Part shown: positions 1-64,000 of the stretch, piece by piece | How positions within the stretch are numbered: position 1 is the first letter of the stretch | Layout: the number at the start of each line of letters is the position of its first letter | DNA from: Trypanosoma brucei | Lineage: Eukaryota | DNA: 64,000 nucleotides | Direction: 5' to 3' | NCBI GenBank assembly: GCA_000002445.1 | Contig: CP000070.1 | Span: 1,824,001 to 1,888,000 of the forward strand | Program-made: the position numbers and the translations under genes | The notes under the pieces: model-generated | What the model saw: the letters and a program-made list of their open reading frames with translations, nothing else | What the model was told of the DNA's origin: nothing | Database searches by the model: none

Positions 1-2950
1 CTTCCTCTACTATCTTCAGAGACGACCGGAAAATGTCTCCCATCAGTCGCGCATGAATGAGACGCTCCGTAGGTCCGAGTCCCTGCTGAGAATGACTCAC
101 AACAGAGTAGAGATATTTCGCTGCCTCCACAAGCCGTTTTTCCTGTAACAGCACCTCCACAATCTTATCATCGGCACGGAGCCTCACTAACGTATCCATG
201 CCCATCTGCCACCACTCCTCACCCATATCCAGGAAGAGAAGAGCCATGGGTAATTGATCTGTTATGACGGTAGACCGCAGGAAATGCCTCAGAGGACCAC
301 AACCATCGGCGACGTATGGGAAAAGGCGCATGAGGTCCTGCTGAAGTCCACCTATCAGTGTAACACCGGTGCCCACCACACAACGAGCATATTCCAGTAG
401 GGCGTAAAAGAGGTACCGGCAGAAACACAAGTGCGCGGAAGCCGAACCGCTGGTCGAAGCAAGCGACCCCGCATCCATCGCATCCCCTGCGTACGTTTGT
501 GTACCCTCTCTCATGTGACGCATCGCAGAGTCAACCAAAGGAGTAAACACGTCACGCTCTAGTCCAACCTGACCAATGCTTTCCTCAAGTAGTGAAACAT
601 CACGACGATGGGTCGAGGCATGAGACGATGTACATGCCGCAAGGATGTCCTGTATCGTCAGAGAACTCCTGCAGCGCCACGGTGGGCAATACGGCAACGG
701 TCCATCCGTATCCTCCTCCGGAAGCCAATGGCAGAGCGCGGTAAGATTACCCGTAAGTAAAGCCGTACGGCTGAACTCCTGCTGGGGTATCAGAGAATAT
801 GTATCCCTCCCCGGTGTTCCACGTACAGTGGCCTCATGCAACGTGCTGGTTGAGGTTCGCGGACCCTTTATGCCGCATGGTGCCCGCAAGTGGTGATGAG
901 CCGCATGGTGAGCTGTGATTAACTCGAAAGTACGGCCCACAGCAGAAAGGTGTTTCCGCCTCAAAAGCATATCGTACACAAGCGAGTGAACAGCCTTCCC
1001 AGCACAGTACATACGATTAAGATAAAACTGCACACGCTGACAGGGCTGCGACATTACAGCAGCTAATGCAAAGGGATTAACACCAACGAGGCACACGGCA
1101 CCACTGCGGCGGTTGAGCAACAACGGCAGTGCACCAGAGACAAAATCGAGGTTGTAAATCTCATTATCTTCACACGAAATGGGATTGAACTTGTCCACGC
1201 GTTCCCCTGGGTGCAGTGAAAGTGCCGCACTAAGCAGCGGTTGCATAACAGGAATCGCCACTTCTGCCCCGGAAGCATCGTCACACATGCAAATACGGCC
1301 TTTTCTCACGCAGCTATTCCGAACTCTGTTCGCCAGCCATGAAAACCACGAGGACTGCGTGAACATCCTGCGCCCCGCTTGGTCATTCCCCTCTCCTGAA
1401 CTTATCGTATCCGACGAGATAACCCCTGAGCGACGCTGCATTTCAGATTCCCCAACTGAGCCTCGTGCACCAGAAGCGTTGGTATGCCATGAACAGTCAT
1501 GGTTGGCATCCTCTTCCCAATCCTCCTCGCAGTGAAGAATGTCAAATGCTGTCGATACGCCCAAACGCGGGGCATGCAAAACAACAAGATTATCGATCAC
1601 CTGAAGTGCGATCGGCTCTCGACGCATATGCAGTTGGAAGTCAGTGCGCAACACTGCGTGCATCGTGAAAGAACTAACACCCCCGCTCTTTCCATCATCC
1701 GCAGAAGGAACGTAGCGAAACAATGTAACGCCGCTACTCCTCCGTGAAAGGCTACAGACAAACAGCTGCTGGTACAGCGCAAGCAGAACAACAGGATATC
1801 GCACAGGAGGTGCGTTCATACATGCGGCAGCTGGGAGTAGTGAAGAGGCCGTCGTCTCCCGCTCCCCTTCAGCCGCCAGAAAGTTCTCCTCCAGCCTTAA
1901 TGACGGCAGCCTACGAAGCCCCTGTTCTCCCTGAAGCTCAAACACCTTTACGTGCCACGGTTTCAGCATATTAATTGACAGTATAGCCATAGCTGCTGGA
2001 CAGTAGTGCCAGTAGTCTGTGTGCGTCGTGTAGCGGCATAAAAGCACCCAGCCATCTTTGTTTTCAGCACTCTTAGCACCGTACGGTATCCCAAGGAGAT
2101 CTATGCTAATTGACGTGATGCAAAGGATCCGGCGAGTCGAAGGAGTGGCGGACTCACTGCTTTTTGTAGCACACCGCTGCTGCCGGTGCGGGTCACTCGC
2201 CGTAAACGGCGTAAGCAGCAAACCCCGATATGGCGCCTGACTTCCATTATCTCCTCTGTCCCCCCACACATTTTCCACCCAATAAAATGCACAGACGGGG
2301 TAAAAACCTTTGCGGAACCGCAGGTTTCGCGGTTTACACTGATAGGTTGCTATGAGGCTGTTTTCCCACTTGTTCTCCCCTTGCATTTGCAGGTGGCAAA
2401 GAAAGAAGAAAACAGCATCAGTGTTTAAACTAACCGCAATGAGATGAGCCGGGCCCGTAGCATTACTGCACACGGGAATGGGGCAGCGCTTGGCGTGGTG
2501 AATTACTGACTGGTCATCGCTGCTCTTGGGCACAATTCTGAATGAAACGGCGTCACCGCACAGCATGGGGTGGTGCCGCAGCCACTTCTCCTCCTCTGTA
2601 AACCGTTGCTGTTGATGTTTCTGGTCCCCGGGTTGGTCAAGTGAGGTTTCTATCCGATCCGCCGCCCCCTCCTCCTCCTCCTCATGCAACAATAACTGGT
2701 AAAAGCACACCTCGCGAGAATTATCACTGAAAATGACGACGTCATTTGCTACCTCATCAATGTATATTCGCGATACAACAATGTTAGGGGCCCCCTCCAC
2801 GCTACCGCCATTCTTACAGCCATTAGCAGCTGTACCGCTGGCACTGGTTTTGCCTTCGCGAACACCGACAGGACCCCCATGCGTTTTGAAGCGGAATATG
2901 GGCTTCTGGAACACTACGAATGGTGGGGTAGTGGACGCGTTGTACGACAT
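1..2950 (-). CDS. Hypothetical protein, partial; the C-terminus runs off the left window edge (at least 983 codons). Absent from the ORF track because there is no in-window stop
   Basis: I hand-translated the minus strand in the frame whose codons start at plus positions congruent to 2 mod 3. It starts at an ATG (plus 2948-2950, 'cat') just downstream of an in-frame TAG (plus 3053-3055, 'cta'). It stays open with no stop all the way to position 1. The N-terminus reads MSYNASTTPPFVVFQKPIFRF and the visible end reads ...FRSSLKIVEE. A run of about 980 sense codons cannot occur by chance. The sequence is complex, coding-like and GC-rich. The other two minus frames carry only short track ORFs. Confidence 0.6.
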   Translation of the reverse strand, partial: MSYNASTTPPFVVFQKPIFRFKTHGGPVGVREGKTSASGTAANGCKNGGSVEGAPNIVVSRIYIDEVANDVVIFSDNSREVCFYQLLLHEEEEEGAADRIETSLDQPGDQKHQQQRFTEEEKWLRHHPMLCGDAVSFRIVPKSSDDQSVIHHAKRCPIPVCSNATGPAHLIAVSLNTDAVFFFLCHLQMQGENKWENSLIATYQCKPRNLRFRKGFYPVCAFYWVENVWGDRGDNGSQAPYRGLLLTPFTASDPHRQQRCATKSSESATPSTRRILCITSISIDLLGIPYGAKSAENKDGWVLLCRYTTHTDYWHYCPAAMAILSINMLKPWHVKVFELQGEQGLRRLPSLRLEENFLAAEGERETTASSLLPAAACMNAPPVRYPVVLLALYQQLFVCSLSRRSSGVTLFRYVPSADDGKSGGVSSFTMHAVLRTDFQLHMRREPIALQVIDNLVVLHAPRLGVSTAFDILHCEEDWEEDANHDCSWHTNASGARGSVGESEMQRRSGVISSDTISSGEGNDQAGRRMFTQSSWFSWLANRVRNSCVRKGRICMCDDASGAEVAIPVMQPLLSAALSLHPGERVDKFNPISCEDNEIYNLDFVSGALPLLLNRRSGAVCLVGVNPFALAAVMSQPCQRVQFYLNRMYCAGKAVHSLVYDMLLRRKHLSAVGRTFELITAHHAAHHHLRAPCGIKGPRTSTSTLHEATVRGTPGRDTYSLIPQQEFSRTALLTGNLTALCHWLPEEDTDGPLPYCPPWRCRSSLTIQDILAACTSSHASTHRRDVSLLEESIGQVGLERDVFTPLVDSAMRHMREGTQTYAGDAMDAGSLASTSGSASAHLCFCRYLFYALLEYARCVVGTGVTLIGGLQQDLMRLFPYVADGCGPLRHFLRSTVITDQLPMALLFLDMGEEWWQMGMDTLVRLRADDKIVEVLLQEKRLVEAAKYLYSVVSHSQQGLGPTERLIHARLMGDIFRSSLKIVEE

Positions 2951-2955
2951 GCCTA

Positions 2956-3052
2956 TGGAAAAAAGCGAAACAAAAAAAAAAGCGGCAACAACAATAACAA
3001 AAATGAAAGCAACCAAAAATGAGTTGCTACTGGCGCTGCGGCCTAAAAGACC
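2956..3052 (-). promoter_or_regulatory. Candidate polypyrimidine tract and trans-splice acceptor region upstream of the left-edge gene. The plus strand is A-rich here, so the minus strand is T-rich
   Basis: Plus 2960-3020 is dominated by A and AAC runs (aaaaaaaaaagcggcaacaacaataacaaaaatgaaagcaaccaaaaatg). This gives a U/C-rich tract on the transcribed minus strand immediately 5' of the first ATG. Kinetoplastid trans-splicing uses such tracts. Confidence 0.3.
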
Positions 3053-3733
3053 CTATTATTTCTTTTCCCGCTTGCTGCTGTTAACGGGGGGTAGTTTCTT
3101 TTTCTTTTTCTCTCCCTCTGGGGGAAAGAGCGGGGATTCTTGACCTTCTCTCCCTCACACTTCTCTTTGCGACCTTTTCTTCCACCAGCGCACTCTGAAG
3201 CCAGTAGGAATTACTGATTGCAACATTGTGTTACGGGAAATGGGGAGACATGTACAAGTGTGTGTGGGTGTTTAAGCACAAAAGGGAAAGAATAGAGAGA
3301 AAACGGGCAGCAGTAGTAACCAGAGCGGTAAACGACAGACGACCAAAAAAAAAAAAACGAACGAACATGGGTATGCAAAAGCATTCAACAAGAGGCTCAC
3401 AGTAAAGAACCCCACCAACATGTTAAGTGCAAAAGCAGGGTTAGGGGGCGTGAAGACACGCTTCCTAACCTTCGCTAAAGAAATAACAGAGAAAAATAAA
3501 CTTCTGTTTTTTTTTTATTTAAAGAAAACAAAGACTAGCGGAAAAGTGTTATTAGACAAACGCTGCGCAGTGTATGAACCATACCCAAGACCACAAAAAC
3601 AAGACGTATCTTCACGTACGTGTATGTGTGCCCGCACCTAGGCATCTGCCCGAGCATCAACGTGTTTGTCATTACACGAAGGTATAGAAGAAAACATATG
3701 TGTACCAGACAAATGACGCATTACTTTTGTCAA

Positions 3734-4507
3734 CTAATAACTTAACTCACGTTTGAGGAAGGATTTGGGGCTCGTCAGCCAAGCCATATCATAGCTCTGT
3801 GACGACATAATGGCGTACAAAAACAGCATAGAGCATGTCGCCGGTGCAGTCATTGTATGAAACAGAATATCGAATGAGAGGGAAAGCAGGAACGCTGTTG
3901 TGAGCACTGGGAAGGCAGCGTAAAAGCGCCCCACCATGTAGCAACCACAGCAAAGCAGAAACACCTGAAACGCACCAGGAGTACGCCACCGGACCCAACT
4001 CCAGTATCGAGGCATCTCATCGACATTCCGTGCCATCCATTCGGGAAGAAACTTGTAGTAAAAATATTGCGTGTCACTTACTAAGTTACGATAGCGACGG
4101 TCTATGGTGGGGCTCTTTGTAATGATTTCGTATGCTTTATTGATCTGATTCAACCTCGATATGTCGCCGACACGATTTGGCTCCAGATCGGGGTGGACCT
4201 CACGCATAAGCTCATGGTAACGCAACCGTACCATATGAGTGGAAGCCCCGGGCTTCAAGCCAAGTACCCGCCACGGGTCATAACCCTCCGCCTCATACGC
4301 GGGTGTCTCTTCATTCGCCTGATCCGAACCCGACCTGCCTGATATATTTTTCAACACATCCTCCTCGCGTGGTTTACGACTATGGCGGGAGCTCTCAATA
4401 TCAGCAGGGACGCTGCCGTACGGAACTCCGCTGCCTCTACGGTAAATATGACCAATACACCCACATGGCATGGCGACGCGAGGGCGCCGTAATGCCACGC
4501 GCCACAT
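3734..4507 (-). CDS. DnaJ (J-domain) protein with C-terminal hydrophobic/transmembrane segments
   Basis: ATG start verified (plus 4505-4507 'cat'). The J-domain reads DPWRVLGLKPGASTHMVRLRYHELMREVHPDLEPNRVGDISRLNQINKAYEII and includes the diagnostic HPD tripeptide. The C-terminal half has hydrophobic stretches (FQVFLLCCGCYMVGRFYAAFPVLTTAFLLSLSF; LFLYAIM). Confidence 0.7.
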   Translation of the reverse strand: MWRVALRRPRVAMPCGCIGHIYRRGSGVPYGSVPADIESSRHSRKPREEDVLKNISGRSGSDQANEETPAYEAEGYDPWRVLGLKPGASTHMVRLRYHELMREVHPDLEPNRVGDISRLNQINKAYEIITKSPTIDRRYRNLVSDTQYFYYKFLPEWMARNVDEMPRYWSWVRWRTPGAFQVFLLCCGCYMVGRFYAAFPVLTTAFLLSLSFDILFHTMTAPATCSMLFLYAIMSSQSYDMAWLTSPKSFLKRELSY

Positions 4508-5564
4508 GGAATGTATAAACTTATGAGTAAATAGATAATAAAATAATGTGTACGGACAATTTTACTTGTGGTCGGTGGTTTTAATTACACGGTGGCGCCT
4601 TTGATTAAGTAACTAAGCGCACGAAGGGAAATCTCTTCACACGGTTTCTTTTTTTTTCCTTCTCGCCACTTCCTTTCCTTCGTTTTAACGTGTCAGTCAA
4701 CTCCCCGTTTAAACGAGCTGCGGAGACACGTAATAGAAGCTTGCGTGAATGACCCTTGTACTCAAGTGTAGAGCTAAGAAGCGTGCTCGTTGGCGCTCTA
4801 AAAAAAAAAAATTACGCCTCCACTTTGCTACTAGCAGCACGTCTCACTGTGCCCTTTTTTTTATTTAAAAAATCTTTTTGGAGGAAAAATCAGTTAAAGG
4901 TGGTGAAAGAATCAACGGCAGAGGGCGATGTATTTTTGTTTGACGTGCTTCGCATACGCACACACACGTGAACCTTGGTCACAAGTGGGAGAAGAACTTT
5001 AAGTGGATGACGGACATGTGTGCAACCTTCGGCAGTAAAATTATAACCTCAAAATAAATGGGTGTGCTTCACTCTTAGCGACGTCACCGCCAACAAAAAG
5101 AACACACGCACAAGCGCTACACCCCACCTCACGCCTTCCCATCGACGAAAAAAAATGTTCGTTGGGCACAAACATTAGTGTACACTTGCGTACACACCAA
5201 CATGCGCACACTTATTACTCGCAGACATTATCGTGGCGCACAACTTAAAAGCAGGAAGAGTGAGAGAGAGAGAGGTGTGTGTATATATAAATATATAAGT
5301 AAATGTTACATTCCGCCTCCGGCCACCCTACAACCGAGAGAGTGAAAACAACCAGACAAAGAGTAGGTGTGGCAAGTGCACACTCACACAAACATACAGC
5401 CCCATTCCAAAGCGCTCCACCACACAATTAACGTTAACGTCACCTTTTCCCTTTGGTACTTCCCCTTTCAGTCCTTCGTTGCCGGAATCTGCCTAACCTG
5501 CAAAGACGAAAGCACTCAAACTAGGCCACCTACGCAATCACCCAACAATATTGAGTCAAAGTAA

Positions 5565-8500
5565 CTACAAAATGAAGGTCCACAGAAGCCCGTGTATAAT
5601 CATTACAATGGCAGTTGCCAACCGCCGCTCATGATACAGCACAAATGCCCACAACGAGAGAACCAATGACACCCAGAGCCATTCCACTAACGGGCACAAG
5701 AACAGTAAAGCCACAAACAACATGGTAGTTAGTCCTATGCTTGCCGTATGAAGGTCCTGCGGACTGCGGAGAAGGAGCAAACGTCTCACTGGCAATTGCT
5801 GAAGCGCAGCGTAGCCCACAACAGCTGTAACCACATGATGTAAAAGAAGCAGTGGGTAATATATGAGCCCCCACAAGATTCGATACCAACTCGCGTACGG
5901 AGCCCCAGCATACGGCTCTTCCATAAGAAGAAGGCTGTGAGTAAAACTGACTACGGAACACTGCGGGTCGAGGTTTACCTGCGAAGGGGTCCCATCTCCC
6001 CTCGTTGACGAGTGTGGAATGGCAGGAACACATACTTTCAGGAACACGGAACCATTCACTGCGAGCGCTCCGCCGCTTTGGGGCTCATCACGTACGTAAT
6101 CGTGCACGCTATGTACGTGCGCCCGGCCGTAACGAACAAAATCGGCTGCCATCATCGCGTAAGCCCGAGCCGCCGCAGACGTGTTAACGTTAAACATAAT
6201 CTCCGGTATCATCTCCTCCCCCTGTGCCGTTTTAACATGCGTTTGCTTCAGCAGATGCCCTAAAGGCACGGAAACGCTGGTGAGTATGGCGGCAGGCCGA
6301 CGCGCGAGCGGTACCTCCCCACCAAGCATATCACGCAAACTATACACCACCAGCTCCATAACCAAGAAGGGTTGAACGCCCTGGTTATTCCAACTATGCC
6401 ATAGGGAGCGGAGAGCCACTAAAGCAGCGGTAGGGCACATGGTCGTGAAGCGCCACTCACGAGGCACAACCGCCGCGTCATAGAATGGGATCCGAAGCGG
6501 GGCAGAGAACGTAGACCTAGCAGGCTGTGACGACTGCAAATACCGTGTTTGTAGCATGGATGGCGACGACCACAGACCAGTGAGATCACCCGCAACAAAG
6601 AATGTGCTGTCGGCAAGTAGACAGCCTTGGCACTCTGTGGCTATGCCAGGAACAGCGAAGAGAATCTCCTCAATAGTACTGAAGGGACGAATTGGGGGAA
6701 GCAAGTTGGTACCATCGTCCACTACAAGCGAAGCACCCATGTAATACTTGTCATGCGTTCCGCTGCTCAATGTATCCTTCTGCATGTTTCGCTCAGAAGT
6801 AATGCGTACACCGATGAATGTGTCATTGTAGCGATAGATGAGCCGCTGTTGTTGTCCGTTCCCGGGGTCCTTAAGAACCTCAGAGAAAAAGTAACTGACA
6901 AAATGGGAACGGTAAACGCCACCTTGCTGCAGAAACAGGTGGTGGACACTGTCAAAACTGTGATGCTCCACAATGCTGAAACTGTTCAGTAACGCCACAC
7001 TATGTGGAGAACGCTTGCGCTTTCCAACGCCCGCACGGCTCCGTCCCTCGCTTTGCCCCGGTCGCAACCGTCTCGTGTTCAACGAAGACCCAGCATTAAC
7101 AACAGCCCATCCGCCCGATCCTTCGACGATTGGTGCATTACTGTCATCATCAGCATCGTAATCATCAGAACTGTAACCGTAGTCACCCGGATTGGCAGCA
7201 CCCTCTTCATCTTCACCCACGTGTTCGTTCCAAGTGTCCCCAATGAGTTCAACACCGAGCTCCACGCCTTTACGTCGCATATCAGCCTCACACAATAGCA
7301 GGGGGCGTTTCCTTCCCGTTGCCGCCCAAACCACCGGAAGGGAATCACCTTGAGAGGGTAGTGATCGCAGGTGCAGCAGCGCCAACGTAGGTCGAACCTC
7401 CACCACAAACGAAATAGTGGTCCGCCCTTGGGTGTGACTATCTTGTACAAGGGCATCACGCATTGTGATGCGGAGCAGTCGGGGAAGTTGAAGCCGCTTC
7501 AACAGCTGCCCACTTTCCTGCTGCTCGTTGTACTCAATCGGACTCAGCATCTGAAACGAAGGGCAAGGAGACAGCTGCAGCCGCAAATGCTTGCGTGTCG
7601 CAGAATCAACGCTCACATCCATCCCGGCACGCATCTGTGCCAAACAAGAGGCGAGGCCCACGCCTGCCGTAGAGCCCTCTGGGCCACCGCCCTCCTCTAT
7701 GACATCAGGATTCTGCAGCTCCTCTAACAAAACATTCTGCGGAGGAAACGCGCCTCCACTAACGAACCTTGTGCCGCTTACATTAATAAAAATGGTCGGA
7801 ACTCGCCCCTCAACCTCGCACTGCTTAATCGCTGGTGGCGACGCCCCCACCGCTGGCGGTTCGTCCATTACCTCAACACGGGAAAACAGCACGAGCGAAG
7901 CGGGCGCAGTGGATGTGACTGAAATGTTTGTTCCACATATCAAATCCTTGTGTAGAGCCGTCCGAAGAAATAAGTTGTGGGGAACCGAGAATGAAGCGTA
8001 GTAAGGTAACTTAACTCGGATGGCGTACACACCCTCACCCGTTACGCCCTCGTACAAACGTGCAGCGGCCACGAAGCGCTCCTCCGCTGTCATGGCAGCA
8101 GTTGCCGCAGTGAGCACCAGTTGTTGTTGCTGCTGAGCATGCTGCCGATCTTTTTCAGCCTTTTCCCGTCGTGCTTTTTCGATCTCATCAAGTTGACTCT
8201 TTGTTATTCTTCGGCGGGCGAGCGCCTGCTGCACTTCTGGTCGCAACCCCGTCACGTCAATACCCTCACGCGTGAGACGGAATTCCTCTCGTAGCGCTTT
8301 TAGTTGCTGTTCGACCACCTCCTGAGACACAAACTTCTGTTCCTTCGAAGGAACGAAGCTGGCACGCCGAGAACGCAGAGTGGATTCCGTATCATCAGGA
8401 AGTCTAAGAAGCTGCTCGAGCGAAGCAAAAAGTGGTTCGCATGTCACCTCAGCGCCGCCCACGTGGCGAACGTACTCTTCCCACTCGGGGGCAGTCCCCC

Positions 8501-11500
8501 CCGCGGCCCCGTCAGGATGGTTGACCTCAGTCCAATACGTAAGCACCTCCGACCCGCGCAGTGTACCACGGACACATTTGGCAAGGAAGCTCTCCATCAC
8601 CTCCCGCTCCTGATGGTGATCGTGACTACCTTCTCCCTTTTGACCAGCATATGGATGTGAAGACGTGGCGTGAAGAAAACTCGCCATGCGCCCTGGCTGA
8701 CTTCGGTCCAAGTGAAAGACGACGTCCACCGACCTGCTACCATTCTTCATTCCCGCCCCCCTGTCTGTCGCATTGCTCCTCTCCCAGTGCATATACGTCC
8801 TTTCACTAATATCCAACTCGGAGGCAACAATATCAGCAACGCCCAGCTGACCAAGCAATGGCCGCATTGCCCGATCCTCACGCACGAGGGTGGAGGGGTT
8901 CATAAAAGGCAAAAATTTTGACAGCCCATCAGATGCCTCAGCAGCAGGACGGGAGCGGAAGCGAAACCATGACGAATCCTCAGCCGACCCACCAACGCTC
9001 CAGGTAGAAGCCCCCTCAATCACTTCGCTCGGTACAAAATCCCCCCCAGTGTGATGGCATGGTTGTGACATGCTGAGGTGCTCCTGGGCGAGGAAAAGGT
9101 GATGCGATACCTCTTTCGACTGCAAGTGATGTTCTGTTGCTATGACAGTAAAGGAAATGCACTGTCTTGAGTTATCAACCTTGATGTCGGACCAGCGCGT
9201 GGTGCGTGCAACCCACCATGGTAACGAGCAGCCACTGGCCGTAAGCCGCTCAGCACTACTCTTAATAGAATTCTCAAAGTCACCGGGTGCGACAAGGTGC
9301 ACACCCAAATTCGACGACGAGGGCTTCTCCTGGGCCGCTACAGCATTAGAGGAGCTTGCTGGTTTAATACCTTCCGCATGAAGGCAGATAGAAAAGCGAC
9401 CGCGTCCAGAGTACGCGTCGCATTCGTGATCTAGTGTGGTATTCACTGAGAGAAATGCAGAAACACGCTCAATTGTCAGCAGTCGCTGTTGTACAAATGG
9501 GCAACGTTTCCTCAGCATAGCCCCAAACAACCGAGGTGATGCGTGAAGCTCATACTGCAAATGGGTGGTGCCAACCGGAAGATTCCCCACGAATAAGGCT
9601 GTCTCCTCCGGTGCATCTTCCGACCTTCCACTATTGTTCCCTCCGCCACCAATACCGCTTGTAGTCTGATTTTTATAGACGCGACCGACTCGTAAGGTTG
9701 GATCGCGAGCTGACAGTAAAGCTGACGCCCTACGGTCAGCGGGCTCTACGAGCACCCAGCCTAATGTTGAGCCCGTGATGAGCATCTCAACACTACTCGA
9801 CAATGTCACAAGGCGAGTTGTGCGAAGGTTTTCCGTTAAAACCAGCAGCCGCACCGTGTCATAATCCACCAAAATACCAGGTTGACCCTTCTGCCTTCGT
9901 TCATCGTCATCCGTTGTGCGTGCGCTGGCATATACGGACCAGCGTACGGTGACAATACCAAACGGAAGCCCCTTCACCACAGTGTGGGGACTGCTAACAT
10001 CCTCAAACTTAATACCACTAAAGTTCGTCTCGTCTGTCAGCGTAATGTTGTCCGCCGTTTGCACTGACACCACTTCCCACCTCGTAGTAAAGCTACAATT
10101 AATGGCTTGTGGTAGTGGGGCCGCGGTGAGTACAGCCGTGTCCCCACATACAGTCAACTCATTCTCCAACACTCGTGCGTGTGTCACATGCAAAGTTTCG
10201 GTGACGGTGACGTTGGGGCACACGTTGGGATGGACAGGATCAAGGTGCTGGTGAGACAACGTGTACATTCCTGGAACTCGAATGTTATTCAGAAGGACAG
10301 TCGCACCACCGGCACCGCGAAGGATCGCACGGGGGTGCGGTTGACGCAGCGGGATAATCTGTATCGAATCCAAAAGCCGCTGCGTACCGACTGAGGTGGT
10401 TTCCGCCGGCACGACAGTAACTGCCCGCCACTGCGATGTGCGACCATCAGCTGGAGCGTCAACATGCAAAACGGCACGCTTCCCTACAATCCAATGTGTT
10501 CTCATTCCGGCTGCCGAGCTTTGGTGCTTACCCAGCGGTTCTCCACCTTCTTTTCCTGCTGTTGTGCGTGATTGGGACCCAAAGGAATTACTCTGTCGTC
10601 CAGAGCGCCGCATCGGGCAGTTACCAGGGGCCCAATTGTCGCTCAACACACTGAAGTTCAAAGTTACGGGCGCCGGATGTACACGCTTTAGCATAAATGT
10701 CTCGGACTCCAAAGTTTCGGTTAGTGCATTGTACACTGTGAGTTTGCACGGAGTAGCACCCGCTGAACCTTGATACAGAATTGAAAACGTTGGGCTGCGC
10801 TTCTCCACCATCATCACGCCATCAGCAGTATTGCTGTCAGTGCTGGACCGCCCAGTAGCAGTATTTTCACACGTCCATGTAAAGTCGTAGTGGTATTTTG
10901 TGTGGAGCCACGGATGACGAGAAAAGTTAAAAGTGGATTCGCAGAACGCGATGTCGCGCACACCAATCACATCCACCAAACCACGTGGGTTGAGGGCAAG
11001 AAACGAAATATTCCCGGGCCGCGAAAGACACATTCCACGGCGCGCAAACTCTGCAGCAGCGCCCTTCCGAGAAGGCAGTTCAGCCGCTGCGGCAACGGCA
11101 GCTAAAGACAGTCGTACATTATACTGAAACGGGTAGTTCGAGCTGTTACTGAGCCCATGAAGCTGCATATATTGTCCTGTCTGCGAGTTGTTGTGTGAAA
11201 AGCGGGCATCACATTCACGATCAATGTTGTAATCGCGGTGGTGTCTTTCCATCTCCCAGTACGCTGCTTCGTCACTAAATATACCTTCATTGTTATCCTT
11301 CCCATTGGAGCCGTGTTCGTGCGAGCCACTGACACCAACAGTGGGTGGGCGGACGAAGCGGCGAAGCAGCAACGGTCCAGCAGTGGTGGCAGCGGCGCTA
11401 TCGTCGGGATCGGTGAAGGTATTGGGTTCGTCACTCTTCCCACTTCTATCGTCACTTACCGCAAGCCCTGTCCGTGCAAAGTGACTTGCCGTCACGTGCA

Positions 11501-14500
11501 GCTGATGGGCAGCATCATGTTCGTAAGCGAAATCCACCTCGTAATCTCCTTGTGAACCGGAATAGTTGAAAGTGTAGTGAACCGCAGCAGCGTACCCTGC
11601 GATAGGGATGACGCGACGCGCGAAATAACGCGGTTGTGCCTCGTGATGCACCATAGTTTCGTCAGTGGTGTTACTGTTGTCGCCACTGCGAGTAACGGTA
11701 TGTTGGCTCTCATCGCCTGTTGTGATACCACCATCCAGCCACTCCACAGAAGGCAACGCAAGCGTATCAATGGGTGACCCACTACCACGTCTATCCCCAC
11801 CGCTGAATTTATGAAACAGCAGATGTGGTGGTCGCTGACAGCGTCGCAGCGAAAACGTTTGTGTAACACTCCCCACCAAATTGCGTGCACTCCACATGGC
11901 TTCACACCACCGGTCCACCTCGACACCACATACAACCACTAAAGCATCAGCCGAGCCATTATACCCCTTCGTCAAATCTACTTTCTGTTTTTCCTTGGAG
12001 AAATATGGTGGAGCTGAGGCCTCTTGGCAGGGGCGGATGTCCCAGCGAACCTCCTCATCCTTCTGTGGTTCCCGTGGCGGTGACAGCGCAACACAACCGT
12101 CCTCCGTGTACACCGGCACGAACTCTGGCGCGACAGGTGGTGCAGGGACGGCAACGAGAGAAACAATGTACTCTACAACGCGTGGGGGACAGCGTGATGT
12201 ATAAGGGGCAGCTAGTAACTTATCCTGCACCGCTTCTCCCGGATCCTCCGCTATGAACTGTAGCGTCCCCTCTGGTAGCACTTGCCGAATGTTGGGTACA
12301 GCGGATGTGTTCAGTTCCGCGGCGTAAGTCTCGTCGACGGATATCAAGCTGATTGGAGGGTTGACAACCCACCGGCCCGTAATCTGTATATCTGTGTCTT
12401 TATCCCTCTCATCTAAGCTTTCCTCATGCTGACCAATTACAGGATGCGGAGGACGAACGGTCAACCGACGTTCATGCATCGGTAGTTTGACGTCAACCCT
12501 TCTAGGCAAAGCAGACATTCGGCGCACAATGAGGACCGACGGCGAGCGTACCTCAATAACTGTGAGCCTCCCATCAGAAGAGATAACACGTGAAAGCGAG
12601 GGATCGAGAAAGCCTCCAAATGGTCCCTCATTATCATTGTCATCATCAACAACATCACTTCCCTGACGTTGCCGCAGTTGCTCGATGTGCTGTAGATATG
12701 AAGTATCCACTTCAACACGCACGACCCACATCAGCTCCGCTACCCCCCGCTTCAACATCTGCAATACACCGAAGTGGCTGCCTCCCATTCCCGTAGCGAT
12801 CCGACAGGGGCCAACGCCGCTTTCAGTGCACTTAAAGTGCCCCTCTACAACCTCCTGTGTACCACCCGACCGGGCCAAATCTTCCCATGGCAAATCCCCC
12901 GCGAGACGTATAAGCATCCGCTGCCGAGACCGCATCGTCTCTAACAGCCCTCTAAGCTCAAACGCCTCTAGCGAAATCCTGTCATCACAAACTGTAACTG
13001 GAGAAGTGACCGGCTCCAGTAGCAATGCCTGGACCGCCCACAACTCCTGCATCTCCAGTAGCACCGGCTCACACACCTCGTCCATGTCACGCACGTAGTA
13101 CGACAGTACGTTGCGGCCAACGGTAAGCGGGTACCAAACAAACGCTTCGGAGAATGGGTTGTGGGGTACATGGGGTGGTGAACCATCGCTCCCACGCACC
13201 TCATCGCTGGTTTGTGTACGGATCCAATACCCGGTATGGGATGGGCGCCCTTCATCAGGTAGCATGGCAAACGCTTGTTTCAGCTCTTCTCTTTCACGCG
13301 TGATGCGTGAAAGACGCAAGCGCCGGCCGACGCCAAAGTGAGGTTGTGTAACGTTAGAAAACTGCGCTGCTTTGCCTTCCAGTGTAAGAGGCAACCGTAA
13401 AACGAAAAGGCCGCTTAAGGTTTGCGTGGCAGCGCCACGAGAAACTGTTACCATCACGTTGTAAGTATGGTGCGGTATGACACTGAAGTAGCCGCTGGTG
13501 GTTATCTGTGGTTGAACCATTCCAGAGCCTTCCACCTCCTCTCTTAGTGCGGTATACAGGGAGACATTAAGTACAGCATTGGCTGCCCCTGTTACTGCAG
13601 TGGTATCTGTGATAATCCAATGCACGAGTGTTGCTGGAAGCAGTGCCGGTTGTAGAGTGAGAGACGCCGCCCACCCACCGTTGGCTAACTGTATAACAGG
13701 CTGACGAAGGACCTTCCCTTTAACATCCATTTCGGGTGTCACACTTCGGAGCTTTTGTCCCACACCACAATGCGATCCCAACCCAACTATAGATATTGGT
13801 GGTAGTGTGTCTGGCCGAGCGTGAAGCACAGGCATTACAAGCAGCGTGTGGGGGCACTTGCACTTTATTGCGACGTTAGAGACCCTGAGCTGGATATCGG
13901 CGGACGTACCGACAGCACCATCGACAGCACTGCCACTACCAACGCTACTATTACCAGTACGGGAACCGAGAGGCATGTCAAAGCCCCCACGGAGACCCGA
14001 AAGGGGGAGATTTAACGCAGTGGTTGTTGGCGGCTGTTGGAGCGGTACGCGACGAATGCCAGGCCCGACAGCACCGGTCACAAGCACAATTACGTCACCA
14101 TCACCATCATTACCCCGCTGCATCTCCTCAGCGGAAGGCACATGTGAACTTTCGTAACGGTGTGGCGGCTGTCGCTGAGTGTCAAATATAACAACCCTAT
14201 CACGGGGAAACATCCTCCGCTTCTCCCCAAGAGTTAAGGTATGAAACGGCGTGGACCGCAAGAGATCGTACAGGAAAGTATCGTAGCGAGATTGTTCCCG
14301 TAGCAACCGCCCGTTGAACTTATAACCGCAACACAAATTCAACTGAAGCGTGAGGTTGGCTGATACAAGGAAGCTTGCCGGCGTGAGTACGTCAGGGGCC
14401 GTGAAGGTTCCTGTGGCCCACACCATAGAGGCATGTGGACAGCCGTGATGTACCGAACATGGGGAAGATGAAACATTCGGCACGAGAAACTCGGACGATT

Positions 14501-14657
14501 TGAACAACTGCTCATTCAGTTCAGAAAGGTTATGTGGCGTCGCCTCAACTGATGCCTCCACAAATGCGTGTGTGGCGAGTGCGGCGATAATTACCGACAC
14601 CGTAAGAAATGCAAACGGCGGCCTCGACAGAACCCCATCTCCAACAACGCGCGTCAT
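5565..14657 (-). CDS. Very large (3030 aa) hypothetical protein. It has an N-terminal signal-peptide-like segment, a huge hydrophilic region and a C-terminal cluster of transmembrane helices
   Basis: A single uninterrupted 9093-nt ORF with a verified ATG (plus 14655-14657 'cat'). The N-terminus MTRVVGDGVLSRPPFAFLTVSVIIAALATHAFVEAS is signal-peptide-like. The C-terminus carries several hydrophobic helices (LIYYPLLLLHHVVTAVVGYAAL; TTMLFVALLFLCPLVEWLWVSLVLSLWAFVLY; LATAIVMIIHGLLWTFIL). No family motif was recognised by eye. Confidence 0.8.
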   Translation of the reverse strand: MTRVVGDGVLSRPPFAFLTVSVIIAALATHAFVEASVEATPHNLSELNEQLFKSSEFLVPNVSSSPCSVHHGCPHASMVWATGTFTAPDVLTPASFLVSANLTLQLNLCCGYKFNGRLLREQSRYDTFLYDLLRSTPFHTLTLGEKRRMFPRDRVVIFDTQRQPPHRYESSHVPSAEEMQRGNDGDGDVIVLVTGAVGPGIRRVPLQQPPTTTALNLPLSGLRGGFDMPLGSRTGNSSVGSGSAVDGAVGTSADIQLRVSNVAIKCKCPHTLLVMPVLHARPDTLPPISIVGLGSHCGVGQKLRSVTPEMDVKGKVLRQPVIQLANGGWAASLTLQPALLPATLVHWIITDTTAVTGAANAVLNVSLYTALREEVEGSGMVQPQITTSGYFSVIPHHTYNVMVTVSRGAATQTLSGLFVLRLPLTLEGKAAQFSNVTQPHFGVGRRLRLSRITREREELKQAFAMLPDEGRPSHTGYWIRTQTSDEVRGSDGSPPHVPHNPFSEAFVWYPLTVGRNVLSYYVRDMDEVCEPVLLEMQELWAVQALLLEPVTSPVTVCDDRISLEAFELRGLLETMRSRQRMLIRLAGDLPWEDLARSGGTQEVVEGHFKCTESGVGPCRIATGMGGSHFGVLQMLKRGVAELMWVVRVEVDTSYLQHIEQLRQRQGSDVVDDDNDNEGPFGGFLDPSLSRVISSDGRLTVIEVRSPSVLIVRRMSALPRRVDVKLPMHERRLTVRPPHPVIGQHEESLDERDKDTDIQITGRWVVNPPISLISVDETYAAELNTSAVPNIRQVLPEGTLQFIAEDPGEAVQDKLLAAPYTSRCPPRVVEYIVSLVAVPAPPVAPEFVPVYTEDGCVALSPPREPQKDEEVRWDIRPCQEASAPPYFSKEKQKVDLTKGYNGSADALVVVCGVEVDRWCEAMWSARNLVGSVTQTFSLRRCQRPPHLLFHKFSGGDRRGSGSPIDTLALPSVEWLDGGITTGDESQHTVTRSGDNSNTTDETMVHHEAQPRYFARRVIPIAGYAAAVHYTFNYSGSQGDYEVDFAYEHDAAHQLHVTASHFARTGLAVSDDRSGKSDEPNTFTDPDDSAAATTAGPLLLRRFVRPPTVGVSGSHEHGSNGKDNNEGIFSDEAAYWEMERHHRDYNIDRECDARFSHNNSQTGQYMQLHGLSNSSNYPFQYNVRLSLAAVAAAAELPSRKGAAAEFARRGMCLSRPGNISFLALNPRGLVDVIGVRDIAFCESTFNFSRHPWLHTKYHYDFTWTCENTATGRSSTDSNTADGVMMVEKRSPTFSILYQGSAGATPCKLTVYNALTETLESETFMLKRVHPAPVTLNFSVLSDNWAPGNCPMRRSGRQSNSFGSQSRTTAGKEGGEPLGKHQSSAAGMRTHWIVGKRAVLHVDAPADGRTSQWRAVTVVPAETTSVGTQRLLDSIQIIPLRQPHPRAILRGAGGATVLLNNIRVPGMYTLSHQHLDPVHPNVCPNVTVTETLHVTHARVLENELTVCGDTAVLTAAPLPQAINCSFTTRWEVVSVQTADNITLTDETNFSGIKFEDVSSPHTVVKGLPFGIVTVRWSVYASARTTDDDERRQKGQPGILVDYDTVRLLVLTENLRTTRLVTLSSSVEMLITGSTLGWVLVEPADRRASALLSARDPTLRVGRVYKNQTTSGIGGGGNNSGRSEDAPEETALFVGNLPVGTTHLQYELHASPRLFGAMLRKRCPFVQQRLLTIERVSAFLSVNTTLDHECDAYSGRGRFSICLHAEGIKPASSSNAVAAQEKPSSSNLGVHLVAPGDFENSIKSSAERLTASGCSLPWWVARTTRWSDIKVDNSRQCISFTVIATEHHLQSKEVSHHLFLAQEHLSMSQPCHHTGGDFVPSEVIEGASTWSVGGSAEDSSWFRFRSRPAAEASDGLSKFLPFMNPSTLVREDRAMRPLLGQLGVADIVASELDISERTYMHWERSNATDRGAGMKNGSRSVDVVFHLDRSQPGRMASFLHATSSHPYAGQKGEGSHDHHQEREVMESFLAKCVRGTLRGSEVLTYWTEVNHPDGAAGGTAPEWEEYVRHVGGAEVTCEPLFASLEQLLRLPDDTESTLRSRRASFVPSKEQKFVSQEVVEQQLKALREEFRLTREGIDVTGLRPEVQQALARRRITKSQLDEIEKARREKAEKDRQHAQQQQQLVLTAATAAMTAEERFVAAARLYEGVTGEGVYAIRVKLPYYASFSVPHNLFLRTALHKDLICGTNISVTSTAPASLVLFSRVEVMDEPPAVGASPPAIKQCEVEGRVPTIFINVSGTRFVSGGAFPPQNVLLEELQNPDVIEEGGGPEGSTAGVGLASCLAQMRAGMDVSVDSATRKHLRLQLSPCPSFQMLSPIEYNEQQESGQLLKRLQLPRLLRITMRDALVQDSHTQGRTTISFVVEVRPTLALLHLRSLPSQGDSLPVVWAATGRKRPLLLCEADMRRKGVELGVELIGDTWNEHVGEDEEGAANPGDYGYSSDDYDADDDSNAPIVEGSGGWAVVNAGSSLNTRRLRPGQSEGRSRAGVGKRKRSPHSVALLNSFSIVEHHSFDSVHHLFLQQGGVYRSHFVSYFFSEVLKDPGNGQQQRLIYRYNDTFIGVRITSERNMQKDTLSSGTHDKYYMGASLVVDDGTNLLPPIRPFSTIEEILFAVPGIATECQGCLLADSTFFVAGDLTGLWSSPSMLQTRYLQSSQPARSTFSAPLRIPFYDAAVVPREWRFTTMCPTAALVALRSLWHSWNNQGVQPFLVMELVVYSLRDMLGGEVPLARRPAAILTSVSVPLGHLLKQTHVKTAQGEEMIPEIMFNVNTSAAARAYAMMAADFVRYGRAHVHSVHDYVRDEPQSGGALAVNGSVFLKVCVPAIPHSSTRGDGTPSQVNLDPQCSVVSFTHSLLLMEEPYAGAPYASWYRILWGLIYYPLLLLHHVVTAVVGYAALQQLPVRRLLLLRSPQDLHTASIGLTTMLFVALLFLCPLVEWLWVSLVLSLWAFVLYHERRLATAIVMIIHGLLWTFIL

Positions 14658-14744
14658 CGCTAAGGAAGGGAAACGACTTCTATCACGTAAATAAACCTTC
14701 GTTCCCTTATCTTTTCTATGTTTACTTCGCTCGCTATGTTAGTG

Positions 14745-14790
14745 CCACCCTCAAAGACAACAACAACAACAATAATAATAATAATAATGG
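14745..14790 (-). promoter_or_regulatory. Candidate polypyrimidine tract for trans-splicing of the 3030-aa gene mRNA. Plus strand is (CAA)n(TAA)n; minus strand is (TTG)n(TTA)n
   Basis: Plus 14751-14790 reads caacaacaacaacaataataataataataatggtaatg, which is pyrimidine-rich on the minus strand. It lies about 90-130 nt upstream of the ATG at 14657. Confidence 0.3.
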
Positions 14791-15181
14791 TAATGTACGC
14801 AGCACTTGAGTGTGGGTGTGCTGTTACGTTCCCTCTCCCCTTTTCTTCTTTCCCCCCCCCTTTGCTTTGCTTTTTTGCTTCCGTCCCTCTTCTTCTTTTG
14901 GAACTTTTTCCACTCCTCCTGTCACCTCACCTTCAATCCCAGCGGTGCGCCTCTCAGGAGCTTGAAATGGATCAAAGTCCAAAGAAGTGACTTCAATTTC
15001 AGAAGAAGAAAAAAATGAAAAAAAAAAGGTGGACAAACGAAAGGATGAAAATGAGAAGTGAGCGATTAATCCAACAACAACAAAAAAAAAGTGTATGGAG
15101 GCGTTGAAGCAAGGTGAAAGAACCAAAAACAAAAAATAAACCCTTCCTTTTTGTTTGTTGTTGTTTTTTTTTTTGCCACGC

Positions 15182-15199
15182 GTGTGTGTGTGTGTGTGT
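15182..15199. repeat. (GT)9 microsatellite
   Basis: gtgtgtgtgtgtgtgtgt read directly. Confidence 0.8.
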
Positions 15200-16760
15200 T
15201 GGTGCATATGGATTAGAAGTTACGGAATCGGCTCATGGGAATTTAGTGAGCAAAATAAAAGGAAGATAACCGCATATTTGCCTGAGGAGGGGGGGGGCGT
15301 ATCCTCGGATTTCTCAGCCCTCATTTGTCGGCGGGATGGTGGTTTTCCTTTTTTTTTTTGTCCCACCCCCGCCACCAAAGCACATGTTTTCCTTTATTAT
15401 TATTGTTATTATTATTGTTATTATTTTACGATTGCTTTGTTGTTTTTGTTGTTTCCGTCTTACATGCATTTACTTATGAGTGCGAAGTTAACTCAACGCC
15501 ATACCGCAATGCAAACAATCCCAAGCAGAAGATTACCGACAACACAAATAGAAGAGAAATAAAGAGAGAGAGAAAGACAAAAGTAGAGGTAGAACTAAGT
15601 AATTTAAAAAAAAAGTGAAAAATCATTCTTCAAACAAAAAAATGAACAAATGAATGAATAGACGGGTGAACATATTTATAAAAGGGGGAAGGAAAAGAGG
15701 AAAGAAGAAAAAGGGATTAAATTAAGAATAGAAGTGTTTTCGCTACGAAGCAATAAGTTGCTCTTCCTTTTGTGACTATTATTTATTTATTTATTTTTCA
15801 CTTTCCCTCTCTCTCTCTTTTTTTTTTTTTTTTTGAGTGGGAAAAAGGTGCCGGTGGCACGTTAGGCGGAATCAAACAACAGCCACCAAATGAGGGTGGA
15901 GGAAGTCAAAAAAAGAAAAAAGAAAAAGGAACAAAAGAAAAGAAAAGAAAAGGAAGAAAACATAAACGTAAACGTGAACGTAATTCATATATTTTTTTTC
16001 TATTTGTTACCATAAAAGGGGGAAGAAAAAGAAGTAGAAAAATTTTAAAAAAAAAAGGAAGCGTAACATTACTTAACCCTGAAGCATGATGTGGCACCAC
16101 AGTTGTCAACACCTCTTCAACCCGTGACTAATCACTTGAAATACACATCCCACATGCAAAATATATATATATTTTTTTTTAGTTTTTTCTCTTCGTTTTT
16201 TTTGTTGTTTCTGTTTAATTTTGGCTTAGGTGATACGACTACCTTTTGTGCTTAATTCTTTATTTTGTTTTATCTGTTTGTTTCTTTTCGTTGCGCTTTT
16301 TATATATATTTCGTTGCCGTAACATATGCACGAAGACAAGAAAAAATAAAAAGAGGAGCATAGAAAAGAGTTATAACAACCAAAACGCCAAAATAAAACA
16401 AAGACAACCAAAAAAGAAAAAAAAGGAAAAAAAATGACGAAAGCGCAAATAAACAAAACAAATAAATAAATCATGAAGAAACGGGAGGAAGACGAAAGGA
16501 ACCCGGCCGATTGAACGACAGATTTGTAACATCTGAAGCGCTTAAAACAAAAAAAGAGGAAAGATGGAAAAAAAAAAGAAAAAGAAACACATGAGGGGCG
16601 TAGCCGCCATTTGCGACGTTCACATCATCCTTTAGGGTTTCATCACCATGTTCCAAATTCATATAAACGCATCACCAGCGCTATGTCTTTTTAAAAAATT
16701 AAAAATAAAAAATAAAAATAGAGATGGAAAGCAGGGAGAGAGAAGACGAAAAAAAAAAAA

Positions 16761-16778
16761 GAGAGAGAGAGAGAGAGA
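16761..16778. repeat. (GA)9 microsatellite within a poly-A-rich tract
   Basis: gagagagagagagagaga read directly. Confidence 0.8.
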
Positions 16779-18178
16779 AAAAAAGGCACATACAAGCACA
16801 TAAACACACATGCAAAACACAAGATTTTTAAAAATAAAAAAGTAAATGCACGCCTGTACACAGTGATGTTGTACGGCACATGTAAACACGAACGGGTGCA
16901 CTTTTTTCTTTTTATTTCTCAAAGCAGCTGGTTCCTTTCTTCCCTCAATCTTTCTCCTATTTGGTTAGCCATTTATTTCATTTTATTTATTTTTTCTTTT
17001 TTCTTTTTTTTTTTTCATCTTTCCTCTTTTTTTCTTTGATCATTCACTCCTTTTGGTTTTCCCCTTTTCTTTTTTCCTCAACTAATAAAATTCCACCACG
17101 ACATGACCACTTCCAAACACCTTTATACATCAACATTTACCGCCCGTCACTCCTTAATTGGGTACAACACAAAAGAAAAAGAAAGAAAGAAAGAAACATA
17201 CACACAAATATAAATATAAACATATATTTGTGTTTATATGTGGATGAATAAATGAGTGAATGAGTGAATACCCACACCAGAAATACCATTCGACAGAATA
17301 AAACTACCAAATGCAAAAAAAAAGGGAGAAGAAAAGAAAGGAAAGGAAAAGGAGGAAAAAGGCAAACCTAAATAAATCGAGACGAAAAGTGGAAGAAAAG
17401 AGGTCATTTAAGACTAAAGAGAAAAGATGAAGCAGATCTCTAAAAAAACAAAAAAGGAGTGGAAAGGATAAATATACACAGGAATATAAATAAAGCAGAA
17501 AAAGAAGGAACAGCAGAACGTAAAAACGTAAAAAAAAAAATTTAATTAATTATCAAAGCGTATCCTCCCACTCCTCCTTCACTGCTCATCTCCCGTTGTA
17601 AGTCGAGCAATGAGTCCATCGGCGAAATAAACAAAAATACTTATAATTGTAATACGCCTCCTCACATATGCCTAAAGAAAACGGGAATAAAAAGAGAAGA
17701 AGAGGAAGAAGCATATAAAAGATATAAAAGATGTAAAAGATATATATAAATACTACCAACTATATTCAGTGAATGCAAAACGCACGTATGATAAAGTTAA
17801 AAACTCGACTTTCTTTTTTTTTTTTCGCCCCCATCCCGTGCACTCGCAGCCATCGATGATGTTATTGTTGTTGTTTCATTGGGTCTTTCTTTTATTTTTT
17901 TTTCCTCTCTCTCTTCTTCTTTTTACCCCACTTGTGCTTTCTTTTTTTTTTTTTATTTTCTTCATTTTATCAAAGGTGGAATGATGGAGTAACCAAATCT
18001 GCCAAACATGCAGAGCTAAGAAAACATATGCAATCACCAATAGGTTCATTATGCTACCACATATCACCTCAACTGCGAAGAAAACATACTGTCGACGATC
18101 CGTGAGCCTCTTTTCCTTTCCTTTCCTTTTTATTTTTATTTTTTCTACAACCCCCTTCTCTTCTTCTTTTAAGTATAC

Positions 18179-18200
18179 ATATATATATATATATATATAT
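18179..18200. repeat. (TA)n microsatellite
   Basis: atatatatatatatatatatat read directly. A second (TA)n lies at about 18369-18391 and a (CA)10 at about 18262-18281. Confidence 0.8.
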
Positions 18201-18412
18201 TCGTGGAGTAAATCCAACAACTCACTCATTTCTGCACTTACTTTCGCTCCTCTTCCCCATGCACACACACACACACACACACGCTTCTCTGCTGTATCTA
18301 CTTGTATTTTAGCTACGCTGAATGCAAAAAAAAAAAAAGAAAAAAATGGAAAGGGAAAACATGCACAAATATATATATATATATATATATACCCGTTCAT
18401 GTACACCTTTGC

Positions 18413-21112
18413 TCACTCATCGTCTGGTGGCACCTCCTCCAGCTGAGACTCCGGACATTTGATCCATTCATGTTCCAACAGTTCCGCTGCCGTGGCACGC
18501 TTTGGTACATCACGCTCAAAACACCTTGAAAAGAAATCGTACAGCATTTTGGGGCATTTCTTCGGCACTCCCGTCGGCATGGAAGTACTCTTTGAAATTT
18601 GGTACATGACTTGAAAAGCATTGGCGTTAGCGCTAATGGACCATGGCTGGCGTCCAAGTAACTCAACCACAAGACAACCCGCAGACCAAACATCTGCCGG
18701 GGCACCGTAATTGCCGTTGCCACTTAGAACCTCTGGTGCCATAAAAAAGGGGGTTCCAACAAATGTTTGGCCACCGGGACCCGTATTTCCACAATCCTGC
18801 ATGGCACTTGTGCCAATACGCTTGCTACAACCAAAGTCAGCGAGCTTTGCTTCACCCTGGGAAGAAATAAGAACGTTGTCGCTTTTAATATCGCGATGGA
18901 CAACCTTCATACTATGCAAATAGGAAAGACCCTGAAGTATCTGTCTGGTATACGTTCGCACGAGGGAAATTGAAAACGATTCCTTTGCTCGCTCAAACTT
19001 CCGTCGCAGCTGCGTCAAGCTACCACCGTGACAATGCTCAAGGAATATCTCCAAGCAGCGCGCGCCACTTTCCTGAACTTTCGTCTGGCATCCGTAGTAC
19101 GCCACGATGTTGGGGTGCTTCAAGGAACGCATCAGATTAATCTCGCGCAAAACACCTTCAAGCTCCGCCGTGTCTTCAGAAAATGGTATATCCTGCACCT
19201 TCACAGCAAATATTTTACCATCGTTGGAAATACCCTCGTACACGCAACCAAAGGATCCTTTGCCCAGTACACCCACCTTACTCCACTGCAGCTCTGAGTC
19301 CTCAGTAATTACAAGTGTATGATTTAACGTACTTGACGTTCTGTTAAGTTGAGTCGAGACGGTACCAAAAGTGGAGGTGAGACAATCGGTGTTTACATGA
19401 CTTGAAGAAGGATTAGGCGACATGACATCCTGCTCATCCCGCTTCTCTACCTGCATGGGCATCTCTGTTGCAGATTGCTCCGGCATGAGTTGCTTGCGTG
19501 TATCCGGCAAACCAATCTGAGATCCCAACAACCGACGCTGCTCCTCCCGCTGCCGGATCTTGTGCGAATCACGCACGTAAAGGCGAAGCACCGTCGTGTT
19601 GCTACAACTACCATCCTCTACGCTCGTTTGAAATTCATGCGCTATTACGGGTGTGCGTGTTAGAGCTGCACTACCTGCCCGTGCCTCACTCGCCACAAAT
19701 CGGCGTGAGAGTGGACTCGCTGCCGCACTTGGACTGCCTCGGCCAGAGGCGCACGTTGGCTTCGGTACCGTTTGACTTGCACAGACCTCTTTTCCTCCCT
19801 CTGTCATTAACCTCTTGAGGAACTGCGTGACGAGATTCCTAAAGTCTTTGGAAACATCAATATCCACGTGATCACCCGCAGCATTGATGCAATAAATATC
19901 AAAATCACCCATTCTCTCATAGCCGAACCGCCGCTTGATGTTGCTCCGAAATTGTGAGAACCGCGTAGATAGGCCAATGAAAAAAATTTTTACATTACGG
20001 TCCCCTTCACGTGATACCTTCACGGTAACTTTCTGGCGCCTCATCCACTTGAGTTCTGCGGCCTTCGCATTTCTGGCTTTCCCGTGAGTTTGACCGTGCT
20101 CGCCATCAAACACGTCTGAATCATCATCCCCATCATCATCACAATCATCCTCCTCATCATCATCATCTTCTTCATCTTCATTGTCATCATCCTCATCATC
20201 ATCATCCTCTTCGTCGTCATCCTCCTCATCGTCTTCCTCGTCGTCGTCATCCTCCTCATCGTCTTCTTCGTCATCATCTTCATCATCATCGTCATCGTTA
20301 TCATCATCATCATCACTATCCGAGGCGGCACAGTTTAGAGTCGGAACTTTTTTACTTTTTGACGCATCATTCTTTGATCCCTTGCCACGGGGTCCTGTCC
20401 CCACTAATCCCGCTGAAACCACTGAAGATGACGCCACTACTCCGCTACACCCTTTGGTACGTTCATTTTTACCGCTTCCTACCGAAACTAAATGACTCGT
20501 CGGCTCAGGACCCGCTTCTCCTGCTCGCCCATGAGGTATTGGAGGCAACTGCTCTATTGCCGTATAGGTCCCATCCAATTCTTCGACCATGGTTGAGCAG
20601 CGTGAGATTGGCTGAGTTGAACCGTCTTTTCCCACCACCGTTTGCTCAGATCCTGCGCCGCTTCCACGGCCTTCACTCGGAGTATTGGTGATGATATTCC
20701 TCATTTCCCTCTTCTGCTCTGGTGGGGCTAACGGATCATCGGTGCCGCGTCCCGTTTTGGCCTCCTCACATGCTTTAGTTGAAGTTTTGTGGTTTGTGGG
20801 TCGCAATCCCGGACGTAAAGTCGTTTCCGTCCCCTTTTTCCGACTTGCTGCAGCGCCTTTCTTGAGGCCGGTGCCGGGCACTTCACCACCACCTGGCGAT
20901 GGCGCTTTGGCTAAATTCACTCCCGCTCCTGCCACCTGACGGGAATTCTCAACTCCTGATGGCAAATCCCCAACAGTTTTCCCACCTTTAGATGCGGGTG
21001 CCTCCCTCGTCACTTCTTTATTTCCGCTACCGGCGATGGGGGTCTTTTTAGTTGAGGTGGTTGCAGTCACACGCCGCCCAGTCGCTGCCTTCGCGCCCTT
21101 CACGACAGGCAT
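18413..21112 (-). CDS. Ser/Thr protein kinase, STE11/MEKK-like MAP3K. Domain order is a basic S/T/P-rich N-terminus, an about 75-residue poly-Asp/Glu tract, a PB1-like domain, then a C-terminal kinase domain
   Basis: Kinase subdomain motifs are all present: LGKGSFGCVYEG (Gly loop), IFAVKV (VAIK Lys), HRDIKSDNVLI (catalytic loop), LADFGCSKR (DFG), GTPFFMAPEV (STE-type activation segment) and DVWSAGCLVVELL. Upstream, KVTVKVSREGDRNVKIFFIGLSTRFSQFRSNIKRRFGYERMGDFDIYCINAAGDHVDIDVSKDFRNLVTQF resembles a PB1 fold as seen in MEKK2/3. The track start at 21211 is GTG and sits inside a (TA)n run (MFRKDIYIYIYIY). The first ATG is at plus 21110-21112, so the start was moved there. Confidence 0.85.
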   Translation of the reverse strand: MPVVKGAKAATGRRVTATTSTKKTPIAGSGNKEVTREAPASKGGKTVGDLPSGVENSRQVAGAGVNLAKAPSPGGGEVPGTGLKKGAAASRKKGTETTLRPGLRPTNHKTSTKACEEAKTGRGTDDPLAPPEQKREMRNIITNTPSEGRGSGAGSEQTVVGKDGSTQPISRCSTMVEELDGTYTAIEQLPPIPHGRAGEAGPEPTSHLVSVGSGKNERTKGCSGVVASSSVVSAGLVGTGPRGKGSKNDASKSKKVPTLNCAASDSDDDDDNDDDDDEDDDEEDDEEDDDDEEDDEEDDDEEDDDDEDDDNEDEEDDDDEEDDCDDDGDDDSDVFDGEHGQTHGKARNAKAAELKWMRRQKVTVKVSREGDRNVKIFFIGLSTRFSQFRSNIKRRFGYERMGDFDIYCINAAGDHVDIDVSKDFRNLVTQFLKRLMTEGGKEVCASQTVPKPTCASGRGSPSAAASPLSRRFVASEARAGSAALTRTPVIAHEFQTSVEDGSCSNTTVLRLYVRDSHKIRQREEQRRLLGSQIGLPDTRKQLMPEQSATEMPMQVEKRDEQDVMSPNPSSSHVNTDCLTSTFGTVSTQLNRTSSTLNHTLVITEDSELQWSKVGVLGKGSFGCVYEGISNDGKIFAVKVQDIPFSEDTAELEGVLREINLMRSLKHPNIVAYYGCQTKVQESGARCLEIFLEHCHGGSLTQLRRKFERAKESFSISLVRTYTRQILQGLSYLHSMKVVHRDIKSDNVLISSQGEAKLADFGCSKRIGTSAMQDCGNTGPGGQTFVGTPFFMAPEVLSGNGNYGAPADVWSAGCLVVELLGRQPWSISANANAFQVMYQISKSTSMPTGVPKKCPKMLYDFFSRCFERDVPKRATAAELLEHEWIKCPESQLEEVPPDDE
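20119..20326 (-). repeat. Coding trinucleotide repeat, (GAN)n on the minus strand, encoding the poly-acidic D/E tract of the kinase
   Basis: Plus strand reads tcatcatcctcctcatcatcatcatcttcttcatc... It translates on minus as DSDDDDDNDDDDDEDDDEEDDEEDDDDEEDDEEDDDEEDDDDEDDDNEDEEDDDDEEDDCDDDGDDDSD. The antisense and frame-shifted track ORFs here (poly-Ser 20181..20495 on plus; Met/Thr/Lys-rich 20041..20331 on minus) are artefacts of this repeat. Confidence 0.85.
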
Positions 21113-21172
21113 GACAAGCGCGGTCAAACCGTGCACTCTCTGCTTGGCTCTTCCTTCTTGATATTTTTTCTT

Positions 21173-21198
21173 ATATATATATATATATATATATATAT
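21173..21198. repeat. (TA)13 microsatellite in the 5' flank of the kinase gene
   Basis: tatatatatatatatatatatatata read directly. Confidence 0.8.
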
Positions 21199-22759
21199 CC
21201 TTCCTAAACACGTAATGTAAATATATGCTTACGCGCGCTCAGGTGCGTGAGCCCAACAACTGAACAGATAAATCAAAAGGAAAAAGGAATATCAGTAGTT
21301 ATTACAATCTTTATTATTGTTGTTGTTATTGTTATTATAATTATATGCTGATGGGAACAAAAGAAACACAAAAAGTGAATGATCTGCTGTGGGACAATTC
21401 CTTAATTTAAAGCACTCACACACGAAAGTGGCGGCATCTTTCATTCATATCTCTACTCGATTTTCGAAAACGTTTATGCACACAATAATATGTAGGAAAG
21501 GTTGTAAAAAAAAAAATTTAAAAAAAAAAAAGAAACACGCACGATAATGCATGCTATGGAAAGTGGAAACGAAAAAAGAAAAAAAAAGCGATGTAAGTGA
21601 GGCAAAAAAAAAAAAAAAATCTGGCCATAATGACATCGTTTCAGCAAACAAAAGGAAAGGGAAAAGGAAAAAAGAAAAAAGAAAAAAAGGGGGAAAAAAA
21701 GCGCTGTCCCTCTAAATGTACGGCTTACTAATACTCGTACAAATATTGAAACCGTCACATACAACAACACATATAACATCACACAAACACCTCCTCCGAC
21801 ACAATTACTTCACATGTGTCAATCGGTACTTGAATTAATCCTCTCAACATATTTATTTAATATATATTTCCTTTCCCCTCCTATTTGTGTCCCTCGTGTA
21901 CTTTTTTTTTCCTTCTTCCTTTTATTCCTCATTTAATTTTCCTCCTTTTACAGTTCCTCTTTTCTCTTGATTTTTTTTTGTTCTTTTAAAGTTCTAAAAA
22001 TAGGTACAAAAATTGAATGCACATTTCCTGTGCGTAAAGGTTACAAATAAAAAAAAAAGAGGCGATTGTCTGAAAGGAAATAAGAAAGGTGAAGCTAACA
22101 AAAATAAGTAATATAAGGGTGAAATTTACAAAAGTAGCGCCCATAACAATTCAAACGAAAAACAAAAAAGAAACTGAGAGGATTGAGTAGCATAATTAAA
22201 AAAATCTTTAATGAGAAAACAATACAAAACATGACGGAAAGAAAGAAAGAAATGTGAAGTAATGAGTGAGTAACTCGATCTAACAAAAACAAAAAAAGTG
22301 CAATTAGAAATCATGTAGAATCAACAATGATAATGATAATAATAACAATAACAATAACAGCAACAGTAATAGTAAAATGGAAGAAACAGAGACGTGAAAC
22401 AAAATATCGAATTCTCCATTGAAACCAATAAAAGAGGGAAAATAGGAATAACAGAGTACTATTTGAATCCTCTTTCTTTTTATTTCTTTTTTTTTTGCTT
22501 TGCTTTCCTTCTCTTCCCCTTTTTTCCTCTTTATTCTCACCATCAGGACCAGACGGCGGAAAATTTAAAATAAAAAAAGTACATACGCACAAATATATAT
22601 ATATATATATTTATTTATATTTATTTATTTAGGTGTGGAAAAAACACAAAAGTGGACGCCTGTGCGAGTGGAGCAGAAAATAAAAACACAAGGCAGCCAC
22701 TGCGTCTCTAATGATAACAACTAAAAGATGATATAATAAGGAAAATTAAAAAAGAAAAA

Positions 22760-22788
22760 GGGATGGGATGGGATGGGATGGAATGGGA
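22760..22788. repeat. (GGGAT)n pentanucleotide tandem repeat
   Basis: gggatgggatgggatgggatggaatggga read directly. Confidence 0.7.
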
Positions 22789-23787
22789 CAAGCAAGAGAA
22801 ATGTTTCCGGTGGCGAAAAAAAAAAAATGGGTTGACCACCAAATCTCAATAAGTTTCACAGATTGTGGATTACCCTGAAGAACAATAGTAAAAACCATTC
22901 TTGAAATAAAAAAATTTAAAAAAAAAAGATCATAAAAATCATAATAAAACAAAACTAGGAGTTCTACATCTCCTCCTCCAAGAAGCTTTCATCCCCGAAT
23001 GCTTCTAACACTGTTGTCATTTAAAATATTAAATGTCATTTGTGATCTGTTAATCCATTTCACAGCCCATACATTCAACTGTCAGTATTTCGTGTATATC
23101 CCACACTCTCCTAAACTCATTCACCCCCCTTTAAATCCACTTAGTGAAGAAGAAAAATAAAAAACAAAACAGTGCTCGAGGTATATATAGATATGAGAAG
23201 AGGGAAGGGAGAAAGGGAAAGAGAGGAGAAACAAACTAAAGAAAAGGAATGTTTCTTTTTCTCGATTTCCTCATCCGTCTTTTGCCAAGACAATAAACTT
23301 ATCTTTGACCTTTTTATCTCCATGACTCGCATTACGTAACCTTTTATTTTCCTTCTTGTCACCATCTCGTTTTCTTATGCGCCTCTACTAAATTTATTTT
23401 CTTTCCTTCTTTCTTTCTTTTTTTTTTCATTTAGTCCGTCATGACCTCATCTTTCCTCTTATTCCATCCCTTTCCTTCCTACCCCCTTTTTGCTGATATT
23501 TCCCTCACTGCTCTGTGTAGCTCTGTCATCTATATTATTTGTTACGGGGTGAAATCTTCCCTTCTAATTATATCACACATCCACTTATTTCTAGTCAAGT
23601 AGCCCTCCAAAATTCCCCCAAGCATGTACATTTACAAAATAAAATAAAAGAAAGAGAAATAGAAACAGAAACAGAAACAGAAATAGAAATAGAAAAGGCG
23701 AAAAACGCACACATATACATACACACACTTTAGGACCAAAGGGACCTGCTACGATGCTTCAATAACAATTACGAAAGCAGCGCACAC

Positions 23788-25254
23788 TCATGCGGAGCGA
23801 AGTGTCCCACGTTGCGGCACCCGCCCACTCGCGATGTTGATGTTTTCATTTCCTTTTGTCTTTGGCCCGTTGACTCTCACCGTCTCATTCAACATTGACT
23901 GCGGGCGGAGGCACAATCCAGCCTTGGGTTTGGATCCCTCGGATGATAATGTTTCATTCAGCACCGCTGGACGACGCGATGAGTGCACATTGCTGCCCGG
24001 GCTGAGAGGTATGGATGGCGGCAATTCCAAAAAAAATCCACCGACACGGTGCGGTGCACCACGCATTTCGTATTCCGGAAGCGGAACGGAACTGCCCCGG
24101 CTTTCCCCTGTGGCACTTGAAGCAATTCCACTATCATCATAACGGCCTGGAGCCAGGCTCCTTCTCACAGCATCATCCCCACTGATCCCCTCAGAGTCAC
24201 ACCGCCCACTTTGTATATCTGCATTCCCGCTATCAACTGCACTGCGGGCTGCAAATTCTTGAGGAGTGCAAGTCGGGTTGCGCGGTGCAGGTGACCAACT
24301 TACGCTGTGCTCGCTATGATGTGGTCCACCTCCAGATCTGCTCTTATTTATCCGATGTGATGCCAAGCTCACGCGGCCGGCTGTTCGAGATGTCAATTGA
24401 TAGTTCCCCCTTGTAGTCACGGCTGGTATTTTTGCGCATGGTGACTTTGATGCACGGTTGACACCTCCACTGGGTTGCATGGCTTGATTTGTGTTACCAC
24501 ACGCCCTACCAGCCGCTCCTGCGGAATCCACCGGACTGGTCGTGCCGACAGGAGTCGTGAGCGAATGTCCCCACGACACGCACGACAGATCCATCGGCAG
24601 TTGCCCGTCCGTTGAGGACTCCGTGAACTGCACACGAGAGCAACTTCCCTCCCGCTGCGAAAAGAAATCGACTGGGAGGTTGAGCGGACTATTTGGCGGC
24701 ACATTTCCCTCTTGCGACCGAGATGAAAAAGCACCAGACTCCAGCTGCAACTCTACCAAGCTTTCTCCACATCTCATCATGCTGTTGGTGCTGCTGCGAC
24801 GACACAAACACGTTTGTCCAAGTAGACTTGTATCGCATACGGCACTGCATTGGCTGACATATACCATAGAAGGTGCGGCGGAACGGTGCGCAACGCTATT
24901 GGCTTCGCTACGTGTGCCACCCCACGTCCCGGGTTCGCGTTCAACAACAGTTCGGCATCCAAACTCAACGGATTCGGTTTCTCTGTCACTTACCATCAGA
25001 TGCTGCGGGGACGGAGAAACATCTCTGAGAGGAGGTGTGGCGGAAACACTTTCCGTCCCTGGAGGATCGCAAGTACAAACAACCGCTGGTGGGAAATTCG
25101 GAAGCGGCGAGGTATCGGCTACGGAGCGGGCGAGAAGCGACGTCGGGCAACGCTCACGAAGCGGTGATACGCCCGGGTAGGGAATGGGAGATTTGCGAAA
25201 TGAAGTAACGGCTGCGGTGGGACGCGTCGCCTCAGGGCTTCTGGAGAGGCTCAT
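23788..25254 (-). CDS. Ser/Pro/Thr-rich hypothetical protein (488 aa), probably largely disordered
   Basis: ATG verified (plus 25252-25254 'cat'). The ORF coincides exactly with a GC-rich island sitting inside kilobases of AT-rich low-complexity DNA. It has the same orientation as all other genes. The antisense 229-aa plus ORF (24491..25180) is shorter and is judged a GC-driven artefact. Confidence 0.55.
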   Translation of the reverse strand: MSLSRSPEATRPTAAVTSFRKSPIPYPGVSPLRERCPTSLLARSVADTSPLPNFPPAVVCTCDPPGTESVSATPPLRDVSPSPQHLMVSDRETESVEFGCRTVVEREPGTWGGTRSEANSVAHRSAAPSMVYVSQCSAVCDTSLLGQTCLCRRSSTNSMMRCGESLVELQLESGAFSSRSQEGNVPPNSPLNLPVDFFSQREGSCSRVQFTESSTDGQLPMDLSCVSWGHSLTTPVGTTSPVDSAGAAGRACGNTNQAMQPSGGVNRASKSPCAKIPAVTTRGNYQLTSRTAGRVSLASHRINKSRSGGGPHHSEHSVSWSPAPRNPTCTPQEFAARSAVDSGNADIQSGRCDSEGISGDDAVRRSLAPGRYDDSGIASSATGESRGSSVPLPEYEMRGAPHRVGGFFLELPPSIPLSPGSNVHSSRRPAVLNETLSSEGSKPKAGLCLRPQSMLNETVRVNGPKTKGNENINIASGRVPQRGTLRSA

Positions 25255-25722
25255 TTCTTTGTTTTGCTGTTCCTTTTTTTTTCTTTTTGATTTTTTATTT
25301 TATTTTATTTTCAGTTGTTTGTTTGTTTGTTTGTTCGTTTGTTCGTTTGTCCCCTCACCTCTCCTACTGTTAATGGGGTGATGAGAAAATGTAATAAAGT
25401 TGCCCCCTGTGTGATCCAAATGATAGAACAACTTATTCTTCTCAACCCTTTTTTTCTTTTCCTTTTTTTTTTCCTCTTTCTTCCCCGAGATGTATGCGAT
25501 TAATACGGGACGCGACTACCTTTTCCTATTGCCCCCTACTAACCCTTTATTCACCGCGTATATCCCCAGAGCCTTCACTTGACAGCAACTTCACTTTTCC
25601 CCCCGAGATCGTCCACAACTATCTGCTGCTTTTCTGTTTTACGTCCTCCTTTTTCTTTTTTTTCTCCTCCTCCTCCCCTTTCCTCTCTCGCCGTTTTAAT
25701 GCCTTCCAAATCTTACACACAA

Positions 25723-25754
<32 letters not shown>

Positions 25755-27710
25755 TTATATATTTCTTTTATTTCTTTTTATTTATGCCTCAGTTGATGAG
25801 AAATAAACTCTCCCTTTCCCTCGCTATAACACAACCTTTGCGCCGTAAAGAAACGTGTGGTGTCGTTTACGATGCAGGAGGTGACGGACTCTAATTCCCC
25901 TTTCCCGTTCTTTCACTTTTGCCGCTAGCTATTTGATTTGGCTTTTGTTTCTTTTCTTTTTTTTTCTTTTTTTTTTTTGCTTTGGTTTGCTTTTTGTTTA
26001 TGCCTTCTCTCTTCTTCTTTATTATTATTATTCCTCTCGATGTTCGTTAACAACAACAAAAAAAAGAAAAAAAGAACTACCGGATAATTGTTTTGCTATT
26101 CTTCCTGTTTGTCTGTCTGTTTCCTAAACGATTGTTTTTTCCTGCTAACGACGTAATACACACGCACAGTAAGCAGTTTTGAAATTTTCTGCTCAGTGAA
26201 ATAAATAATAAAAGGAAAGCGTAAATATATAACAACCAAATCACGAGAAAAATTAAAAAAATTAAAAAGGAAAGAAAAGAAAAGGAAAGGAAAGGAAATG
26301 GGAGAAAGAGTGAAGCACGCTAACAACAACAACAACAACAGCGGCAGTAACAGCAGAAGCGGCAGCAAATAAAAGAGCACAGAACGAAGGACAAATAATA
26401 AATTAACAAATGAATAAATAGAGACAGTGGAGACATCAAATATTTCGCCAAGACGACGAGAGAACCGGCTAATATTTACAAAAAAAAAAGAAAGAAAGAA
26501 AGAACAAACAAACAAAAACTATTATTTACGTTATTTATTAATAGGCGAGTCTGCCATTTAAACATTGAGTCGGTGAGTAATAATTAAAAAACGGAACAGA
26601 ACAGAAAAAACAAAACAAAACAAGAACTAAGAGGAATGGCAAGAACAACAAAAAAAAAGAAATAGAAAAGGTTTGATCGAATAAACGAATGAATGAATGC
26701 GTGAGTAAACGCGTGAGAGTTCGTACACGCTCCTCAGTAACGCATCAAACGGGAGCGTAAAAGAAGCAAAGTTGAGAAGCAAATAAAACAAAAAAAAAGA
26801 AACAGACAGAGACATAAATAAGCAGAGAAAATAAAAATAAAAATAAAATAAATAAATGAGCAGAAAAGATAAATAGAAAGGGAAATAGAGAAGAAGACAA
26901 GCAAACCAAACAAGCACTTACGGGCTCACACCTACACACTTACATGCGAAACACATTAATATAAATATACACACACATAAACATATAAATATAAAATATG
27001 TATATATGCATATAAGTTTTTCTTTGTTTTTTTTTTGCCCTCCTTTTCACATATAATAATAACACACATCCGGCAAAATGCATCATCAGGAATATTCGCT
27101 TTCATCCACTTGCATCTAAATATTCATCCAGCGGATAACATATTGTCAAAAAGATTTCTTTTTTAAAAAATGGGGGAGAATCAGAAAATGAGTAAAAAGG
27201 GAAGATAAAAGAAGTACGAGGACAATATGTTAAAATAAAGAAAAATTTTAAAAACAAAAAAAAAACAAAAAAGGAAGGACCTCCTATCTACAACACACAG
27301 AGAGAAACAAATACCTGTAAAAAGAAAACAAAAATTACTTTACATTAACAAGCAAACACACAAAAACAAAAGGCGCAAAAAGAACACAAAAGTATAAACC
27401 AAAGATTTTAAAAAAAAAAAGATATAAAAATAAATAAAAAATGAACTAAAGAAACTAAACCAAACAAAAGGTGGAAATGTCGCATAATCTCATCTTGAAA
27501 AGAAACCGTCACGTCTTCTTCACATCTCTTTTTTATTTCTTTTCTTTTTGTTGTTGTTGTTGTTGTTGATTTCCTTATTCGTGAGTTTCCTGGGCAATTT
27601 AACACCTACACATTCATTCAAATCATTCATTCAAATCATTCGTTTAGCTAAAGAAAGAGAAAGACCTTACGGCGGAAAAGCAATAGTGATGACTCAAAAA
27701 AAAAAAAAAA

Positions 27711-27838
27711 CACAACACAACACAACACAACAACGGACTAAAATAAGATAAGATAAGAATATTATTCAGAGAAAAACAAAAAAGTAAGATAAGATAAGAT
27801 AAGATGAAGTGGGGTGAAGTGAAGTCAGGTGAAGTGAG
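27711..27838. repeat. Cluster of pentanucleotide tandem repeats: (CACAA)n, (AAGAT)n and (GTGAA)n
   Basis: cacaacacaacacaacacaacaacgg, then aagataagataag (x2 blocks), then gtgaagtgaagtcaggtgaagtgagg, all read directly. Confidence 0.7.
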
Positions 27839-29001
27839 GTAGTAAAGAAGCAGGAGGGAAATAAGTAAGAATATTTAAAAAGAAAAAAAGTACGAAATTA
27901 TTAAAATCACAATATAATATGATAATTAAATATATAGTAATTTATCTATTCATTCATCCATTTTTTTTTAAAGAAGAAAAAGAATGAAAGAATACGATAA
28001 TGTGCGAGGAGAGGGTAAGAGAAACAAAAAAAAGGGATGAATAATGCGAGTCAAATATTACTAATTGTTGTAAATAAACATATTTATCGATTTCCTCCTC
28101 CCTTTCGTAACTTCTTGTTGTCGTTCCCTTTTCTTCTCTTTTTTTTTTCTTTTTTTTTACTTTTTTTTCTCTCTCTCTCTCCCTTTTCTTCTCTTTCTCT
28201 TTCTTTTATTTTGCTTTTACTGATGTCTCTGTTGTTTTGCATCAGGACACCCTCTCATTCTCTCACTTTCCTAATCCTAACACTTTTTCCTTGTCCGCTT
28301 GATTATTTTTGTTTTCTCTTGAAGCAAAAACAAAAAGCAATTATGCTTTTCTTTCATTTTAATATTATTATTATTTTTTTTCATTTCTTGTCCCTCCACT
28401 TTAACCCCATCTCTCTTTCCATATTTCCATAGTAGTGTAAAAAAGTGACACTCGCATGGTCTTCTGTACATGAGAAATGCACATAACGTTTAAATCATCC
28501 CCTTTCCATTCTCTTCCCCTTTTCGCATGTGCCGTTACAAAACCAAAAAAAAAAGAAACAGCAATAAGTAGCGCTACATCCGCATTATATCATGCGGAAG
28601 GGGAGAGGAAAGAAGTGCCTTACACAAAAAAAAAAATGGGGGGAAGTAAAAATAAAAGTAAAGTAAAGGAATGGAAAGGAAAGGAAAGAAAACATAGAAA
28701 CACACACACACACACATATACGAAAATGTGCAGCAACGTCAGCTCGCACTTGCATCATTACTCATTTCACCAGGCCTGCACGACCGCAAGCGAGTGCATT
28801 AAATCCTCACTTTACCAATAACGTGGTTAAACCACGCACATACATATACATACAAGTGCATACACGTGTATGCACTTCATATATATATATATATATGCAT
28901 GAATGGACGGGTTCATGTAAATATATATTTATCTATTTATATTTATGTATAAATGAATGGGTTGCATACCCGTACGCATGGGCTTGTTGTTGCTTGCTTG
29001 C

Positions 29002-29823
29002 TTACGTGATCTCGCAGTCACGCACGGATGCTAAAGGCGAGGTTGCAATTGCCTCTCCATCACCCCTACCACTTCGGCTGCAACTGCAACTGCAATAACC
29101 ATGACGGCTGTTACTTCTCCGATTGTGAAGTCCATTGTGATTACGCTTGTAGTAACCGGGGTTTGGATATGGAAGTATGGAAGGTGATGGATCTTTTAAC
29201 CATCGGCGTGCGAGAGGCACAAATGCTTGTCCATATGATGGCCGTGGCGAAGAACAACTACTCACAGCACAAATATCAGCAACTCCAATTGAAGCACTCG
29301 CAGTTGCAACGGCGGGACCACCCGTCAGCTCATCTCCGTTAAGCGTAGAGGCGTCTTCACATGCACACCACGCGAGAGGAGTCATGCGACCACCCGTAAA
29401 ACCAAACGAACCCGTACGCGAAAACCAACGTGAGCGACTTCCAGAGCGACGGCATGATTCCTCCGCCATTAAAACATCATCGCAACAACAACAACAACAA
29501 CCGCCAGCGCCATCATCATCCCCATTGGAGAAGTAATAATAAAAGCCATCATCGTCATCGACATCATCGTCGCGGTTATGGTTATGGTTATGGTTACGTT
29601 CAGCGCCGTAACAACAATCACTTGCGTAGTTGTTATCACTACTATTGAAACCGACGCTGTTGGCGCGGCCCTCTGTTCTTTCTTTTTTTTCCTTCTTTAG
29701 AGTTGCTAACATTAATTGTCGTCTGGCGCGAGTCGGTGGGCTCGGGGCCCGTGGGGGAAAATTAGCGATGGAAAATACGCCAGCAGCAACGGTCCTCTCA
29801 GGATCTTGTGGAATGTCTTCCAT
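29002..29823 (-). CDS. Low-complexity hypothetical protein (273 aa) with CCCCCC, NHNHNHN and D-rich runs. This is a tentative gene
   Basis: ATG verified (plus 29821-29823 'cat'). The ORF spans an isolated 0.85-kb GC-rich island in the middle of a 7-kb AT-rich gap. Its orientation matches the gene array. The composition is repetitive and several overlapping plus ORFs exist, so coding status is uncertain. Confidence 0.35.
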   Translation of the reverse strand: MEDIPQDPERTVAAGVFSIANFPPRAPSPPTRARRQLMLATLKKEKKERTEGRANSVGFNSSDNNYASDCCYGAERNHNHNHNRDDDVDDDDGFYYYFSNGDDDGAGGCCCCCCDDVLMAEESCRRSGSRSRWFSRTGSFGFTGGRMTPLAWCACEDASTLNGDELTGGPAVATASASIGVADICAVSSCSSPRPSYGQAFVPLARRWLKDPSPSILPYPNPGYYKRNHNGLHNRRSNSRHGYCSCSCSRSGRGDGEAIATSPLASVRDCEIT

Positions 29824-30166
29824 CCAGCTTTCGAGAGGAAATATTTTCTCTTCTCTTTTTATTTTCCTTATTTTTTATTTTCTTTTCTTTTATCTGTTTC
29901 CTCCTCCTTCCTTTTGTTGTTTAGCACAACACACGACTTTGCTATTGGTGATTGTGAATCAAATGTATCGTTGCCGTTGTGAAGGCGGCGTCCGTACCTT
30001 TCAGGTGGTTGTTCGCCTGCTTTTATCAACTTTTCAACCCTTCCGTTTTGTTTTTTTGATGATGTTGTTGTTGCTTTTGCCTACAAATAAATAAATATCC
30101 TTTTTTTTTCTTTTCTTTCCTCTCTCTCTCACTCACTCACTCACACCCTCTCTTTTCTTTTTTTTC

Positions 30167-30188
<22 letters not shown>
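30167..30188. repeat. (GT)11 microsatellite. A (CA)9 lies at about 30831-30848
   Basis: gtgtgtgtgtgtgtgtgtgtgt read directly. Confidence 0.8.
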
Positions 30189-30200
<12 letters not shown>

Positions 30201-32510
30201 CTTCCGAGTCTGATCTTCTCTCTCTTGCTGACCTCTTCCTTTTATTTTGTTTTTGTTTTTTTTTTAATGTTCCTCCTTTTCCCCTCCGTTCTCCTTTTAT
30301 TTATTTATTTTGCTACTGCTTTTGTTGTTGGCTCTTCCCTACTCGAGGGATGTGCAGTTCCCTACTCGTTATTTTTCCGCTTGAAGCGTGTTTAATTGCT
30401 CTATGCGTGCGGAAGTTAATTTTTAAATAAAGTAAAAAAGCAGTTTCTATTGGAATGGGCACTTGAACCAAAAACATCGTGTGGAATATATTAATATTCA
30501 AATACAAAAGAGAAAAAAAAGAAAAAAGAATAGAGATAAGGAGAGAAGCGAAAGAAAAATATGTAATAACTGAAACAAATATACACGGAGAAAGACAAAT
30601 AGAAAAAGCAAAAAAGGTGAAGGAGTGATTTTAGGGTGAAGATGACGGGAGTGAAACGATATAATCCCTCTTTTTGTTTTTCTTTTACTTTTTCTTTTAA
30701 AGAAAAAAAACCTTCGATTAGATGATGGAAAAAAATTAGGAGGAAGCGGGGCGTCATGTCTAAAATAGAGAGGATGAGAAAAACCGAGTAGAAACAAAAC
30801 CACGCGGTCACTCATGTTCACACAAACACAAACACACACACACACACGTAATCACCCGTCCATATTAATAAATTTATATATATTTATATTTACCCCTCTA
30901 GTGCCTATTGTACCAAAGAAGCGGAGGAAGTGAGAACTTTTTTTTAACAAAAAGAAAAATATGGAGAAAAAAAAAAAGAAACAAGGTGTGGGTAAACTTT
31001 TTCTTTAAAAAAAGAAAAGAAAAGAAAAGCAAACAAATGAGACGGAATTGTGTCTAAACACACAAATACATGAACTAGGAAAAGAGGGAGAAAAGGAAGG
31101 AAAAAAAAAAGAAAACAAATGCGTTACACAGTGCCGGGGCAATAAAGGGTTTAAAGAGGAGAGCAAAAAAAGAAAAAAGAAAAAAATTGATATCAAGAAA
31201 GGAAAAGGGAAAGTGTGAAACCCAAAAGCAGGAACTTAAACGCGAACAAAGGAAGGGAAAGAGGAGAAGGAGAAGGAGAAAAGTGGGGGGGAGAAAAATA
31301 TGGGAAAGGGGGCGAAATAATTGACACGAAAAAAAACAAAAATTGTACTGATTTATTTTTATATTCAGCAGAAATAAAACACGCACATTGGGAAAGAAAA
31401 ATACATTCATTTCAATGCATGCGTGTCCTGAATCCCGTCGATAGGCGAATGTACGGGAATAATTAAGAAAAATAGAAAAAAAATACAGCAGTGGGTGTTG
31501 CACAGCAGCGTTGTTCCAAACAGTCGGTTGGTTGAAAAGCCGTAAACAAACACGCATGCGCGTAAGAGAATCCCAAAATAGATATAAGTGAAGACAGACA
31601 TATGTTTACGCATATATACATATTTACATATTTATAAACAAACGCATGCGTTCGAGCGGCCTTTCATTGATGGAACCCTGCCTTGCTTGAAATCTGCACC
31701 GGGTTTGGTCATATTTTTCTTTTCCTTATTCTCCATTTATTTGCATGTTTACTTTCCCTCCTCCCTTTACTTCCGTTTGTTATTAATGTTAGTCTCTTTT
31801 CCCTCGTCGCCGTTCACTGAAGGAATGATCGCTCGTTTTTTTTTTCTCTCTTTTTTTTCTCTCTCTATTCCAAGCTTTCGCACATTCAATACCGCTCGTT
31901 TTTAAGGCGGTTTCATGCAGTTTGAAGTAAAACCTCGCACGGTGGGACAGGAAGCGGGAAAAAAGGAATAGCATAAACCTTCCATGCACGTGCACACGCA
32001 TATATACACACAGAGAGAGAGAGAGAAAGAGAAAGAAACTGCGTGAAAGAAAAACAAGAAGTGTGGAAAAAAAAAACGAGCGATTAAAATATGAAATAAT
32101 GCACAAAACAACGAATAGAGCCAAAAAGAAAAAAATCAAAAGGAGGTAAAACGAAAAAATGATGGCATGACGGTCCAAAAAGTTCACCCGGGGGCTCACA
32201 CCTACTTCGCCCTCACGCACGCGCACATGCCACTAGCAGCATCATCATAACCAAATCCATAATAATTAAAAATACAGTGACATCCCGGAACACTTCACTT
32301 CTATTCGATTGTACCTTCTACCGAATCCGGTTGTTTGGATCCCTTGTTGTTTTTTTTGTGCACAATTTTCTCCTTTTGCGTTTGATACCCTCCCCTTCCT
32401 CCTTTTTCTTTTCGCACAGCACCACTTACCTTCCCAAAAAAAAAAAATGGTTTAGTTATTCTCATCCTCCCGTGTCCCATTGTTATCTTACGCAATGAAT
32501 GTTCACACAC

Positions 32511-33680
32511 TTAGCGACTAATGTGAACCACATGGTTCCGCGGGTCGACAGCGTTGATTCCACGGCGCCCACAATTCGCTACCGCACCTAATGCTGAAAA
32601 TGATGCCTGCGTTGGGGTTAAAACACCACTCCTATTGTGTGTGGATTGAGTGCCACATGTCGCTCGCGAGCCCTTACGCCGGCGGCGCCGTCCCTTCAAC
32701 AAAAGAGATGTATCTCCACATGGCATTATTTTGAGCCTCCTGAAGCGCCAAATGCGGCTGCTATTCAAACCACGCATTGCCTGCCCGCTCAACTCTTCAG
32801 CCCCTGCCGCAGCCTTTAAACCCTCACCAGAACTACGAGGGGTGTTAGCCGCGGAAGAGAGGGGTGACAATGTAACGAGCGATAAATCCCCCGGGCGCAG
32901 TGTAGACTTTTTCCGGATATGACCACTGGAACCATAAGCAGAGATCAAACTAGTGAAAGACACGTAGCCGGTGCTGGTGCTCGATACACTTACGGAGACG
33001 GTATCACCCTCAAGTACATGGACGAGGCAGCGACTCGGTTGCTTCTTCCGTACAGGCAGCCTTAACCGCTCCAATGGCACAGTGGAAGAGCCGTTACGCT
33101 CACCGCAGTTCGATGTAGCAGGAGTATCCTCTGTCAGGGCAGGGGTTTCAGCGTTCGTGGACATTCCCCCCTCAGCTTCACAATCACCGGCATCCACATC
33201 CTTTTCCTTGTCCCTGGGCCCCAACGCCACCGCAGTTCCGTTGATCTTCGGCTCCTTCGAACGCACCTCTGTGTCATGTCCCCCCTTTCTATCGACAATC
33301 TCAGGCCCATTTACTCGTTCCGGAACTTCCCGCCCCCCGCCACCGGGCGCAACCCCCGACGGCACCGTCGTCACCAGTTCCGTCGGGACCTCCGAGTCCC
33401 GGTTAAAATGAACGGGAGCTTCAGGTGGTGAAACGGCATTTGCTTCTTTCGCCTCCTCTTCGCGGTGCGGCCCCGGATTGCTATTTGCACTGTCAGCGGC
33501 GATTGGCTGCTGCACACAGGGCGGTTCGAGCCCAACGGGGGAAGATTCCTCATGTTCTTGTTCTTTATCTCGTTCAACTAAAAGTTTATTAGGGCCACAG
33601 TCCTGTACATCAACCGACTGCGGATGGGATTGGTGCTGGGGTTGTGCCGATGCCCGAACTCGCGAATCGCCACACCCCAT
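32511..33680 (-). CDS. Hypothetical protein (389 aa) whose N-terminus is MGCGDS, a predicted N-myristoylation (Gly2) plus palmitoylation (Cys3) motif. The remainder is acidic and Ser-rich
   Basis: ATG verified (plus 33678-33680 'cat'). The track would have extended to any upstream in-frame GTG/TTG/ATG, so this ATG is the first possible start. MGCGDSR fits the M-G-x-x-x-S/T myristoylation consensus with an adjacent Cys. This arrangement is known for dually acylated trypanosome flagellar and membrane proteins. Confidence 0.6.
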   Translation of the reverse strand: MGCGDSRVRASAQPQHQSHPQSVDVQDCGPNKLLVERDKEQEHEESSPVGLEPPCVQQPIAADSANSNPGPHREEEAKEANAVSPPEAPVHFNRDSEVPTELVTTVPSGVAPGGGGREVPERVNGPEIVDRKGGHDTEVRSKEPKINGTAVALGPRDKEKDVDAGDCEAEGGMSTNAETPALTEDTPATSNCGERNGSSTVPLERLRLPVRKKQPSRCLVHVLEGDTVSVSVSSTSTGYVSFTSLISAYGSSGHIRKKSTLRPGDLSLVTLSPLSSAANTPRSSGEGLKAAAGAEELSGQAMRGLNSSRIWRFRRLKIMPCGDTSLLLKGRRRRRKGSRATCGTQSTHNRSGVLTPTQASFSALGAVANCGRRGINAVDPRNHVVHISR

Positions 33681-34451
33681 TGCTCCTCACTATTGTCTTC
33701 TTTTTTACTTATCTCCCACTTTCAAGTACTAAGCTAACACCCTTTTACAGCGGTTTTGCCTGTATAAATATATGTATATATATTGCCTTACTTGTTTCGG
33801 CGTTAACAGCTGTTGTGAAATGACACCGCTATCCAATAACGCCGTCAATGGAAGCAAGATTCCGGAGTGGATGGCAGGCTTCGACCGTCCAAGGCAACGG
33901 TTTATCCTATGTGTGTATGCCCCTGCACGTCCTTTCCGAGGTATTTATATTTCTTTTATTTATAGATGTTACGAGATTGAATATATAAACCTCACTTCTT
34001 GCGGAGGCCGCGAATACTAAAGTCGGGGATGTTGCCAGTGCAATCCCACGGACTTTAAAATATGAAAATAGAGCGGTAATAGGGGCACCAAAGGAAACAA
34101 AAAGGAGGGAGTAATGAATTATACATAACAGAGAAGCAGCAGAACACGGGGAAAGAAATACTGCAGTATTGGGAGGCAAGTACCACAAACCTTCACTTCA
34201 ACGGCGATGAACAGTCGCTGCAAAAATACACAAAAAGGCGGAAAGAATGTATTTTCCCCAGCCCCCAACTACCCAACCGTACTGCCTCACTGGTCACCAA
34301 ACACCCCACCGGTGGGAGGGACGTATTTTATTTCTATCATATTATCTATGGGTGCATAAGAAAGCAACTCGCACGTGCCATTCCATATAAGCACATGGAC
34401 ATACTCAAAAGCGCAATAAATGTGTACGTAATGCAAAGCCACACTGATGTT

Positions 34452-36674
34452 CTATGGTGCGTACGTGCTCCGCTGTATGGTGCGCGCCAACGTACCCGCA
34501 AGTGCCGCCGACTGCTTTAGCAACGAAACGGCGTCGGGACGCACATCCTCGCACGCGGCCGCGCAGCTGCCCTCGTCTGATTCCTCTCCCTGTGGTGCAG
34601 CGCTGCCCTGAGGTTGGTTGTGCTCCACGCTCCACCCTGTTGCGTCCTTAACCGCGGCAGCGAGCCGAATCTTTGTTGCCTTGCAACGCCGCCGTAACTT
34701 CTCCACATCTCGCTCAAGGCGAAGAACATCTGCGTCACGTTCTCGTTGGAGCTTGGCGAGGGATGCAAGATGTACCTGTTGCTTCTCCTCGTAGTGCTTT
34801 CGTTGTTCCTTCAGTTCTTGTTCCGCCCCCTCCGCACGCAGGCGGACGCTCTCCAGCTCCTCTTCCAATTTGGCGCCAAGGGACAACTTTTGCAATGCAT
34901 CGTTAAGTCGACCAGCCACAAGACCCAGTTCTGCCTCCGTTTCCCGTACGCGCATTTCGAGGGTCATGCACGAGCCACGTAACGACTCCAATTCCCCAGC
35001 CTGTTTCACCTTCTCCTCCACGCACCTTCGTCCAGCAGAGCGCTCAATTAGCAGTTCGCGTTCAAGCCGCTGACACTCCGACGCATGTTGAGCCACCGTC
35101 TCTGCCAGCGCTGCGTCACTCTCGCACTTCGCTCGCACCGCTTCTGCTGCCCGCTGCTCCGCTGCTGCCACGTCGGATACGAGCTGGGCTCTCTGGGCCT
35201 CAGTTTGCTTCTGAAGTGTCTCAAGAGTCCGCTGCAGGGTCTCACGTCCGTGAGCGTTGTCGTCAAGAGCCCTCTGTAGTTGCATCTGAGCCTGAGACAA
35301 CTCCGCTGCATGGTTTAACTTCAGCAGTGCAACACAATCCTGGGATTCCTTACGCTCCGCTGCCACTGCTGCAGCCGTGGTGGCAGCGGCCGCCTGCAAC
35401 TTTCGCTGTGTTTCATCTAATTCGTCACGGCAGTCGCGCAGCTGGGCATCTGTAGCTTCCAGCCTACCGGCAGTATCTTCAGCGAGGGAACGCCAGTGAT
35501 TCAACTGCAGCCTGAGTCGATCGGCCTCCGCAGACAACATCAAGGAGTGCTGCGCCTCCCGCGCGGCAGAGAGATCCCAGAGTGTCTGCGCAAAGTTTAG
35601 ACGGGCCTCCAACTCTGTGTATGCCATCGTGGTACGGTTCAACTCCTCCATTAAGCGGAGCTGCTCACGCAGGCATAGCTGGGAGCTGCACGCGGTCGAC
35701 TGCTCACTCCCCCACTTGCTATGGATGCCAGAGCCCAGGTAATTATTGACGTTGCTGTTGAACCCGTTAGTATTGGAAGTTAGCTCATCGGCCGCTGCAG
35801 ACCCACTACTTGCAATGCCATTTACACTCTCCATGGATTGCGTCTGGCGCCGCTGTGGTTGTTGGGCTCCCTCCTGATGAGGTGCGCCGCGCTCCGCCAT
35901 ATTTTGAGGCAACGAACTCGACGTAAATGACGGCGTTGGAATCGTTGAGCCTGTCATTGGCGTTGTACCAGACGTGAAAGCTCTCAGTTCAGAACTCCCG
36001 CTGCTGGGGACCTGCCCGACAAACTGTTGGTGATGATGGCGACCGTGGATTTGAGACTGCATTTGCTGGTGGGGCGGTCCTCTGCTATTTCCTCTGTGGC
36101 CTGCGACTTGTCGCAACTGCTGGTTATCCAAACTAAGTCTCTGCAGCTGAAGGCGGAGAAGTTCCCTCTCTCCTTCCCACCTCGAGTACTCACGACGAGC
36201 CTTTTCATGCTCACCTTCAGCCCTTACACAGACCTGGTGCAGACGCCGCGTCTCCTCCGCCTCCAGCAAAAGGGCATTACGACTATTTCGCACTTCTTCC
36301 AGCTCACGACGGAGCGCAGCCGTTTCGTTCTTGTGCTTGGTGGCGAGGTCAGTGCATATTGTACGGAGCTGCAGCACTTCTGCAGGAGAGGCCCAGTCCT
36401 TGTAATAATGCGGTTCATGAATTGGCATGCCCTCGTCCACGTACAGCGCTCGCTTCACTCTTTGACAGCGGTTGTTGTCGTCTGTGCTGACAGTGCTAGT
36501 CATGTTGTGTGCAACTGATGGAGCCCGGCTGGTTGATTCCCGCTGTGTCTGCCACCCATAATCAAACGAGGCGCCTGTTCCCGCTGTGGTTCCGGTCGAT
36601 GACGGCGTGTGTGTAAGTTCGGAAGTTGTCACCGATTCGGGGCGGCGGCTGGGCGGCCCGGCCTCAAACTCCAT
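34452..36674 (-). CDS. Coiled-coil hypothetical protein (740 aa from the first ATG)
   Basis: The track ORF starts at TTG (plus 36735-36737 'caa'). The first in-frame ATG is plus 36672-36674 (MEFEAGPPS...). The C-terminal two-thirds is heptad-like and rich in E, R, L, Q and A (LRRELEEVRNSRNALLLEAEETRRLHQ...; LQRLSLDNQQLRQ...). This is typical of a long alpha-helical coiled coil. Confidence 0.7.
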   Translation of the reverse strand: MEFEAGPPSRRPESVTTSELTHTPSSTGTTAGTGASFDYGWQTQRESTSRAPSVAHNMTSTVSTDDNNRCQRVKRALYVDEGMPIHEPHYYKDWASPAEVLQLRTICTDLATKHKNETAALRRELEEVRNSRNALLLEAEETRRLHQVCVRAEGEHEKARREYSRWEGERELLRLQLQRLSLDNQQLRQVAGHRGNSRGPPHQQMQSQIHGRHHHQQFVGQVPSSGSSELRAFTSGTTPMTGSTIPTPSFTSSSLPQNMAERGAPHQEGAQQPQRRQTQSMESVNGIASSGSAAADELTSNTNGFNSNVNNYLGSGIHSKWGSEQSTACSSQLCLREQLRLMEELNRTTMAYTELEARLNFAQTLWDLSAAREAQHSLMLSAEADRLRLQLNHWRSLAEDTAGRLEATDAQLRDCRDELDETQRKLQAAAATTAAAVAAERKESQDCVALLKLNHAAELSQAQMQLQRALDDNAHGRETLQRTLETLQKQTEAQRAQLVSDVAAAEQRAAEAVRAKCESDAALAETVAQHASECQRLERELLIERSAGRRCVEEKVKQAGELESLRGSCMTLEMRVRETEAELGLVAGRLNDALQKLSLGAKLEEELESVRLRAEGAEQELKEQRKHYEEKQQVHLASLAKLQRERDADVLRLERDVEKLRRRCKATKIRLAAAVKDATGWSVEHNQPQGSAAPQGEESDEGSCAAACEDVRPDAVSLLKQSAALAGTLARTIQRSTYAP

Positions 36675-37040
36675 CCGCCTGCGCGTGAAGCTAAACGCAC
36701 TGACTCTCAGAAAGGAGGGGGTGGGAAAATGAGCCAATAATAGTGGAGAAAGTGTGTTATCACAGAAAAATAATCCGTGGCGCTGACGGTGTTCGTATCA
36801 AGGGCGAGGTACAAGAAGAAAAGTAGCCAAATTGAAAAGGCACCCACAGCAAAATGCCGCACACGAAAAATGGGGGGAAAATGTACAAAAGTGAAGGATG
36901 GTGAAGGCTGGAGAAAGCAGTGCCGACAAGACACCGCAAATAGGCATGCGAGTCAAAGAACCGACAACGTCCGAGAGAACGGATTCTGGAGCGCTCTACC
37001 CACGTTCGGTAGCACGGAAAGACCTAGTGCAGCACCACTT

Positions 37041-40022
37041 TCAAAAGTCATTCAAGGATGCGGGAATCTTCACCCCATTCGTGCAGCCCTCCTTGTAAAT
37101 GTACTGCACCGTCAACTTCTTCGCCCGCCCATGTGCCCCTGCATTGCTCAGATCCACGACGTTCTCTCCCTTCGCCTTAGAAAACGCAAGCGGCATCCCC
37201 TTAGGTTTCGCTGCAATAGGGCGCCCAAAAAAATCCTTCAAAACAGTCTGGGCAGGCTTCGATGACGATAAGGCGGCAGAAACTGCAGCTTTGGGCCCCT
37301 CTGCTTGGGGAGAACACCCACACATTTCTGCGGCATCTTCCTCACGCTTAACCGTCACCCCAGTCCTCGTCCCGTGCATTCCATCCGCTGGCTTGGGCAC
37401 GCCGCTGAACTTCTCTTCTTCCTTCTTCACCTTAATCTCTCTCCCATCGATTTCATCGTCCCGCTCACGCTTCCGCGACGGCAGCGTTGAATCCCTTTTC
37501 ACAACGATTTCATCGGTACCTCCAGTGTTATCTTTGCGAGCTCCCCCGTGACTTCTTACTGCGCGCAACGAACTGGTTTGAATAATATGACGATGTATCT
37601 CGCCCACCAACAGCTGCTTCACCTCCTCCTTCATATGGAGGACCATAACTGAAGACGACGAGGTGTCCCTCACTGCCGGCCGCTGCCCTGGCATCCGCTC
37701 CTGCTGTGCTTCACTCAGCGAGGCGCAGCAGATGCGATGAATTGGGGGATCCAACTCCCAATGCTCCTCCTCTTCAGCGACATGATCCGGTTCGTCACTC
37801 CCCCTCCTGTGGTTACCAGGTCGCCCTCTTGTGGTTCGTACATATGTGAACCCATATAACGCGTGGCGCGCCACGGCAGCTCGTAGAAGCTGCTGATCTT
37901 TTGGAGTTAGGCCTACACCTGAAGCGACAGTGTGGGACGGAATATGGAGCGAAACATCACACAAGCACCGTAGCAATGACGGTACAACCTCCGTGATAGC
38001 TGTGGTAGAGTACAGGTGTGACGCCACCTCTAAAGAACGACAGTTGTCTCTGACCATACGAGTAATATGAAAAGATTCATCACGACGGCGAGCTGCCGTC
38101 GCGGCCGCGCGAGGAAAGCCGCTTGCGGTAATGGAAGAACCGCGTCCCATGGCGCTGCAGCAACTAAAGCACGACGTGGCAGTTGCGGACTTCCCGTACT
38201 GTTCGGCGAACGGCAGCAAGGGGGTGTGACGATATCCCGTGGTTGTGAGGCAATCCTGAAACGAGAAGGCATCCGACACAGCACACGTGTTCTGAAAGGA
38301 ATAGTCCGTGTACGAACGCCGCAAGTAAAACTCATGAAGACCATCAAGAAGCCCGTTTGTATCATCACACCACTGAAGCACACGTGAAACATATGTGTAG
38401 CCGGGGTCGACCCTAAAACCCGTGGCCACGTACCCCTCCTCCGCCACATCCATGTCAACCTGCAGTTGTTGGGTCTGCTGATAGCTGCTCAGTGGTAAGG
38501 GATTTGCACACCCAGCCATAACAACAGCGTCGTAGTTCATAGCGAATTCCTTGCGTAGGAGTTGCACGTATTTGCTGCGGTCCTGACGCTCAAGTACAAC
38601 CCGCCACATGTCCCACAGATTTAACTTCATGTCTTTTCCCTGCATCTCCCGCAGTAAGTCCTGTTGCCGCTTATGCTGTTGCTGCGGAGTTTCCCCTGTA
38701 TCTGACACAACACACCGATAGGCGAACTGCAATGTGTTCAGGCAACAACGTACGTCCCCATTACTTGCACGAACCAATTCTGCTAGGACCGCATCAGCCA
38801 CTTTAATGTTCTCATGCTCCGCAATTTCACCCAGTCGCTGCAACAGCCGTTGGGGACGGATGGGAGGAACATGAAATACTAAGCGACATTGCTGACGTAG
38901 CAGTCGCAATGATGGGACGTAGTAATCGTTACATAGGCACAGGACGGGACAATGAATATCCTGCTTCAAAAGAAATGAGGCGAAGTTGGCTGCAATGCCA
39001 TCCATCTCGTCGATAATCAAACACTTCGGCAGCATTAACATATCCACAAGTGAGGTGGCAGATCCCCCGTTTCCCCCGTTGCTAGTGGGAACAGCTGGAC
39101 GTTGTACACGGCGTCTTGAACGCCCCGGTGATACAGCAAGTTGAATGGCACTCTCAATGCCGGACGCTGTGCGATCGACACTCGCGTTGATTTCTATTGG
39201 CTCATACCCACAATGCAAAGCGAGCACATGCGCCAGCGTCGTCTTGCCGACGCCCGGTGGGCCAACAAGAACCGCTATGCGGTCATCGGGCCGTGTTGAG
39301 GGGGAAGAAGACAGACCATCCGCACCTGGCGAAGCTCCGTTCCGAAACGTGTACTCGTCCCAACTTTTCATCCACTGCAAAAGCTTCAAATTAGTGGTGT
39401 CGTCACTGAGAAGGTCGCGGAACCGCTTGGGGGTATACTTAATGACCCACAGCGAGTCCTCTTCACTCAACGGTCCTCTGCGCTGCTCACCTTCCTGTTG
39501 TCGTGGTTGGACCGCACCGCAATCTTTGACAGCGGCGGCCTCCACATCCTCATTGAATATTTGCCGATGCAAGGTAGCAACATTCACAAAGCCAAGCCCA
39601 CTACCGGCAACACGTTTTTGCAACCCCAGCGCGTTAGCCCGCATTCCCTCTGCCTCGATGGCCTCTTCCTCTTGCTCTCGCCGCCGCTGTTCCTTGCTAG
39701 CTTCATCATCGGGGTTGGAAAATCCTGAAATTTCCTGCAACCCCGACGCAGTGAGCCAGCGCAACTCACCATTGTCACCACGCATCATAAAGTTCACACG
39801 CGTGCACGAAGGAAGAAGACAGACACCTTTGGACATCAGAATAGCAGACTCAGGTTTTGGCGGGTCAGGAAGCTCTGGCGCCGCATCGTGGGCATACGGA
39901 ACGCCATGAAGTAGACTCTCGTCTATGCTCTCAAATTCATCCTCTATGTCGTAATCGTTGTTGTGACTATTTGTGTCCCTTTTAGGGACATCGTTATGTT
40001 CCGCGCAATCTATGTCCATCAT
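37041..40022 (-). CDS. AAA+ ATPase, clamp-loader large-subunit-like (RFC1/Ctf18 family)
   Basis: ATG verified (plus 40020-40022). Walker A is VLVGPPGVGKTTLAHVLALHCGYEPIEINASVDR and Walker B is CLIIDEMDGI. The RFC-box-like sensor motif CPVLCLCNDYY matches the IICICND motif of RFC1/Ctf18. The architecture resembles the large subunits of RFC-like complexes. Confidence 0.7.
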   Translation of the reverse strand: MMDIDCAEHNDVPKRDTNSHNNDYDIEDEFESIDESLLHGVPYAHDAAPELPDPPKPESAILMSKGVCLLPSCTRVNFMMRGDNGELRWLTASGLQEISGFSNPDDEASKEQRRREQEEEAIEAEGMRANALGLQKRVAGSGLGFVNVATLHRQIFNEDVEAAAVKDCGAVQPRQQEGEQRRGPLSEEDSLWVIKYTPKRFRDLLSDDTTNLKLLQWMKSWDEYTFRNGASPGADGLSSSPSTRPDDRIAVLVGPPGVGKTTLAHVLALHCGYEPIEINASVDRTASGIESAIQLAVSPGRSRRRVQRPAVPTSNGGNGGSATSLVDMLMLPKCLIIDEMDGIAANFASFLLKQDIHCPVLCLCNDYYVPSLRLLRQQCRLVFHVPPIRPQRLLQRLGEIAEHENIKVADAVLAELVRASNGDVRCCLNTLQFAYRCVVSDTGETPQQQHKRQQDLLREMQGKDMKLNLWDMWRVVLERQDRSKYVQLLRKEFAMNYDAVVMAGCANPLPLSSYQQTQQLQVDMDVAEEGYVATGFRVDPGYTYVSRVLQWCDDTNGLLDGLHEFYLRRSYTDYSFQNTCAVSDAFSFQDCLTTTGYRHTPLLPFAEQYGKSATATSCFSCCSAMGRGSSITASGFPRAAATAARRRDESFHITRMVRDNCRSLEVASHLYSTTAITEVVPSLLRCLCDVSLHIPSHTVASGVGLTPKDQQLLRAAVARHALYGFTYVRTTRGRPGNHRRGSDEPDHVAEEEEHWELDPPIHRICCASLSEAQQERMPGQRPAVRDTSSSSVMVLHMKEEVKQLLVGEIHRHIIQTSSLRAVRSHGGARKDNTGGTDEIVVKRDSTLPSRKRERDDEIDGREIKVKKEEEKFSGVPKPADGMHGTRTGVTVKREEDAAEMCGCSPQAEGPKAAVSAALSSSKPAQTVLKDFFGRPIAAKPKGMPLAFSKAKGENVVDLSNAGAHGRAKKLTVQYIYKEGCTNGVKIPASLNDF

Positions 40023-40608
40023 GGGAGGGCCAACCTTCCCTCCTCACGACCAAGTATACCTAGATTTCTATGTGAAATACTGAGGCTATGCTGACGTCTT
40101 CCTCAGTCTCAAGGCTTCTTTTCTTAGCCGTTTTTGCTTTGGGAGTGGGAGTGGAAGTGGGGAAAATGATGACAATAAACGAGGCACCAATCTAATGACC
40201 CACTAGCACAAGTATCGCAACCCCCTCCCCCAAGTAAGGGTTAGCGACTCAGCTGCAAGGAACCTCTTTGAAAGGAAGGACGAACCAAACGATGGAAACT
40301 TCCAGAACGCAAAAATTACAGGGATGCAAGTTTTTAAGCCAGTAATGTAATATTGCTTCACGGTAACAAAATCAAGGCTAGCAGTGAAAGAGGGAAAAGC
40401 GGCAGCAACAAGCTGCATTGGCCAGAGTTGCAACAGCACAGGGCAACAAAATAGTCTTTTGCACAGACCTCATCTGGTCAACTTTATCGTTGAGCCGTTA
40501 CGCAAGCGTATGCGCGCGAATTTCATTGTGTGCTCCTTTTGTCCTCCCTTGTTGACTACTTCCACTCCAAAACAGCGTGATGACCGACGAGTTTTGCCCC
40601 CACGTTAC

Positions 40609-42795
40609 TCACAACCCCGGACATGCCACATTAAGCTTTTCGCTCAAATCTTTCAGAGCAGAGTGAACATCAACACGCAGTCCACTGAGCTTTGACCGTA
40701 GCTCCTTCAGCTGCATCTGCTGTTGTTGTATGGCACTGCTAATGCGCCCATCAAGCTGGTCGCAGCGGCTCTCCACAATGGTGTCAATCATCGACTGGTG
40801 GGCCGACATGAGCCGCCGCACGTGTTCTGCAAGCGGTTGCACAGCCTCTAAGTTGACGCGCTGAAGGCATCTCTCCTCGTAAGCGTCGGTAACACGTTGA
40901 ATGCGTCGCATAAGAACATCCAACAGATGCTTCTGTGAAGCGGTCCCTGTATCACCGGCGGCCTCTGCGGAGCTTGTCTGTGCAGGCGGAGGGTGCAACG
41001 GAAAGGAAGAACTGCTTTGATGTTGTTGTGGTTGGTTATCCTGAGGTTGTGGGGCGCTTGCTGCTGCCTCCGTCCCGGCTGGCGTCTCAAACTCTTCCAC
41101 AAAAACACTAGTGCGAAACTCATGCGACTTGAGGTGGGTAGACTCGGCAGCTGCAAGCGTGAGGCGCAGCTTCTCCTCTACCGCCGTACAGCGCTGGTGA
41201 TATTCACGCTTCATTGCCCTCATCTCCCGCTGCTGCGACTTCTGCCGCTCAACGAGCTCCGACACGCACACAGGAAAGCCGAATTCGTTTAAAACAGCTC
41301 GAACGACAGAGTGGACATGTTGCTTCAGCGCGACTTCATGCCTGTCGGGCGTGCAACCACCCAGAGTGGCAGTGCCGACTGAGGCTACGGTGTTGTCACC
41401 GCACTTTTCATCGACGGGAGAAGCGTTGGCTAGCGGACTGCAAAGGGTAGACCGGTGACGTTTCCCCGAAGCTTCGCCGCATTTAGCACCACCGACCCAC
41501 GTGGTGCGTGGCTGCTGCCGCACTACTCTATGTACCGTGTCAACGATATATTGCTGGAGCTCGGCTACAACCTCATTATACACTACGGGTGAACTTGCTT
41601 CACCTGAGCTGCCACCGTCACGCGCCCACGTGGGTTGTTGCCGCGCGAGATCATCCAACATTGATTGCTGTCGTTTCTGCTGTCGCTGAAGGTCATCCAC
41701 CCGTGCGTGAAGAGCATGCAAGTCCTCCCGAACAGCCCCGCATAAGTCTGCGAAACCGGAACGAAGTACCTCGATATGCTTCAAGATGCTACCGCTGTTA
41801 TCATTGTCGCTGGCGCTGCTGCTGACACTGGGGTTGTCCCCCACGCCGGCCTTCCCATCACCAGCGGGCTTCACTGAACACGGTGTCGAATCGACGACGT
41901 TGGTGAACTTTGCCGGCGTCGCGACGGCAGCACTGCAGAAATTACTTTGAGAGAACAAAGTGAGTCGCGAGCGGTCCCTTCCTGATGATGGCGGGTTTTC
42001 ATAACTACTGCTACTGCTGTTGTCATCGCCTTTGCGCGCCAACCGCACATCAGTGCTCGGAGCAACCGCCAATGCAACGCTGGTACTCTGCAATGGGGCC
42101 GACTCGCACTTCAGAAAAGCTACGCGAGGGCATCCGTCGTCTGGAAAATTTTCGCCACACTTAGAGTTCCCAGTGCGGTTACCATCATCGGAAACAAAAG
42201 CAGAGGCGCCACACTTCTCTCTACGAACTGCCTCGCGGAGCTGTTCCAACATGCCCTTCAGGTCCTCACTCAACACCGTTGATTGAGAGCGCATGGTTTC
42301 CACATCAAGTTCCCGCCGCACTTTCGGCTGCCGCTCCTTCGCGGCATACCCTTGGTGCGCTGCAGCCCCCTGCCTCCGTAGCAACTGATCACGACGGGGA
42401 AGTGGCTCCGCAACGCGTTCGGTTTGATTCCGTCGCGGACCAGAACTGGGCTCACTCTTGGAAGGGCTACAATGAGGGGTGCTCGCTTTGCGAAGCAGCG
42501 AACAGACCGTACCACGATCCACTCCGATGGCTGGTGAGACGTTCCGCGACACTGATTGTGTTTGAAAATGGCGATCCAAAAATCCTCGGGACTGGCGGTT
42601 CTCTCTACTCCTTCCCCCTACCCAAGCTTTGCCGTCGCTATTCCTGCTTGAGTGTCTGCTCGTTACCGCGGACCAGCGAATTTCCGCCGCTGCAGGTGAC
42701 GGACGGCGGTTGGTCGCGCCACCCGTGGCGTTCCCCTCGTCACCATGATGGTGTGGTACGTCCAATCTACGGCAAATATCACAGTAGGAGCTCAT
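40609..42795 (-). CDS. Hypothetical protein (728 aa from the first ATG) with coiled-coil segments and a Q/S-rich low-complexity region
   Basis: The track start at 42801 is TTG. The first ATG is plus 42793-42795 (MSSYCDICRRL...). It is a long complex ORF in array orientation. The C-terminus (IQQQQMQLKELRSKLSGLRVDVHSALKDLSEKL) is coiled-coil-like. The antisense plus ORF 42279..42830 is shorter and is rejected. Confidence 0.65.
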   Translation of the reverse strand: MSSYCDICRRLDVPHHHGDEGNATGGATNRRPSPAAAEIRWSAVTSRHSSRNSDGKAWVGGRSRENRQSRGFLDRHFQTQSVSRNVSPAIGVDRGTVCSLLRKASTPHCSPSKSEPSSGPRRNQTERVAEPLPRRDQLLRRQGAAAHQGYAAKERQPKVRRELDVETMRSQSTVLSEDLKGMLEQLREAVRREKCGASAFVSDDGNRTGNSKCGENFPDDGCPRVAFLKCESAPLQSTSVALAVAPSTDVRLARKGDDNSSSSSYENPPSSGRDRSRLTLFSQSNFCSAAVATPAKFTNVVDSTPCSVKPAGDGKAGVGDNPSVSSSASDNDNSGSILKHIEVLRSGFADLCGAVREDLHALHARVDDLQRQQKRQQSMLDDLARQQPTWARDGGSSGEASSPVVYNEVVAELQQYIVDTVHRVVRQQPRTTWVGGAKCGEASGKRHRSTLCSPLANASPVDEKCGDNTVASVGTATLGGCTPDRHEVALKQHVHSVVRAVLNEFGFPVCVSELVERQKSQQREMRAMKREYHQRCTAVEEKLRLTLAAAESTHLKSHEFRTSVFVEEFETPAGTEAAASAPQPQDNQPQQHQSSSSFPLHPPPAQTSSAEAAGDTGTASQKHLLDVLMRRIQRVTDAYEERCLQRVNLEAVQPLAEHVRRLMSAHQSMIDTIVESRCDQLDGRISSAIQQQQMQLKELRSKLSGLRVDVHSALKDLSEKLNVACPGL

Positions 42796-43620
42796 CACCA
42801 AAAAGGGAAAGGGTGGAAGTCGCGCGGTAAGCGTACTTCAACCTCTCCCCTTCCCTCCTTCCACCCTATGGGCCTTAGATTTTTTCGTGTGTGTGGCTTT
42901 ACTTTCGTCTGTGGAGAGAGGATCTATGCGGCTGCAACTCCCCCTTCAAAGGAGGGTGGGAAACAGGAGCAGAAAAACCCACCCGCACGCACGCACGCAC
43001 AACTGTCGTTGTCCCCTGGCTGCGGACTACCGCTGGGCTCCTGCGGTAGTCCAGCAACAGTGAAAAAGTGGGGAGACATATGTATGCTAGCAAAGTGAAA
43101 TACCAGTTTGAGGAACGACGGCCAGACACAATAATGATGGTAACTGAGAAGGACAAAGACATAGGATATGGGCACAGCACGAGCTGCTGTTCCGAACATA
43201 CAACGGCGCAAAGCGATGGCCCCCACAGCGAGGTTTACTCTTATAGGCCTCTTCCCCTCCTCGGCTCAGAGAGTCAGCGTATTACCACATACAGAGTTAC
43301 ACCGAGTGAAATGGGTGAAACCTGAATTACACATTAGGCAATCACAGCATCACCAATCATCCCCAACTCCGGGCACCGCGAGCGCCGACAGCCACGCAAG
43401 TGGAAGTTACAGCGATCTCGAATGGCATACATACACACTACCTCAGTCAGCCTCATTGCAACCCCCCCCCCCAATGGACAGTTATTAGGTGCCTAACTCA
43501 CTTCCTCTGATGTTATCGAATGTCTTCCAGCTCCACCCGTACCGGAATCCCTTCGAACATTCGTCCAAGAGTACACAGGTGCAAAGGATCCAATGCGGGC
43601 ACACCGTAGGAACTACACCT

Positions 43621-46600
43621 TCACTCTGCAAATATGGCTCTGCTAAGCAGCTGCTTTTCGCGGGATAACGCCCCCAAAGTATTCTGTTCCAACGCCAGCG
43701 CCTCGCGCTGTAGCGCATCCAGCGCTTTGCTTACCTTTGTTTCCTGCTGACCCAGCTCCTCCCACACGTTCCGTAGTGCGCGCCCCTCAATGCTGCTGTT
43801 GCACAGAATTTCACTATCCCTGTTAACACTCTGACAGGTGTCCCCATTGCATACCGAAACCGCACAACTTGACAAGGACTGTACACATGAGTCCCGCACA
43901 GCTTCCTTAGCCACATAAAGAGCCCTTAGCGCGCCGTCCCTCGCCGCCGTAACCGCTTCGCGGAAGGCGCGCAAGTCAGCGCAAATGTCACCACTTTCGT
44001 TGCTTGTGATGCTCAACTCCCCCCATCGGCACAGGTGTGTCCGCGTTCCAATGTTGACCCCCTCCGGCCACTTCGAACTAGCGCATGATTCTCTTAGTTG
44101 TGTTGGGGTCACTTTTTTCTCCCTCACCACGTCTGCAGAACTGGGGGCAACCTTTGTGGCTCGCGCGAGAACGTCGAGTAGGTGCGCAGAGGCGGAGGAG
44201 TCATCACTTGCAGCAGTAGAATGTCCCTCCTGCGACGCCCAGCGGACCATTCCAGCTCCATTAGTGGTAATAATTTCGTTATAACACTTGGGGTTGACGG
44301 TGACTGTATCCCCTGCAGAAGTGCACGTACCGGCAAGGAGCGACCCCGCCGTGGGATCCCCACGTCCCGCAGCCCGATGTTGTGGTTCTTTGGTCTCCGC
44401 CGCCAAGTCACTCAATGTAATTTCTCCTCTGTGCTCTAATGTTTGCACACCGACAGACTGTTTCTCAACACTCCGCGTGGCAACTACAGGGTCTGCGTTT
44501 GTCCCAGATGCCCTAACAATGTGTCGCGGGGTGCCAGCAAGGGCACTACCACTAGCAGGGGCACTTCCAGCAGGCGGAGTAGCCGTAGTGTCGTTTTGTC
44601 CCCGCAGCAAATTCAACTGTGTACGGAGCTCGTTGTTCTCGCGCTCCAGTCTCTGTAACCGCTGTTCAAGAAAACTATTCCTTTCTGCAGCAGCGAGCAG
44701 TTTCTCTTGTTGATGCTCATGTTGCCTCACTTCGCTAAGCATTAAACCGCCGGAGTGAAACAGCGCACTGAGATTGGATATCGCACGCCGCTGTTGACGC
44801 AGTTGCTCCCTGTAGTGCTGTGAAACTTCCTGCAGTTGTGCTAGGGGATGTTCCAATAAACGCTGGAGAACGTGCGCAACACCCTCCAACTCGTGCTGGG
44901 AAACAAATGATGGATCCCCACTCACAGGCACGCGTGAAATGTCTGGGCAGTCCGTTGCATACGTAGAGGACACCAGCATGGGGTTCGGATGTTCTGTTCC
45001 CTTGCTCGATGGCGTTGACGCGCACACAGCGTCAGGATGAGACACTGTAACTGGAGAGTGCCCTTTCAACCCATGTGGTGAGCCAACCGGATGCGCGAGG
45101 TCTTCTGCCTGTCCTTGCGGCCGCTGCGACCGAGAATTGGGAGTAGATTGCACGTCGACAACGTTAGCCTGAAGGAAGGCGCCACAGTTAGCGCGAGGCA
45201 AAGAAGGCAAATGTTGCCTAGGTGCGGTTGCGATACGATCAGCACATGATGAACCCGCAGGGGCCTCAGATGCCAAGACAGGGGATATTAGACGAGACCT
45301 AAGCCTAGACGAGGCAGGGTCACCGCATCGTGAAATATCGTTAGGAGTCGTTACCTTCGGGCTGCAACAGTCAACGTTGTAGTTGCTAAGCCCGCGAACA
45401 ACACTAAACTGCAGAACGCCACGTTGCTTGAAAGGAACAGCGAATATGTTAATTACCCGCTCGGCAGCACGTAGGTTCTCTTGTCGTCGCTGGCGACGCA
45501 ACTCCTCGACAAGATCGGCGTTCTCGGCATCACCACATTCTGAAACTGCAGCCGCAGCCCTCAAAACTTCCTTATTGATGACGTCGAAGGATGTGCCACG
45601 CCTCAGCGCGCCCATCCACAGAACAGAAGAGCAAGAGTGCTGCACACATGCTTCGATCATCGCCGATACACTGTCTAACCCAGAAAATAACAGGTTTTGG
45701 TTATTTTGACCTCTACATTGAAATAGGCTCTGCTGTGCGGTAGATGTGAGTGGCACGACATCAGATATGTGCCGCGGCAGCGTCCGTACCGTCTCTGCTT
45801 CATCCGCCATGCTTTCCGCAATGATTGACATTAAACCAGTATGTAAACCACCACTCCATATCATAAGCTGTGCCGTCCGGAGAAGCGACATGTGAACAGA
45901 GCGCGCCAGACAAAAGTGAGTGCTATTGCGGTCGTACGAGAACGGCGGGGGCCCGCAGAGATCCCATAACCTCCATATGCTAACGGCATCACATCCGCTA
46001 GCGCCGCGACTACGGATAAGAAGCGTCACGAGTACGTGCGAATTTGAGCCAACCACTGGGCTCAGCACTGCGTCGGGAGACCCTAAGTCGAAATCCCCGA
46101 TGACGCAGCCCTGAGACCTGAGCGTTGTCTCTGATGGCTGTTCTGGGCTTCTGTCCACGGGCCTCCACGCAAGCGAAGAGCTAAATGCCTCATGTAAGGT
46201 CACTTGAACCTCGTGCACACTGCTGCACAGCACGTAGCGCGCCGCGGGGATGTCAGCGTAGTCCTCCATGAAGCACCTGGTGGGTGAAGAAGCATCAGGA
46301 GCACGGGCTAGCAAATCTACGGCCTCCGACTGCGGCAGCACATCGTCACCCCGTGACGAACCACAGCAACCAGTGGAATTAGGTACTGGTCCCCGCTTCA
46401 TATTCCCGTGGTTGGGACGTCCCAACGGCTCAGCAGTCGCGGTACCGGACGTTGGGGCCACCAAACGCCACTCCACAACGCTGACAGCTGCAACTGGTGA
46501 GTGATACTCTGCAGGGTCATGTGGAACAGCAAACAATTGCTGCAGCACTAAAGGGAATAGCCCAACAGCACTAGTCGAAACATTTGGTCTTGAGGAAAGG

Positions 46601-47025
46601 GAAGAGCCGAAGAGCTGCGTTGTCTTCCCACTTCCTGACGGACCGTGAGCGAGGGTGAGCAGTTCAACTCCGTTACAGTCCAGCAGGGTGCTTGCTACAC
46701 AATTTGCTAAAGCCTCAACATACGCGGTGTAAGAAAGTGTACATCCTTCGCCGTCCCCCGCGGTGACGAATGAAGTACGCACACCTAACACCGTCGGAGG
46801 TTTGCACTTTTGATTCCCCCTTTGTTGGGGTATATCACTACAACATACACTCGCCCACGCATCTTGCAGTGGCATCCCTAAACCCCCCGGAATGCCCCTC
46901 TCCCCGTCACGGTGGAGCACGTGCACACCGCCAGCCTCACTCTTTTCTTGCGTTTGGTTGCTTCCCTGAGAAAGGCTCAAAGCAACTGTCACGCGATGGT
47001 TGCTTCGGCCTCCGGACTGGTACAT
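43621..47025 (-). CDS. P-loop NTPase (Walker A GPSGSGKTT) with a C-terminal coiled coil; possibly a divergent kinesin-like or SMC-like protein. About 1134 aa from the proposed start
   Basis: The track ORF (to 47331) has about 102 N-terminal codons that read through a purine-rich (plus) stretch. That stretch is the pyrimidine tract and UTR on the minus strand (MLCDGIAVLLLLLCTDWKHLSLS..., which is not protein-like). An in-frame ATG at plus 47023-47025 (MYQSGGRSNHRV...) follows that tract. The Walker A reads LLTLAHGPSGSGKTTQLFG. A long C-terminal coiled coil follows (LQEVSQHYREQLRQQRRAISNL...LQRLERENNELRTQLNLLRGQ). Kinesin switch motifs were not convincingly found, so the family call is weak. 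Confidence 0.6.
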   Translation of the reverse strand: MYQSGGRSNHRVTVALSLSQGSNQTQEKSEAGGVHVLHRDGERGIPGGLGMPLQDAWASVCCSDIPQQRGNQKCKPPTVLGVRTSFVTAGDGEGCTLSYTAYVEALANCVASTLLDCNGVELLTLAHGPSGSGKTTQLFGSSLSSRPNVSTSAVGLFPLVLQQLFAVPHDPAEYHSPVAAVSVVEWRLVAPTSGTATAEPLGRPNHGNMKRGPVPNSTGCCGSSRGDDVLPQSEAVDLLARAPDASSPTRCFMEDYADIPAARYVLCSSVHEVQVTLHEAFSSSLAWRPVDRSPEQPSETTLRSQGCVIGDFDLGSPDAVLSPVVGSNSHVLVTLLIRSRGASGCDAVSIWRLWDLCGPPPFSYDRNSTHFCLARSVHMSLLRTAQLMIWSGGLHTGLMSIIAESMADEAETVRTLPRHISDVVPLTSTAQQSLFQCRGQNNQNLLFSGLDSVSAMIEACVQHSCSSVLWMGALRRGTSFDVINKEVLRAAAAVSECGDAENADLVEELRRQRRQENLRAAERVINIFAVPFKQRGVLQFSVVRGLSNYNVDCCSPKVTTPNDISRCGDPASSRLRSRLISPVLASEAPAGSSCADRIATAPRQHLPSLPRANCGAFLQANVVDVQSTPNSRSQRPQGQAEDLAHPVGSPHGLKGHSPVTVSHPDAVCASTPSSKGTEHPNPMLVSSTYATDCPDISRVPVSGDPSFVSQHELEGVAHVLQRLLEHPLAQLQEVSQHYREQLRQQRRAISNLSALFHSGGLMLSEVRQHEHQQEKLLAAAERNSFLEQRLQRLERENNELRTQLNLLRGQNDTTATPPAGSAPASGSALAGTPRHIVRASGTNADPVVATRSVEKQSVGVQTLEHRGEITLSDLAAETKEPQHRAAGRGDPTAGSLLAGTCTSAGDTVTVNPKCYNEIITTNGAGMVRWASQEGHSTAASDDSSASAHLLDVLARATKVAPSSADVVREKKVTPTQLRESCASSKWPEGVNIGTRTHLCRWGELSITSNESGDICADLRAFREAVTAARDGALRALYVAKEAVRDSCVQSLSSCAVSVCNGDTCQSVNRDSEILCNSSIEGRALRNVWEELGQQETKVSKALDALQREALALEQNTLGALSREKQLLSRAIFAE

Positions 47026-49148
47026 TGTCCACCCGCCAACGGGCGCAGCGAGGTGCAGAGAAGACAGGGAAAGTCTGGGGCCTAAGTGAAAAACGAGACA
47101 CACAGGAAAGGAAGCACACAATAGAGAGTGGAGAAAAAACAAAGGAAATAAACACCGCACATACAAGCGGACGGCAGAGCCGGTTGAAAACACAGAACAG
47201 AGAGACACGCATGCCGCAACCCACAGCAGGCCCTCTCTTGTTTGGTTTCCAGTAGTGCGATTACTCAAACTCAAGTGCTTCCAATCAGTACAAAGCAACA
47301 GCAACAATACAGCGATACCATCACAGAGCATTCTTCACGTAACTGTACGTCCATGCGCGACACGGCGCGAGGCAAAGCATCAACTCGGTTTCCCCAAACA
47401 CCAGGCTCGCGCTGTAGGCTAACACAATGACGACAGGGAGTGGAATACCGGCCGTCGCGGTAACGACGACCACTCCCCACAACCGAAGTGGCGGCACCAA
47501 CGTTGTAACATTCTGACTGCAGCTGATATGTCTCCATCACAACGCATTGGAAAATCTCTCGAGTGCTCAACACGAGGTACCTAGCACTTACTGTGAGCAA
47601 ACTGCAGCGACTTATTTTATCGATGAGGGTTACCGGTTTCCCCTGGATTGACATTTTCTCTCCTCTGTTCCACGCACACACAGCATCATGTGTCCAGTAA
47701 AAGGATCGAAACCCACACCTCTAACGAAAATGCTGCTGCCGCCCCCAGCCCCCCCTTGCAGAATGGTCCCGAACGAAGCCGATGTTCAGCCGGTTTGGCT
47801 ATGCACGGATGCCAGTGAAGCTGCTGAGCTGCCGCACCTCACGGTCGCTGTCGGCATCAGAGCCGTGCAGGATCACTGCGCTAAACCCAAAAGTGCGATT
47901 GGCGACGGTTTTTTTGGACCCATAGGATTCGTAGTGAGTAAGCAAACAGGTCTCAACGGACATTTACGAATTATCAATCCGCAAAGGCCCCATGCCACAC
48001 GTAACACATACACACACAAACAAGCACGGGAAAAAATTACTTGACCGACTAACCTGCTCCGAGCGCAAGCCGGTTAATGCGGCGCGCATCCTAGCACAGC
48101 GAAACTGCTCGCATGAGAGGCAAAATAGTTGTAACCCTCCACCGCGTCACGTGGAGTTGTTCCTTTTCGTGTCATTCCTTCATATTACTCATTTTTGGCG
48201 GCCTGGCGCTCTTGGTCGCTGGTACCGCAGCCCCGACATGGATTTCTTTTTACCATAAGTGTAGTGCAGTACCAAAGTAAAAAAGTGAAAATAGGGAAAG
48301 TTTTCTCAGTACACCTAAATACACAAAGAAATGTACGTCATCCTAACCTATCGGCAACAGGTATGTTCGCTATACAAGTGCGCGATTGCGTTTGTGCGCA
48401 CATATAAATACAAGTGAAGTTACCACTGACAGCGCGGAGCAGTGCAGGTAAATCCCTCGATGTATATGTACTTGAACGAAAAAACTATATCCCCCATTTC
48501 TGATAGCCCGTAGTGCAGTAACTTACTGCGATGGTCTTTTCCCCTCAGCCCCATTAATACCTTCCTCCCTTCTTTTTACCCCTGTCATCACCATCCTTCA
48601 TTGTCACACACACACCGTGTTCAACCCAAGGGGTTATTGAAATTAATAAGCAACGTAAGTGTGCGCACTGCAAATGCTAAAAACAAACGGCTCGCACAAT
48701 TTACGTACAGTATGTCTCGAGCTCCCTTTCGCTACTCCGTACCCTTCCCCCACACATTCCCAAAAGAAAACAAAAATACACACACCATACATGTGTTCCT
48801 TCACCACCCTTCTTTTTCCTATGGTACCGTGCTTTTATCCGGGTCTTCGTTTACTCCACCTCCCCCCCCCTCCTCCCCTTGATCTCCTAAAAAGCAGAAG
48901 AAAGAAAAAAAAGAAACGAGTGCGGGTGCCACCACCATATCACAATCACCTTCACTATGCTCATTTATGAGTAAGCATCCCTTATTCTCATCGTCGTCAC
49001 GCAGAAGGTGGCGTCCTCTAATTAGCTTCGTCTATTTCTCGCCATCGTCTTCGTTTTCACCTTCCCTTCACCCTCCTCGTTCATTCGCACACGAGCACAC
49101 AACGCCCCCTTGCCACGCTCGTATTGTAAGAATCCCCTCTCAGAGCTT

Positions 49149-49442
49149 CTACTGAGGTGGCTTCCACGGGTTGGCCGTGTTGGCTGTCTTTTCAACGAGC
49201 AGCTCCACGTACTTTTTCATTGCATCCTCCTTTGACATATCGCTGATGGCCTTACGGGCATCCCATTTGGACCGCTTCTCCAACTGTACAGCCCATGGCT
49301 GAGGATCCGTCACGGGGCCCTCCGTCGCTTGCTTAAACAGCGCGTAGAATTGTAACTTTTCCGCATCTGTCAGCTGAACCGGGCCGTCCTTTGGGAGCGA
49401 GCGAACGAACTCTGTGGCAGCTTCAAACTGGGCAGAACTCAT
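49149..49442 (-). CDS. ACBP: Acyl-CoA-binding protein (ACBP/DBI family), 97 aa
   Basis: ATG verified (plus 49440-49442). MSSAQFEAATEFVRSLPKDGPVQLTDAEKLQFYALFKQATEGPV...KWDAR...EDAMKKYVELL matches the ACBP signature (the LxFYALYKQAT core and the KW/DAW acyl-CoA contact residues). The size is typical. Confidence 0.9.
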   Translation of the reverse strand: MSSAQFEAATEFVRSLPKDGPVQLTDAEKLQFYALFKQATEGPVTDPQPWAVQLEKRSKWDARKAISDMSKEDAMKKYVELLVEKTANTANPWKPPQ

Positions 49443-51319
49443 ATGTACCGGAACGATGTTGTGAATTACCGTTTACAACGTAAATAAACAAATGTATAAG
49501 CTGAATTGTGCTTTCGGCCACTACTCGTCAAACGGTATCGGTATTACCTTCCGGAGTGCGATATATATCCTTATTTATTTTTTTTTTGCTCCTTTGTCGT
49601 TTGGACAGTTTATTTTTTAAAAAAACGAATGTCAAAAAGGAATGTACGAGCGATACAGCACCAGTATGATGCAATGAGAATGAAATGCATATATATATAT
49701 ATATATATGCGTGACAGCAATTTCAATGACAAGTGAAACGGTGGATCAATAAAATCGGATTCAAACTCCTGAAGAAGGGAGTTGAAGGAGTTTGGCGCAA
49801 CGCCCATCAGGAATACACGAAGCGAGTGAAGGAGCAAACAAAGAAAAAAACAGGAGCGAGTTTGTGGGAAATTTTGAAAACACAAGAGAATCAGCAAAAT
49901 GGAGTGGTGCTACACAAATGAATCGGGACCAAGAGAAATGTGAGAAAAAAAAGCAAATAACAGAACAAAAATTCAAGGAAAAGCAGCTCCCAGTTGTTTT
50001 TGTTTCGGTTATTTGTCGTTGTTTTATTTCATTACGCACCTCGCCTACTCTTCTCCCCCATACCCTCCCCTTTTTTTCTTTCTCCCCCTTTTGGTTCCCA
50101 GCCACTTTTTCACAAATTAATTTATAGGCTATTTAATTTAAACATAATTTGATTCTGAAAGTGGACAACAAAAAAAATTAAACAAACAAACAAGCAAATA
50201 GATCAATCAACAAATAACTTAATGAAACAATGGAGCAAAGCAAATAACAAAAGCGGCGGGAAATTAAAGTTACCCCATGGTGGTAGCGAGCACATGCGTG
50301 ATATATACATATATATATATATACCTATTCATTTGCTTACATTATTCACATATTACTTCATTTAAACATAGAAAAATAAATGAAGTTATGTATACACACA
50401 TTTTTAAAGGCAAAAATAAATAAAACGGGGATGGGGATAGGGGATCAAGGAGTTGTGGGGTCGGCTTTATGAATCACACTCAAGAAGGCACACACAAATA
50501 ATAATATGGAACAAGAGAGAAAAGGAACATAGCAGGAGAGGGGGAAGTAAATATAAAGCAAAATAAATGAATGGTTTTTTATTATTTTCCTATTTTCAAC
50601 GGAACCTAACATCACCACATACGCACACGCTCCACGCTTTTGCTCTGAGTTAAAAAAGACGCAAACGCATGTCCTCTTCTCGTCTTCCTCACAATTACAC
50701 ACTTATGTCACATTTCAAACTTTATCCATTCGAGAATTTGTCATGTTCCCCTTTTATGATATAAACTGATCCGCTACCCGCTTCCTTCACAATTAAATAA
50801 ATATATATATATGTGTGTGTGTATGTGTATGTGTACGCGTATGTATCCTTCCCCTTATTGTCGTCGCCATCATATTTTCTCTACTTTGTCTTGTTTCCTA
50901 CGTTTCCTCCTCCCTAATCATCATCATCATGACGATGAACGAGAGGAGAATTCATCTACACTTATATCACACAGACACACACACACACACATACACACAG
51001 AGGCACACGAACAAATATATGTGTACCTGAATGTACATAAATACAAATATGTGAACACGCAACGTTACGAGCATATGAGTGTATAAGTAAGGCACAAGCT
51101 CACCAATTCACCACACATTTTCCCACCATCAGTTACAGTTTCCTCACACATATCCTTCTTTAATCTAGTTTCGCCTCTCCAGCTTCCTTTCCTCTCTGAT
51201 TATCCCTCCCTCTCTTTTCTTCTCAGCCCCCTCCAACTACTGCCCCTCAATACGCGCACACACATATATACAGATAAACATGTAAATATGTACATCAAAA
51301 AATTAGAACACATTATATA

Positions 51320-51367
51320 AATGTATATATATATAGAGAGAGAGATAGATAGAGATGCATATATATG

Positions 51368-51390
<23 letters not shown>
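51320..51390. repeat. TA-rich microsatellite block, including (TA)n and (GA)n
   Basis: atatatatatagagagagagatagatagagatgcatatatatgtatatatatatatatatata read directly. Confidence 0.7.
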
Positions 51391-51399
<9 letters not shown>

Positions 51400-52708
51400 C
51401 ATTTCGTTTACACGTCTACTGGCGCGGGTGAGCGCCGGTTATCGCTTCATTCGGACTCGCACACCCCAGAAAAGAAAAGAAACATGAACGGTGCCTTCCC
51501 TCCCTATTTTCCAACCAAAATCCTCAACAATATTATCATTATCATTTCTCGTTTGTTTACACTTCCCATTATCTGTTGGTATCACCCTTTACACTATTGC
51601 TTTACCAGTATTCCCTCACCTTCACCCTTCACAGACATATAATACGCATATCTTTCCGAAAAGGAAGAGCTTGCCCCCGCTCGTTCACCGACCAAGTGCG
51701 GCTTTTCTTTCACTTTCGTCCATTTTTTTTTTGATAGTTATTTTGGTTCGGCTCCGTTTACAAAAAAAGTTGGAAAAAGAGAGAGACAGAAGGTAGGAAG
51801 TGACCCCCTCTTCTCTTCCCTTGAGTGACTGGTTGGGTTATGAAGACAGTACACTGGAGGCGAATAAATAGATAAACGAAAGTTCCCATCAAAAAAAAAA
51901 AGTGTCAAATTCGATCCCACATGCGGACAGAGAGGATAGAGAGAGTGGCACAGGTTTTTTAAAAAATAGTAACAATAATGGTAATTGTGATGGTAATGAT
52001 GATGGTAATGGTAATGATAACAATAATAACCACAAACGAGGCAAATGGGCGTGATATAACAATGAAAGGGATAACAAAAATAAACTGAAAGTAAAACAGG
52101 TGAACAGGGGAGGACATAAATGGGTGGAGGTCAAAACGTTAATGAACCACACCGAAAAAATGTAAAAAAAATCCTTGAGAGAACCGATCACACAAATGTG
52201 ACACAGCACAAAGTTACTCTTCCCCTTTAGCCACGCGCTCCGCTGGGGACATGCCGCTGTATTTTGTTTAGTTTTGGCTCCTCGTTGCTTGTTTTCTTTT
52301 TTTCCTGTCTTTTTCCCCTCCCACATGCACCGCCGAAACTGACTACCAACCCAAAGGGAGAAGAGAGTTGAATATAAAAGAAATACTTCCCCTGTTCGAA
52401 GCAGGGAAAATGGTAAATCGTCATCATTATCTTCTATTTTCATTTAGTACCCACATCCCCCCTTTTTCTATCTTCTCGCTCATCATTTCGCTTCCTTCCT
52501 ACTTATACCCTCGTCGCTGCTCTACACTGCGTTGCGCCACTTCCAGTGAGCATGACATCAAAACACACAACATAGCCAAATCCTCGTACCACCATGCCAT
52601 CAGCTCTCTATATGTATAGATGTGCGTGTATGCGATGCAAACACATTCTGCCTACTGCAGGCGAATACCGCCATCCAAAAACTCCTCTCAAACATTTCCA
52701 CTTTGCTG

Positions 52709-54322
52709 TTATTGGGGTTGTAAAACATTACCACCTTCGCGGCGTGTAAGAAACAGGTACTGCTTCGCCAACCGCGCCACCACAGGCACCACACGAGCAA
52801 ACTCCTTCTCCGTCCACGCCAGTATCCGCGTGAGCAGTGACGATACCTCCTGTTCATAGTGCGAGACGACGGCCTCTTCGGGGAGCAGTAGCGCTCGCGA
52901 CTCCGCCCAAACCCTGTCGCTGCGAGCACGACACAGAATACAGACCTCATCCATAAACGACATGCAAACCTCCGCGGTGAAGTGCTTTAAAAAGGCCCGA
53001 AAATGCTTTGGAGGCGGCGACACAAACCCCGGTGACTCGCCTGCACATGAAACGTTGTGACGCCTGATGGTCCGCACTGTGCCACTAGGCTTCCTTCGAC
53101 GTCGGGATGGCGCTTCAGTTGGCCGGGCCGTCTCCTGTTGCTGCTGCGGTCCCTTGGCAATCAAAGACGCAGCACCGTTGCTAAGAGTGCCAGCAGAGCC
53201 GCAGCCGTACGTCCGACGGAGAAAATTTAACACTTCCTTTGCGTCACCTGCAGTAAAAACTGACAAAATGCGTTCCGTCTCGGACGCCGGGCACGTCATC
53301 AGCGATGCCAAATAGTGATCAGCAAGCGCGGCCTCCAAAACCTGCGGCAGTGCGGGATGCTCCGTCAGAAGTTGCGGGACGGTCGCCACGTCGGCATTCG
53401 CGCGCTGGAAAGCGTCAGCCGCGTGCAACTGGGCCCGGGGCCGCATCTGCCGCTCGTGTTGCCAAAAATAATCACTTGGGGGGAGCGCACGACCGCGACG
53501 CAACATCACCTTCGAGCCGCCAGCTGGGGCCCCACGGTCAACCCTCTCGCCGTCACGCCGGATCGTATCGGACTGCAATACAACCAGTTTGGAGTCCCCA
53601 TCGGCGTTGAGGGTGGCTATACGGCCGGCAACAGTGGACTTGCCGCTATCCTCATCGTTCCCAGAGCCCCACGCAGGGCCACCAAATCGTTTCTCCGGCA
53701 AACCGGAGCGTGAATAATCTCCTGATGGGGGTGCAGAGGTATGACGGACTTTGCTTTTGGATGATCTGGAATGTGCCGCCCGCCTCACCTGGTTGGCCCT
53801 CGGAAACTTGTTGCGAGACATTTCAAGCAACAACCCTGACCTCTCATGCATACTCCTGAGTGCCTCACTGGCCCTCATACCGTTGTAAGCATGGTTGCCG
53901 CTACCACCGTGAGTTGTTAAGTCAGCCGGGACCTGGCCTACCTGTGCTTCAACCTTCATATGTGTCTTGGAGACGGTGGCGGCCTCGACAGAGTTGGTGG
54001 CGGCAGCGGAGGGCACGGCACGTCTCACTGAAACACCCTTAGAGCACCTAGTTAATGTCAACCTCTGCGGGGGTGAAAGACTGGAATCCGTTAGATGATT
54101 AAGTTGCTGTGGCGGCTTCCCGTCCAATTTTGTGCGTCTCCACCCCGTTGCGGAGAAGTAATCTTGGTGCGACGGTGGGTGATCTCGAGAATTGCGTGAG
54201 ACAACACTACTCTCCGTCAAAGCGTTCTGCACCTTGTCGGGTGTTGTTTCGTCACAAGAAGGCTGTATTGACGCTCCGTTGCGACCAGCATGGTACTTTA
54301 TTTCCGAACATTCCACCAGCAT
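52709..54322 (-). CDS. Hypothetical protein (537 aa from the first ATG)
   Basis: The track start at 54331 is TTG. The first ATG is plus 54320-54322 (MLVECSEIKYHAG...). It is a long complex GC-rich ORF in array orientation. No recognisable family motif. Confidence 0.6.
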   Translation of the reverse strand: MLVECSEIKYHAGRNGASIQPSCDETTPDKVQNALTESSVVSRNSRDHPPSHQDYFSATGWRRTKLDGKPPQQLNHLTDSSLSPPQRLTLTRCSKGVSVRRAVPSAAATNSVEAATVSKTHMKVEAQVGQVPADLTTHGGSGNHAYNGMRASEALRSMHERSGLLLEMSRNKFPRANQVRRAAHSRSSKSKVRHTSAPPSGDYSRSGLPEKRFGGPAWGSGNDEDSGKSTVAGRIATLNADGDSKLVVLQSDTIRRDGERVDRGAPAGGSKVMLRRGRALPPSDYFWQHERQMRPRAQLHAADAFQRANADVATVPQLLTEHPALPQVLEAALADHYLASLMTCPASETERILSVFTAGDAKEVLNFLRRTYGCGSAGTLSNGAASLIAKGPQQQQETARPTEAPSRRRRKPSGTVRTIRRHNVSCAGESPGFVSPPPKHFRAFLKHFTAEVCMSFMDEVCILCRARSDRVWAESRALLLPEEAVVSHYEQEVSSLLTRILAWTEKEFARVVPVVARLAKQYLFLTRREGGNVLQPQ

Positions 54323-55053
54323 GATGCACAAACCCTCTCCTTGCCTTGTTGCCCCTGCTCGTGTTAACTCCCCCTTAGCTCCTCCACTGAAGTCACAGTG
54401 GTAACCACCTTACGGTAACAACACCAAAACGCTTTTTTTTTTCTTTCGTATTGGTTGAAAAGTTTTTTTTAATTGCCTTTTTCCTCCGGCACTATATATG
54501 TATGTGTGTGAGAGGATGTGCTTACTGAAATTTCACTTTGGGCACATAGAAAGAGAAGGGAAAAACAAGAAATGACAAAACGTCTAAAAAATACGCGATC
54601 CACAAAATGCCTGTTGAGATGCCTCCTAACGCCGCTACGAAAAGTAAAGAACGGGGCGATACATCCTCAAGAAATGATGATTTTCGATAAGTCCCTCCAG
54701 TAGAAACAATAATGTGCCATCACATCACCACACCTGAGTCCCCTGTCGGACTCTCTTTTTCTCTTCACTCTGCTGTGACAACAGCCAAGATGAAACTGAC
54801 ACACATCATTCCACAAAAAAAAAATGGAGGTGTTTCAGTATTCAACTACATGCGGTGCGAGTACTGGGCGGACCGAAATGCGGCTCCTCCTTCAGGCATA
54901 AATTGCCGTAAGCTACAGACGCATTCTCTTGGGCCTGGGCGCGGGGAACAAACCTACATCATAACGCCAAAGAAATAAAAGTCTCGAATGCAGTTCAGCG
55001 CACGCGCCACGGACACGGACGCGGACACGTCGGGAGAGTGTAGATTTTCATCT

Positions 55054-56190
55054 TCACGCCTTTGATTTCTTTTTCTCCTTCTTCTTCCGCGGTTCCCCTC
55101 CACCCTTACCCGCAGACTCGGAGCTAACCTGGGCGGTGCTCAACATAAGTTGACCCATCTCATTCGCCGCCTGCTCATACCGTTTTGAGATAAAGCAATC
55201 TGGCTCAAAGCGTCGCATCCACGCACCTAGCACTCCCGCAACCTCCTTTGCCGCACTCTCCTTGAAAAGGTCCTCGTGTCGCTGGCAGCACTTCACCACA
55301 GCAGGGCGCCTGTGGCCGAAAACTTCACTGTGAGCTGCCGCGTCCGACAGCGGGTTAGCAGAGGGAACAATCAACTGCACGGGATGCCGAACACCCAAAA
55401 GAGACTTCAGTGGCACGTACCGGCTTTCGTCACGCACCAAACCCCCTGCGCCGAAAATTCTGTTAGGGTCGAAGAGGTAGTCACGGTACAGGGACTCATC
55501 CTCAGCAGCCGGACAGGGCAGCGGCCCTTCAAGGGAAGAAAGAAGAGCTTGTTTTGCAAAGGCCAAACCATCTTCCGGAACATTGATGTCCCTCTCTGCC
55601 TTGGCAATGTCCTCCCGCTGCTCCATGTTACGTAGAAGCTCACGAGTTACTAATGGGGTATCTAGAGACATTAGCGTCCCAACGCGGTGGGGAAACTCCT
55701 GAGATGACGCCATTCGCACCGCGACGAGGGCACCATAAGAGTATGTCAAGAAATGCGTCCACCGCACGTCGAGCGCGTCCATTACGGCACATATGCGCTG
55801 GCAGGACTGCTCCAACAAGTCCTTCGACGAATCTGTACACTGGGCATGTAGTGGGATATACACTGCGCCATAGTCCCATGAAAGTTGGGAAAGGATTGAT
55901 TCGTACTTTCTTGCCGCCTCCGCAACCCCCGCTTCCCCTTTAGTGGAATGATCAAGAATTATAAGGGGACGGGGGCCCAGGCGCGCTCCATGGTACATTA
56001 ACATCTGCGGCAGCAACTTCCTGCGCGAAGCTCCCACGCAACGTGCCTGCCACGGCTGAATAGAGAAGGGCGTGAAGCTTGCGTGTTGCTTGTGAGCAAC
56101 CTCTGGTCCATCATTCACCAGCCCCTCTAACATCTGCCCACCACCAGTTGTTGCTGATGCCACATGGTGAAGGGTCCGCGCCAGCCGCAT
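55054..56190 (-). CDS. Putative alpha/beta-hydrolase-fold protein (378 aa from the first ATG) with a basic KKKEKKKSKA C-terminal tail
   Basis: The track start at 56223 is GTG. The first ATG is plus 56188-56190 (MRLARTLHH...). LTYSYGALVAV fits the [GAST]-x-S-x-G nucleophile-elbow pattern of serine hydrolases. Strand-like segments precede it (RPLIILDHSTKG; AVYIPLHAQ). This is a motif-level inference only. Confidence 0.55.
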   Translation of the reverse strand: MRLARTLHHVASATTGGGQMLEGLVNDGPEVAHKQHASFTPFSIQPWQARCVGASRRKLLPQMLMYHGARLGPRPLIILDHSTKGEAGVAEAARKYESILSQLSWDYGAVYIPLHAQCTDSSKDLLEQSCQRICAVMDALDVRWTHFLTYSYGALVAVRMASSQEFPHRVGTLMSLDTPLVTRELLRNMEQREDIAKAERDINVPEDGLAFAKQALLSSLEGPLPCPAAEDESLYRDYLFDPNRIFGAGGLVRDESRYVPLKSLLGVRHPVQLIVPSANPLSDAAAHSEVFGHRRPAVVKCCQRHEDLFKESAAKEVAGVLGAWMRRFEPDCFISKRYEQAANEMGQLMLSTAQVSSESAGKGGGEPRKKKEKKKSKA

Positions 56191-56568
56191 GTCGGATCCA
56201 AACCAGCAGCAAGTTGACCCCACAGCAGCGAATACCAGGTTAGCTCCAGCCCCTGCACAATTCCTCCTGGAACAGCCTCAAACCCTTCCTCTTGCTTCCC
56301 TTATATCCGGAACCGCTGCCAAAGGTAAAAGGAAAGAAAAGTACCTGAAGCAACGCAGTACATGCTTATCGCAAATAGGAAATGAATTTTACTGGACGGG
56401 GGGAGAGATCATACAGGGGTGCACTATTACGTCCCCAACCTTACAAACATCGATTGACCTTCGACAACAGGGGACTGGTATGGTCCCTTTGACACAAATA
56501 ATGCTGGCCCTATACGACCACAGTAGCGAGGGCACGTGTAGTTGGTTCACCACACCAAACGCAAGACG

Positions 56569-57089
56569 AGTGAAATGCGCTAGTCCTTCCACACGTCCAC
56601 CCACCTGAGACCTACAGCTCAGCACAAACCACGGAAGTTTACAGCGCTCCATTATACTGGCGGAACACGGTCACAGGACCAAAAACACACCGTAAAGAAA
56701 GACCATCGGTCAGGCCCACGCAATTCTAACCCGGTCCCACACACACACACCCATAGCTCCTGCTAAACGTAGAAAGCTGGAAAATTAGGCACCCCGCTTC
56801 TCAATAACAAGGAACCAAACAAGCTTTCAATGCATAAGAGGAGCCACGAAACAGTAATGTAATCCGTCACGTCAGCAATACACCACACGTGGAGGAGTCA
56901 CAGCTCAACCTTTCCCCGCACACAGCGTCCATTGCAAGAGCCATACTCAATACACTCCGCCTGTGCATGCACGTATACATCCGTATGGCACCTCGTTAAC
57001 AATACATAATTTCCTACCCTTTCGACGCATGCAACGGAAGCACATGGATGTCTACAGAGGGGAAAGTTAAGGAAAGATCAATAACAACG
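56569..57089 (+). repeat. Copy 1 of a 521-bp direct repeat, downstream (3') of the PP2A B'' gene and upstream (5') of the hydrolase-like gene
   Basis: The stretch from agtgaaatgcgctagtccttccacacgtccacccacctgagacc to ggaaagatcaataacaacg was compared base by base with 60877-61397. Offset is 4308 bp. No mismatch was seen across the 521 bp. The flanks diverge immediately at both ends. Confidence 0.9.
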
Positions 57090-57847
57090 GAAGTGCGACG
57101 AACATAGAAGCATCTGTTATTCGTGTCATAATGTCAATATCGACTACCGTCCCCCTCCCCAAAAGTCACCTGCAAACGGGAAGGTCTGGGGCAACTAACA
57201 AAAGAGGGAAGTAGAATTACTGAGTGAAAACTAACTCTCTCCTTTAGCGAACACTCGTAATACACTGACAACTATGCCATAAACCTCTCAGGACACACAT
57301 GTGAGCCTGGTTTAAGCATCAGAGAAAACTACCGAAACACGCAACAAGCCACGGATCCCCCATTACCTACAGCTATAGAGTCATGTGTATATTCGGGAAT
57401 GGGGAAGCAGAAAGAGGAGAATTAAAGCGGGTGTTGCAGAATAAATGGTTGACTGGTGAAGTGTACACAACCGAATACTATATTATTACACCTCAGGGTC
57501 AAATCAATGATGAAAAGGCATGTAGACATGCGTACATATATAAGCAAATTGAGGAAAAAGATTTTTAGGCACATACTCTTCCATTAGTACTAGTTCTAAT
57601 CGCATTTATATTAGTTCCCACTCCCTCTCCGTTTTGCGGTGCAGATTACTGGGTACAGAAATGCACCTTCTCGGAGGTGCAAAGAGCGATAAGCGCAACA
57701 GGCAGTAACCTCACAGTTTCGACCACAAATTCAAGAGAGGAAGGAACACCGCCCGGCAGCCCATTTCATCCCATTCCAACTTGGCACACCCATTCAACTC
57801 CATTAAAACAGCAATACGCAATTACTGAAGTACCTTGGTGAAAAACA

Positions 57848-60778
57848 TTATTCGTTTGCGGCAACCTGAGCCATACGGTCGTACTCCGCTCGAGCAAAAC
57901 GATCCCAGTGTGTCCGTTCCAAGCCACAAAGCAGCCGGTCCTGGTGTGCTACAAGCGGGTCCTTCTGTTCAAACTGTAGAAGACGCACCACATTTGTCAG
58001 CATGTTCAGTGCCGCGCCGGCTGCCTCGGAATTCGACAGGAGGTCATGTAACGTGATCCCACAGGACACAGTAACACCAAGCATATCAAATATCTGGCAC
58101 ACAGCGTCCTCAAAGGGTATTCCCCCCTCTGGTACGTGCTCCAATATGATTCTTCTAGTCTCATCGTAAAATCTCTGCAGCTCGTACAACGAAAGCACAC
58201 CATCACAATCAAGGTCAAGTATGCTAAACCAGTAGCGTACCGCTGTGGGGGTTGTTTTGTCCTCCTCAGAGAGGCAAAACCAAACAAACTCTTCATAATT
58301 TATTCTATCCTTTACGGCAGATTTCGATCGCCGGCCAAGACCATTAAATATGCGGTCCACTATTATGGGATTCATGACACCATCTGGGGTATACTTTACA
58401 AAGTCCTGTCGGGACAATAACATGTCGCGGTCCGTGTCCAGCTCCCAGAAGCGACAGTAGAGCACATAAAAGTGTTCGTAAGAAAAATAATGGAAGACAG
58501 AATTGATGTCATCCGCCACATCAACTTGGCGGAGGGAATCTATAAGAGCAGAATCTTCCATCTCGGCATAGGTAATCCGTCCGCGGTTGAAGCGGTCGAG
58601 GTCGTAAAAAATGCGGTAGATGACGGTCTCCATGTACCTGTTCTGAACGTCGGGAGTCTGCTTCAGAAGGGCGAGCCCCGGGTGATGATCCAGAAGTATC
58701 CTCAGATAGCCGCGGAAATCCTCCGGTAACAAATAAGACCGCGGGGACGCCGAGTGGGGCGTAGAAGCGCAATTGCTGCCTGCTCCAACTGCCGATCTGC
58801 AATTGTGCTTGCCGGTAGAGGAGCTTAAAAGAAACAATTCAAACACACGGCGCACAATAGAACGACCACGCAATGAACTTTCAAAGAAATCTAAAACCTG
58901 CTGGACTGTGATAGGTGCCTGCGAACTGCACGTGGCCGTTACAGCTGAAGAATATCTAGATAAGGGAGAGCAAACATCCGGAGCAGCAAACATGCCCATG
59001 GCATCACTATCGCCAGTCGCCCGCAAGATCTTCATTATCATAAAAGCAAAGTACTTCGGGAGGCCAAAGCATTGTGTACAAATCCTTTGCATTGCCTGCG
59101 TTAGTTGGTCGTTGTAGTTTGCACCTTGTTTTGCCAGAGTGCCGTTGCTGACACAGAACCCTCTTACTTGTGGACCAACAGAGGGGCGGGAACTTTGAAT
59201 TGTTTTGGGTGGCATCGGGATTCGACTAAGCTCCCTTTTGACAAACAGTGAAACATTTTTGTCCTCTAACGCCCTTAGGGAAACTATGACTACGTTCTTG
59301 TTACCTCGCGTCGCCGATCTGCTATTCGCCCCAGCACCCTGCTCGGCAGCGTTTTTGCATGCAGCTGCGGGGATCATCATCCCCTCGATCACCTTGAGGT
59401 GTGGGTTTTCGTGTTTCGTATAAGTAACTCCTACTAGTGTTTCCTCACTGGTCTTCGGCACACCTTTAGGAAAATAAAAAGGTGGTATATCCCGATATGA
59501 TGCTCCCCGAAGGGTGGAATCTTTCGGTTGACCACTACGTTGTCTCAAAAATAAGTTCGGCGACGCACAGCCATCATCTTTCGCTTCTGGAGGGGTTGGC
59601 AACCTCGTCGCATCAAGGGGAACACTTTCAGACCGCTGGGCAGGTGGGGAATGCACCGGAGGCTGTTGGGGAGGTCCATTTGGGACCCTACTTTGCTCAA
59701 AGGCATCCTTCACCCGATCCTCGTAACCTTCGTCCCATCCCGCATCCCGTTGCAGCTCTTCAACTTCTTCCTCACCAGCCGCGCGTGTTATGTCAGTATT
59801 AACGAGCGTGAAGTAACCCGATGACGGTGACAGTGATGTGGGTGGTCCCGACCTACCGCCGCAAGCGCCATGCGGCGTGGTGCCCGAGCCCCCCTCGACC
59901 TTCTCTAAATCATCAGGTGACGTCTCCCGTAAGTAGAAAGCTTCATCACCGGCTTTAGACGGCGTCGCACTAGCATCATACCTTATACCAGCTTTCTGAA
60001 GAAACTCGGCAATCAATCCTTCAGCTACCTCAGCAGTTGATTTCTCACCCATCCAGTACTCCAAGAGCTCAAGCACTTTTATTCCAACACCACCCTGCGA
60101 TTGCCCGTTCGCACAAATCATACGACTTTGAACCCCATTTATCTGTTGAGGCGTCAGCGAGGCGGAAATAAGCAGTGGCAGGTCCGCGGGACCTCCAACA
60201 TCAGCTGAGGTCTGGCCTGCAACACCGGAGTTACTACCAATCGCGCGAGAATTCGGAGCGTAGAACGTGTAATGAAGCGACGAAGCCCCAGCAACAGGTG
60301 CAGAACCGCTACGAAAGTACGTACCCAGTTTAGTCCCTATATCTTGAGGGTGACCAGTTTCCTCCCATTCCGCCATATGAGAGCCGTATGCGCAATGGTC
60401 TGAACCATGTTCGCCACTGACAAAGTCACTAGTAACTCCACTGCCCACATTGGAATAACCGCGGAAGAGGTTGCCGTCTGCACCAGTGCGGTAAGATGCA
60501 CCACGCCTCCATTCAGGAGAGCTACCACGACTAGGAGGCGTCTGGACCCTTTGAAGATCCCAACGAGATGAGTAACTTAATGGTGATACTTCACCACTAA
60601 CAAACTCGCCCGGGAGAGCAGAACGAATGCTACTACTGCGGCCTTGACCATTCACAGTGTGTTCAACCCTGTCATGAGTAGCCACACTCTCACCTCCAAC
60701 TCCCCGCCGCAAGTCTACGGGGGAGGTACCCCATGCACTAACTACCCTTTCATTTTTCATTACTTGCAGCGGCTCCAT
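57848..60778 (-). CDS. Protein phosphatase 2A regulatory subunit B'' (PR72/PR130-like) with an EF-hand region, 976 aa, including a long S/G/P-rich N-terminal extension
   Basis: ATG verified (plus 60776-60778). The C-terminal half contains YWFSILDLDCDGVLSLYELQRFYDE, which closely matches the PR72-family EF-hand region. Flanking segments are conserved-looking (EHFYVLYCRFWELDTDRDMLLSRQDF; INYEEFVWFCLSEEDKTTPTAVRYWF). The N-terminal about 450 aa is low-complexity and disordered. Confidence 0.75.
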   Translation of the reverse strand: MEPLQVMKNERVVSAWGTSPVDLRRGVGGESVATHDRVEHTVNGQGRSSSIRSALPGEFVSGEVSPLSYSSRWDLQRVQTPPSRGSSPEWRRGASYRTGADGNLFRGYSNVGSGVTSDFVSGEHGSDHCAYGSHMAEWEETGHPQDIGTKLGTYFRSGSAPVAGASSLHYTFYAPNSRAIGSNSGVAGQTSADVGGPADLPLLISASLTPQQINGVQSRMICANGQSQGGVGIKVLELLEYWMGEKSTAEVAEGLIAEFLQKAGIRYDASATPSKAGDEAFYLRETSPDDLEKVEGGSGTTPHGACGGRSGPPTSLSPSSGYFTLVNTDITRAAGEEEVEELQRDAGWDEGYEDRVKDAFEQSRVPNGPPQQPPVHSPPAQRSESVPLDATRLPTPPEAKDDGCASPNLFLRQRSGQPKDSTLRGASYRDIPPFYFPKGVPKTSEETLVGVTYTKHENPHLKVIEGMMIPAAACKNAAEQGAGANSRSATRGNKNVVIVSLRALEDKNVSLFVKRELSRIPMPPKTIQSSRPSVGPQVRGFCVSNGTLAKQGANYNDQLTQAMQRICTQCFGLPKYFAFMIMKILRATGDSDAMGMFAAPDVCSPLSRYSSAVTATCSSQAPITVQQVLDFFESSLRGRSIVRRVFELFLLSSSTGKHNCRSAVGAGSNCASTPHSASPRSYLLPEDFRGYLRILLDHHPGLALLKQTPDVQNRYMETVIYRIFYDLDRFNRGRITYAEMEDSALIDSLRQVDVADDINSVFHYFSYEHFYVLYCRFWELDTDRDMLLSRQDFVKYTPDGVMNPIIVDRIFNGLGRRSKSAVKDRINYEEFVWFCLSEEDKTTPTAVRYWFSILDLDCDGVLSLYELQRFYDETRRIILEHVPEGGIPFEDAVCQIFDMLGVTVSCGITLHDLLSNSEAAGAALNMLTNVVRLLQFEQKDPLVAHQDRLLCGLERTHWDRFARAEYDRMAQVAANE

Positions 60779-60876
60779 GTAAACAAAAAAAATAAAGAAG
60801 CAGGGATGATCGATGTATGCTAGTTAGGATATGAAACAAACGTCCTTGTTCGGATCATATTTTAAAAGGATATGCC

Positions 60877-61397
60877 AGTGAAATGCGCTAGTCCTTCCAC
60901 ACGTCCACCCACCTGAGACCTACAGCTCAGCACAAACCACGGAAGTTTACAGCGCTCCATTATACTGGCGGAACACGGTCACAGGACCAAAAACACACCG
61001 TAAAGAAAGACCATCGGTCAGGCCCACGCAATTCTAACCCGGTCCCACACACACACACCCATAGCTCCTGCTAAACGTAGAAAGCTGGAAAATTAGGCAC
61101 CCCGCTTCTCAATAACAAGGAACCAAACAAGCTTTCAATGCATAAGAGGAGCCACGAAACAGTAATGTAATCCGTCACGTCAGCAATACACCACACGTGG
61201 AGGAGTCACAGCTCAACCTTTCCCCGCACACAGCGTCCATTGCAAGAGCCATACTCAATACACTCCGCCTGTGCATGCACGTATACATCCGTATGGCACC
61301 TCGTTAACAATACATAATTTCCTACCCTTTCGACGCATGCAACGGAAGCACATGGATGTCTACAGAGGGGAAAGTTAAGGAAAGATCAATAACAACG
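60877..61397 (+). repeat. Copy 2 of the 521-bp direct repeat; it ends about 100 bp upstream of the PP2A B'' ATG
   Basis: Apparently identical to 56569-57089 (see copy 1). Confidence 0.9.
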
Positions 61398-62353
61398 CCT
61401 TCCAACGATCATTGAGACTGGCTATTACAGTTACCGTGGATGCATAAGTGCATTCGTCCGAACGTTCCTCACGATGACGGGGAACAGATGAGAACATTAG
61501 GCTCGTCACTGTGTCCTGAGGGGAGCTGACTGACCATAAGCATTTATTAACTTCTCCGAGGGCATGCGACAAAGACGCGAACAGGTCATCCTTCATAGCA
61601 GTCTATTATGCCTGTGGAGTGCAGTCTATTCATTCGCAAGTAACCAACCAACTTACGCGGAGCGAACAGGTACCATGTGGACACGCAGACTTTGGGGTCT
61701 CAGAAGGTGCAGTGGAAGATTAATAAACAAGTACAAGTGTGAAAACATAAAATTACGGCGTAATGGAACAACGGCAAGCAAGAAAGCAGACATAATTCTT
61801 GAAGTCACCTAACACCCCCCCCTCTACAAGCCACTTGTTGCACACATAAATGAGGTACAATGTTAACGAGCATATGCTCAGCAGAGTACCGCGTTACGAA
61901 GAAAAGGGAAGGAAATGTAAGTACCGAAATTCAACTCTTACTGCGGACCTAGGGTAATACCTCGAGCAGAAAAATTATGAAACAAAATGTAACGGAGGTT
62001 AAAGACAAATCTTTAAATGTGTTGAAACAAAATAGTCACAGAATAATTTTTAAAAAAAGCATGCCTGTACGTGCGGGTGTCCCACGCATATGCGGTGGCA
62101 AACATTAAGCACAGCAACTTTCGTCAGGCACATGTAAAAATGATGGGTCATCATTCTTCTTGTAAGGTGGAGTCCATCAATGAGTTCTAGTACGTGATAC
62201 TGACGTAAAAATACTAGCATTAACGAAGGGCAAAGTAACTGTGCTATAGAAAATTAACCCTGTCGCACGCTAAGTCCCCGTGCGAGATATAGAAACCGTC
62301 TGTCTTCCTTTCCACGTAGCTTCTGGAACGGTAAAATGTGGGTTTTGGTAATC

Positions 62354-63999
62354 ATCTCACCTGGCGCTCGGCGGGCAACCGATATGTCTTAATGTCCCTA
62401 TCAAAGTGCAGTACGATTGACATGCGGCAGCACGCGCACACGTCGACAACTGCACCTCACCAGCGTGTCAGTAACACAAAACGTCAACAGCACAAAAGAT
62501 TTTTCTCCACAAGCACATAAGGTTTCCCATCGGCAAATCTGAACATCTAACAGAAAGAAATTTTGCCCGCTTTGTACATGGCTGGATGCCCTCCACTTAC
62601 TAACCTGTTCTCTATTAAGAGAGGTTGGCGTCAAAGAATGTCTCAAGTCTCAAGAGCATCACGTTTGGTTGTGAAGAACAAAGTCTGCAGTAACCTTGAG
62701 TGCATCCAAAAAACAATAGCTGAAAGGATCCAAACGCCAACGCCACCAGTTCCAAAAATAATGGCTGATCACACTAAGTGTACGCGGACCCATACAGTTA
62801 ATCTACAAGTCAATTTTGTCATCAACAGAGTGCCGTCCTGTAAGTACCAAAGAAAGTGTGGTACAGGTAATTTCAACCTACAATATGAATTTCTTTTCAA
62901 AACTTCACACCTACGCAGCTGCGAAGTGCAGCTGCCCGTTGAATAGACATATGCGCACGCACACACGAAAAAACAAAAAGACTCCCCGACTGCTTCACGT
63001 GGGTTACGATGGAGGTCCATCCCTCTAAACTGTACGACTGGAGCACCCAGTACATCCGCTTCAGTATCATCATGTGACACTTGAGAAAAAGAGTACGGGT
63101 GTCAGTGCCCTTAGTGAGCACAGAAAGAAAAAGAGCACAACTCTCAAGGCAACCGCATGATTGATACGCAGATTGATGAGTGTCGGAAACGAAAAAAGGT
63201 GTTTGAAATCAAAGGGGGCAATCCATCCTCAGAGCTTGTTTCCACCTACTAAAGGGCGATAAAGCCGTTCTGTGCAATGAGTCTCTTCAACGTATAACAT
63301 CAAAACTCAACATTAACGCGTCGTCCTTGTTAGAATTACTAACGATATATCTCACAAACTAAAACCTAAGTTTTTGGCTCACGTCGTGCCGCGGTAACCA
63401 GCAGAGAGGATGTGCACGTGTACGCACAAAAGTGGGAGGATGGTCCAAATATAGGGGGAAAAACCATACGTGACAAATTTTTAACCCCAACCTACAACCT
63501 TGGAAATAGGACAAGGTGTTGCACACGCATCAACACTGCCCCTATCATCCAAGTCAGTGGGTCACAATGCGTCAAGTAATGCCACGCTCTCAGAGAGGGG
63601 TTATGGCTTACGAACTCAGTAACGACAGAAATGGTGTCAAGCATACGTCAACTTTCCATTCCATCAAACACCGACTCAGTAATTTTTTTTCAGCTCCTTA
63701 AATATTGCTCTTCCACGGGTGGGCCAACAATACACTCTATACAACAGCCTTTACCACCGATTTGACCTCCTCAATAAGTGTATTTCTCTAGTTCCCGAGA
63801 GGAAAATCTTGTATTGAACCGGGCGTTCCACCGACTGTCCCATCTACCATTTACATTCATGATCCACTTCTTCTGTAATATTATGCCCTCCTCCGCTCCA
63901 TTCGGTATTTCATGCTGAGAACCACATCAGACCGTATGTGTGAAGGGCTCAGAATACTATGAACACACCACCACTGCAATTGGGTGTTTTCGCCTTGGC
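62354..63999 (+). mobile_element. Candidate degenerate non-LTR retroposon remnant (ingi/RIME/DIRE/L1Tc clade). Its 5' end is in the window and the body runs off the right edge
   Basis: cctggcgctcggcgggcaaccgatatgtcttaatgtccctatcaaagtgcagtacgattgacatgcggcagc at 62354-62430 resembles, from memory, the conserved roughly 77-79-nt 5' signature shared by trypanosomatid ingi/RIME, L1Tc/NARTc, DIRE and SIDER elements. The downstream 1.6 kb is complex, not low-complexity, yet has no ORF longer than 127 codons in any frame. All six frames are closed within 100 nt of the right edge. Degenerate elements of this kind often sit at the boundaries of directional gene clusters. The call is recollection-based. 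Confidence 0.3.
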
Positions 64000-64000
64000 C

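What the first reader, a model, noticed from the sequence alone, without database searches (positions are those of the whole stretch)
1..3055. Hidden 983-codon minus-strand gene at the left edge, missing from the ORF track
The third minus-strand frame (codons starting at plus coordinates congruent to 2 mod 3) is open from the ATG at 2948-2950 down to base 1. That ATG is preceded by a TAG at 3053-3055. I translated the whole stretch by hand and met no stop: MSYNASTTPPFVVF ... LKIVEE at the window edge. The ORF track lists only short ORFs in the other frames, apparently because it drops ORFs with no in-window stop. Without this gene the first 3 kb would look like an inexplicable ORF-free complex region and might be misread as a pseudogene or a convergent strand-switch region. 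With it, the minus-strand array continues to the left boundary.
Basis: seen in the sequence. Interest (0 to 1): 0.5.

Follow-up and report, generated by a model that had tools for sequence, protein, structure and literature searches.

The report
Edge-truncated trypanosome RMC1 (Mic1) gene
The open frame at the left edge is real: it holds the first 983 of 1069 codons of an already annotated Trypanosoma brucei gene (most likely Tb927.7.6650), the parasite's version of RMC1, so it is an ordinary gene cut by the window edge.

Summary
The minus-strand frame is open from the TAG at 3053-3055 to the left edge: 1017 sense codons, against 32-55 stops in each of the other five frames (chance about 3e-20). 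The ATG at 2948-2950 gives 983 codons with no stop in the window.

The 983 residues are 100% identical to the first 983 of a 1069-aa T. equiperdum protein named "Mic1-like". They are also 100% identical, from Met129 on, to T. b. brucei TREU927 XP_846285.1. So 86 codons lie beyond the edge.

Exact matches of neighbouring genes place the window on TREU927 chromosome 7. By accession order the gene is Tb927.7.6650.

It belongs to the RMC1/Mic1/Bulli family. RMC1 is the third subunit of the Mon1-Ccz1 exchange factor that activates Rab7.
- Pfam RMC1_C passes its cut-off.
- A profile-profile alignment to canonical RMC1 is full length (E 2.5e-64).
- The Ccz1-contacting Gln/Asp/Arg triad is kept.

No functional study in trypanosomes was found. 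This is a known, low-interest gene.

The parts
1..2950 (-). Partial CDS: codons 1-983 of 1069 (plus two bases of codon 984) of the T. brucei RMC1/Mic1 orthologue, most likely Tb927.7.6650. The 3' end lies beyond the window.
   Evidence: Open frame. 100% identical to T. equiperdum SCU65642.1 residues 1-983 and to TREU927 XP_846285.1 from Met129 on. Orthologues in T. congolense, T. vivax, T. cruzi and T. rangeli.
2948..2950 (-). Start codon (Met1), conserved across Trypanosoma orthologues.
   Evidence: Met1 is an invariant column. The motif PPFVVFQKPxFRF follows directly in T. congolense, T. cruzi and T. rangeli. Residues 1-128 are 50% identical to T. cruzi, against 39% for the rest of the protein. 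There is no in-frame ATG between this codon and the TAG at 3053-3055.
3053..3055 (-). In-frame TAG that closes the frame upstream of the start codon.
2564..2566 (-). Met129, the start of the shorter deposited TREU927 model (XP_846285.1, 941 aa).
2953..2991 (-). Polypyrimidine tract (2955-2991) with AG at 2953-2954, a candidate trans-splice acceptor 2 nt before the ATG. This is inference from sequence only.
3214..3367 (-). Upstream polypyrimidine tracts (3273-3313 and 3337-3367) and the next AG at 3214-3215, an alternative candidate trans-splice acceptor. There is no ATG between it and the start codon. This is inference from sequence only.
1541..2782 (-). Residues about 57-470: the region that aligns with the N-terminal beta-propeller part of canonical RMC1, with lineage-specific insertions. 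It includes the family motif ALQVIDNLVVLH...AFDI (residues about 447-471).
   Evidence: hhalign. Short collinear HMMER match to human RMC1 residues 258-292 and fly Bulli residues 262-293. The low-confidence AF2 model is strand-rich here.
104..298 (-). Residues 885-949: Pfam RMC1_C (PF07035) match, within the C-terminal alpha-solenoid region.
   Evidence: E 7.1e-10, 39.2 bits against a cut-off of 26.9. All 7 trypanosome orthologues match.
182..208 (-). Q915, D919 and R923 (WWQMGMDTLVR). These are the counterparts of fly Bulli Q535/D539/R543 and of the human Q549/D553/Arg triad, which contact Ccz1.
   Evidence: Read from the alignments, with positions. The mutagenesis evidence for these residues is in PMC10193976 and PMC10235969.

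Best explanation
Window 1-2950 (minus strand) encodes the first 983 of 1069 residues of the Trypanosoma brucei orthologue of RMC1 (also called C18orf8, Mic1, or Bulli in flies). The window is TREU927 chromosome 7, and the gene is most likely Tb927.7.6650. Shown here: it is a real, conserved coding sequence that starts at ATG 2948-2950 and is homologous to RMC1 along its whole length. [quoted passage not shown] The solenoid would dock on longin domains 2 and 3 (LD2/LD3) of Ccz1, and on LD3 of Mon1, through the conserved Gln/Asp/Arg helix (Q915/D919/R923). That would stabilise and position the Mon1-Ccz1 exchange factor that loads GTP onto Rab7 at late endosomes, and so support traffic to the lysosome and autophagy. 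The trypanosome protein is about 400 residues longer than animal RMC1 because of lineage-specific insertions of unknown role.
For: - **Coding:** 1017 open codons (P about 3e-20) and a codon-position GC pattern like the neighbouring genes.
- **Conservation:** orthologues at 55% (T. congolense) and 37-40% identity (T. vivax, T. cruzi, T. rangeli), collinear from Met1.
- **Identity of the locus:** the gene matches annotated Trypanozoon proteins exactly. Neighbouring genes exact-match TREU927 XP_846286, XP_846287, XP_846290, XP_846294 and XP_846296.
- **Family:** Pfam RMC1_C is above its gathering score in all 7 orthologues. The profile hits solved human RMC1 (9l0d_C, E 5.9e-8) and fly Bulli (8c7g_A, E 2.1e-4) in two collinear stretches.
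- **Wider search:** an exhaustive HMMER search gives 131 hits. The distant ones, about 650-800 aa long, carry both RMC1_N and RMC1_C.
- **Full-length homology:** hhalign of the kinetoplastid profile against the canonical RMC1 profile gives probability 100%, E 2.5e-64, 631 columns, query 29-1001 against template 28-662 of 678.
- **Contact residues:** the Ccz1-contact residues that abolish binding when mutated in fly and human (PMC10193976; PMC10235969) are conserved as Q915/D919/R923.
- **Literature:** RMC1 is reported as pan-eukaryotic (PMC11513930). Human RMC1 (Q96DM3) was reported to hit Tb927.7.6650 by BLAST (PMC7002101).
Against: - Pfam RMC1_N is not detected directly in any trypanosome orthologue. 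The RMC1_C match covers only profile positions 133-200 of 248.
- The AlphaFold2 model from the 7-sequence alignment is unusable (mean pLDDT 34.5), so the propeller/solenoid fold is not shown structurally here.
- Other partner-contact positions are only partly kept. Human H519/Q520/Y524 correspond to R888/H889/S893, and L576/R580/R583 correspond to V941/K945/Y948 (read).
- I did not check that T. brucei has Mon1 and Ccz1 with the matching Arg.
- I found no experimental work on this protein in trypanosomes.
- The assignment to Tb927.7.6650 rests on accession order plus one published BLAST table, not on a direct look-up.
Confidence: 0.85

Rival explanations
1. The gene is real, but translation starts at Met129 (window 2564-2566), as in the deposited TREU927 model XP_846285.1 (941 aa). 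On this view the 128 upstream codons are 5' UTR that happens to be open.
For: The GenBank/UniProt TREU927 entry (Q57Y64) is 941 aa and begins MLCGDAVSF. Trans-splice sites cannot be read from DNA alone, and AG dinucleotides also exist inside the first codons.
Against: Residues 1-128 are 50% identical to T. cruzi, against 39% for the rest. Met1 and the PPFVVFQKPxFRF and RIYIDEVANDVV blocks align in four species. hhalign places residues 57-135 opposite the start of the canonical RMC1 N-terminal domain. The T. b. gambiense and T. equiperdum models use the long form. Both candidate acceptor AGs (2953-2954 and 3214-3215) make ATG 2948-2950 the first AUG, with no upstream ATG in between. In Bulli an N-terminal extension closes the propeller (PMC10193976), so removing it would probably break the fold; this last point is inference.
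Confidence: 0.05
2. The open frame is a chance feature or a decaying pseudogene, not an expressed gene.
For: No stop or 3' end is visible in the window, and no expression data are available here.
Against: P about 3e-20 for the open run. The frame stays intact and collinear in at least six Trypanosoma species, and relatives occur across eukaryotes. Against a 99%-identical T. brucei strain there are 26 nucleotide differences, none of them a stop or an indel, with 16 at third positions and only 2 at second positions.
Confidence: 0.01
3. It is an RMC1 homologue by descent, but in kinetoplastids it no longer acts, or does not only act, with Mon1-Ccz1. The roughly 400 residues of insertions would give it a different partner set or role.
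For: The protein is 1069 aa, against about 650 aa in animals. Several long insertions show up in the hhalign alignment. The matching hits from Leishmania relatives and other long proteins are larger still (1300-1850 aa) and barely detectable. Human RMC1 gave no BLAST hit in L. mexicana (PMC7002101). Two of the three mutated contact triads are only partly conserved. Human RMC1 also localises to mitochondria independently of Mon1-Ccz1 (PMC10235969).
Against: The most conserved block of the whole family, including the Q/D/R helix that binds Ccz1, is retained. Homology is full length. RMC1 co-occurs with MON1 and CCZ1 in most eukaryotic genomes (PMC11513930).
Confidence: 0.09

Closest known systems
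Human RMC1 (C18orf8/MIC1; PDB 9l0d chain C), the third subunit of the MON1-CCZ1 RAB7A exchange factor
   Same: Full-length collinear profile homology. Direct profile hit at E 5.9e-8 in two collinear stretches. The VVDNLxVxH...FDI motif at the end of the propeller region and the QLxxDMLxRL helix are conserved. The Q549/D553/Arg triad corresponds to Q915/D919/R923.
   Different: About 18% identity in the aligned columns. The trypanosome protein has about 400 extra residues, in insertions after residues about 85, 228, 470, 690 and 810. Pfam RMC1_N is not detected directly. The positions matching human H519/Q520/Y524 and R583 are not conserved. No complex or function has been shown in trypanosomes.
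Drosophila Bulli / Mic1 domain-containing protein (PDB 8c7g chain A, 8jbe)
   Same: Profile hit at E 2.1e-4. Bulli Q535 and D539, whose mutation abolishes Mon1-Ccz1 binding (PMC10193976), align with Q915 and D919.
   Different: As for human RMC1. The propeller-foot and solenoid-shin architecture is only inferred here, because the model has pLDDT 34.5.
Annotated Trypanozoon orthologues: T. equiperdum SCU65642.1 ('Colon cancer-associated protein Mic1-like, putative', 1069 aa), T. b. gambiense XP_011775176.1 (1069 aa) and T. b. brucei TREU927 XP_846285.1 / Q57Y64 (941 aa)
   Same: 100%, 99% and 100% identity over the shared residues. The TREU927 entry is this very gene.
   Different: The window holds only codons 1-983. 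The TREU927 entry starts 128 codons further in than the conserved start found here.
WDPCP (CPLANE complex) and HPS6 (BLOC-2), the other propeller/solenoid accessory subunits linked with tri-longin RabGEFs
   Same: The same general architecture and a proposed distant relationship to RMC1 (PMC10193976; PMC11513930).
   Different: Neither family appeared among the Pfam or PDB matches. All distant hits that I scanned in Pfam and that matched any family matched RMC1.

Membership tests
RMC1 / Mic1 / Bulli (regulator of the MON1-CCZ1 complex) | C-terminal RMC1_C (PF07035) domain above Pfam's gathering score | tested here: met
   39.2 bits against a cut-off of 26.9, E 7.1e-10, residues 885-949. All 7 Trypanosoma orthologues match. 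The match is partial: profile positions 133-200 of 248.
RMC1 / Mic1 / Bulli (regulator of the MON1-CCZ1 complex) | N-terminal RMC1_N (PF21029) region, that is, homology to the propeller half as well as the C-terminus | tested here: met
   hmmscan does not detect PF21029 directly. However, hhalign of the kinetoplastid profile (A4) against a profile of 31 canonical RMC1 proteins (A3) aligns query 29-1001 with template 28-662 of 678, probability 100%, E 2.5e-64. Of the six A3 members I scanned in Pfam, five carry PF21029. A short collinear HMMER match to human residues 258-292 also supports this.
RMC1 / Mic1 / Bulli (regulator of the MON1-CCZ1 complex) | Beta-propeller plus alpha-solenoid fold | tested here: inconclusive
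   The AlphaFold2 model from the 7-sequence alignment has mean pLDDT 34.5 and pTM 0.28. Its secondary structure is strand-rich up to about residue 430 and helical from about residue 626 on, which is consistent but not reliable. No fold search was run on it.
RMC1 / Mic1 / Bulli (regulator of the MON1-CCZ1 complex) | Conserved polar residues of the solenoid helix that bind Ccz1 (fly Q535/D539/R543; human Q549/D553/Arg) | tested here: met
   They correspond to Q915/D919/R923 in WWQMGMDTLVR, read from the HMMER alignments with positions. Q and D are at least 90% conserved in the canonical alignment. The mutagenesis evidence is in PMC10193976 and PMC10235969.
RMC1 / Mic1 / Bulli (regulator of the MON1-CCZ1 complex) | Other mutated contact triads (human H519/Q520/Y524 towards Ccz1; L576/R580/R583 towards Mon1) | tested here: inconclusive
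   The aligned residues are R888/H889/S893 and V941/K945/Y948, so these triads are partly conserved in character only (alignment; for the human and fly residues).
RMC1 / Mic1 / Bulli (regulator of the MON1-CCZ1 complex) | Mon1 and Ccz1 partners encoded in the same genome | not tested
   I had no Mon1 or Ccz1 query sequence and no eukaryotic genome collection in these tools. The literature states that Mon1 and Ccz1 occur in all eukaryotes surveyed (PMC10235969) and that RMC1 co-occurs with them in most genomes (PMC11513930). T. brucei was not checked specifically.
RMC1 / Mic1 / Bulli (regulator of the MON1-CCZ1 complex) | Physical membership of a trimeric complex and a requirement for Rab7 activation | not testable with these tools
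   This needs pull-down or knock-down experiments in T. brucei. No such study turned up in the paper library.

The most novel reading that the evidence does not exclude
The kinetoplastid RMC1 carries about 400 residues of lineage-specific insertions, and its relatives in the Leishmania group and other long hits are far more divergent (1300-1850 aa). It might therefore have gained a different or additional role, such as new partners or a Mon1-Ccz1-independent function. Alternatively, it could be a convenient system for showing by experiment that the trimeric Rab7 exchange factor predates animals, contrary to the 2023 claim that RMC1 is restricted to metazoans.
Probability: 0.1. Interest if true: 0.35.

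Novelty: already known. Interest (0 to 1): 0.1.

Why it matters
For the genome scan, this shows that the first 3 kb are an ordinary coding region. They are not a strand-switch region, a pseudogene or a gene desert, and the apparent gap comes from an ORF lister that drops edge-truncated frames.

Two minor by-products:
- The conserved start codon extends the deposited TREU927 protein model by 128 residues. Those residues align with the beginning of the RMC1 propeller domain.
- A member of Euglenozoa keeps the Ccz1-binding residues of RMC1. That agrees with the pan-eukaryotic distribution reported in 2024 (PMC11513930) rather than the 'metazoan-only' statement of 2023 (PMC10235969).

Neither point is new enough to rank highly.

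Tried and rejected
- **Structure prediction:** AlphaFold2 on full-length P0001 with the 7-sequence alignment gave mean pLDDT 34.5. That is too poor for a fold search, so none was run.
- **Word-indexed searches:** the searches found only Trypanosoma orthologues plus one weak hit in Porcisia, a relative of Leishmania. The exhaustive HMMER search was needed to reach canonical RMC1 proteins.
- **Plus-strand ORFs:** the five ORFs of 80-136 aa inside 1-3143 have no Pfam match at E <= 0.1, and I treat them as spurious.
- **Other features:** there are no tandem repeats in 1-5600, and no Rfam family or tRNA anywhere in the window.
- **Upstream extension:** one Logan gene call (P0010, 1091 aa) starts 22 codons earlier. 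It relies on an ATG in another strain. In this window that codon is TTG inside a polypyrimidine tract, so I rejected the extension.
- **Supplementary data:** the files of PMC11513930 that would list the T. brucei RMC1, MON1 and CCZ1 accessions are not held.
- **Literature:** searches for RMC1, Mon1, Ccz1 or Tb927.7.6650 in trypanosomes found no functional study.
Full report
**1. The observation**

Translating window 1-3055 on the minus strand gives a single stop, the TAG at 3053-3055. After it come 1017 sense codons down to base 2.

The other five frames of the same stretch contain 32-55 stops each. With the local composition, an open run of this length has a probability of about 3e-20. GC content by codon position (0.59/0.46/0.54) matches the other long minus-strand genes of the window.

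The ORF lister leaves the frame out because it omits ORFs that run off an end. No other long frame is cut by either end of the window.

**2. What it is**

The 983 residues are 100% identical to residues 1-983 of T. equiperdum SCU65642.1, a 1069-aa protein named 'Colon cancer-associated protein Mic1-like, putative'. They are 99% identical to T. b. gambiense XP_011775176.1 (1069 aa). From residue 129 onward they are 100% identical to T. b. brucei TREU927 XP_846285.1 / UniProt Q57Y64 (941 aa, 'Mic1 domain-containing protein').

A 99%-identical contig from another T. brucei-group sample (L001) shows the rest of the gene: 86 more codons and a TGA. Against that contig the in-window CDS has 26 substitutions, no indels and no stops. 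Sixteen of the substitutions are at third codon positions and two at second positions.

Eight complete neighbouring ORFs were looked up by exact sequence. Several match only TREU927 entries, on a 2,205,233-bp contig: XP_846287, XP_846290 (named Tb927.7.6700), XP_846294 and XP_846296. So the window is TREU927 chromosome 7.

XP_846289 is named Tb927.7.6690 and XP_846290 is Tb927.7.6700. Counting back in serial order makes XP_846285 equal to Tb927.7.6650. This is an inference from accession order. It agrees with a published table in which human RMC1 (Q96DM3) hits Tb927.7.6650 by BLAST (PMC7002101).

**3. Start codon**

It is the same start as in the T. b. gambiense and T. equiperdum models.

Met1 and the blocks PPFVVFQKPxFRF and RIYIDEVANDVV align in T. 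congolense, T. cruzi and T. rangeli. Residues 1-128 are 50% identical to T. cruzi, against 39% for the remainder. The profile-profile alignment puts residues 57-135 opposite the beginning of the canonical RMC1 N-terminal domain.

On the minus strand a polypyrimidine tract (2955-2991) ends in an AG at 2953-2954. Further tracts (3273-3367) are followed by an AG at 3214-3215. There is no ATG between 3214 and 2950, so either acceptor would make this the first AUG. That part is inference from sequence only.

The long model is therefore the better one, and the 941-aa entry is N-terminally truncated.

**4. Family**

- **Pfam:** RMC1_C (PF07035) matches residues 885-949 at 39.2 bits against a cut-off of 26.9, and it matches all seven Trypanosoma orthologues. 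RMC1_N is not detected directly.
- **Solved structures:** a profile of the seven orthologues hits human RMC1 (9l0d_C, E 5.9e-8) and Drosophila Bulli (8c7g_A, E 2.1e-4). Each hit has two collinear stretches, a VVDNLxVxH...FDI motif and the C-terminal helices.
- **Exhaustive search:** an HMMER search of 1.84 billion representatives gives 131 hits at E <= 1e-3. Of the six distant hits of about 650-800 aa that I scanned in Pfam, five carry both RMC1_N and RMC1_C and one carries RMC1_C only.
- **Profile-profile alignment:** hhalign of a 14-sequence kinetoplastid profile against a 31-sequence canonical RMC1 profile gives probability 100%, E 2.5e-64 and 631 aligned columns. It covers query 29-1001 and template 28-662 of 678, so homology is full length. 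The extra roughly 400 residues sit in insertions.
- **Caveat:** the canonical set was chosen from hits of the trypanosome profile, so the C-terminal similarity is partly there by selection. The N-terminal alignment is additional evidence.

**5. Likely mechanism (inferred from the family)**

In flies and humans, RMC1/Bulli is a propeller 'foot' plus a solenoid 'shin'. The solenoid binds longin domains 2 and 3 (LD2/LD3) of Ccz1 and LD3 of Mon1, on the side opposite the catalytic site. Loss of RMC1 destabilises Mon1 and Ccz1 and lowers Rab7-GTP (PMC10193976; PMC10235969).

The residues whose mutation abolishes binding are fly Q535/D539(/R543) and the human Q549/D553/Arg triad. They align with Q915/D919/R923 of the T. 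brucei protein (window 182-208). Q and D are among the few positions that are at least 90% conserved in the canonical alignment.

Two other mutated triads are only partly conserved: R888/H889/S893 and V941/K945/Y948.

I therefore expect the protein to be the third subunit of the trypanosome Mon1-Ccz1 Rab7 exchange factor, acting in late-endosome-to-lysosome traffic and autophagy. This is not shown here. Mon1 and Ccz1 of T. brucei were not examined, the AlphaFold2 model is unusable (pLDDT 34.5), and no experimental paper on the trypanosome protein was found.

**6. Surroundings**

Upstream on the same strand lie a DnaJ-domain gene (3734-4507) and a 3030-aa conserved hypothetical gene (5565-14657). 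Thirteen of the 15 ORFs of 200 aa or more in the window are on the minus strand. The two plus-strand ones lie inside minus-strand ORFs. This fits a single polycistronic unit running to the left edge.

The short plus-strand ORFs inside 1-3143 have no family match. There are no tandem repeats in 1-5600 and no Rfam family or tRNA in the window.

**7. Verdict**

Two small points go beyond that. First, the conserved start codon corrects the deposited TREU927 model by 128 residues. Second, the retention of Ccz1-contact residues in a euglenozoan agrees with the pan-eukaryotic distribution of RMC1 (PMC11513930), against the earlier statement that RMC1 is metazoan-specific (PMC10235969).

Novelty: already known. 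Interest: low.

Noticed in passing
window 2564-2950 (-): The deposited TREU927 protein XP_846285.1 / Q57Y64 (941 aa) starts at Met129. The conserved start is 128 codons upstream, as in the T. b. gambiense and T. equiperdum models (1069 aa).
   Followed up: yes
window 23788-25254 (-): The 488-aa ORF exactly matches a T. equiperdum protein, and T. b. gambiense has a 488-aa model in the same cluster. The TREU927 entry for this gene (Tb927.7.6690, XP_846289.1, 'T. brucei spp.-specific protein') is only 402 aa. This may be another start-codon discrepancy.
   Followed up: no
window 43621-47331 (-): The 1236-aa ORF (UniProt name 'Kinesin', XP_846296.1) is modelled as 1134 aa in T. b. gambiense and 1127 aa in a Logan assembly. 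The gene models differ between strains.
   Followed up: no
window 14658-18412, 25255-29001, 29824-32510, 47332-52708: These are long gaps of 2.7-5.4 kb with no ORF of 200 aa or more. They include very AT-rich 2-kb blocks (GC 0.30-0.37 at 16-18, 26-28, 30-32 and 50-52 kb), against about 0.53-0.55 in coding blocks. The gaps between 21 and 32 kb flank the small 'T. brucei spp.-specific' genes Tb927.7.6690 and Tb927.7.6700.
   Followed up: no
window 5565-14657 (-): A 3030-aa conserved hypothetical protein (XP_846287.1) has no Pfam domain at E <= 0.001.
   Followed up: no
P0005 (T. rangeli orthologue, not in the window): NCBI and UniRef name the T. rangeli orthologue of this RMC1-family protein 'putative NADH-dependent fumarate reductase'. 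Its only precomputed Pfam domain is RMC1_C, so this looks like an annotation error.
   Followed up: partly
P0011, P0029, P0035, P0036, P0046, P0048 (not in the window): Several weak hits to the trypanosome profile are very long (1300-1850 aa), among them one from Porcisia hertigi, a relative of Leishmania. The one I scanned (P0029) has no Pfam match. Human RMC1 gave no BLAST hit in L. mexicana (PMC7002101). RMC1 in the Leishmania group may be extremely divergent.
   Followed up: partly
window 3014-3016 (-) and protein P0010: One Logan gene call in another strain extends this ORF by 22 codons through the polypyrimidine tract (MVAFIFVIVAAAFFF...). In this window the corresponding codon is TTG, not ATG, so the extension does not apply.
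   Followed up: yes

What the first reader, a model, noticed from the sequence alone, without database searches (positions are those of the whole stretch)
56569..61397. Apparently perfect 521-bp direct repeat bracketing the PP2A B'' regulatory-subunit gene
Two copies of a complex, non-low-complexity 521-bp segment sit 4308 bp apart at 56569-57089 and 60877-61397. I saw no mismatch between them in a base-by-base read. Copy 2 lies 100 bp upstream of the PP2A B'' ATG. Copy 1 lies about 350 bp upstream of the hydrolase-like gene's ATG and about 760 bp downstream of the PP2A B'' stop. So two consecutive genes of the array share the same upstream sequence. Full identity of noncoding DNA over 0.5 kb implies very recent duplication or gene conversion. 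One possibility is the footprint of a tandem duplication in which one gene copy was replaced. Another is a duplicated 5'UTR/trans-splice cassette. It is also a ready substrate for homologous recombination that would loop out the PP2A B'' gene. The repeat contains an internal (CA)7 and no obvious ORF.
Basis: seen in the sequence. Interest (0 to 1): 0.6.

Follow-up and report, generated by a model that had tools for sequence, protein, structure and literature searches.

The report
Homogenised direct repeat flanking PP2A B'' gene
Two identical 521-bp noncoding segments really do bracket a phosphatase-regulator gene on Trypanosoma brucei chromosome 7; they are an old duplicate kept identical by gene conversion, an example of a known class of low-copy intergenic repeats, not a recent duplication or a shared 5'UTR.

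Summary
Window 56569-57089 and 60877-61397 are 521/521 identical, have sharp edges, and are the only long repeat in the 64 kb. The window is T. brucei TREU927 chr7 (v4 coordinate minus 1,824,000). The bracketed gene is Tb927.7.6810 (PP2A B''-like).

The pair is not recent. T. b. gambiense has both copies, identical to each other, and each differs from the window copies at the same 7 sites. That pattern indicates gene conversion. T. vivax has a ~210-nt, ~98.5%-identical direct repeat in the same two intergenic regions at similar offsets, with no detectable sequence similarity to the T. brucei unit. T. cruzi and T. theileri lack it.

Published end-mapping (Kolev 2010) puts the PP2A B'' splice acceptor downstream of copy 2. 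Copy 2 forms the 3' part of the unannotated transcript Tb7.NT.85. Copy 1 lies in the long PP2A B'' 3'UTR. It is therefore not a shared 5'UTR cassette.

I found no Rfam hit, no unusual fold, no conserved ORF and no reduced substitution rate. It meets the criteria I could test for the low-copy intergenic repeats catalogued by Ubeda 2014 (773 in T. brucei). Interest is modest. The positional conservation in T. vivax is the only unexpected element.

The parts
60877..61397 (-). Repeat copy 2 (upstream of PP2A B''). Read in the sense of transcription, it begins with a polypyrimidine tract plus AG (61397-61360).
   Evidence: 100% identity. (sequence).
56569..57089 (-). Repeat copy 1 (between the PP2A B'' stop and the hydrolase gene).
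57848..60778 (-). Tb927.7.6810 CDS as annotated (976 aa, PP2A regulatory subunit B'' EF-hand protein). This is the unique segment bracketed by the repeat.
   Evidence: (PF17958). Its coordinates match Kolev Table S3.
60772..60774 (-). Mapped trans-splice acceptor of Tb927.7.6810. The AG is at 60774-60773 and the first mRNA base is 60772. It lies 103 nt downstream of copy 2 and inside the annotated ORF.
   Evidence: Kolev 2010 Table S3, transcript 5' end 1884772. The AG is seen in the sequence.
56410..57847 (-). Long 3'UTR of Tb927.7.6810 (flagged 'alt 3UTR'). It contains all of copy 1.
   Evidence: Kolev 2010 Table S3, transcript 3' end 1880410.
60885..61698 (-). Unannotated trans-spliced, polyadenylated transcript Tb7.NT.85 (813 nt). 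Its 3' 513 nt (61397-60885) are copy 2. The major poly(A) site is 8 nt inside the repeat's 3' edge.
   Evidence: Kolev 2010 Tables S7 and S13. An AG lies directly upstream of 61698 in the sequence.
55054..56190 (-). Tb927.7.6800, alpha/beta-hydrolase-like gene downstream of copy 1.
   Evidence: Poly(A) sites 1878680/1878646 in Kolev Table S13.

Best explanation
This is a locus-specific, low-copy intergenic direct repeat of the kind catalogued across trypanosomatid genomes.

Origin (inferred): one noncoding segment of a few hundred bp was copied between the two intergenic regions that flank the PP2A B'' gene, in an ancestor of the salivarian trypanosomes.

Maintenance (inferred from the sequence pattern): the two copies have since been kept identical by recurrent intrachromosomal gene conversion. 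They drift freely in sequence between species.

Why both copies persist (inferred, not tested): crossover or single-strand annealing between the copies would delete PP2A B'', so only non-crossover conversion products are seen.

Transcription (shown by published end-mapping): both copies lie in the same Pol II polycistron in the sense orientation. Each ends up in the 3' part of a mature RNA. Copy 2 is in the transcript Tb7.NT.85. Copy 1 is in the long 3'UTR of PP2A B''.

Function: no sequence-specific function is needed to explain the data. The pair is a standing substrate for pop-out or circle formation of the PP2A B'' segment.
For: 1. Concerted evolution. In T. b. gambiense DAL972 the two copies are 100% identical to each other. 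Each differs from the window copies at the same 7 positions (sense positions 50, 54, 111, 269, 330, 347, 374). Without conversion, about 7 paralogous differences per genome would be expected (P of zero is about e^-7).
2. No extra constraint. Repeat divergence between the subspecies is 1.34%, against 25 mismatches in 3837 nt (0.65%) for pooled flanking noncoding DNA. The 32-codon ORF after the internal AG carries 3 of 3 nonsynonymous differences, by hand translation of the positions.
3. Same architecture in T. vivax. The only repeat of at least 60 nt in a 22.9-kb syntenic locus is a ~210-nt direct repeat (2 mismatches and 2 small indels). It ends 126 nt before the PP2A B'' ATG and 410 nt before the hydrolase ATG, against 98 and 378 nt in T. 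brucei. A second T. vivax strain carries copy B with a mosaic of A-type and B-type variants.
4. Absent from the syntenic loci of T. cruzi and T. theileri.
5. Transcript context comes from Kolev 2010. The coordinate mapping is validated by exact CDS matches and by AG dinucleotides immediately upstream of three reported 5' ends.
6. The class is known. Ubeda 2014 describes low-copy, chromosome-specific intergenic repeats of 0.2-2.5 kb at 85% identity or more, conserved in synteny. They count 773 in T. brucei and detected rearrangements by PCR at four tested T. brucei loci, none of them this one.
7. Independent assemblies behave as expected for a true A-R-B-R-C structure.
Against: - Common origin of the T. 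brucei and T. vivax pairs rests on position only. No sequence similarity is detectable between the units or their flanks.
- T. congolense could not be tested. The contig ends inside the gene, and the neighbouring proteins are not indexed.
- Genome-wide copy number of the unit could not be measured with these tools.
- Essentiality of PP2A B'' was not checked (one search failed).
- Persistence across salivarian trypanosomes is long for a purely neutral 0.2-0.5 kb pair, so selection for the pair cannot be excluded.
- RNA-seq reads inside a perfect repeat were assigned to one alignment per read. Coverage and the 60885 poly(A) site cannot be attributed to one copy.
Confidence: 0.62

Rival explanations
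1. Selected recombination platform. The pair is maintained because it allows stochastic excision, circularisation or copy-number change of the PP2A B'' segment, as proposed for Leishmania repeat pairs.
For: Direct repeats bracket exactly one gene. The architecture is conserved in T. vivax although the sequence has turned over. Ubeda 2014 detected rearrangements at T. brucei repeats by PCR. A T. equiperdum contig has the A-R-C join lacking PP2A B''.
Against: No copy-number variation or circle has been shown at this locus. The T. equiperdum join is equally explained by a collapsed assembly loop. [quoted passage not shown] The pair is absent in T. cruzi and T. theileri.
Confidence: 0.13
2. Shared functional RNA module. 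The identical ~0.5 kb in Tb7.NT.85 and in the PP2A B'' 3'UTR binds the same factors, so the upstream transcript co-regulates or competes with the PP2A B'' mRNA. Alternatively, the unit is a duplicated small noncoding-RNA gene that runs from its own polypyrimidine-AG to a poly(A) site.
For: Both copies lie in mature polyadenylated RNAs. Read in the sense direction, the unit starts with a polypyrimidine tract plus AG and ends 8 nt after a mapped poly(A) site. Tb927.7.6810 is listed as having alternative processing within its 3'UTR. The architecture is conserved in T. vivax.
Against: No Rfam hit in T. brucei or T. vivax. The fold is no more stable than shuffles (z = -0.91). There is no cross-species sequence conservation. 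The substitution rate is not reduced. In T. vivax the polypyrimidine tracts lie outside the repeat, and copy A lacks the AG. Tb7.NT.85 appears only in Tables S7 and S13, so it is absent from the conserved-ORF, peptide-supported and putative non-coding lists.
Confidence: 0.12
3. Independent, relatively recent duplications in the T. brucei and T. vivax lineages, with no long-term concerted evolution.
For: No sequence similarity between the two species' units. The lengths differ (521 vs ~210 nt).
Against: Within T. brucei the pair predates the subspecies split, yet the copies are identical in each genome. In each species it is the only long repeat in the locus. It occupies the same two intergenic regions, in the same orientation, with similar offsets. 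I put the chance of that coincidence roughly well below 1%.
Confidence: 0.07
4. A dispersed mobile or retroposon-derived element (RIME/SIDER-like) that happens to have two copies here.
For: The length (~0.5 kb) resembles SIDER and RIME. In L. tarentolae the same PP2A B''-hydrolase intergenic region carries a member of a 3-copy repeat family.
Against: No poly(A) or A-rich tail, no target-site duplication, and no microhomology at the edges. Only two copies in the 64-kb window, and the same two copies in the 23-kb gambiense locus. The T. equiperdum assembler could thread A-R-C, which argues for few contexts. No similarity to the Leishmania repeat.
Confidence: 0.04
5. Assembly artefact (false duplication).
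For: Perfect identity is what a copy-paste error would give.
Against: Both copies are present in DAL972 with 7 shared differences. The T. equiperdum contig ends 32 nt inside both copies. Analogous pairs are found in two T. vivax assemblies.
Confidence: 0.02

Closest known systems
Low-copy intergenic repeated sequences of trypanosomatids ('Repeat Alignment Groups', Ubeda et al. 2014, PLoS Biol, PMC4028189)
   Same: Noncoding, intergenic, 0.2-2.5 kb, at least 85% identical, on the same chromosome, often only two members, conserved in synteny between species. Direct pairs bracket genes and can recombine. 773 such repeats are reported for T. brucei.
   Different: This pair is not individually described there. 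The four tested T. brucei loci are different ones. Shown here and not there: 7 of 7 shared substitutions between subspecies, indicating concerted evolution; positional conservation in T. vivax with complete sequence turnover; and the transcript context.
Concerted evolution of tandem gene arrays in trypanosomes, and recombination between nearby paralogues (FRDg/FRDm2 and AQP2/AQP3; Wargnies et al. 2021, PMC8065229)
   Same: Nearby direct repeats on one chromosome undergo homologous recombination in T. brucei. Near-identical tracts in the paralogous VASt genes of T. cruzi and T. theileri are most simply explained the same way.
   Different: Here the repeated unit is purely noncoding, and the intervening gene is single-copy and unrelated to its neighbours.
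3'UTR-internal and novel transcripts of T. brucei (Kolev et al. 2010, PMC2936537)
   Same: Copy 2 lies in Tb7.NT.85, one of 1,114 novel trans-spliced, polyadenylated transcripts. Copy 1 lies in a 3'UTR flagged for alternative processing.
   Different: Kolev et al. did not note that these two RNAs share 0.5 kb of identical sequence. Their mapping reported one alignment per read, so the two copies could not be told apart.
Leishmania SIDER retroposons in 3'UTRs
   Same: About 0.5 kb noncoding units located in 3'UTRs.
   Different: No A-rich tail, no target-site duplication and no dispersed copies seen. The retroposon 5' signature could not be tested.

Membership tests
Trypanosomatid low-copy intergenic repeats (RAGs, Ubeda 2014) | Located in noncoding or intergenic DNA | tested here: met
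   Both copies lie between annotated CDSs. Only short ORFs overlap them, and the longest internal sense ORF shows 3 of 3 nonsynonymous changes between subspecies.
Trypanosomatid low-copy intergenic repeats (RAGs, Ubeda 2014) | Length 0.2-2.5 kb with at least 85% identity | tested here: met
   521 bp at 100% identity. About 210 nt at ~98.5% in T. vivax.
Trypanosomatid low-copy intergenic repeats (RAGs, Ubeda 2014) | Low copy number, confined to one chromosome | tested here: inconclusive
   Only two copies in the 64-kb window, and the same two copies in the 23-kb gambiense locus. A whole-genome search is not possible with these tools.
Trypanosomatid low-copy intergenic repeats (RAGs, Ubeda 2014) | Conserved in synteny between related species | tested here: met
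   Present at the same positions in T. b. gambiense. The same architecture occurs in T. vivax. Absent in T. cruzi and T. theileri.
Trypanosomatid low-copy intergenic repeats (RAGs, Ubeda 2014) | Supports rearrangement (circle or deletion) between the copies | tested here: inconclusive
   T. equiperdum contig CZPT02001026.1 joins flank, R and hydrolase without PP2A B''. This could be a collapsed loop or a deletion allele. PCR or read depth is needed.
Shared 5'UTR / trans-splice cassette of two consecutive genes | The splice acceptor of the downstream gene lies within or upstream of the repeat, so the repeat is in its 5'UTR | tested here: not met
   The mapped 5' end of the Tb927.7.6810 transcript in Kolev Table S3 is window 60772, which is 103 nt downstream of copy 2. 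For the hydrolase gene, only the sequence-predicted polypyrimidine-AG sites are available, and they lie downstream of copy 1.
Retroposon-derived short elements (RIME / SIDER) | 3' poly(A) or A-rich tail and target-site duplications | tested here: not met
   The flanks of both copies were read directly. There is no A-run, no duplicated flank and no microhomology.
Retroposon-derived short elements (RIME / SIDER) | Conserved ~79-nt 5' signature shared with ingi/L1Tc | not testable with these tools
Known structured RNA families (snoRNA clusters and others) | Match to an Rfam covariance model, or unusually stable structure | tested here: not met
   No Rfam match at E of 1 or below in T. brucei or T. 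vivax. MFE z-score is -0.91.
Remnant of a tandem gene duplication | Detectable pseudogene remains of PP2A B'' or the hydrolase gene next to the second repeat copy | tested here: not met
   tblastn and sensitive blastn against the 2.8 kb upstream of copy 2 give only chance-level hits.

The most novel reading that the evidence does not exclude
The pair is retained by selection for identity itself, not for its sequence. On this reading a repeat cassette has been kept around the PP2A B'' gene since before the T. vivax / T. brucei split, while the sequence turned over completely. Its role would be one of two things. It could provide reversible excision or copy-number plasticity of a phosphatase regulatory subunit. 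Or it could couple the fate of an upstream noncoding transcript (Tb7.NT.85) to the PP2A B'' mRNA through a shared 3' module.
Probability: 0.12. Interest if true: 0.65.

Novelty: new member of a known kind. Interest (0 to 1): 0.33.

Why it matters
The pair gives a clean, datable example of noncoding concerted evolution in a trypanosome. The same two intergenic slots carry a near-identical pair in T. brucei, T. b. gambiense and T. vivax, although the sequence itself is unrecognisable between species.

If the maintenance is neutral, it calibrates how efficiently short-range gene conversion homogenises 0.2-0.5 kb repeats in these genomes. It also warns that perfect identity does not mean recent origin.

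There is a practical consequence. Short reads cannot be assigned to one copy, so published transcript models here (Tb7.NT.85 and the Tb927.7.6810 3'UTR) are partly ambiguous. Short-read assemblies drop or misplace the PP2A B'' segment, as in T. equiperdum OVI.

If the pair is instead selected, it would be an unusual case of a conserved recombination or co-regulation cassette around a signalling gene.

Tried and rejected
- Rfam scans of both species' loci found nothing.
- An RNA fold of the unit was no more stable than shuffled sequence.
- I searched for remnants of PP2A B'', the hydrolase gene or VASt genes in the 2.8-3.2 kb upstream of copy 2. There were none. The 'tandem duplication with one copy replaced' idea is rejected as unsupported.
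- I looked for cross-species similarity of the T. brucei and T. vivax units, of their flanks, and of either unit to the T. congolense, T. cruzi, T. theileri or L. tarentolae loci. There was none.
- I looked for residual paralogous similarity just outside the repeat edges in both species. There was none.
- The small-ORF reading is rejected. The 32-aa Cys-rich ORF after the internal AG has three nonsynonymous differences out of three and is not conserved in T. vivax.
- The T. congolense partner region could not be obtained. The contig ends within the gene, and the hydrolase protein is not indexed. The protein of the next gene downstream has no contig on record, so I did not look it up.
- Logan contig L006 (SRR16767846) is an unidentified trypanosome that lacks the upstream region, so it is uninformative.
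- Literature: no paper text mentions Tb927.7.6810, Tb927.7.6800 or Tb7.NT.85. Siegel 2010 and Guegan 2022 have no supplements held, and the Nilsson 2010 supplements do not list the genes. The nanopore lncRNA table has nothing at this locus. The Alsford 2011 RIT-seq paper is not held. Kolev Tables S4 and S5, which list all splice and poly(A) sites, are truncated before chr7.

Full report
**Observation.** The two segments 56569-57089 and 60877-61397 are identical at all 521 positions. The exact match stops at precisely those coordinates, and same-offset identity in the flanks is 16-35%, which is random. A self-BLAST of the whole 64-kb window returns this pair as the only long repeat. A sensitive BLAST of the unit finds only (CA)n microsatellite matches elsewhere. 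The internal microsatellite is (CA)6, not (CA)7.

**Where this is.** All large ORFs are on the minus strand, as in a trypanosomatid polycistron.
- The 976-aa ORF is identical to T. brucei TREU927 XP_846301 and to a T. equiperdum protein.
- Kolev et al. 2010 (PMC2936537) list Tb927.7.6810 with CDS 1884778..1881848, and Tb927.7.6780 with 1876443..1875889. These equal window ORFs 60778..57848 and 52443..51889 after subtracting 1,824,000.
- The window is therefore Tb927_07_v4:1,824,001-1,888,000.
- PP2A B'' is Tb927.7.6810 and the hydrolase-like gene is Tb927.7.6800. The ACBP gene Tb927.7.6770 lies two annotated ORFs further downstream.
- The mapping is corroborated by AG dinucleotides lying exactly upstream of three reported transcript 5' ends: 60772, 61698 and 62641.

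**Not an artefact.**
- T. b. gambiense DAL972 (L002) has both copies at the same positions.
- T. equiperdum OVI contig CZPT02000692.1 (L001, 3851 bp) equals window 60908-57058 at 100% identity. It ends exactly 32 nt inside each copy, which is the signature of a de Bruijn graph breaking at a true repeat.
- The companion contig CZPT02001026.1 (L010) runs from the upstream flank through a single copy, identical to the window's, into the hydrolase gene. It omits the PP2A B'' segment. That is what a collapsed A-R-B-R-C loop looks like. It could also be a real deletion allele, and I could not distinguish the two.

**Not recent: concerted evolution.**
- The gambiense copies are 100% identical to each other. 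Each differs from the window copies at the same seven positions (sense positions 50, 54, 111, 269, 330, 347, 374).
- If the copies had evolved independently since the subspecies split, about seven paralogous differences would be expected in each genome. Zero are seen in both. This is the pattern produced by gene conversion between the copies.
- Repeat divergence between subspecies is 1.34%. The flanking noncoding segments range from 0.46% to 1.32%, or 0.65% pooled. The unit is therefore not under detectable extra constraint.

**Deep positional conservation.** The syntenic T. vivax locus (L004) has the gene order VASt, PP2A B'', hydrolase, a 533-aa gene, ACBP.
- It contains exactly one repeat of at least 60 nt in 22.9 kb. 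This is a direct pair of about 210 nt (9667-9874 and 13457-13670) with two mismatches and two small indels.
- The pair occupies the same two intergenic regions in the same orientation as in T. brucei. It ends 126 nt before the PP2A B'' ATG and 410 nt before the hydrolase ATG, against 98 and 378 nt in T. brucei.
- A second T. vivax assembly (L007) carries copy B with a mosaic of variants, some shared with copy A of the first strain. That is consistent with exchange between the copies.
- The T. brucei and T. vivax units, and their flanks, show no similarity above shuffled controls.
- The syntenic loci of T. cruzi (L005) and T. theileri (L008) have no such pair.
- L. tarentolae has a different three-member repeat family in the neighbourhood, unrelated in sequence.
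- T. congolense could not be assessed.
- The most economical reading is a single duplication in a salivarian ancestor, followed by long-term homogenisation. This rests on position, not on sequence homology.

**What the copies are part of.** Kolev et al. map the Tb927.7.6810 transcript from 1884772 to 1880410, which is window 60772 to 56410. They flag the gene as having alternative processing within its 3'UTR.
- The splice acceptor is thus the AG of ATGGAG, 103 nt downstream of copy 2. Copy 2 is therefore not in the PP2A B'' 5'UTR.
- Copy 1 lies wholly within the long 3'UTR.
- The 3.2 kb upstream of PP2A B'' carries four 'novel' trans-spliced, polyadenylated transcripts, Tb7.NT.85 to NT.88.
- Tb7.NT.85 (window 61698 to 60885, 813 nt) has copy 2 as its 3' 513 nt. 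Its major poly(A) site is 8 nt from the repeat edge.
- A caveat applies. The study reported one alignment per read, so signal inside the repeat cannot be attributed to one copy.
- The anchoring ends at 61698 and 56410 are in unique sequence. Both copies are therefore very likely present in mature RNAs.
- Downstream of copy 1 there are good polypyrimidine-AG candidates for the hydrolase gene. Copy 1 is therefore predicted, not shown, to lie outside that 5'UTR as well.

**Search for intrinsic function.**
- No Rfam family matches at E of 1 or below in either species.
- The minimum free energy is ordinary (z = -0.91).
- Read in the sense direction, the unit begins with a polypyrimidine tract plus AG, followed by a 32-codon Cys-rich ORF. 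All three subspecies differences in that ORF are nonsynonymous, and the ORF is not conserved in T. vivax.
- Tb7.NT.85 appears only in Kolev's Tables S7 and S13. It is therefore absent from the conserved-ORF, peptide-supported and putative non-coding lists.
- There is no poly(A) tail, target-site duplication or microhomology at the edges.
- There are no pseudogene remnants of PP2A B'', the hydrolase gene or VASt genes upstream of copy 2.

**Comparison with what is known.** Ubeda et al. 2014 (PMC4028189) screened trypanosomatid genomes for intergenic repeats of 0.2-2.5 kb at 85% identity or more.
- In L. major they found 1,926 repeats in 507 groups. 242 of the groups have just two members. The groups are usually confined to one chromosome and are conserved in synteny between species.
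- In T. brucei they found 773 direct or inverted repeats and confirmed rearrangements by PCR at four loci, none of them this one.
- Wargnies et al. 2021 document recombination between nearby repeats in T. brucei.
- The present pair meets the length, identity, noncoding and synteny criteria of this class. Copy number genome-wide and rearrangement could not be tested here.
- I therefore file it as a new, individually undescribed member of a known kind.

**Verdict.** It is partly wrong: the pair is not recent, not a shared 5'UTR, and shows no evidence of a replaced gene copy.

The best explanation is an old noncoding duplicate homogenised by gene conversion, with deletion products presumably counter-selected (confidence about 0.6). 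The unexpected element is the persistence of the pair architecture in T. vivax despite complete sequence turnover. That leaves a minority possibility (about 0.12) that the pair itself is selected.

Noticed in passing
window 60760-60778: The annotated ATG of Tb927.7.6810 (60778) lies upstream of the mapped splice acceptor (first mRNA base 60772, AG of ATGGAG). It is therefore not in that mRNA, and translation probably starts at Met7 (60760). The gene is not in Kolev's Table S1 of misannotated starts.
   Followed up: partly
window 60885-64000 (continues to about 64190 beyond the window): A gap of about 3.4 kb with no annotated gene lies between Tb927.7.6820 and PP2A B''. It produces four 'novel' trans-spliced, polyadenylated transcripts (Tb7.NT.85-88). 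T. vivax, T. cruzi, T. theileri and L. tarentolae have VASt/GRAM-domain genes at this position. T. brucei and T. congolense have none, and no remnants are detectable.
   Followed up: partly
L002 1-4625 (T. b. gambiense chr7, just upstream of the window's high end): A 2.1-kb inverted repeat at 99.9% identity, each arm carrying a tRNA-Ala/Ser/Asp triplet. It sits at the start of the polycistron that Kolev Table S14 lists as 'next to tRNA'. It is a second near-perfect repeat about 5 kb upstream of copy 2.
   Followed up: partly
L010 (T. equiperdum CZPT02001026.1) 1619-5308, and L001: The short-read assembly threads upstream flank, one repeat and the hydrolase gene, and leaves the PP2A B'' gene on a separate 3.85-kb contig. 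This is either a collapsed loop or a genuine deletion allele. Anyone using that assembly would see PP2A B'' out of its chromosomal context.
   Followed up: partly
L005 6799-9375 (T. cruzi) and L008 535-2395 (T. theileri): The tandem VASt/GRAM paralogues upstream of PP2A B'' share 372-641-nt tracts at 99.5-100% identity. This suggests coding-region gene conversion in the same neighbourhood in stercorarian species.
   Followed up: no
L009 8362-8720, 14011-14558, 18524-19071 (L. tarentolae): A three-member repeat family (97-99% identical; one direct and one inverted partner) has one member in the PP2A B''-hydrolase intergenic region. It is unrelated in sequence to the T. brucei unit.
   Followed up: partly
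window 51889-52443: The 184-aa ORF is Tb927.7.6780, listed by Kolev Table S2 among annotated ORFs that produce no transcript of their own. Its translation is low-complexity, so it is probably not a gene.
   Followed up: no
window 50300-51400: AT-rich low-complexity stretch with (TA)n and (GA)n runs and imperfect palindromes, in the intergenic region upstream of Tb927.7.6770/6780.
   Followed up: no
L006 (Logan SRR16767846 contig, 2884 bp): Carries a hydrolase orthologue only 56-58% identical to those of T. brucei and T. congolense, with the PP2A B'' 3' end upstream. It comes from an unidentified trypanosome species in a public sequencing run.
   Followed up: no
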